Assembly (NCBI GenBank): GCA_039794005.1
Contig: JBAMMA010000010.1
Coordinates: 2,825 to 35,427, forward strand
Direction: 5' to 3'
From: Thermoplasmata archaeon
Lineage (GTDB): Archaea > Thermoplasmatota > Thermoplasmata > Thermoplasmatales > ARK-15
Length of the DNA stretch: 32,603 bases
Numbering within the stretch: position 1 is the stretch's first letter; each line of letters opens with the position of its first letter. Positions 1 to 32,603 of the stretch are shown one piece after another. The translations under genes and the position numbers were made by a program. The notes beneath the pieces are model-generated. The model had not been told where the DNA came from, did no database searches, and saw nothing but the letters and a program-made list of their open reading frames with translations.

Positions 1-142
1 TCAACCATTTATTATATTATATATAATAATACCAATAGTTATACTTGGTATTTTGATCTTTTTCATTTATCAAAGAAAAAATAGAAAAACAGAAGAAATC
101 GAAGAAGAAGTTGAAATATTTAGACAAGATTATTTACTATGA
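1..142 (+). CDS. 3' end of a membrane-anchored protein (partial, begins before the window)
   Basis: Frame starting at base 2 reads QPFIILYIIIPIVILGILIFFIYQRKNRKTEEIEEEVEIFRQDYLL* (TGA 140-142). This is a hydrophobic helix followed by a basic RKNRK stop-transfer and a short tail. Not in the ORF track. Confidence 0.7.
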   Translation, partial: QPFIILYIIIPIVILGILIFFIYQRKNRKTEEIEEEVEIFRQDYLL

Positions 143-148
143 TCAAAT

Positions 149-694
149 ATGTGCGAAGTATGTTTATTAATGAGGCATGGTGAATCATTTGCAAATCTTA
201 ATAAAATTGTTTGGAGTATTAAATATGGATTCAATTTAACAGAAAATGGTAAAAAGATGGTTTATGAAAAAATAAAGGAAATTAAAAAAATAAAGATAGA
301 AAAAATTGTTACAAGCGAAATTCAAAGGGCTGTTGAAACTGCAAAAATTATATCTGAAAATTTAAAAATTTCATATTTTTTAGATGAGAGGCTAAATGAA
401 CTGGACTTTACAATATTTTCTGGACATGATGAATCATTAGTTCCAAAATTTACCTATGAATCAAGATTTGTGGAAAAATGGAATGATGTAATGAATAGAT
501 CCGTAGAATGCATAGAAGATTATGATGGTTCTGTATTATTTGTAACGCATGCCTTTATTATAAGAGCAATATTATCATATTTTTTAAATTTATCAGAAAA
601 TAATAGTTTTGGAATTAACGTAGGATATTCGACATTAACATTAATAAAGAATGGTAAAATATTGTCTATCGGTGCAGAACACGTTGATTTGTAA
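149..694 (+). CDS. Histidine phosphatase / phosphoglycerate mutase family protein
   Basis: LMRHGES motif, LTENG, SEIQRAVETA, LNELDF and VTHA (second His) match the histidine phosphatase superfamily. Substrate cannot be assigned. Confidence 0.88.
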   Translation: MCEVCLLMRHGESFANLNKIVWSIKYGFNLTENGKKMVYEKIKEIKKIKIEKIVTSEIQRAVETAKIISENLKISYFLDERLNELDFTIFSGHDESLVPKFTYESRFVEKWNDVMNRSVECIEDYDGSVLFVTHAFIIRAILSYFLNLSENNSFGINVGYSTLTLIKNGKILSIGAEHVDL

Positions 695-808
695 ATTTTC
701 CAATTTCATACGTTTGTATGACATTTTTTAATCAAATAGAAAATTTGTATTTTAAATAATTTTAAGATAATTCAGTATTTTAATATAAAAATTTTTTGGA
801 AAAAAATT

Positions 809-853
809 TCGAAAAGAATATATATAGTTTTTATAATATGGTAATTTGGAGGA
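809..853 (+). promoter_or_regulatory. Putative BRE/TATA promoter and Shine-Dalgarno for the 1348-aa surface protein
   Basis: Purine-rich CGAAAAG just upstream of TATATATA (819-826); GGAGGA at 848-853 ends 6 nt before ATG 860. Confidence 0.55.
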
Positions 854-859
854 TTTGTT

Positions 860-3800
860 ATGAAAAGCGCAATGATTAGAAAGGGGGTCTTAGCTCTCTT
901 TATAGCTATGCTTATGGTATTTTCAGCATTCTTCGTTACATCCCCAGCTTTAGCCACAAAACCGCAGACTATTGGTACAGTCACATTCAATCCATCTACG
1001 GGGGCATTTCCAGGACAGTTGGTCACATATACATGGTCAGATATTAACATCCCATTAGTACCACCTGTTTATGTTACTGTATATATTAATGGAGTTCCAT
1101 ATTATACTTCACTTGCATCATATTCATCCAACACAATAACCGGATCGTTCACAATGCCTAATGGCCAGCCAGGCACGACATATTCCATATTCCTTGAATA
1201 TAAAGATAGTGCCGGCAATTATGGTGTATCAAACACGGTGAATGGTAAAATGAATGTCAATCTTTATGCAGCTCCTACCTCAATTGGATCTACAGCGACA
1301 ACCACATACGAAGATAGCATATCAATGCCTGTAACCATAACTGGAACTGTAAATTATACAAAGCCAGAAGTTGTTTCTGCAATATTCACAGACGGTAGTA
1401 ATGTTTTGAATGGTTATATGAACTCAACGTTCAATGTGAGCAATTCAAAGACAACAATTTCATCCATAAACATGTCTAACGCAAATGTAAAAGTAGGTAA
1501 TATTTTTGGTGGACTGCAGGAATTCAGTCAAGTGTATAAATATCAAAATATTTCAATGAATGCAACAGCATATAATGGAGGAACTGTAAATCCAGCTTTG
1601 CCAGCTTCAAGTTCGTTCAAATCCACATTTACAGTTCAAGGAAATGATATAACATCAATATCGCTTATAGCATATATAAATCAAACTGTCAATGGTCAAG
1701 ATGTTTCATTCCTGTTGAATGGAAAATATACGAATAAAATTACATCTACTGGTAATTACACGATGATTGGAACAATATCTGCAGTTAAACCATCATCATT
1801 AAAATCTGCATTTTCAGGTTCAATGTCTGCTGCTTATAATATAGTTTCATACTATCAAGGTAGTAGTTATACATATGTTAATTACACACTATCTGTAACA
1901 TTAAATGGCAATACTGCAGACAATATTGTCATATTGAAGGCTCAATATATTAATACTAACACGATTAATAGTAAAGATACTACAACTTTGCCCACAACTA
2001 CTGTTACATCAACTGATGAGCTATCAGTTCAGTCCGGATATACATTCCAGAGTATATCTGTCGGTTTGAAGAATCCTGGAATTTCCGGTACATTTATACA
2101 GAATTATTCCAATGGTAAACTCCAAACAGGTAACCTGTCATTTTCATTTAAGAATTATACAAACGGTGCATTGTCTGGTACATTTACATGGAAGGATAAT
2201 ATGACTGGATTATCCGTTTCATTGTTTAATACAACCCTATCAGGATATTTGTATTTGAATATTACAACAAATAATTATTCCCCAGGAGTAGCGTATATAA
2301 GCCCAGCTGTTTGGAATTATACCAGTAAAACAACAGTCTATTTAATAAACAAGACTACTGGAATAAACATTTCAGGAATTAGTTCATTTACAACACAATT
2401 TACCACACAGGTATTGGTTAGTGGTCAAACGACACCGGTATATTTGAATAATACTGAGGTTACAATTAATACAACATTTTATGATAAAATCGGTTATCCA
2501 TACCTGATTCAGGTTGTTGTTCCATATACCCAAATTGAATTAACATATAATAATGAAATTGCCTTCATACAGCAGAATTTCAGTCTTGTAACATCACCAG
2601 TTAATTTAACAGTAGGTTCGCATAAATTCACAACATTATATTCAGAGATAAAGGGATTCAATATTACATTGACAAATAGCAATGGATATCTGTATATGAA
2701 TGTAACTTCAGAAAATTACACATTATATGGCTTTAAACAAAATGGAGATGTGAGTTATTATCTACAGATTAACGGAACTGTAACCTCCAATCATGTTGGA
2801 GAAGTTTACAAAGCAAATTACACCAATATGAGTTATAAACAAATATTGTTAAACCAGTACAATGGAATTTCTACCGATACATTATCAGCGAACTTGACGG
2901 TTATTTTCACAATCACAGAGATTTATGGAACAATAAGCAAGGGAATGGCATCAACTGGATCATTAACAGTAACCTACCCGTCCTATTATGGTTCAATTAC
3001 GGTAAATGGAAAAGGAACAAGTGGAATTTCATCTCTTGATTTTGCAGCAGGCAAGAGTCAAAGTCAGACTGGAGTAATAACATCAATCACCAACTTAACG
3101 AATACTACAGTTTTGGGATATTATAATACTACATTTACCGTAGTTAAAGTGGTACCTGGACTATTCGGATTATCAAGCATGAATGGTTACGCTTTAATAT
3201 TGGCGAATACCACTATAGTGAACTATTCACATTCAATGAAAATTGATCCCTGGTTCAAAGGAATGCAGTATGATAAAATAGTATTAACTATATATTCTAC
3301 AAAGGTCTATCAAAACACTACATTTAATGAAAAGTCAACATCTCAGTATTTGAATATTACTGGTATTGGATATGGAGGATATGTCAATAATGTAATGATA
3401 TCTGGAAGTGTAACAATTACAGATATGTATTATGCAATTTCAAACACTTATAATTACGTTGGATATGTTAATAAGATCCCATTCTTCAATACAAATACTA
3501 TTAATGTAACAACATACTTAAACTATTCATCAGGTTCAATACCAACTGATAATAATGTTTCAAGTTCAAATCTTACTGCAATAATTGCATCACCTATTGT
3601 GAATTTAACATTGATTCCTGAGTATAATATGTATCTACAGGTTAATATTACAAAACTGACAAGCAGCATGTATGGAACAAACTTTGAAATCTATAACGGA
3701 TTACTAATTGGTGCTACCAAAGGTATATTCAATTATGCAAATCTAACAGAGATATCTTTGAACCTAGATACATCAGGTAATGTATTTATCACAGCAACTG

Positions 3801-4906
3801 TAATGGAGTCTCAGTTGATGATATCGGCAAAATATGGTAATATCACATTCACAACAAATGGTGTAAATGTAATGAATGCAGGTCCTATATTGGTATCAGG
3901 TTTGACAACGGTTATAAATGGATTCGGCAGTGGTACAGTTTCAGGTGAAATTGAAATTTCAAACTTCATGCCAGTAAACATACATGGTACAAGTTCATTC
4001 AATGTCTCTGGAGTATTATATGCCCAGGGATTCTATGCAAATGGAACAGCATTTGGATTAACCATAATATTAAATAACACACCGGTAGAACAAAATCCAG
4101 ATATGGCAACATTAACAAGTTCAACGGTTAATTTCATTTACAATGGAACATATGCAATGGATAACAGTGGAATTTCTCCAAGCTATTCTTATACATTGTT
4201 GCAGGGATCTGGAGCATTGGTAATTTCAATATCTAATAGTACAATAGCTGAAATTGCTACAAAGACTGGCCAGATTGTAAATATTAGCTTAAAGCAATTG
4301 AATGCAAAGATAAGCAATGTATGGTCAGCCGAGAATACTACATATGCAACATTGACAACAGACTATGGAAATATGATTGCTGAGTTAAATTCATTGAATG
4401 CAACAATACAGAATGTTAACAGCAAAGGAATCGCAACAATAGAGACAAGTCTTGGTATGATTGAAACAAGCATAAACAACCTTAATGCAAAAATAGTTGC
4501 ATTAAATGGAACAATGGCAACAATATCAACATCGATTGGAACGATTCAGACAAGTATTAACAATATTGGTGTAACTGTAAATACAATCAATGGTAATGTC
4601 AACAATCTAATGGGAGCATCCGTAACAATAAAAACAATGCTTGGAAACATAACTGGACATGTAATTGCAATTGAGAATGGAACAATGAAAGTCGCAACAG
4701 ATATGGGCGAAGTAACATTGGCAATGCAGAATGTATCTTCAAATATGAAGCAGGTGGCAACTGGAGTTAACAATGTAATGATATGGAACATCATAGTAAT
4801 GATCTTGGTATTAATCACATTGGTCTTTGTACTCATAGTAATTCTACAGGTAAACAGAATTGCTAAGAAGACATCTCAGCATACAACTGAAGAAGGAAAC
4901 CAGTAA
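860..4906 (+). CDS. Large secreted, C-terminally anchored S-layer-like glycoprotein with coiled-coil stalk
   Basis: N-terminal signal peptide (MIRKGVLALFIAMLMVFSAFF...ALA). Thr/Asn/Ser/Tyr/Gly-rich, charge-poor beta-type body with many N-x-S/T sequons. Repeated stalk at ~4346-4770, TM helix at ~4775-4852, then basic RIAKK. Confidence 0.75.
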   Translation: MKSAMIRKGVLALFIAMLMVFSAFFVTSPALATKPQTIGTVTFNPSTGAFPGQLVTYTWSDINIPLVPPVYVTVYINGVPYYTSLASYSSNTITGSFTMPNGQPGTTYSIFLEYKDSAGNYGVSNTVNGKMNVNLYAAPTSIGSTATTTYEDSISMPVTITGTVNYTKPEVVSAIFTDGSNVLNGYMNSTFNVSNSKTTISSINMSNANVKVGNIFGGLQEFSQVYKYQNISMNATAYNGGTVNPALPASSSFKSTFTVQGNDITSISLIAYINQTVNGQDVSFLLNGKYTNKITSTGNYTMIGTISAVKPSSLKSAFSGSMSAAYNIVSYYQGSSYTYVNYTLSVTLNGNTADNIVILKAQYINTNTINSKDTTTLPTTTVTSTDELSVQSGYTFQSISVGLKNPGISGTFIQNYSNGKLQTGNLSFSFKNYTNGALSGTFTWKDNMTGLSVSLFNTTLSGYLYLNITTNNYSPGVAYISPAVWNYTSKTTVYLINKTTGINISGISSFTTQFTTQVLVSGQTTPVYLNNTEVTINTTFYDKIGYPYLIQVVVPYTQIELTYNNEIAFIQQNFSLVTSPVNLTVGSHKFTTLYSEIKGFNITLTNSNGYLYMNVTSENYTLYGFKQNGDVSYYLQINGTVTSNHVGEVYKANYTNMSYKQILLNQYNGISTDTLSANLTVIFTITEIYGTISKGMASTGSLTVTYPSYYGSITVNGKGTSGISSLDFAAGKSQSQTGVITSITNLTNTTVLGYYNTTFTVVKVVPGLFGLSSMNGYALILANTTIVNYSHSMKIDPWFKGMQYDKIVLTIYSTKVYQNTTFNEKSTSQYLNITGIGYGGYVNNVMISGSVTITDMYYAISNTYNYVGYVNKIPFFNTNTINVTTYLNYSSGSIPTDNNVSSSNLTAIIASPIVNLTLIPEYNMYLQVNITKLTSSMYGTNFEIYNGLLIGATKGIFNYANLTEISLNLDTSGNVFITATVMESQLMISAKYGNITFTTNGVNVMNAGPILVSGLTTVINGFGSGTVSGEIEISNFMPVNIHGTSSFNVSGVLYAQGFYANGTAFGLTIILNNTPVEQNPDMATLTSSTVNFIYNGTYAMDNSGISPSYSYTLLQGSGALVISISNSTIAEIATKTGQIVNISLKQLNAKISNVWSAENTTYATLTTDYGNMIAELNSLNATIQNVNSKGIATIETSLGMIETSINNLNAKIVALNGTMATISTSIGTIQTSINNIGVTVNTINGNVNNLMGASVTIKTMLGNITGHVIAIENGTMKVATDMGEVTLAMQNVSSNMKQVATGVNNVMIWNIIVMILVLITLVFVLIVILQVNRIAKKTSQHTTEEGNQ

Positions 4907-4960
4907 AAAATCATAAAATTTTTTAAATTTTTATTTTATTTAATTTTTAATAACTTTTTA
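4907..4960 (+). terminator. Oligo-T terminator region after the surface protein gene
   Basis: Several T5-T6 runs directly after the stop codon, typical of archaeal intrinsic termination. Confidence 0.4.
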
Positions 4961-5026
4961 TATAAATTAAACAGAGAAAAAATTTAAATTATGATTTTTC
5001 TTATCAAAATTATAGGAGGGTATAAA

Positions 5027-8000
5027 ATGGCGAAACCCAAAATGAAGAAATATTTAGTACTGTTTATAGTGTCTATCTTTATAATCTCTGCTTTTTCAGT
5101 ATTTACAGCAGCATCTCTGAGTAACAAATTTTACACAATTCAAAATATACCTGTAAAGGGCTATAAATACATGGGCGAATTAAATGCAAATAAATATGTC
5201 ATTGGAGAGATATATGTACCATTAAAGAATCTAGATTTATTGAATTTTTATGTTCAGCAGATATCAAATCCAAATTCTCCATATTATGAGCATTATTTGT
5301 CAAAAAGCAAGATAGAAACATTATTTGAAAATAAGGCACAGTTTGAATCCACTTTAAATTATCTGAGGAGCAATAACTTTAAAATACTCGATACAGCGAT
5401 GAACTCAATTATTGTTTTTGAGGGTACAGTTTCACAAATTAAAAATTATCTTGGTTTGAATGTAGGAATATACTCAAACGGAACTAACACATATTATTAT
5501 TCATATGGAACTCCAAAATTACCTAATGTTATGGTATCTGTATCTAATATATCATATCTTTTCTTTAATAAACCATCAACCTTCATATCACCAAAAGATA
5601 TAAAGGATATGAAAAATAGATTCATGCAGGTAAATCCTGTATTTTCAATTGTACCATATTACACGACATGGTTACAAACAGTCTATAACGCTTCAGGTCT
5701 ATATTCAAAGGGTTACATGGGACAAGGAGAGAGAATAGGTATATTGGATTTTGGTGGAGATCCATACGTTCAGGAGGCCTTATATCAATATGATATGATG
5801 TATAATTTACCTGATCCTCCAAACTTTACAGTATATCCAATCGGTCCATATGATCCAATGTTTGGCGTAATGACTGGATGGAGCGGAGAAATAGAGATGG
5901 ATGTTGAAGCTGCTCACACAATGGCTCCAATGGCAAACATCACATTATTCATTGCAAACATGTATTTGGATCTCGCTCCAGTTATCGCAGAAATTGATCA
6001 ATATGCCATGAATTATGGTTTGGATTCATTATCTCAAAGTTTTGGAATATCAGAATCATATTATTCAAACTTCCCAGGACCAGTTGTTGTTTTTAATCTA
6101 CAGTTGGCTGATATATATTATGAAATAGGTTCTTTATTGGGAATAACATTTTCCGCATCAAGTGGAGATACTGGCGGTGCAGGTGATGGTGCTGGTCCAC
6201 TTGGAGCTACGATTTATCCATCGGTTTCTCCATATGTAACTGCAGTTGGAGGAACAACTGTATTTGTTACTGTTAACTCCACTTTTGCAGTTACCGGGTT
6301 TGAGAATACAGCATGGTCAGGTTATGGATTTATACCTGATCATGTAAACTATGGCGGAGGAACCGGAGGAATATCTGTTTTAGAAACAAGGCCATGGTAT
6401 CAGAATAATATAAATATAAACGAAATAAGTCCAATACCCATAGGATTTACAAACGGTAGAATGGTTCCAGATATTTCTTTAGAAGCTAATTTATTCCCCG
6501 GAATGGTATTTGTATTTTGGTATAATGGCGATTTCATACCATTCATTTCAGGTGGTACTAGCGAGGGAAGTCCACTTTTTGCTGGTCTTATAACTTTAGC
6601 ATCACAGTACACAAAATCAATGCATCCCTATGGAGGAATGGGATTGGTAAATCCGCTTATCTATTCCTTTGGTTTAAATAGTACAATTTCAAAGAAAGTG
6701 TTTGAACCGATAAAATTTGGATATATAATTCCCTGGTTTGTTACAAATGGATATAATCTAGCCACAGGATTTGGTTCTATAAATATTGGAAGTTTTGCAT
6801 ATTATGCTTCTATGGTATATAAAGAAAAGCAGAATCCTCTTATTATTAATGCCACGATATTGAATCCAACCAACTCCTACGGAATGAACGAATTTGTGGG
6901 TGGAGATCATATAATTTTGTCAGCAAACATAACATTCAATAATATTACAGTTACAAATGGATCATTCTATGCTTATATTGAGGATATATACGGAATGTAC
7001 AATCCAGTAAAATTGGTATATAATTCAAGCAAACATTCATGGGAAGGCACAGTAATCGTTCCATACAATGCAAGTGGTAATGGATATTTAATAATTAACG
7101 GAACTTATATGAATTATTCAACATCAGAATTTATGCAGGAATTCTTTGGTTATATCGTCTATTTCTTAGGAGATGCGGATCAACCATATTTAATGTCATA
7201 TAGTTCCATACCTGCTTTGATATACTATCTAAATGGAACCTTGGCAGGAAATGGAAAGATATATTATTCAGTTTTAATGTATTCAATATTCAACAATTCA
7301 TACTTCTCAGTATATAATGGATATGCAAATATAATAAACGGAGTTGCATATTATGACATATATGATCCGACAATGCCATTGGGTGTTGGAATCATTGAGA
7401 CGCATGGCGGAATGGGTATGTTCCCATTCTTCAACGGTGATTATTTACAAGGTTCATTGATTTTATCACCTCTTGTCATTGAACCATCTAGCGTTACACC
7501 TGGTTCAGACATATTTGTGCAAGGTATAGTGATGCCACCTGCAGATTTAATGTATATTGACCCAGATGCATTTTTAGAGGCATATTATTATTCATCAATT
7601 GAATTTTCATTGGTATCTTTCAATGGAACTGTTTATAGCAGCATTGTACTTCCCGTTGGTGTATTAGGTCAGTTACCAGTTCCATCAAATATAAAGCCTG
7701 GTTATTATATAATAGAGATAAACAGCTATTACTATTCATTCACATTGAATAGTTGGATTAATGGAACGTTCTTTGGAGAGATATATGTAGCACCACAGAA
7801 CTTAGTACCACAAATAACAATTTCACCTTCAACAGTATATGAAGGCCAAAGCCCAATAATCACTGCAAACATATATGCAAATAATGTTCCAGTAGAATTT
7901 GGTATGTTTTCATTAACAATTTATCCAGAATCAATGAACTATACTTATTACACAGTAACATACGTTGAAAACATACCCATGTATTTTGACACTGATTTTA

Positions 8001-8839
8001 ATGTCTGGATAGCACCACCAATATATACAACAATGCCATCAGAATCATCATCTAACTTATTATCAAGCGTATTGAATGGACCATACTATTGGCCAGGAAA
8101 GTATCTGGTATTACCTTTGGGAATATCTGATAATGGAATTCCAACACCCCCAACACAAGAATACGCTGCATCATTGATATTGTTGCAGGGTCCAGAATTG
8201 TTAATCACCTCTCCTGCAAACTTAAATGTTCCTATATACAATTCATCCACCATTACAATATCTGGAATTACAACAGGTTCCTTAATACAGGTTGTTTGTC
8301 CAGGCGGCGTTATAAATGCGACACCTGCTGCAAATGGAACATTTTCAATATCTATATCTTTGAAAAATGGTGAAAATCTAATAGAAATAACTGCATATGA
8401 ATCGAATGGATATTCAAATACAAAATACATATCCGTCCTATACCTACCACAAATTAATCAAATAGAAATTCAGATGCAGAAGATAAATCAAAGTTTAAAT
8501 GAAATAAACAAAGAAATGTACATGGAAGGGGCAAACATAATGGCTTTGAAGCAGAATTTAACATATCTTGAGAATAATCTGACAGCATTAGCAACTTATG
8601 TTAGCATATTGAATCAGACGTATGCTGGAAAGTTGACGCAATTAGCACAAGGATTGCAAAATCTTGCAAACAAGCTAAATGTGACAAAGAATGCCCTTGA
8701 AAATGTTGCCTCACAGGCAAACAGTGGCATTAGTTCATCCATGACTGTAGGAATAGTGGCATTGATATTTGCATTGATTGCCATTGCACTATCTGCACTA
8801 GAGATATTAAGAAAGAAGGGAGGAAAACAGAATACTTAA
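5027..8839 (+). CDS. Membrane-anchored multidomain S53 (sedolisin/kumamolisin) serine-carboxyl protease
   Basis: Signal peptide, then pro-domain (ISNPNSPYYEHYLS). Catalytic E-x3-D in GEIEMDVE (5888-5902), oxyanion Asp in ASSGDTG (6167), nucleophile Ser in GGTSEGSP (6560), plus GRMVPDIS. C-terminal beta domains, coiled coil and TM helix + RKK. Start moved from 4991 to ATG 5027 because GGAGGG lies at 5015-5020. Confidence 0.93.
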   Translation: MAKPKMKKYLVLFIVSIFIISAFSVFTAASLSNKFYTIQNIPVKGYKYMGELNANKYVIGEIYVPLKNLDLLNFYVQQISNPNSPYYEHYLSKSKIETLFENKAQFESTLNYLRSNNFKILDTAMNSIIVFEGTVSQIKNYLGLNVGIYSNGTNTYYYSYGTPKLPNVMVSVSNISYLFFNKPSTFISPKDIKDMKNRFMQVNPVFSIVPYYTTWLQTVYNASGLYSKGYMGQGERIGILDFGGDPYVQEALYQYDMMYNLPDPPNFTVYPIGPYDPMFGVMTGWSGEIEMDVEAAHTMAPMANITLFIANMYLDLAPVIAEIDQYAMNYGLDSLSQSFGISESYYSNFPGPVVVFNLQLADIYYEIGSLLGITFSASSGDTGGAGDGAGPLGATIYPSVSPYVTAVGGTTVFVTVNSTFAVTGFENTAWSGYGFIPDHVNYGGGTGGISVLETRPWYQNNININEISPIPIGFTNGRMVPDISLEANLFPGMVFVFWYNGDFIPFISGGTSEGSPLFAGLITLASQYTKSMHPYGGMGLVNPLIYSFGLNSTISKKVFEPIKFGYIIPWFVTNGYNLATGFGSINIGSFAYYASMVYKEKQNPLIINATILNPTNSYGMNEFVGGDHIILSANITFNNITVTNGSFYAYIEDIYGMYNPVKLVYNSSKHSWEGTVIVPYNASGNGYLIINGTYMNYSTSEFMQEFFGYIVYFLGDADQPYLMSYSSIPALIYYLNGTLAGNGKIYYSVLMYSIFNNSYFSVYNGYANIINGVAYYDIYDPTMPLGVGIIETHGGMGMFPFFNGDYLQGSLILSPLVIEPSSVTPGSDIFVQGIVMPPADLMYIDPDAFLEAYYYSSIEFSLVSFNGTVYSSIVLPVGVLGQLPVPSNIKPGYYIIEINSYYYSFTLNSWINGTFFGEIYVAPQNLVPQITISPSTVYEGQSPIITANIYANNVPVEFGMFSLTIYPESMNYTYYTVTYVENIPMYFDTDFNVWIAPPIYTTMPSESSSNLLSSVLNGPYYWPGKYLVLPLGISDNGIPTPPTQEYAASLILLQGPELLITSPANLNVPIYNSSTITISGITTGSLIQVVCPGGVINATPAANGTFSISISLKNGENLIEITAYESNGYSNTKYISVLYLPQINQIEIQMQKINQSLNEINKEMYMEGANIMALKQNLTYLENNLTALATYVSILNQTYAGKLTQLAQGLQNLANKLNVTKNALENVASQANSGISSSMTVGIVALIFALIAIALSALEILRKKGGKQNT

Positions 8840-8923
8840 ATTTTTATAATTTATTTTTTATTATTTTTTAAATTGAATAGCATTATATAATAGAATTTTA
8901 TTTTTTTATTGAAGGTGATTTTA

Positions 8924-9100
8924 ATGGCCGACAAGAGAAAGGGAAAGAAAAAGGAGATAGAGGAAGAGATGGAGGAATACGAAGATTATGATGATTTAGA
9001 TCTGGATGATTTTCAAGATGAAGATTTAGATTTTGAAGAAGAGGAAGAAGAGGAAGAGGAGGAAGAGGACGAAGAAGAAGACGAAGATGATGAAGAATAA
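8924..9100 (+). CDS. 58-aa extremely acidic protein with N-terminal lysine tract
   Basis: MADKRKGKKK followed by a D/E-rich tail (39 of 58 residues are D/E). GGTGA Shine-Dalgarno at 8914-8918 and TTATATAA box at 8883-8890. Mixed GAA/GAG/GAT/GAC codons in a purine-rich stretch between very AT-rich flanks. Confidence 0.75.
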   Translation: MADKRKGKKKEIEEEMEEYEDYDDLDLDDFQDEDLDFEEEEEEEEEEEDEEEDEDDEE

Positions 9101-9153
9101 AATTTAAATTTTATATTAAAATATAAATATTTTTTAATATATTATATAAATGA

Positions 9154-10452
9154 TTATGGTTCTAATCTCTTTCTATCCCTTGGGAACAGAGTGGCTTCCC
9201 TAATATTTTTGGAATTTGTCAAAATCATGGTCAATCTTTCTAATCCTATGGCCCAGCCGGCGTGAGGAGGCATCCCATATCTAAAGGCATCCAAATAAAA
9301 TTTGAAATTTTCTGGGTTTAAGCCCTTTTTTATCATATTTTCCCTTAATGAAGAGTAAATATGATTTCTTTGCGCTCCGGATGTAATTTCTCTTTCAGCA
9401 TACATTAAGTCAAACGCCCTCCCATATCTTGGATCCTCTTCATATGGCATCACGTAAAATGCCCTTGTTTCCATAGGCCATTTAGTTATAAAATAAAATC
9501 CCTGATATTTTTTTCCTATTATGTTAAGGGCCTCACTTGAAAAATCATCTCCAAACTTCATGTTTAGACCATTTGAATTCACGTAATCCAAAAGATCATC
9601 ATATTTAATTCTTGGAAATGGCAATTCCGGAACATTCAATTTAATGTTTAAATTATTCAAATCATTTTGATTATTATTTTTAATGTGAATTATCGCATTA
9701 TAAATTACCGTTTCAAGCATTTTCATGGCATCCTCATCGTCTGCAAAGCTCATTTCAATATCTATGGAAATGAATTCATTCAAATGTCTGGTTGTGTTAT
9801 GTTCTTCAGCCCTAAAGGCAGGTGCAATTTCATATACCCTTTCAAACCCAGCGGCCATCATTATCTGTTTGTATAATTGAGGACTTTGAACCAAATATGC
9901 ATCTTTTTCAAAATATTTAACTTTAAATAGTTCTGTACCCCCTTCAGTAGCGGTTGCTATTATTTTAGGTGTATGAATTTCGATAAAACCGTTATCCTCC
10001 AGTGTTCTCCTAATACTCTTTCCCAAATTTGATTCAATTTTGAAGATTGATTGAACCTCAGGTCTTCTCAAATCCATAAATCTAACATCCAGTCTAGTTT
10101 CTAGGTCTACTGAAACTTTATCTACAACTCCCATTGGAAGAGGGGTCTCAGCTATTGCCAACACTCTTATGTTATCAGGTATGATTTCACATCCTAGTTT
10201 ACTTTGTGTATTTTTATTTACTTTTCCTTCAACGCATATGACGCTTTCCCTATTCAAATCCGTGATAGTTTTAAATTTTTCCTCTCCAACAATCTTTTTT
10301 ATCAAAGTTATTTGAGCTATTCCCTCCCTATCCCTGAGTATTAAAAATGAAATATTTCCCAATTTTCTAATTTCCTGAACCCATCCACATAACGTTACAG
10401 GAGCTCCATCTGGCATGTTGTATATTTCGAAAGTGTAATTCTTTTTCATCAT
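9154..10452 (-). CDS. aspS: Aspartate--tRNA ligase (archaeal type, probably discriminating)
   Basis: OB-fold [10 protein letters not shown]...[17 protein letters not shown], motif 2 [15 protein letters not shown], motif 3 [17 protein letters not shown]. Start placed at the MM (10452/10449) rather than 10497. Confidence 0.96.
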
Positions 10453-10499
10453 GCATTTGTTAAAAGAATATTTAATAAAATATTTTTTGATTATCAATT
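10453..10499. promoter_or_regulatory. Compact divergent promoter between aspS and nadM (probably leaderless transcripts)
   Basis: 47-nt gap with central AATATTT-AATA-AAATATT inverted repeat. TATA-like boxes read on both strands about 20-30 nt from each ATG, and no SD is present. Confidence 0.5.
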
Positions 10500-11015
10500 A
10501 TGAGGGCCATAATTCCTGGAAGGTATCAACCATTTCACAAAGGTCATTTATACTTATTGGATAAGGCGCTAAAAGAAAATGAAGAAATAATGATTGTTGT
10601 TGAAAATGCTGGAGAATCCTTTACATTTGAAAATCCAATGACTTCCGGTGAAAGAATAGAGATGATAATAAATGTTATAAAAAATCAATATGACAATGAA
10701 ATGAAAAGGATATTTATATTCCCGATGGAAAATATAAAAAACAATGCCGAATGGGTAAATCATTTAAAAGTGATGTTGCCAAGATTTGATATTTGTTATT
10801 CAAATAACAATCTGGTAAAAATTTTGATGGAAAGTGCCGGTATCGAGGTAAAAAGTGTTGAATTATTAGAAAGGAATATATATTCCGGAACAGAAATCAG
10901 GAAAAGAATTTCCATGGGATTAGAATGGAGAGAATTTGTACCTTTGCCAGTCTATGATTATATAATGAAAAATGGCATAGACAAGAGGATAAAGGAATTG
11001 GGAATGAAAAATTAA
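10500..11015 (+). CDS. nadM: Nicotinamide-nucleotide adenylyltransferase
   Basis: GRYQPFHKGH (HxGH), ENPMTSGERIEMI and SGTEIR motifs of archaeal NMNAT. Confidence 0.93.
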   Translation: MRAIIPGRYQPFHKGHLYLLDKALKENEEIMIVVENAGESFTFENPMTSGERIEMIINVIKNQYDNEMKRIFIFPMENIKNNAEWVNHLKVMLPRFDICYSNNNLVKILMESAGIEVKSVELLERNIYSGTEIRKRISMGLEWREFVPLPVYDYIMKNGIDKRIKELGMKN

Positions 11016-11098
11016 TTTTATTGATAATTTTTTTAAGAGAATCATTTATAAGAAAGATTCACAAAATTTTAATCCATATTTTTTAATATATATATATA

Positions 11099-11317
11099 AT
11101 GAGAATCGATCTTGAAAAACTTGATAATAAAAAATCATTCGAAATAAAGTTGCAGATAGCCCTTATAAACAATGCAAAGAGGATGATGCCCTATTATGAA
11201 AATAAAATTGAGGAATTCAATAAATATATAAATGAAAGGATAATGAAAATAAAGGAATTATTGGATATTGAACATGGAGATATTTATGAAAATAATAAAT
11301 TAATATATAGTTTTTAA
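11099..11317 (+). CDS. Small hypothetical protein (72 aa, charged, helical)
   Basis: Uninterrupted ORF filling an otherwise empty gap, with protein-like composition. No recognisable motif. Confidence 0.55.
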   Translation: MRIDLEKLDNKKSFEIKLQIALINNAKRMMPYYENKIEEFNKYINERIMKIKELLDIEHGDIYENNKLIYSF

Positions 11318-11400
11318 TAATTTTTTTAAAAATAAATTTATAACAATATCATTCAAATTTTAGGAAATATTTATTTTTATCAATTTCATTCAGTTTCATA

Positions 11401-11775
11401 ATGGATGATCCTGCATCAAAATACTTTAACTGTAATGATAGGGAAAGGGCAGTATTTGAAGCGGGTATTAAGCTAGGAACAATATATCATCAATTCATAG
11501 GTACACCTGTAAGCGCTTCAAATATAGATATTCTGGAGAAGGCAATAGAAGAGAGCATAAAGATACAACCTTTTGTATACGATGTTAAGGTGAAGATAGA
11601 CAGGCAAATAATTAAAAAGAAGAAGGGAATATATAAATACAAAACGTTAACAGGGGATATGTTAAACATAGAATTGAAGATAAAATATAATAATGTGATA
11701 GCAGTATGCAAAATGGAATATATTAAAGAGATGAATTATCCATTAATGTATGTTGTAGATATAAAAGAGGATTGA
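11401..11775 (+). CDS. mptD: Archaeal dihydroneopterin aldolase (MptD family)
   Basis: RERAVFEAGIKLGTIYHQFIGTPV and C-terminal YPLMY match the archaeal MptD family. Confidence 0.88.
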   Translation: MDDPASKYFNCNDRERAVFEAGIKLGTIYHQFIGTPVSASNIDILEKAIEESIKIQPFVYDVKVKIDRQIIKKKKGIYKYKTLTGDMLNIELKIKYNNVIAVCKMEYIKEMNYPLMYVVDIKED

Positions 11776-11777
11776 AA

Positions 11778-12314
11778 ATGTACATTAAAATAGGTATTAC
11801 TGGAGTTCCTGGTTCCGGTAAGACAACAGTTGTTAAAAAAGCAATAGAACTCCTCAAGGATGATTTTCAAGTTGGTGGTATTATAACAGAAGAAATAAGA
11901 GATGACAGCAGAGAGGGTTTCATGCTTATTGATATATCTACTGGGAAAAGTGCAATTTTAGCTTCCAAGGACATTCAATCAAGATATAGGATCGGCAAAT
12001 ATGGTGTGGATATTAAGGTGCTGGATGAGCTTGGGGTGTCTGCACTTGACGAAGCTTTGAACAAAGATATAATAGTAATCGATGAAATTGGTAAAATGGA
12101 AATGGAATCAAAAAGATTTGTTGAAAAGGTAAGGGAGATCCTCCACATGGAAAAAAATCTCATAATGACATTGAACAAAAAGAGCAGAAATCCATTGCTT
12201 CAGGAAATAAGGAGAATGGATGATATCAGGTTTCTAGAGGTTACCGTTGTCAACAGGAATATGATGCCTTATAAAATAGTGGACATGATAAAGGAAGAAT
12301 TAAGAAAAAAATGA
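11778..12314 (+). CDS. Nucleoside-triphosphatase (NTPase_1/THEP1 family)
   Basis: Walker A ITGVPGSGKTT, GGIITEEIR...REGF, IGKYGV, Walker B IVIDEIGKME. Start at ATG 11778 after GAGGA (11767-11771). Confidence 0.92.
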   Translation: MYIKIGITGVPGSGKTTVVKKAIELLKDDFQVGGIITEEIRDDSREGFMLIDISTGKSAILASKDIQSRYRIGKYGVDIKVLDELGVSALDEALNKDIIVIDEIGKMEMESKRFVEKVREILHMEKNLIMTLNKKSRNPLLQEIRRMDDIRFLEVTVVNRNMMPYKIVDMIKEELRKK

Positions 12315-13345
12315 AATTAATAGAGGGTAGGGTAGAAATAGAGATTGAAAAAATATCCACTTACAAAGGCCCAGGATCATCGGGTATTGGATATTATTCC
12401 ATACCAATGTCCTTAACGAGGGATTTTACAATACTGATATTAAAATCATATTTTAAAGGAAATTTTAAAGCATTAGATATGCTTGCAGGGACAGGAATAA
12501 GGGGTTTCAGAATAGAAATTGAGGCAGGAGGAGAGGTATATATTAACGATATAAATAAAAAAAATATTGAAATAATAGAAAAAAATAAAAATCTTTTAAA
12601 TTCAAATGCAAAGATTTTAAATTATGATGCTTCAAAATGCATCCCGGGATATTATGATTATATAGATATAGACCCATTTGGATCTCCAATACCATTTATC
12701 GAAATATCAATAAAGTCTATAAAAAATAATGGTATAATTGGTGTAACATCGACAGATACCGCAAATCTTTCAGGTACAAATGCCGAAACCTGCTATAGAA
12801 AATATCATTCAATACCCATGAGAAATAAATACAAGCATGAACTTGGAATAAGGATATTGATAAAATACTTTGTTGAAAAAGCTGCAGAATATGATTTTTA
12901 TGCATACCCGATATTATCCATTTTTGGAGGTTATTACTACAGGGTATTTTTTAAGATGAAAAGATCTAGAAAATTGGCATCAAAAAATCTGGATTATATC
13001 ATGTATCTCAACACTTTAACATATTCTAAGAATTACGGACCATTCTGGTATGGAAATCTTCACGATATATCATTAATAAAATCAATTGACATACCAGATT
13101 ATATTCAAAATAGGAAGAAGATAGAAAAACTTTTGAAAATAATGGAAAATGAAAATATATTTTTGTTTTATGATTTAGAAGAAATTTCAAGGAATCTGAA
13201 GATAAATAGTCCAAAGATAGATAATTTTATAAAAATATTAAATAATAATGGTATTAATGCATCTAGAACTCAATTTAGCAATACGGGTATTAAAACAAGA
13301 TTACCATACAATAAATTTAAGGAATTTTTAATGAAAAATTTATAA
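12311..13345 (+). CDS. trm1: tRNA (guanine26-N2)-(di)methyltransferase Trm1
   Basis: LDMLAGTGIRGFR SAM-binding motif, IDIDPFGSP, VTSTDTANL, HELGIRIL, GPFWYG, SRTQF...GIKT. Confidence 0.92.
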   Translation: MKLIEGRVEIEIEKISTYKGPGSSGIGYYSIPMSLTRDFTILILKSYFKGNFKALDMLAGTGIRGFRIEIEAGGEVYINDINKKNIEIIEKNKNLLNSNAKILNYDASKCIPGYYDYIDIDPFGSPIPFIEISIKSIKNNGIIGVTSTDTANLSGTNAETCYRKYHSIPMRNKYKHELGIRILIKYFVEKAAEYDFYAYPILSIFGGYYYRVFFKMKRSRKLASKNLDYIMYLNTLTYSKNYGPFWYGNLHDISLIKSIDIPDYIQNRKKIEKLLKIMENENIFLFYDLEEISRNLKINSPKIDNFIKILNNNGINASRTQFSNTGIKTRLPYNKFKEFLMKNL

Positions 13346-13386
13346 AGAATAAGTTTTTTAAGTAATCATAAGAGGTGAATGGATTT

Positions 13387-14112
13387 ATGCAACCATCACA
13401 AATGGCTTATGATAGGGCAATTACGGTATTTTCTCCTGAGGGTAGGTTATATCAAGTTGAATATGCTAGAGAAGCTGTTAAAATGGGTTCTACAACAATT
13501 GGAATTAAATTTAAAGATGGTGTAGTTCTTGTCATAGATAAAAAGGTAAGGAGCAGATTAATAGAACCAAAGTCAATTGAAAAGATATATGTTATCGATG
13601 ATCATATTGGTGCGGCCTCATCAGGATTGATGGCCGATGCAAGAGCACTTGTAGATTTTGCAAGAATAAATGCACAGATAGAAAAAATAACATACGGAGA
13701 AAAGATAAGTGTGGAAACATTAGTAAAGAAAATCAGCGATTACGTTCAGCAATATACACAATATGGAGGAGTAAGGCCATTTGGTACATCATTATTGATT
13801 GGTGGTATTGATGATAACGATATTTCCCTGTATGAAACGGAACCTAGCGGTGCATTTACGGGATATAAGGCTACATGTATAGGAAAAGGTAGGGAAGTAG
13901 TAATTTCCCTATTTGAAAGGGAATATCAGGATAATCTTGACCTAGAAGGAGCAATAATGTTGGCATTGAAGGGAATAAAATCAGTTTTAGAGGAGCCAAA
14001 CCAACCGTTGGTTGTTGAAATCGGAATGATCAGGAGAGGGCAGAATTTCAGGATATTATCAAACGAAGAGGTGGATGAATACATCAAAAAGTTCAATGCA
14101 ATGAACAAATGA
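13387..14112 (+). CDS. psmA: Proteasome subunit alpha
   Basis: MQPSQMAYDRAITVFSPEGRLYQVEYAREAV gate motif and TQYGGVRPFG. Start moved to ATG 13387 because the GTG at 13375 is part of the SD GAGGTGA. Confidence 0.97.
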   Translation: MQPSQMAYDRAITVFSPEGRLYQVEYAREAVKMGSTTIGIKFKDGVVLVIDKKVRSRLIEPKSIEKIYVIDDHIGAASSGLMADARALVDFARINAQIEKITYGEKISVETLVKKISDYVQQYTQYGGVRPFGTSLLIGGIDDNDISLYETEPSGAFTGYKATCIGKGREVVISLFEREYQDNLDLEGAIMLALKGIKSVLEEPNQPLVVEIGMIRRGQNFRILSNEEVDEYIKKFNAMNK

Positions 14113-14121
14113 GGGAATAAT

Positions 14122-14820
14122 ATGGTAAGGCTGGAGGATGCTGTTGTTGCTAGGTATGAATATAAAGGTCACCATTTTGAGATTTTAATAGATCCAAACA
14201 TAATAGATGCTGTGAAGGAGGGAAAGATAAAAAACATAGTGGATTATATGGTCATAGATCAGGTATTCAAAGATGCCAGGAAGGGAGATAGAATAGGTGA
14301 GGAAATACTAAAAGAAGTATTTGGAACAACGGATATAAACGAAATTGCTAAAATAATAATAACGAAGGGACAGGTTCAGCTCACAACTGAACAAAGGAGA
14401 AAGATGCTTGAGGATAAGAAAAAGCAGATAGTTGCAGAGATTGCAAAGAATGCAATCAATCCTCAGACTAACACTCCCCATCCTCCACAGAGGATAGAAA
14501 AAGCCATTGAGGAGGCAAAGGTTCATATAGATCCTTTTAAGAGTGTTCAGGAACAAATACCCATTGTCATTAAAGCAATAAGTAAACTTATACCTATAAA
14601 GATAGAAAAGCTCAAAATTGAGATCAAGGTAAGTGGAGATGCTTATGGAAAAATATATCAAGACCTGGTGAGGATGGGTACACTGATAAGGGAAGAATGG
14701 TTGGACAATGGAAGTTGGGTGGGGGTCGTCGAAATCCCTGCAGGTATGCAGGTGGAATTTTTCGACCTTTTAAATAAGAAATTACATGGAAATCTTGAAG
14801 CAAAGATATTAAAAGGGTGA
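14122..14820 (+). CDS. sdo1: Ribosome maturation factor SBDS/Sdo1
   Basis: AVVARY...[47 protein letters not shown]; canonical position in the exosome operon. Confidence 0.96.
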
Positions 14821-14826
14821 AAAATA

Positions 14827-15489
14827 ATGGAAAATAACATAAGAGAGATTGTTTTACCAGGAGAGATTATTGATCTCCAGGGAAATAAACCCGGAACAGG
14901 AATATATATGGAAAATGGTATCGCATATTCCGAAATACTGGGCGTTAAAACCATAAGGGCAGGGTATGTTAATATTATACCACTTTCCGGAAGGTATCAT
15001 CCACAGAAGGGAGATAAGGTAATTGGAAAGGTAATCGATATCATGCCATCAAACTGGGTATTGGATATAAATGCACCGTACCTGGCGCCTTTGCACGCAA
15101 ATGAAACCCCTTGGAAGATCGAATTTGGAGATACGGGTAAATATTTGAACATTGGAGATACCGTTCTTGCAAAGATAATAAGCGTTAATGAAGTAAAACA
15201 GGTATGGCTTTCAATGAAAGAACAGGGATTAAGAAAATTGGAAGGTGGACATGTAATATCTGTATCACCTACCAAGGTTCCAAGAATCATTGGAAAGGAA
15301 GGATCAATGATTAAAATGTTAAAGGATATGACGAATACAAAAATTTACATTGGACAGAACGGTGTAATTTGGATTGATGGTGAAACGGATAATATACTAA
15401 AGGTTGTTGGTGCTATAAGAATGATAGAGAGGGAAGCACATACAATTGGTCTGACCGATAGAATTAAAGAATATTTAAACAAAAGTTAA
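14827..15489 (+). CDS. rrp4: Exosome RNA-binding subunit Rrp4
   Basis: IVLPGE N-terminus, S1 domain (YHPQKGDKVIGKV), KH domain (KVPRIIGKEGSMI, IGQNGVIW), REAHTIGLTDRI. Confidence 0.96.
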   Translation: MENNIREIVLPGEIIDLQGNKPGTGIYMENGIAYSEILGVKTIRAGYVNIIPLSGRYHPQKGDKVIGKVIDIMPSNWVLDINAPYLAPLHANETPWKIEFGDTGKYLNIGDTVLAKIISVNEVKQVWLSMKEQGLRKLEGGHVISVSPTKVPRIIGKEGSMIKMLKDMTNTKIYIGQNGVIWIDGETDNILKVVGAIRMIEREAHTIGLTDRIKEYLNKS

Positions 15490-15501
15490 AGGTGATATAA
15501 A

Positions 15502-16248
15502 ATGTCAGGAATGAAAAATGATATAAAATTGATTGATGAATCTGGAAGGAGGATAGACGGTAGATTGTATAATGAAATGAGGCCCGTAAAAATTGAGGCA
15601 GGTGTTTTGGAAAGAGCAGACGGGTCTGCGTACATAGAATGGGGAAACAACAAGATTATTGCAGCTGTATTTGGTCCTAGGGAAATATATCCAAAGCATA
15701 TTCAGGACCCTAGCAGAGCTGTTTTAAGGGCTAGATATAACATGGCTGCATTTAGCGTGGATGAAAGGAAGAAACCAGGACCGGATAGGAGGTCAGTAGA
15801 ATTATCACTGGTTATATCAAATGCATTGAGTTCTGTAGTATTTTTGGAGCAATACCCGAGAACTTCTATAGATGTATTCATTGAAGTTTTACAGGCCGAT
15901 GCAGGAACTAGAATAGCAGGTTTGACTGCAGCATCCGTGGCCCTTGCAGACGCAGGTATTCCAATGAAAGATTTGATAGCGGGATGCGCTGTAGGAAAGA
16001 TTGAAAACAGAATAGTTTTAGATTTAAACAAGGAAGAGGATAATTATGGTCAGGCCGACATGCCTGTTGCAATAATTCCAAGGACTCAGGAAATCGTGCT
16101 TTTCCAGATGGATGGTGACATGGATGACTCTGAAATAAAAGAAGGCCTGAAACTTGCGATAGATGCGGCCATGAAAATATATGAATTGGAAAAGCAAGCA
16201 CTCAGAAATAAATACGTTAAATTGGCCGGAGGCGATTTTGATGAGTAA
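15502..16248 (+). CDS. rrp41: Exosome catalytic subunit Rrp41
   Basis: RIDGR, RADGSAYIEWG, PDRRSVE, ADAGTR phosphate site, DLNKEEDNYGQAD catalytic acidic motif. Confidence 0.97.
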   Translation: MSGMKNDIKLIDESGRRIDGRLYNEMRPVKIEAGVLERADGSAYIEWGNNKIIAAVFGPREIYPKHIQDPSRAVLRARYNMAAFSVDERKKPGPDRRSVELSLVISNALSSVVFLEQYPRTSIDVFIEVLQADAGTRIAGLTAASVALADAGIPMKDLIAGCAVGKIENRIVLDLNKEEDNYGQADMPVAIIPRTQEIVLFQMDGDMDDSEIKEGLKLAIDAAMKIYELEKQALRNKYVKLAGGDFDE

Positions 16249-17035
16249 ATTCACAGAGAATGTTGTTTCAGAAATTACTAAAGATTATATTAAAAAATTG
16301 TTGGAGAAAGGTACCAGATTGGATGGAAGAAATCATGATGAATACAGGAAGATTGAGGTTCAAAGGAATTTTATACCTAGAGCCGAAGGTTCCGCACTGG
16401 TGAAGATTGGAAAGACACAGGTTTTGGTAGGAATCAAAGTTGAAAAAGGAATGCCTTTTCCTGATACTCCAAACATGGGTATTTTAGCAACAAATGCGGA
16501 ATTAGTACCGTTAGCGAGTCCCACATTCGAGCCAGGCCCTCCCGGAGAAGAAGCAATAGAGCTTGCCAGGGTAGTGGACCGTGGAATCAGGGAGGGTAAG
16601 GTTGTAGATCTTGAAAAATTGGTCATAAAAGAGAATGAATTGGTATGGGTAATATTTATAGACATTCATGTTTTAGATTATGATGGAAATCTGTTCGATG
16701 CCTCATCACTCGCCACCATGATTGCACTTTTGGATACATATGTTCCGGCAAAAAAGAACAATCTGGGAGAAGATTTCAAGTTACCGATAAATCACATTGC
16801 AGTTGCAAATACATTTGTAAAGATTGGAAACAAGATAGTGGTTGATCCAAACCTGGATGAAGAAAACATTGCATCCGCAAGGATAACGATTTCAACCACA
16901 GAGGATGGAAGGGTACACGCAATACAAAAAGGTCTTGAAGGTTCATTCACAGTAGAAGAAATTTTAAACATAATTGAAATGTCAAAGAAAATAGGAAAAG
17001 ATATAAGGGAAAACGTAATAATGAAGAGGGATTGA
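16241..17035 (+). CDS. rrp42: Exosome subunit Rrp42
   Basis: RLDGR, AEGSALVKIGKTQV, PFPDTP, FEPGPP, ELARVVDRGIRE, DYDGNLFDA. Start moved to ATG 16241 (SD GGAGG upstream; overlaps the rrp41 stop). Confidence 0.97.
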   Translation: MSKFTENVVSEITKDYIKKLLEKGTRLDGRNHDEYRKIEVQRNFIPRAEGSALVKIGKTQVLVGIKVEKGMPFPDTPNMGILATNAELVPLASPTFEPGPPGEEAIELARVVDRGIREGKVVDLEKLVIKENELVWVIFIDIHVLDYDGNLFDASSLATMIALLDTYVPAKKNNLGEDFKLPINHIAVANTFVKIGNKIVVDPNLDEENIASARITISTTEDGRVHAIQKGLEGSFTVEEILNIIEMSKKIGKDIRENVIMKRD

Positions 17036-17036
17036 C

Positions 17037-17297
17037 ATGTCAAGAAGAACAAAGAAGGTAGGAATAGCAGGAAGATTCGGTCCCAGATATGGTGTTGCAC
17101 CAAAAAAGCAGTGGAAAGACATCATGGAACAGAAGATACAACATTATGAATGCCCAAACTGCGGCCACAGAACAGTTAGAAGGATAGGCACATCTATATG
17201 GGAATGCAAGAGATGCGGATACACCTTTGCCGGAGGTGCATATATTCCTTTTGTAAAGAGAGAAATACAAAAGGAGGATGAAAATGTCAAACTTTAG
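17037..17297 (+). CDS. rpl37ae: 50S ribosomal protein L37ae (eL43)
   Basis: RTKKVGIAGRFGPRYG, CPNC...CKRC zinc ribbon, FAGGAY. Confidence 0.97.
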   Translation: MSRRTKKVGIAGRFGPRYGVAPKKQWKDIMEQKIQHYECPNCGHRTVRRIGTSIWECKRCGYTFAGGAYIPFVKREIQKEDENVKL

Positions 17298-17421
17298 ATG
17301 TGCTATCTGTGGAAGGATTCACGAGGGTGAGCTGACACCTCAAAACCTCGTTTGTGAATGTGGCTCGACAATATTTTACAAGGAAAGGCCAAATACAAAA
17401 GTTACATTTTCCTCTGATTAA
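17284..17421 (+). CDS. rpoP: DNA-directed RNA polymerase subunit P (Rpo12); absent from the ORF track (45 aa)
   Basis: Manual translation MSNFRCAICGRIHEGELTPQNLVCECGSTIFYKERPNTKVTFSSD*: CxxC...CxCG zinc ribbon and IFYKERP motif. SD GGAGG at 17273-17277; canonical position after rpl37ae. Confidence 0.92.
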   Translation: MSNFRCAICGRIHEGELTPQNLVCECGSTIFYKERPNTKVTFSSD

Positions 17422-17512
17422 AATTATTTTTAAAGAAATTAAAATACCAAAAAAATTTTTATTATCCGTGTAATCTCACTTTAGATTATAGTTGGGGATC
17501 GGTGATCATCTA

Positions 17513-20500
17513 ATGCGCTTAAAAATGGATGAGAATGCGAAAAGGGCTTTAGGAATTTCTTTGATATTGGCGGTCATAGTATTATTTGGATTTTTCTTAA
17601 GGACATATTATGTTCTGGGTGTATCAGTTAATAGCAATTTTGGAGTGTCAGGTGGTTCTGATAGCTTTTACCATGAAAGGGTAATTCAATATATAGTTGC
17701 AACCGGACATCAACTTATAAGGGACCCACTTTTGAATTACCCTGTAGGGGCAAACGATCCCAGGCCTCCATTTTTCGAGTGGTCTGTAGTATCTATGGCC
17801 TATTTTTACCTGCCATTTGTGAAGGGCATGGGAGATGCCCTTGGATATTCATTGATATTGATATCGGCAATATTTGGTGCCTTAATTGCAATCCCCACAT
17901 ATTTAATGGGATCTGAAGCTTTCAATAGAAGGGTGGGTATAATCTCAGCATTGCTCATTGCCACAAGCGCATCAAACATGATGAGGTCAATGGCATCATG
18001 GGGAGGATATGACGTTACAATATTGTTCTTTGCAATGTGGGCATGGTATTTCTTCTTAAAAGCCGTGAAGACCGTGAAGTATGAGGTTTATGTGGATAAT
18101 TATTTCAATAGATCATTATTAATAAGGGGAATAAAGAATTATTTTGCGAACAATAAAAGATCTTTACTATATTCTTCACTTGCGGGCATAAGTTTTGGCA
18201 CCATTGTTTTAATGTGGCAGGGTTTTGCATACGTTGAGGTTATTATTCTCCTTTATGTAATGTTCCAAGTTTTGTATAATAGAGTGAGAAACATATCATC
18301 ATTCCACCTGTTCTGGATAACTCTATTTTTAGGTCTTTTTGCATATCCCTTGGCCATACCTTTCTATTATGTTGATGTTACTAATATATTCACAAATACA
18401 TATTTCAGCACTCCATTGTACATATGGTTATTTGTTTTGATATTCATAGCACTTGTTGAATTGACAAACAAGATACCCTGGACACTTACCTTAACCGTTG
18501 TAATAATTTTCATTTTAGGTGTTCTATTGGCTGGAATATTCATATTCCCAGAAATAATGATATATATATATACAGGAGAAGGTTATTTTGTAAAAACTCC
18601 AATTTATGCAACAATTGCTGAAGCTCAATCTCCAACGCTTGGTGTAGTTGTAATGAGCGTTGGAGTAGGAGTATTCTTCCTGTGGGTAGGTGGATTATTC
18701 TTAATGTTGTGGGACATGAGGAAGAATAGGGCTGAATACTACCTCTATTTCATCATCTTTTCATTGATTTCCGTATACATGGCATTCGCAGCAGCAAGGT
18801 TCATATATGAAGCATCCCCTGCTTTTATAATTCCAGCGGCATATATGTTTGATAAAATAGTATCAAGGTTGAAAGTATATGAAATGGCAAGCAGCATAAA
18901 GGAATTGTCATTCTCATGGAGGAGCGTTTTAAAAAGGGGAATAAAATGGAGCAAGGTGGTTTCAATTATATTGATTGCATTCTTGATCATTTTGCCAAAC
19001 ATGTGGGCAGCCGTGGATTCCGCAATACCATTCAATACCAAAGTTCAGTACGATCAACATATATACAATGTTATGCCATCATTCCTAAGGCCACAGAATT
19101 ATACACCTCCATATTATTTGGGAGCCTATGGAGTTGAAATAGATAACAATCAGACAGATCCGTGGGTGATGGCCTTTCAGTGGTTATCCACCCAGGATAC
19201 AAACTATCCTCCTGCTAATAGGCCTGGATTTATATCCTGGTGGGACTACGGTTTCCAGGAGATAGAGCAGGGACAGCATCCAACTGTCGCTGATAACTTC
19301 CAGTACGGTTATCAGATCGGAGGGCAGGCGCTGATGGCCCAAAATGAATCGCAGGAAGTATCCCTGTATATAGCGAGGTTGTTGGATGCAACGCTTTTTA
19401 ACAAAACGTATGGTCAAGGGGTACAGAATATTTTGATAAAATATTTGGGCGAGAGTGAAGAGCAGAAGATAATTCAATATTATACGGTTCTGATGAAAAA
19501 TCCAGCACCGTATATAAAGGAAATAGTATCAAATCCAAATTATTACGGTAATTTTTCGGCAAATTTATCAAATGTTAATGCAAAATACATAATGGTGATG
19601 GGAGATCTTTCAAATAAATATAGTGAAGAAACATTGGTGAATTTATACATTTCATTGGAAAGATACACCGGTCTTGGAATTGAGTATTTTGCAACGGATT
19701 ATAGGCTATTCCCGTTATCTGGAATGAACACGGGTATATTCTATGCTCCTGCATATCTTTCTGGAAGAGTAACCGAGATAATAAATGGCGAATTCATACC
19801 AATAGATTTTTACAACATTGTGGCCGTGGATGTCAATGGAAATATTTACCCATTAAATCGAATTCCAGCAAATGCACAGATAGTGAATTATGAGATTGAA
19901 TACAAGCCAATGTTTTTCAAGACAATGTTATACAGAGCATATGTTGGATATTCAGGAATGAATCTGGGAATGGGCCCCCAGATACCCGGGTTATCCACAA
20001 ACATGTCCTATTATCCAATAATGCCGGCATGGAATTTAACACATTTTGAAGTGGTATATTCAATGTCTTTTTGGAATCCATACAAAAATTACCAGAACCA
20101 TTCAGATGCATGGAGGCCAGTTCCTTTGGAGGAGGCATATTATTTGCAAAAGACGAATAACGGTACTGTAGTACTATTCCCATCGGCAAAGGAACTATTG
20201 CAGCAAAATGTAATTATATTGAAATTTTATCCGGGTGCGATTATTGAAGGACGTGTAACATTACCGAATGGCCAACCATTAGCAAATGTTTTGGTAACCC
20301 TGGATGATCAGTATGGAATACCTCACAGTTATGTTTACACAAATTCCCAGGGCTATTATAAATTGTATGCGGTTGCTGGAAATGATACCATAATAGTTTC
20401 AACCGATGGTGGATTCAACAGTTTGTATTTAACAGAAAAGACAATATTGGCGTCAAAATCGATATACGTTTCCAATGACCAGGCCCTAAGAATAGAAACA

Positions 20501-23500
20501 TCAACCAATGAATATGGAATGCCTAATTATTACATAATTCAGAATTTTGTCATAAATCAATCAAGCCTAAATGGGATGGTATATTATCAGTTCAATAAAA
20601 ATTCAACATTTTCACAGGGCGATATTCCCTTAAAGAATGCCATAATCTATCTAGTAAACAGCACATACAAATTAAATTATTCAACAGTCGTTAAGGAAAG
20701 CGGATACTATTCAATTGAAAATATAATACCTCATCAATATAATATATATATTAAAATGAACAACACATTCAGTTATGTTTCAAACATAACCTTGACTCCA
20801 GGCGAAAATTTAACCAAGGACATTCCTCTGAAGCCGGGAATTATACAGGGCTTGGTTTTATATGAAAATGGAACTGCTGTAAAAAATGCAACGCTTGTTT
20901 TATCCAATGGCATAACGGTAAAATCAACCAAATTTGGAGAGTTTACCATATATACGCCACCAGGGCATTTCAAACTATATGTAATAAAAGATGGATATTA
21001 TGCAAATCCGATTTCCTTAACAATAACCACATGGGGTATGAATATTACAAAGGATATTACACTTCAAAATGCCTACAATGTTACTTTAAACATATATCTT
21101 GACAATCAACCCGTTCAGAATGCTATGGTTAGGCTTATAGATGAATTCAATTTCCAAAACATATTCGTATTCCATTCAAATAATAATGGAATTGTAAATG
21201 CTCAGATACCCTATGGATATTATTCAGTTTACATTTTATACAGCAATGGAATAAACAATTACGCTTATATTGGCAATATTTCTGCAAACCAGACAATAAA
21301 TATGAGCGTTCAATTGAAATTATCATATCCCGTATATGGATATGTTTATGCCGGTAAATTCAAAGAGGCAAATGTGGAATTGATGTTTTTAAATGGGTAC
21401 AACTTCATAAGATTATATACAAATAGTTCTGGATACTATCTGGTATATTTGCCCGTTGGAATATATAACGTTGGAACATATTATACCAATAGTACAGGAT
21501 ATTATTCATACTATACCAGGATAACTGTGTCTGCTCCGATTCAATTAAACCTATACATGTCAAAGGCTTTCCCAGTAAATGGAACAATATTATATGGTGT
21601 CAACAGAATGAAAATGGGAATAGTATTTCTTGAAGGTCCACTCGGAATAATGTATGAAACGTTCATTTCACCGGATGGAGATTTCCATCTATACCCGAAT
21701 TTCATGGATTATAATGTCAGTGCAATAATTCCAGGATATTATGTTAAAAACATAACTGTGAGAAATAACTTCATAGATATATACATGAATCAACAGATGG
21801 TGAGATTAATAGGATATCTCAACTATTCGAAATATTACAATGGATCCGTTGAATTAATATTCCAGCATGGAAATTCTATCTATAAGGTTAGGACGAGCAG
21901 CAGGGAATATTCAATCTATTTACCTCCAGGGGGATATAATTTATCCATTCAGGCAAAGAATTTAATTGCGATTCCTGATATTACATTTATTTCTGTAAAT
22001 GGTGGCCAGAGTGAAATTGTTCAGAATATTTCCATTGATATGAAAGCAAAGGTAACAATATCGCCATATTCACAGAACGTCTATTGGTTTAACGATAGGG
22101 GTAATATTATAAATTATGGAAATAATGTAACATTGCCTCTGGGTTATTATAATTATTACATTTATAAGGGCAATTTAGGCTACATAGGATCAATTTTTGT
22201 AAACACATCGATCATCTTTGAAACTAACATGGTTCAAGCATACATTGTTGATATCAACATATTAAATTACACGGGAACTGTAAATCTATATATCGATTAT
22301 AACCATCATATAATATCCAAACCAGTCATGGGAAAAGTGACAATGATATTGCCTGAAGGATTCTATCATTTCTATATTTCTCAAATCGTGAATGAAACAA
22401 TCCCCACTCAGCTTGAATCTTCATATTATGCCTTCATATTCATGAATATGAATATAAACATTTACGTAAAATCGCATCCATATTTAATATATTTGACGGG
22501 TAATATAAATTCCGGAGGCTATTACACAAATATATTCCTCTTTGGAAATTACAACTATTCCTTCGGTGGATTCAACCATTATAATATATCCATTTATCCT
22601 GGACATTACGTTATATATGCATACTCAATATCCGGAATTGAAAAATCATACATAGGTGAAATTAACGTCATGGAATCCAAAACGTTCAACATCACATTAT
22701 GGAATTCGAGCATCTATTATATAAATCCAGTTGTTCCTTACCATCAATATAAAGGAAGATTCTATATGTTTAACAACACCTTCAACATTTCCTTGTATTA
22801 TGATGGAATACCGATAGAAATAGTTCTGAAGAGTGGAAATTATTCATTCTATGGAACATTTAACGTTACCGAATATGGTGTAAATGTTGAATACGTTTTG
22901 AATAAAACATACCAATTTGGAAGATCAATGTTTATAAATCCAATGTTTGAAAGGGTAAATGTAAATTCAATATTATTGAACGTTTTAACCCCAAGAATAA
23001 ACGCCAGTGTAAATCAAACTCTGACATATTATGTTGAGGTATTGAACAAAGGTAATCTCCCTGAAAATGTCACACTAGAAAGCGTTGGGATGTGGAATGT
23101 AACGTTCAATGAAACAAAGCTTTTCTTGATGCCTTCACAGGGCAAAGTAATAAAGGCGTATTACAAGGTTCAGGATACAGATACCCTGGGATTGAATTAC
23201 GTTCAGATTAGGGCAATTTACGGTAATGGATTGGTCGCGGGTGCTTCCCTCGTTGTAAATGTATCCCCCTATCACAAAGTATTTATAAAATTTGGAAAAC
23301 CCTATATTGATGGAAACAACATAGTTGTCAATTTCACAATCTATAACCATGGAAATGTGAATGAAAATGTTACATTCGGTGTAATAAATTCAATTCAGTT
23401 GTATTCCCTAGGGTGGAAATCCTATATATCAAATACATCTGGAAATAAAAATTATATCATTGTATATACATATTCATCAAAGAATCTCACTTTAATATTA

Positions 23501-23752
23501 ACACCCTATAAAGCTGCATATTCTCCTTTGATATATATTGGAATATCCTTGAACTATTCAAACATGCAGACAATTTCATACACAAATATATCTGTACCGT
23601 ATTTGAATAATGTATACGAAAAGATTGAAACCGGAAACATCAGTTATGTTATACCAAATTATGCCATTGAAATGGAATATCTATTAATTTCATCTGCAAT
23701 CCTATTTTTCATCACAATATCTTACATATTATTTAGGAGGGTAAGGAGATGA
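17513..23752 (+). CDS. aglB: Oligosaccharyltransferase AglB (STT3 family) with very long C-terminal beta-sandwich repeat extension and terminal TM anchor
   Basis: Multi-TM N-terminal region with GSDSFYH (17660), LNYPVG, TIAE (18611-18622), AARF, SWWDYG (WWDYG 19238-19252) and VADNFQ. About 1170 aa of carboxypeptidase-regulatory-like/CARDB-like repeats follow. Start placed at ATG 17513 after GGTGA (17501-17505). Confidence 0.92.
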   Translation: MRLKMDENAKRALGISLILAVIVLFGFFLRTYYVLGVSVNSNFGVSGGSDSFYHERVIQYIVATGHQLIRDPLLNYPVGANDPRPPFFEWSVVSMAYFYLPFVKGMGDALGYSLILISAIFGALIAIPTYLMGSEAFNRRVGIISALLIATSASNMMRSMASWGGYDVTILFFAMWAWYFFLKAVKTVKYEVYVDNYFNRSLLIRGIKNYFANNKRSLLYSSLAGISFGTIVLMWQGFAYVEVIILLYVMFQVLYNRVRNISSFHLFWITLFLGLFAYPLAIPFYYVDVTNIFTNTYFSTPLYIWLFVLIFIALVELTNKIPWTLTLTVVIIFILGVLLAGIFIFPEIMIYIYTGEGYFVKTPIYATIAEAQSPTLGVVVMSVGVGVFFLWVGGLFLMLWDMRKNRAEYYLYFIIFSLISVYMAFAAARFIYEASPAFIIPAAYMFDKIVSRLKVYEMASSIKELSFSWRSVLKRGIKWSKVVSIILIAFLIILPNMWAAVDSAIPFNTKVQYDQHIYNVMPSFLRPQNYTPPYYLGAYGVEIDNNQTDPWVMAFQWLSTQDTNYPPANRPGFISWWDYGFQEIEQGQHPTVADNFQYGYQIGGQALMAQNESQEVSLYIARLLDATLFNKTYGQGVQNILIKYLGESEEQKIIQYYTVLMKNPAPYIKEIVSNPNYYGNFSANLSNVNAKYIMVMGDLSNKYSEETLVNLYISLERYTGLGIEYFATDYRLFPLSGMNTGIFYAPAYLSGRVTEIINGEFIPIDFYNIVAVDVNGNIYPLNRIPANAQIVNYEIEYKPMFFKTMLYRAYVGYSGMNLGMGPQIPGLSTNMSYYPIMPAWNLTHFEVVYSMSFWNPYKNYQNHSDAWRPVPLEEAYYLQKTNNGTVVLFPSAKELLQQNVIILKFYPGAIIEGRVTLPNGQPLANVLVTLDDQYGIPHSYVYTNSQGYYKLYAVAGNDTIIVSTDGGFNSLYLTEKTILASKSIYVSNDQALRIETSTNEYGMPNYYIIQNFVINQSSLNGMVYYQFNKNSTFSQGDIPLKNAIIYLVNSTYKLNYSTVVKESGYYSIENIIPHQYNIYIKMNNTFSYVSNITLTPGENLTKDIPLKPGIIQGLVLYENGTAVKNATLVLSNGITVKSTKFGEFTIYTPPGHFKLYVIKDGYYANPISLTITTWGMNITKDITLQNAYNVTLNIYLDNQPVQNAMVRLIDEFNFQNIFVFHSNNNGIVNAQIPYGYYSVYILYSNGINNYAYIGNISANQTINMSVQLKLSYPVYGYVYAGKFKEANVELMFLNGYNFIRLYTNSSGYYLVYLPVGIYNVGTYYTNSTGYYSYYTRITVSAPIQLNLYMSKAFPVNGTILYGVNRMKMGIVFLEGPLGIMYETFISPDGDFHLYPNFMDYNVSAIIPGYYVKNITVRNNFIDIYMNQQMVRLIGYLNYSKYYNGSVELIFQHGNSIYKVRTSSREYSIYLPPGGYNLSIQAKNLIAIPDITFISVNGGQSEIVQNISIDMKAKVTISPYSQNVYWFNDRGNIINYGNNVTLPLGYYNYYIYKGNLGYIGSIFVNTSIIFETNMVQAYIVDINILNYTGTVNLYIDYNHHIISKPVMGKVTMILPEGFYHFYISQIVNETIPTQLESSYYAFIFMNMNINIYVKSHPYLIYLTGNINSGGYYTNIFLFGNYNYSFGGFNHYNISIYPGHYVIYAYSISGIEKSYIGEINVMESKTFNITLWNSSIYYINPVVPYHQYKGRFYMFNNTFNISLYYDGIPIEIVLKSGNYSFYGTFNVTEYGVNVEYVLNKTYQFGRSMFINPMFERVNVNSILLNVLTPRINASVNQTLTYYVEVLNKGNLPENVTLESVGMWNVTFNETKLFLMPSQGKVIKAYYKVQDTDTLGLNYVQIRAIYGNGLVAGASLVVNVSPYHKVFIKFGKPYIDGNNIVVNFTIYNHGNVNENVTFGVINSIQLYSLGWKSYISNTSGNKNYIIVYTYSSKNLTLILTPYKAAYSPLIYIGISLNYSNMQTISYTNISVPYLNNVYEKIETGNISYVIPNYAIEMEYLLISSAILFFITISYILFRRVRR

Positions 23753-24501
23753 ATAAGGGCATAGTTATAATATCCATCATGTTACTAATTATTTTTCAAT
23801 CCTACATTTCCATAGCTTCCCCGATAAATGTAAATGTTTCAGGACCAACATACGTTGGGACAAACACAACAGAAACATATACAATATATGTGAATGGCTA
23901 TTTCTATAAATATGGATACCATTTATTCCTCACAGGTGAGAATTTATCCGGGTTAAATCAAGTAGAGTATACCGGGATGTCCTCAAAGGGTGTATTCAAG
24001 GTAAACATAACGTTTCCTGCAATACCACAAGTGGTCGAACTTACGGTCATGGGAATGGGATATTATGAGAATTCATCAACACCATATACACAGATATTTT
24101 ATTACAAGATAAATGTTGTAAAATCGATACCTTTTACCGTTAGAATATACAATCCATCATCTTTGATAATAAGAAATGTAACGCTGTCATATTACCTAAA
24201 CGGTAATTTTATTGGAAATCAAACCGTATCATTGATCAACCCCGGTCAATATGAAAACATAACGTATTACTATGTTGGAACATTGAACCAGGGTACAAAT
24301 ACTCTGTTGGTTAAAATAAATTCATCAGTATTGAAATTCTCTAATCATTCCAATGTTTATACATTGAATTTTTACTATGGAAGTCCTCCGAACTATAGCT
24401 GGGCCTGGTATGTATTTGCTGTTGTTGTATTGGTTGTAGTATTTTTAATATTGATGGCCGAATTTTCAAGGAGAAGACCGAGGCCAAAGTGGAAAAAATA
24501 A
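23749..24501 (+). CDS. Secreted, C-terminally anchored Ig/CARDB-like protein coupled to aglB
   Basis: Signal peptide, two beta-rich domains (VRIYNPS...NVTLSYYLNGNFIG...INPGQYENITY is CARDB-like), TM helix, RRRPRPKWKK tail. ATGA overlap with the aglB stop. Confidence 0.75.
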   Translation: MNKGIVIISIMLLIIFQSYISIASPINVNVSGPTYVGTNTTETYTIYVNGYFYKYGYHLFLTGENLSGLNQVEYTGMSSKGVFKVNITFPAIPQVVELTVMGMGYYENSSTPYTQIFYYKINVVKSIPFTVRIYNPSSLIIRNVTLSYYLNGNFIGNQTVSLINPGQYENITYYYVGTLNQGTNTLLVKINSSVLKFSNHSNVYTLNFYYGSPPNYSWAWYVFAVVVLVVVFLILMAEFSRRRPRPKWKK

Positions 24502-25215
24502 TTATTTTTTTCTCCTTTCTAAATTTATTGCCTCTTCTAACGTTATAATTCCCTTTATCACAAGTATTGCCAGCTCCTTCGAAATCGTGATTTCATTGTT
24601 GCTCTGTATTCTACTAATCCTCTGGACATCTTTTATTTGACCTGATTTTATTTTATTTTTTATATTCTTTTTAATAAATTTCCCATTTTTTGTTGCAATC
24701 TTTCTCGCCGCCTCAATATTCCTATTTTTTATGGATGTTGTTTTATCCTCATTTATAATTTCCACCTCATAATCCCTGTAAAGTGAATTTATTATGATAT
24801 TCCTCCTGTGTATATCTCCCCCTCCAATTTTGATTAAAAATTTTGATGGACTGTAATCCCTGTAAATTTTATCTATAATGCTTCTTACCTTGTTTGGAGA
24901 TGTTATTTCAAAACCCTCAAGCATATATCCATCACCCAATACAACAACTCCCGTTCTCTCCCCTGGATCTATGCCGATTATTATTTCATCAAATTTCTCC
25001 TTTCCATATAAATAGCTCAAAGCCCTTCTCACTGCCCTCTCGGGATCACTTTCCCTGATTGTATTTTTAAATTCTTTTTCTGTATCTGTTATGACCACTG
25101 CTATATTCTTGTAGTCACTTTCATGGAGGTCGACGAAATCGAGATTTCTAAGCCTCAATTCCTTTAAAAGAATGTAATAGTATTTGGGATTTTCAATAAA
25201 TATTCCTATCTTCAT
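24502..25215 (-). CDS. Uncharacterised archaeal protein with RNase H-fold (YqgF/RuvC-like) core
   Basis: IIGIDPGERTGVVV first-strand motif; INEDKTT and NIEAARKI resemble the DERxTT and DxxAA elements of YqgF. Confidence 0.65.
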   Translation of the reverse strand: MKIGIFIENPKYYYILLKELRLRNLDFVDLHESDYKNIAVVITDTEKEFKNTIRESDPERAVRRALSYLYGKEKFDEIIIGIDPGERTGVVVLGDGYMLEGFEITSPNKVRSIIDKIYRDYSPSKFLIKIGGGDIHRRNIIINSLYRDYEVEIINEDKTTSIKNRNIEAARKIATKNGKFIKKNIKNKIKSGQIKDVQRISRIQSNNEITISKELAILVIKGIITLEEAINLERRKK

Positions 25216-25874
25216 CTCTCCACTCCCTTTCTAAATGAACAGTAATCACCGAGAGGGCAGCCTTCACATTTTGGCTCCTTTTTACAGTATCTCTTACCCA
25301 ATTCAACCAAAAGGGCATGAAATTCTTTCAGTTTATCTATCTCCCTTAATGTATCAATTACATGATTTTTAATTTCCTCCCTTTTTGATGGAAGACCCAG
25401 CCTCTGGAATATCCTTATAGTATATGAATCCACAACAAAAATTTTTTTATCCAGAGCATATAATAAAATACTCTCTGCAGTTTCTTCCCCAATCCCCTTC
25501 AATGAAATTAGATATTTATATAAATAATCTAGATCATAATTCATCATATTTTCCACATTTCCAAAGTCAATTAAAATTCTCCTTGAAATGTTTTTCAGCC
25601 TTTCAGCCTTTTGCTTGTAAAAACCAGAAGGTTTTATTAATTCATATAGATCTCTTAAATCAATTTCGCTAATTTTTTCAATATCCAAAATCCCTTTTTC
25701 CTTCAAATTTTTTATAGCCTTCTCTACATTTTTCCAGGATGTATTCTGCGTTAAAATAGAGCCAACAATAACCTCATACCTTGTCTCGGCTGGCCACCAA
25801 TTCTGAGGGCCAAAATAATTTAAAAGGTTATCAAAGATTTTTTCAATCCTCTCACTTATTGCTGAGGAAATCAT
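25212..25874 (-). CDS. Endonuclease III-related HhH-GPD DNA glycosylase with 4Fe-4S motif (COG2231-like)
   Basis: GPQNWWPAE, ILTQNTSWKNVEKA, IKPSGFYKQKA, HhH LKGIGEETAESILLYA, FVVDSY, C-x5-C-x2-C-x5-C. Confidence 0.9.
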   Translation of the reverse strand: MISSAISERIEKIFDNLLNYFGPQNWWPAETRYEVIVGSILTQNTSWKNVEKAIKNLKEKGILDIEKISEIDLRDLYELIKPSGFYKQKAERLKNISRRILIDFGNVENMMNYDLDYLYKYLISLKGIGEETAESILLYALDKKIFVVDSYTIRIFQRLGLPSKREEIKNHVIDTLREIDKLKEFHALLVELGKRYCKKEPKCEGCPLGDYCSFRKGVER

Positions 25875-26169
25875 CTCTAATTTTTATCGGGTCTTTATCG
25901 GGAGGTACTATCAATGCCCAGAAATCCCTAGGGCCATTTGGGAACATCACGATGTTTCCCTCTTGACCGTTTATTGTTATTAAATGTGGATCTTTAAACC
26001 TCAATTCATCATATGCGGTAGCTGCACCACCATATACAGTTGCGCACATTATTGAAAATGTTTCTTTATCAACGTAATCAGGTAGCACACTTTCCTCTAA
26101 TGTTCCATCCCTTTTAATTAAGCTTGCACCTATAATTCCCAAATTTTTTAATACATCTACATTTATCAT
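25852..26169 (-). CDS. Roadblock/LC7 domain protein
   Basis: GASLIKRDGTLEESVLP...TFSIMCATVYGGAATAYDEL matches the roadblock/MglB pattern. Start placed at ATG 26169. Confidence 0.82.
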   Translation of the reverse strand: MINVDVLKNLGIIGASLIKRDGTLEESVLPDYVDKETFSIMCATVYGGAATAYDELRFKDPHLITINGQEGNIVMFPNGPRDFWALIVPPDKDPIKIRDDFLSNK

Positions 26170-26237
26170 ATTACATCCCACTCAATGGTGAGTTAACATT
26201 AATGGTATTATTATTTAATTTAATAAAGTTTATGCTT

Positions 26238-27107
26238 TTACCTTCTATATAAAGTTGTAATATATACCTTATCGTTGAATATCACAAATGTATGTTCATA
26301 CTGTGATACCAATCCATGCCTTTTTTCTATCAAAATTCCGAATTTAACGACATTCTTGGAATTTTTTAATTTCTCCAGCAAATTTTCGGGATTTGAAAAG
26401 TCCCTGTATATCCATCTTACTGAAAATGGCAATGTTTTATATCTTTCATAAATTTCAGGAAATTCTTCTTCATCTTTAAGCATCATTATGTTACCGAATT
26501 TTCCCTCTTTTATGAAACCTGAACCGTCTGTGGCAAAAGGTTCTATTGCAAATGCCATGTTATTTTTAACGATTTCATATTCACCGCTGGGATAATTGGG
26601 AAAACTCAATCCTGTGTGAAGTGTATATTTATCCAACTGATGGCCTGTTAAATTATAAATTGGCTTTAAATTAAAAAACGTGATTGATCTTTCTATTATT
26701 CCTCCAATGTCATTTATTGAAATTCCAGGTCTAATGTTTTTAGAAACATTTTCCAAGGCATATCTTGATGCGTTTAATAATTTTTCATGCCTTTTGCCAA
26801 TGTCAATAGTTATTGCAGTATCTGCTATATAACCGTCTATGTGTACGCCCAAATCCAACTTTATAATATCCCTATCTTCAACTCTTCTATCATCATTATG
26901 TCCCGGTGTATAATGGGCAGCTTCATCATTCCTGCTCAGGTTTACTGGAAACGCTGGATATCCACCCTTTGATATAATGAAATTTTCAATTTCATCAGCT
27001 ATATTTTCATATTTTTCCCCCGTATTTATGATGCCTTTTCCAAATTCAATTGCCAGGGATGCTATTTCACCGGCCTTCAAATATTTATCCAAAATATCTG
27101 CATCCAT
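26238..27107 (-). CDS. map: Methionine aminopeptidase type II
   Basis: AFPVNLS...AAHYTP, KLDLGVHIDGYIADTA, NLTGH, AIEPFAT, SQYEHT metal ligands. True start is ATG 27107; the ORF-track extension to 27215 is tRNA sequence. Confidence 0.95.
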   Translation of the reverse strand: MDADILDKYLKAGEIASLAIEFGKGIINTGEKYENIADEIENFIISKGGYPAFPVNLSRNDEAAHYTPGHNDDRRVEDRDIIKLDLGVHIDGYIADTAITIDIGKRHEKLLNASRYALENVSKNIRPGISINDIGGIIERSITFFNLKPIYNLTGHQLDKYTLHTGLSFPNYPSGEYEIVKNNMAFAIEPFATDGSGFIKEGKFGNIMMLKDEEEFPEIYERYKTLPFSVRWIYRDFSNPENLLEKLKNSKNVVKFGILIEKRHGLVSQYEHTFVIFNDKVYITTLYRR

Positions 27108-27129
27108 AATTTTCACTCTAATAAATTGA

Positions 27130-27202
27130 TGGGGCTGCCCGGATTTGAACCGGGGTCTCAGGCTCCCAAGGCCTGTAGGATACCAAGCTACCCCACAGCC
27201 CC
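27130..27202 (-). tRNA. tRNA-Pro (anticodon UGG), intronless, CCA not encoded
   Basis: Minus strand GGGGCTG TG GGGTAGCTTGGTATCCT A CAGGC CTTGGGA GCCTG AGAC CCCGG TTCAAAT CCGGG CAGCCCC A. Perfect acceptor, anticodon and T stems; followed by TCA rather than CCA. Confidence 0.97.
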
Positions 27203-27630
27203 TACACCTTTTCAATTATTATGTAAGTTGACGTCCTTTCAATGCCTTTTATATTAATTAATTTTTTCAATTCTTCTTTCAGGTGTTCCTCATTTCTGGA
27301 TATTATGTGTATCAATAAATCATTTTCTCCCAAAAGGGATTCAATGCTAATTATCTGGTCAAGCTTCTTAATCTCTTCAATAATTTCGTGGTACTTCATT
27401 TCTGAAAAGTTTACCCTTGCACATATCACAGCATTTACAGAGTATCCCAATTTCTTATAGTTCAAATTTACCGTATATCCCTCGATTATTCCCTCCTCTT
27501 CCAACTTTTTTATTCTATAATGTATGGTCGATTTTGAGGCATTTAATTCTTTACTCATCTCTTCCAGAGGCATTCTCCCATTCTTTTTAAGAAGCTCTAT
27601 AATCTTCATATCCGTTTCATCCAGTTCCAT
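27202..27630 (-). CDS. Lrp/AsnC family transcriptional regulator
   Basis: MELDETDMKIIELLKKNGR...STIHYRIKKLEEEGIIEGY HTH, LNYKKLG linker, RAM domain (LGENDLL, GIERTST). Confidence 0.95.
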   Translation of the reverse strand: MELDETDMKIIELLKKNGRMPLEEMSKELNASKSTIHYRIKKLEEEGIIEGYTVNLNYKKLGYSVNAVICARVNFSEMKYHEIIEEIKKLDQIISIESLLGENDLLIHIISRNEEHLKEELKKLINIKGIERTSTYIIIEKV

Positions 27631-27747
27631 ATGATCCCCAGATCGTAAATTGTTTATATATATTTAATATTTTTGAAAAATTTTTAATGTTCTGTATCAT
27701 CATGTCAAACGATTACATTTAATAACGGAGATTCATATCTCTTCAAC

Positions 27748-28530
27748 ATGATTGAATTAAGTTTGCCAGAACTTGCAGAAGAGACAATTGAAGATTTTAT
27801 TAGGAATTTTTCCAACGGTAAAAGGGTTGTAATAGGTCTCAGTGGAGGTATAGATTCCACCTTGGTCCTTTATTTACTTGTAAAAGCAATTGGAAAGGAA
27901 AATGTGATAGGAATACATCTTCCTGAAAAAACAACGGATCCAAAAGATACTGAAGACGTTAAAAAAATAGCCTCCATTAACGGTATTGATCTAATAATAG
28001 AACATTTGGATGATTATGTTCAACCATTTAAGAAGAATATAAATGATATCAGAATTTTAGGAAACGTAAAAGCAAGACTGAGAATGGTATACCTATATTC
28101 AATATCAAATAGCATAGGTGGTTTGGTATCAGGAACAAGTAACAAAAGCGAATTATTGACAGGATATTTCACGAAATATGGTGATGGTGCAGCCGATTTT
28201 TATCCTATAGGAGATCTGTACAAAACACAGGTAAGATTGTTAGCAAAAAAGATTGGTATACCTGAAGAGATAATAAATAAAATTCCCACCGCTGGTTTAT
28301 GGGAAAACCAAACTGATGAAACCGAACTTGGCATCTCTTACGATGATTTAGACAAAATTCTTTATGGAATAGAACAATTATATGATGACATTAAAATACA
28401 TGAGGAAACAAACATTCCCATTGAAAAAATTAAATATGTAAGAAATCTGGTAGATAAAACAAAACATAAGAGGAATATATATATCCCTAAGATTGGAATA
28501 AGAACCGTAGGTTTGGACTGGAGAGAATGA
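27748..28530 (+). CDS. nadE: NH3-dependent NAD+ synthetase
   Basis: IGLSGGIDS PP-loop, GNVKARLRM, GTSNKSE, GYFTKYGDG, DLYKTQV, PTAGLW..QTDE; no glutaminase domain. Confidence 0.96.
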   Translation: MIELSLPELAEETIEDFIRNFSNGKRVVIGLSGGIDSTLVLYLLVKAIGKENVIGIHLPEKTTDPKDTEDVKKIASINGIDLIIEHLDDYVQPFKKNINDIRILGNVKARLRMVYLYSISNSIGGLVSGTSNKSELLTGYFTKYGDGAADFYPIGDLYKTQVRLLAKKIGIPEEIINKIPTAGLWENQTDETELGISYDDLDKILYGIEQLYDDIKIHEETNIPIEKIKYVRNLVDKTKHKRNIYIPKIGIRTVGLDWRE

Positions 28531-29145
28531 TCATCTCAATATCAATTTTGCATCCACCACAAAATATCCATCTTCATTGAATATTATTGGATTTAGATCT
28601 AGCTGATCTACATTTTTCAGATCGCTTACTATTTGAGATACTTTTAACAACAAGCTTACAACATCTTCCTTTTTTAATCTGTAATTTCTAAATCCCTCAA
28701 ATAACCTTTTACCCTTGAGGTCATCAATTATTGAATAAGCATCCTTTTCGGTGATGGGTATCAACCTAAATGAAACATCTTTGTATAATTCTACAAAAAT
28801 ACCGCCAATACCGAGCATTATTGTTTGTCCAAAATTTTTATCGTATATTGAGCCTATGATTAATTCTATGCCAGGTTTGACCATCCTTTCTATGAGGAAT
28901 TTGGAATCTGGGAATTTATTTTTCATTTCATTGAATTTTTCTTTTAGTTCCTCCATGTTTTTTATGTTTATTGCAACGCCTCCAACATCGCTTTTATGAA
29001 GAATGTTTTTGTCGGATACTTTTAATACCACTGGAAACTCTATATCCAATCTTTCCGGTAAATCTTTAATTAACACACCATCTGGCACGTTAATTCCATA
29101 TTTTTTTAAAATTTGCTTTACATCATATTCTTCAACAATTTCCAT
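28531..29145 (-). CDS. acdB: ADP-forming acetate/acyl-CoA ligase beta subunit (ATP-grasp)
   Basis: FPVVLKV, HKSDVGGV, ELIIG, GIGGIFVELYKDVSFR, LDLNP, VVDA. Start placed at ATG 29145 after GGTGA (the GTG at 29154 is part of the SD). Confidence 0.9.
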   Translation of the reverse strand: MEIVEEYDVKQILKKYGINVPDGVLIKDLPERLDIEFPVVLKVSDKNILHKSDVGGVAINIKNMEELKEKFNEMKNKFPDSKFLIERMVKPGIELIIGSIYDKNFGQTIMLGIGGIFVELYKDVSFRLIPITEKDAYSIIDDLKGKRLFEGFRNYRLKKEDVVSLLLKVSQIVSDLKNVDQLDLNPIIFNEDGYFVVDAKLILR

Positions 29146-29146
29146 A

Positions 29147-30523
29147 TCAATCACCCAGATATTTACCCCTTAGATATAATGCATACATGGATTTTACAGT
29201 TCTCTCTATGTCAGGATATGCCGGTATCTTTCTTTTTTCAGCTTCCACCAACATCCTTTTTCCAATCTTTGAACCCATTATCCCTACAACCATTGGTTTT
29301 CCTTTCATGTATTTTTCGAGAACATCAATCAAATCTATATCAATTTTTGCAGTTTGGTACAAAGCATAAACAATAATTCCATCAACATTTTCATCTTCAT
29401 TCAAATATTCCAAAACATGATCGTACTGTTCTGTGGAACCATCGGCAGTAAGATCTATTGGATTTTCTGCAGATCCAAATGGAACAATTGATTTTTTAAT
29501 TTTAATTTTAGTTTCTTCTTTTAGTTTTGCCAATTTCAGGCCAACTCCATTCACCTGTGAGGTCAGATAATCCGAGGTGACAACGCCAACTCCTCCTGCA
29601 GTAGTAACCACGGCAATTCTATCTCCATTCAAGGGTTTTTGATAAGCCAAAACTTTAGCGTAATCAAACAATTCGATCTCCGTATATGCCCTAACAATTC
29701 CTAACTGTTTTGCCATACCATCAACTATGCTATCATTTGTTGCTATTGCACCGGTATGGAGTGATGCGGCCTTGGCACCTGCCTCTGTTCTTCCACCCTT
29801 TAAAAGAACTATTGGCTTTATTTTTGAAACTTCTTTTGCAAATTCAAAAAATTTTCTACCATCCTTGAATGTTTCCAGATAAAGTGCTATTGATTTCGTG
29901 TTTTCATCCTTCAAGAAATATTCCATCAATTCTATTTCACTCAGGTCAATTCTATTTCCAATGTTTATAAAGCCTGATACCCCTAAGTTGTATTCGGATA
30001 TAATATCCATGGTTAACAATCCCAGTGCACCGCTTTGAGAAATAAAGCCAATATTTCCATCTCCAGGTAGTGAAGTTCTTTCAGGTAAGGTCAGTGCAGT
30101 ACTGACATTGGATCTCGGAATATAAATTCCGACGGTATTTGGCCCAATTATCCTCGTATTCGTACCCCTTATTGCATTTATAAGTTCATCCTCAAGCTTT
30201 TTTCCCTCTTCACCTGTTTCAGAAAAACCTCCCGCAATTACTATAACAAAAGGTACATCCTTTCTTACACATTCCTTAACTGCTTGAATCGATTGATTTG
30301 CTGATAAAGTGATCACAGCAATATCTATTTTATCATCAATATCCAATATTGATTTATATACCTTGAAATCCAAAATGGTATCTTCCTTTGGATTTATTGG
30401 ATAAACCTTTCCCTTATATCCCATGGCCTTTAAATTTTTCAAAACAACATTCCCAATCTTTTTCTCGTCTTTGGATGCTCCTATGACAGCAATTGATGAT
30501 GGATTAAAAAGCCTTTGAAACAT
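29147..30523 (-). CDS. acdA: ADP-forming acetate/acyl-CoA ligase alpha subunit
   Basis: FNPSSIAVIGAS CoA-binding start, AGGFSE, RIIGPNT, SQSGA, LKGGRT...HTGA phospho-His, NPIDL. Confidence 0.92.
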   Translation of the reverse strand: MFQRLFNPSSIAVIGASKDEKKIGNVVLKNLKAMGYKGKVYPINPKEDTILDFKVYKSILDIDDKIDIAVITLSANQSIQAVKECVRKDVPFVIVIAGGFSETGEEGKKLEDELINAIRGTNTRIIGPNTVGIYIPRSNVSTALTLPERTSLPGDGNIGFISQSGALGLLTMDIISEYNLGVSGFINIGNRIDLSEIELMEYFLKDENTKSIALYLETFKDGRKFFEFAKEVSKIKPIVLLKGGRTEAGAKAASLHTGAIATNDSIVDGMAKQLGIVRAYTEIELFDYAKVLAYQKPLNGDRIAVVTTAGGVGVVTSDYLTSQVNGVGLKLAKLKEETKIKIKKSIVPFGSAENPIDLTADGSTEQYDHVLEYLNEDENVDGIIVYALYQTAKIDIDLIDVLEKYMKGKPMVVGIMGSKIGKRMLVEAEKRKIPAYPDIERTVKSMYALYLRGKYLGD

Positions 30524-30558
30524 TAAAAAATGTAATTCTTAATACAAATTAAATTTTT

Positions 30559-31320
30559 TTATTCTATGTAATAAGTCAATTTTTTCAAGGCTTCTTCCTC
30601 CATAAAATTCAGTATACCTGTAATTATGAGAATATGTGGTGTTTTTCCCAAATCTTTATCAATTAGGTTTTTTATTCTGCCTGAAAATACCTTCTGTTCT
30701 GATGATCCAGCCTTAGAAATTACAGATACAATGGTATTTTCATCTATAACATTCTCAGAATACATTTTTTCCATAGTTAGAAGAATATCCATTCCCATGT
30801 TGGCCGACATTTCCATTTCGTCCTTTAAATCTAAAAATGCAACTGTATGCATTCCACCATTCCTATTATATTTCAAATAATCGTAAACACTCTTGGGATA
30901 ATAATTGTATTCTGGAAATGGAATAGATATAGATCTCCCAAATTTATAATTTTGTAATCCAGTAAGTGATGGTATTACACATAATATTGAAATTCCATTC
31001 ACTATTTTATATTCAATTTTTTTTCCTATTAATTCCAGTATTAATGATATGTGTGTTGTAGCTATTATGGGATCACCCGGCATTATCAATGAAACGTTTT
31101 TTTCTTTTGCTCTTTCAATTAAAAAATTTCCCTCCACATCCGATCTTTTTAATTTTACTATATTTTTACCTATCACCTTTTCCAAATCTTCGACATTTGC
31201 ATCCATGAATCTTGATGTATATTCCTCAAGGTATATTTCATCGGATCTTTTTAACGTTTCAAGAGCATCCAGAGTAATATGCTTAGTCGGGTTTAGACCA
31301 AGGCCAACCAAAGATAACAT
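30559..31320 (-). CDS. dph5: Diphthine synthase
   Basis: LVGLGL, YLEEYTS, GDPIIATTH, TGLQNYKFGRS, HTVAFLD, PHILII. Confidence 0.94.
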   Translation of the reverse strand: MLSLVGLGLNPTKHITLDALETLKRSDEIYLEEYTSRFMDANVEDLEKVIGKNIVKLKRSDVEGNFLIERAKEKNVSLIMPGDPIIATTHISLILELIGKKIEYKIVNGISILCVIPSLTGLQNYKFGRSISIPFPEYNYYPKSVYDYLKYNRNGGMHTVAFLDLKDEMEMSANMGMDILLTMEKMYSENVIDENTIVSVISKAGSSEQKVFSGRIKNLIDKDLGKTPHILIITGILNFMEEEALKKLTYYIE

Positions 31321-31380
31321 GAAAATAAAAATGAACTAAAAATATTAAAAATTTAAATAAACATTTTAATTTACATTCCT
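31321..31380. promoter_or_regulatory. Back-to-back promoters for dph5 and the aminotransferase (probably leaderless)
   Basis: TTTAAATA at 31352-31359 (+) and TTTAATAT at 31349-31342 (-), each 22-29 nt from its ATG; no SD. Confidence 0.5.
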
Positions 31381-32526
31381 ATGGTATCCTCTGTTGTAAA
31401 ATCGGTATCCCCCTCAGCAACAATATCACTATTAAACAAAGAAAATGTTTTAAAAGCTGCAGGAAAAAAGGTTATATCATTTTCATTGGGTGAGCCAGAT
31501 TTTAACACGCCTATTAAAATTCTTGAATACGCAAATGAAAAGATGATGGAAGGATATACACACTATACACAGAGCGCTGGAATTCCAGAATTAAGAAGAA
31601 AAATAGCAGAGAAATTCTCAATTGAAAAGAATGTAAAGATAAGTGAAAAAAATGTTCTGGTAACTCCAACAAAATTTGCACTATATGCCTCATATTTAAC
31701 TTTGCTGGACCCGGGTGATGAAATTTTAATACCAGATCCAGGATGGGTATCTTACGTGGAGATGGCCCATTTAGTTGGAGGAAAACCCGTATATTACAAA
31801 TTGGATGAAAATAAGGATTATTCCTTGGATCAGGAAGATATTAAAAGTAAGATAAACGAAAAGACGAGGGCAATAGTAATCAACACACCGCACAACCCAA
31901 CAGGTAGCGTTTTGAATAATGATGATCTGAATTTCTTAAGGGATATCTCAAAAGATAAAAAAATATTCATTATAAGTGATGAAATATATGAAAAATTGGT
32001 ATTTGATGGAAAGCACCAATCAATTTTGAACGATATTTCATTACTTGAAAATTCAATAATCATTTCAGGTTTTTCAAAATCACATGCCATGACAGGATTG
32101 AGAATCGGTTATTTAATTTCAAATGAAGAAATTGTTAAGTATGTTGACAAAATTCAACAGCACACGTTGACATGCGCTGCAACGTATTCACAATATGCGG
32201 CACTTAAGGCTTTGGATGATGATCAGAGTCCAGAAAACATGAGACTTGAATATAAAAAGAGGAGAGATATATTATATGAAGGTTTAAAAGATATTCCAGC
32301 ATTCAATGTAAAACCACCGAAGGCAACATTTTACATGTATCCCGAAATAAATTACAAGGGGATGGACTCAATGGAATTTTCAGATTACCTCCTGGAAAAA
32401 CTTTATATAAGCGTAGTTCCAGGAATTGCATTTGGTCCCTCCGGCAAATACAGGGTGAGAATATCATTTTCAACTGGTATTGAAAATATTCTGGAGGGTA
32501 TTGAAAGGTTAAAAAATCTTAAATAA
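31381..32526 (+). CDS. PLP-dependent class I/II (aspartate/aromatic-type) aminotransferase
   Basis: SLGEPDF, YTQSAGIPELR, NTPHNPTG, SDEIYE, SGFSKSHAMTGLRIG (PLP lysine), VPGIAFG, VRISF. Confidence 0.94.
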   Translation: MVSSVVKSVSPSATISLLNKENVLKAAGKKVISFSLGEPDFNTPIKILEYANEKMMEGYTHYTQSAGIPELRRKIAEKFSIEKNVKISEKNVLVTPTKFALYASYLTLLDPGDEILIPDPGWVSYVEMAHLVGGKPVYYKLDENKDYSLDQEDIKSKINEKTRAIVINTPHNPTGSVLNNDDLNFLRDISKDKKIFIISDEIYEKLVFDGKHQSILNDISLLENSIIISGFSKSHAMTGLRIGYLISNEEIVKYVDKIQQHTLTCAATYSQYAALKALDDDQSPENMRLEYKKRRDILYEGLKDIPAFNVKPPKATFYMYPEINYKGMDSMEFSDYLLEKLYISVVPGIAFGPSGKYRVRISFSTGIENILEGIERLKNLK

Positions 32527-32548
32527 AATTTTATTTTATTATATTTAG

Positions 32549-32603
32549 GGGCCCGTGGTCTAGCTGGTTATGACGTCGCTCTCACACAGCGAAGATCACC
32601 GGT
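32549..32603 (+). tRNA. tRNA-Val (anticodon CAC), truncated by the window end
   Basis: GGGCCCG TG GTCTAGCTGGTTATGAC G TCGCT CTCACAC AGCGA AGATC ACCGG T...: D arm, perfect anticodon stem TCGCT/AGCGA, start of T arm. Confidence 0.92.

Follow-up and report, generated by a model that had tools for sequence, protein, structure and literature searches.

The window analysed here, a stretch of 32,603 nucleotides from a Thermoplasmata archaeon, carries the gene for a giant AglB, predicted to be the sole enzyme of its kind in the organism, and directly coupled to it a gene for a protein of 250 amino acids. The reading favoured here, with modest confidence, is that the smaller protein is a stoichiometric partner which docks on the end of the extracellular arm of AglB, whereby the giant chain becomes a doubly anchored loop. 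A supposedly single-subunit AglB may in this lineage work as a two-protein machine.

The catalytic core of the giant AglB

The gene and the two parts of its core are located as follows.

17513..23752, + strand: giant aglB gene; the ATG at 17513 gives 2079 aa; sole AglB match in the genome
17543..19012, + strand (residues 18-507): multi-pass N-terminal membrane domain with GGSD and TIAE, from hydropathy, motifs and a profile match to the AfAglB-L TM domain
19013..20236, + strand (residues 508-915): external catalytic-core domain with WWDYG; the C-terminal AglB domains of 3VGP and 3VU0 match residues 555-647

The frame is also open on the + strand from an alternative TTG start at 17492 to 23752, which would give 2086 aa; AglB residue numbers refer throughout to this longer version (P0001). 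As judged from its sequence, the frame encodes a complete AglB core and is the predicted sole N-oligosaccharyltransferase of the organism; one AglB match per genome was found both in this genome (G000) and in single-contig genomes. The sequences GGSD (residues 54-57), TIAE (374-377) and WWDYG (583-587; nucleotides 19238-19252) are near-invariant in an alignment of 30 orthologues. The SGGSD of the 54-57 region and the TIAE at 374-377 are presumably the DXD-type and TIXE-type acidic motifs of external loops 1 and 5. A crude hydropathy scan gave nine strongly hydrophobic segments within residues 18-507, none within 508-2062 and one at 2063-2081; the N-terminal domain of AglB, STT3 and PglB has 13 TM helices, according to parts of PMC10859629.

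Among named family models, NCBIfam TIGR04154 (archaeo_STT3), the archaeosortase A system-associated oligosaccharyltransferase, fits the core best, with a match over residues 24-623 at an E-value of 1.2e-53. The likeness lies in this core match; at 182.7 bits it falls far short of the 450 bits set as curated cut-off, which places the protein outside that subfamily. When the core profile (A4) was compared with the PDB, it matched A. fulgidus AglB-L (5GMY/3WAJ) at E 3.5e-36 over core positions 13-620, and STT3A and STT3B at E 2.8e-13 and 3e-12, respectively. The Pfam STT3 model gave no match at E up to 0.1, and the Pfam scan of AglB returned CarboxypepD_reg-type and related sandwich families, plus a weak AglB_core match.

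A. fulgidus AglB-L (3WAJ, 3WAK, 5GMY, 7E9S) offers the closest point of reference for the core, which is homologous and likewise has an external WWDYG domain after its multi-pass TM domain. The solved chains of that enzyme comprise 875 residues, and parts of PMC10859629 regard it as consisting of a single subunit, whereas the protein described here adds a sandwich arm of about 1120 residues, a second TM anchor and a coupled, conserved partner gene.

The extracellular arm and the second anchor

Beyond the core, the chain continues into two further features.

20237..23596, + strand (residues 916-2035): arm of about 13 beta-sandwich domains, from Pfam PF13620, the AlphaFold model and recurring motifs
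23678..23749, + strand (TM = residues 2063-2081): second membrane anchor with basic tail RRVRR, from hydropathy and a model helix

The AlphaFold model of residues 900-2086 is all-beta, with a mean pLDDT of 87 and a pTM of 0.54, and the number of about 13 arm domains was read from its strand groups. The first eleven sandwiches are CarboxypepD_reg/transthyretin-like and the last two CARDB-like; after them the model shows a low-confidence linker and then a helix at 2057-2085. PF13620 matches the arm in three stretches (E 6.7e-25, 87.7 bits against a gathering cut-off of 32.3), the best being residues 918-973. The motifs G.Y...LP.G.Y and N.GN recur along the arm, which contains 49 N-X-S/T sequons, and among the matches listed by Foldseek for the arm model there were generic sandwich arrays only. 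The second TM helix is YLLISSAILFFITISYILF, followed by RRVRR and the stop, and a C-terminal TM helix with a basic tail is kept in all 21 aligned order-level AglB orthologues. The initial annotation had described an STT3 core that runs into extracellular beta domains and ends in a second TM helix, a layout borne out by TIGR04154, the 5GMY/3WAJ profile, the structure model and the hydropathy.

The coupled partner protein

The second gene begins inside the last codons of aglB.

23749..23752, + strand: ATGA, in which the partner start lies over the aglB stop (TGA); seen in the sequence, with translational coupling as the presumed consequence
23749..24501, + strand: partner gene, 250 aa, from the ORF, Pfam, alignment and structure model
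24484..24498, + strand: PKWKK C-terminal motif of the partner, predicted cytoplasmic, from the order-level alignment

Both the sequence and the model agree with the earlier description of this ORF as an ATGA-overlapping gene for a signal peptide, two beta-sandwich domains, a TM helix and a basic tail. The signal peptide occupies about residues 1-23, the first sandwich (D1) residues 27-124, the second (D2, CARDB) 127-210 and the TM helix 217-240. The model (pLDDT 86) has a hydrophobic N-terminal helix at 4-15, and the TM helix is followed by the tail RRRPRPKWKK; a conserved membrane-proximal motif reads FYYGxPPNYxW. In the public records the protein is annotated as 'hypothetical protein', and the Pfam scan returned CARDB (PF07705) alone, at residues 123-192 (E 6e-5, 23.6 bits against a cut-off of 22.7). 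BLASTP of the partner against AglB gave nothing significant, with a best E-value of 0.025.

Foldseek and VIA-align, as applied to the model, both indicate that the predicted fold is a generic PKD/Ig/CARDB sandwich. VIA-align matched the partner with 4XED (Z 10.8, rmsd 2.4, 92 aligned) and 3IDU (Z 9.4, rmsd 2.6, 88 aligned), and its residues 124-214 with 2L0D (Z 9.5, rmsd 3.3, 89 aligned). These are CARDB/PKD/Ig-like archaeal surface proteins, which the partner resembles in having a D2 domain over the CARDB cut-off, in these fold matches and in its anchoring by a TM helix with a basic tail. Such folds are typical of surface proteins, and the partner ectodomain of 192 aa carries 10 sequons, 2.4 times the composition-based expectation. 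With a sequon content like that of the genome's ordinary surface glycoproteins, the partner may be no more than a substrate: a surface glycoprotein co-expressed with AglB, serving as a favoured acceptor or as a component of the glycocalyx, and kept in the operon for co-regulation without stable binding to AglB. The genome has 38 ORFs with a C-terminal TM helix and basic tail, many of them sequon-rich, into which such a protein would fit. Nevertheless, the partner differs from surface proteins of this kind, which have no known link to AglB, in its fixed position 3' of aglB and in its own FYYGxPPNYxW and PKWKK motifs. It is single-copy in its own genome and, apart from one additional weak match at most, in the relatives searched. 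The PKWKK tail occurs in one of the 1401 ORFs of the genome, the partner itself, and all 21 order-level partners share its P246, K247 and W248. A co-expressed substrate is therefore regarded as a real if rather unlikely alternative, to which the gene order and the complex prediction below also speak.

Conservation of the two-gene arrangement

At the order level, AglB was found in 60 and the partner in 58 of 61 genomes, and in 57 of these 58 the partner lies directly downstream of aglB on the same strand. At the class level the partner profile was matched in 193 and AglB in 191 of 201 genomes; among the matches listed, 123 genomes hold both and 117 have them adjacent (116 of 122 without the unpublished G149). 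In the six non-adjacent genomes the AglB frames are cut to 786-1856 aa and lie on other contigs. Adjacency holds in four of four members of family f12, and the partner is also present in G207, a genome missed in the genome search, where a profile that excluded its own sequence matched at E 6.9e-38. Named public loci, gathered with core alignment A4, tell the same story, as the partner adjoins aglB in 59 of the 61 that could be assessed; named records with giant AglBs come from DHVE2/Aciduliprofundum, Cuniculiplasma, I-plasma and Methanomassiliicoccales. The suggested conservation of the downstream gene beside long aglB genes was thus confirmed at the order level, at the class level and in the named loci. 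The initial annotation had also remarked that long AglBs occur in Thermoplasmata, which proved to be an understatement: in nearly all the class genomes sampled, the giant form is the usual AglB and the only one.

The junction itself is equally constrained. In 45 of 45 loci the partner begins within 24 nt of the aglB end, and a 4-nt NTGA stop/start overlap is available in 35 of them. By comparison, the genes upstream of aglB, which served as a control, are kept in one of 20 order-level and none of 24 class-level loci. The recurrence of the arrangement in relatives means that the two frames are no chance ORF pair, and because the conservation of the partner beside long aglB is so strong, a conserved two-gene AglB module is well supported by the genome comparison. 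Same-strand adjacency across deep divergence, together with a stop/start overlap, is the pattern expected of an operon-encoded stoichiometric subunit pair. For a mere substrate it would be unexpected that a junction of at most 24 nt, mostly a 4-nt overlap, should persist over class-level divergence in loci that have lost their upstream neighbours.

Full-length members of the partner family were found, among the genomes sampled, only in Thermoplasmata-related ones. Elsewhere in the phylum there are lineages whose AglB frames, of about 3160-3230 aa, have no clear partner (best partner-profile E-values of about 1e-5 to 1e-10; no match to that profile in L074), so a long arm need not always have a partner. 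In one AglB among 49, the C-terminus gives a match to the partner profile (E 1.8e-16). This protein, from L072, is at least 2587 aa long, its gene is not followed by a partner gene, and from its sequence it is a possible fusion with a partner-like module. However, a CARDB-plus-TM module also terminates three of four unrelated giant surface proteins of other lineages (L075, L076, L077), which renders this argument ambiguous and weakens it. A search among proteins of 439-2000 aa, a range that makes it weak evidence, returned no longer proteins containing the partner. Two sets of apparent candidates were discarded. In GC-rich genomes, the frames of 800-1347 aa that surround partner matches are no fusions, as the actual partner genes begin at the AglB stop, and frames of about 2000-2140 aa from other families that match the partner profile are not AglBs, being without WWDxG and having a zinc-ribbon-like motif at the end.

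Predicted pairing of AglB and its partner

Complex prediction was applied to arm residues 1539-2086, the C-terminal part of the arm without the catalytic core, and partner residues 23-250. The predicted complex has an ipSAE of 0.43 (runs of 0.45, 0.36 and 0.43), with at least 88% of contacts common to the runs and a partner pLDDT of at least 79. In the tool's own calibration 58 of 80 solved complexes and two of 110 mismatched pairs attained the mark for 'weak support'; scores of 0.60 or less comprise seven of the 80 solved complexes and both passing mismatches, and a pass in this weak band is more often wrong than right unless the prior is good. The interface proposed in the initial annotation thus found part of the backing sought for it: the score of 0.43 stands against 0.01 for the best of three controls, and it falls in the 'weak support' band. 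That the score is in the weak band counts in favour of the substrate explanation, whereas the unrelated complex controls, at 0.00-0.01, speak against it. On the basis of the model, a physical pair of AglB and partner is plausible. Distance correlation (mirror-tree) of the partner with seven AglB segments over 32 taxa gave partial r values of 0.22-0.40 (p = 0.001) for all five non-core segments; as these correlate alike, the test singles out no AglB segment and is uninformative.

The same contact can be read in another way, in which the partner is a transient helper, a chaperone or placeholder, for the assembly or membrane insertion of the arm and TM2, and no mature subunit. The partner is translated right after the last AglB TM helix from the same mRNA, and the weak predicted contact does involve the C-terminal part of the arm. 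Yet Pfam, the model and the fold search reveal no chaperone-like domain in the partner, which consists of two sandwiches and a TM helix only, and coupling suggests production at about 1:1, above the need of a catalytic helper. A helper role is considered improbable, although the present data do not distinguish it from stable binding.

According to the favoured explanation, a stoichiometric partner, coupled translation of the aglB mRNA would yield the 250-aa protein as a type-I membrane protein. It would then dock, as a stoichiometric subunit, where the C-terminal end of the arm nears the membrane with its last sandwiches and TM2, and would thereby close the arm into a loop that is anchored twice and lies next to the catalytic site. 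The role of this loop is speculative; it might be a glycosylated scaffold that sets the position of the enzyme with respect to the cell envelope or to exported acceptor proteins. A role of arm and partner in holding or presenting nascent surface proteins, as was first suggested, is pure conjecture.

Relation to other oligosaccharyltransferases and implications

In eukaryotic OST (6S7O, 6S7T, 6EZN) the catalytic STT3 is homologous to the AglB core, and its accessory type-I beta-rich proteins are similar in idea to the arm and partner, whereas in the archaeal protein most of the accessory portion belongs to the same chain as the catalytic core. The eukaryotic accessory subunits have luminal beta-rich domains and one C-terminal TM helix, as partly described in PMC10859629. 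The analogy with Ost1/RPN1, Wbp1/OST48 and Swp1/RPN2 drawn in the initial annotation holds for this architecture and goes no further, since Pfam gives CARDB alone and the fold searches give generic sandwiches. Architecture is likewise the one point in favour of the partner being a diverged homologue by descent of Ost1/ribophorin I, Wbp1/OST48 or Swp1/ribophorin II. Pfam scans of arm and partner, and a PDB sequence search of the partner which gave nothing relevant, showed no sequence relation to OST accessory subunits, and the restriction of full-length family members to the Thermoplasmata-related genomes sampled also tells against common descent, which appears very improbable. No OST accessory subunit was among the matches listed for the partner by Foldseek and VIA-align, or for the arm by Foldseek, an absence which in itself excludes nothing. 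Thermoplasmata are not among the archaea usually placed near eukaryotes. If AglB and the partner do form a complex, the pair would have arisen independently of the eukaryotic accessory parts.

The literature on these lineages (PMC3750248, PMC5155288, PMC10354927, PMC11407970), in the parts available, names AglB and does not mention its giant size, second anchor or partner, and no published account of the giant AglB and partner architecture was found among openly accessible papers. The form is also easily overlooked in annotation, with the Pfam STT3 model missing the giant AglB and the partner being filed as a hypothetical protein. All solved archaeal structures come from normal-sized AglBs, while in the lineages sampled the normal form is a giant with two anchors and a partner gene in a fixed position.

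A broader proposal, possible though on the doubtful side, is that Thermoplasmata and some sister lineages have an independently evolved multi-component OST, in which the arm, the anchor and the partner would form a cage or gate by the active site, needed for normal N-glycosylation of the envelope, and the PKWKK tail would link to a component in the cytoplasm or at the membrane face. If AglB and the partner are a true complex, they would represent a second, independent origin of OST accessory parts, and would provide a simpler system for asking what role accessory external domains play in OST.

A giant AglB and its surroundings

The archaeal oligosaccharyltransferase AglB is encoded in the window by one uninterrupted frame of 2086 aa from TTG or 2079 aa from ATG (residues are numbered on the former), and is followed by the gene of a small membrane protein, termed here the partner. 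The initial annotation had described a second transmembrane (TM) helix and RRVRR at the end of AglB, an ATGA overlap of the two genes and the domain layout of the partner, and it was right in every checked detail. The features discussed are these:

860-4906, + strand, sequon-rich ORF, 1348 aa, 57 N-X-S/T
4991-8839, + strand, sequon-rich ORF, 1282 aa, 28 N-X-S/T, TM helix and basic tail at its end
13375-17297, + strand, proteasome alpha, SBDS, Rrp4, Rrp41, Rrp42 and L37ae, an exosome/proteasome row directly upstream of aglB
about 17283-17420, + strand, small ORF between L37ae and aglB with a zinc-ribbon-like look, given by two pairs of Cys (C..C ... C.C), as read by eye
about 17449-17467, AT-rich box immediately 5' of aglB, as read by eye
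17492 (TTG) or 17513 (ATG) to 23752, + strand, aglB
AglB residues 54-57, GGSD motif
AglB residues 374-377, TIAE motif
AglB residues 583-587, WWDYG motif
23749-24501, + strand, partner gene, 250 aa, its ATG start lying inside the ATGA that holds the aglB stop
24502-25215, - strand, 237-aa basic protein with a GIDPGERTG stretch, convergent with the partner gene, the stop codons abutting with zero gap

The two sequon-rich ORFs, which gave no significant family match, probably encode surface glycoproteins, judging from their sequences, and thus likely AglB substrates. The 237-aa protein lacks hydrophobic segments, and neither Pfam nor NCBIfam gave a match; its gene lies downstream of the pair in 18/20 order-level loci and in only 1/24 class-level loci.

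A hydropathy scan places nine strongly hydrophobic segments in AglB residues 18-507, none in 508-2062, and a single further one at 2063-2081, after which come RRVRR and the stop. In an alignment of the first 915 residues of 30 orthologues, S-G-G-S-D, T-I-x-E and W-W-D-Y-G are fully or almost fully conserved. The core profile built on these residues matches the AglB-L of A. fulgidus (5GMY, 3WAJ; E 3.5e-36, positions 13-620); for human STT3A and STT3B the E-values are about 1e-13 and 1e-12, respectively. NCBIfam TIGR04154 matches residues 24-623 (E 1.2e-53); membership of that subfamily was rejected, the 182.7 bits being far under its cut-off of 450. The Pfam STT3 model gave no match to the window's AglB (17513-19300, +) at E up to 0.1, and Pfam returned only a weak AglB_core-like match and three CarboxypepD_reg stretches. 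Pfam-based annotation would thus overlook this enzyme, despite its clear WWDYG and its homology to solved AglB. Since a single AglB match is found in the window's genome (1.10 Mb, 20 contigs, 87% complete), and likewise in each single-contig genome of the order, this AglB is the working enzyme, as opposed to a spare paralogue.

Conservation and coupling of the gene pair

The expectation that the partner would be kept beside long aglB genes was borne out at every level sampled. Among 61 genomes of the order, the window's own included, AglB was found in 60 and the partner in 58, and in 57 of these 58 the partner gene lies directly 3' of aglB on the same strand; in the sole exception (G016) both genes are on contig-edge fragments. 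Of the three partner-negative genomes, two (G009, G045) have an AglB truncated at a contig end, and the third (G055, 84% complete) is missing AglB too. At class level the partner profile was found in 193/201 genomes and AglB in 191/201. Adjacency, covering the 123 genomes with both genes among the best 150 matches per search, was seen in 117 among the matches listed (116/122 without the unpublished genome G149). In the six others the AglB frames are cut to 786-1856 aa and the partner is on a different contig; intact frames in the class span 2057-2436 aa. Family f12, with a weak AglB match and frames of 1868-1931 aa, has the partner directly after aglB in 4/4 genomes examined. In one complete genome (G207) the partner was missed by the genome search, yet is present, the ORF after aglB reaching E 6.9e-38 to a partner profile built without that genome.

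Eighty named public loci, drawn from the same species collection and thus no independent sample, were also examined; among their titles are Thermoplasmata archaeon, Cuniculiplasma sp., Aciduliprofundum sp., DHVE2 group, I-plasma and Methanomassiliicoccus/Methanomassiliicoccales. A full-length partner stands at the AglB stop in 59 of the 61 that were assessable, and in the other two the AglB frame is interrupted (1051 and 1717 aa). Partner relatives in public records are labelled 'hypothetical protein [Thermoplasmata archaeon]'.

As a synteny control, upstream Rrp41, Rrp42 and L37ae were found in 1/20 order-level and 0/24 class-level loci, the exosome/proteasome row being kept in only 1/20 order-level loci; plain tblastn finds the partner in 20/20 and 19/24 of the same loci. 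The junction measures 24 nt or less in all 45 loci surveyed (the window and 44 fetched from other genomes). A start codon in the partner frame overlaps the AglB TGA by four bases in 35/45, and two further loci have a one-base overlap of partner start and AglB stop. The two genes are linked, and their translation is coupled.

Beyond the class, 151 genomes of the phylum were sampled. The AglB frames measure 2320-2850 aa in several other families and an ordinary 1135-1430 aa in further ones. A partner-like gene sits at the 3' end of aglB in at least one genome (G244, locus L071); listed coordinates suggest adjacency in G265, G310, G290, G273 and G285. Since families f56 and f38, with AglB frames of about 3160-3230 aa, have no clear partner, the partner accompanies this giant AglB design and not all enlarged AglBs. 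These frames, locus L074 among them, have a C-terminal TM helix without a partner-profile match; downstream of L074 lies a same-strand ORF whose reading suggests a subtilase-like GTS motif. Proteins of about 1980-2140 aa from other phylum families (L065-L070), with CARDB-like domains and a conserved zinc-ribbon-like end (CPKC...C..CG), were rejected as AglBs.

The arm and the partner

Residues 900-2086 of AglB, folded with 45 orthologues, give an all-beta model (mean pLDDT 87, pTM 0.54), with a low-confidence linker (2038-2055) and then a helix (2057-2085). Strand groups in this model suggest about 13 sandwich domains, with approximate boundaries. The alignment shows the repeated G.Y...LP.G.Y signature of transthyretin-like domains and a C-terminal pair of N.GN (CARDB-like) domains. 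In conservation the first domain (916-975) is roughly on a par with the catalytic region; the remaining arm retains 20-30% identity to orthologues with few gaps, and its architecture is therefore fixed. The arm carries 49 N-X-S/T sequons per 1135 residues, 2.7x the composition expectation; in cytoplasmic neighbours the density does not exceed 1.4 per 100 residues. Foldseek returned only generic sandwich-domain arrays, with TM-scores near 0.1. A role for the doubly anchored arm loop is a matter of speculation.

The partner is modeled (pLDDT 86) as an N-terminal hydrophobic helix, two sandwiches (D1, 27-124; D2, 127-210) and a TM helix (217-240). No significant sequence similarity to AglB was detected, and D2 is narrowly above the Pfam cut-off for CARDB. 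The notion that the partner descends from eukaryotic OST accessory subunits finds no support. Fold searches recovered PKD, Ig, CARDB and macroglobulin sandwiches, all generic, the best matches being 4XED (Z 10.8, rmsd 2.4, 92 aligned) and, for D2, 2L0D (Z 9.5, rmsd 3.3, 89 aligned).

Proposed association of the partner with AglB

The main rival to a binding partner is a surface glycoprotein co-expressed with AglB without binding it; the partner has 10 sequons per 192 external residues. Within the order, its most conserved feature is the cytoplasmic PKWKK end, P-K-W being invariant in 21/21 sequences, with looser tails elsewhere in the class (PKKKW, PKARR, PKPRK). This tail is not a generic anchor signature, because PKW[KR] near the C-terminal end is confined to 1/1401 ORFs of at least 80 aa in the window's genome and is found in 0/37 other ORFs that end in a TM helix and basic tail.

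The interface proposed between arm and partner was predicted, at a level the tool rates as 'weak support'. Arm positions 1539-2086 (its last 548 residues, supplied with the alignment) were paired with partner residues 23-250. This complex scored 0.43 (runs 0.45, 0.36 and 0.43) against 0.00, 0.00 and 0.01 for three controls, with at least 88% of contacts in common between runs and a partner pLDDT of at least 79. In calibration the tool's mark was reached by 58/80 solved complexes and 2/110 mismatched pairs, scores of 0.60 or under comprising 7/80 solved complexes and both mismatches. To our knowledge, there is no solved complex like that of the arm and partner, so the prediction is unlikely to reproduce a known structure. 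We infer that the partner binds AglB.

A search of 49 AglBs with the partner profile found one C-terminal match, in locus L072 (E 1.8e-16, profile positions 130-247), preceded directly by a weak match to D1 (E 0.02) that is collinear with it. This AglB is at least 2587 aa long and has a single TM at its C-terminus, and its gene is not followed by a partner gene. A possible gene fusion favours binding, but is ambiguous, because the same CARDB-plus-TM module ends three of four unrelated giants (L075-L077; E 1e-18 to 1e-21 to the partner D2-TM), and is widespread as an anchor in the neighbouring lineages from which they come. All four (L075-L078, other phylum families) are surface proteins with multiple CARDB domains, 887 to 2029 aa in length.

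The accessible literature covering AglB in these lineages, with subscription journals and supplements outside its reach, mentions neither a giant form nor a partner. A 2023 review describes the bacterial and archaeal OST as a single-subunit enzyme (PMC10859629). On the best reading of the present data, the partner would be a stoichiometric type-I membrane subunit, docking on the membrane-proximal end of the AglB arm.
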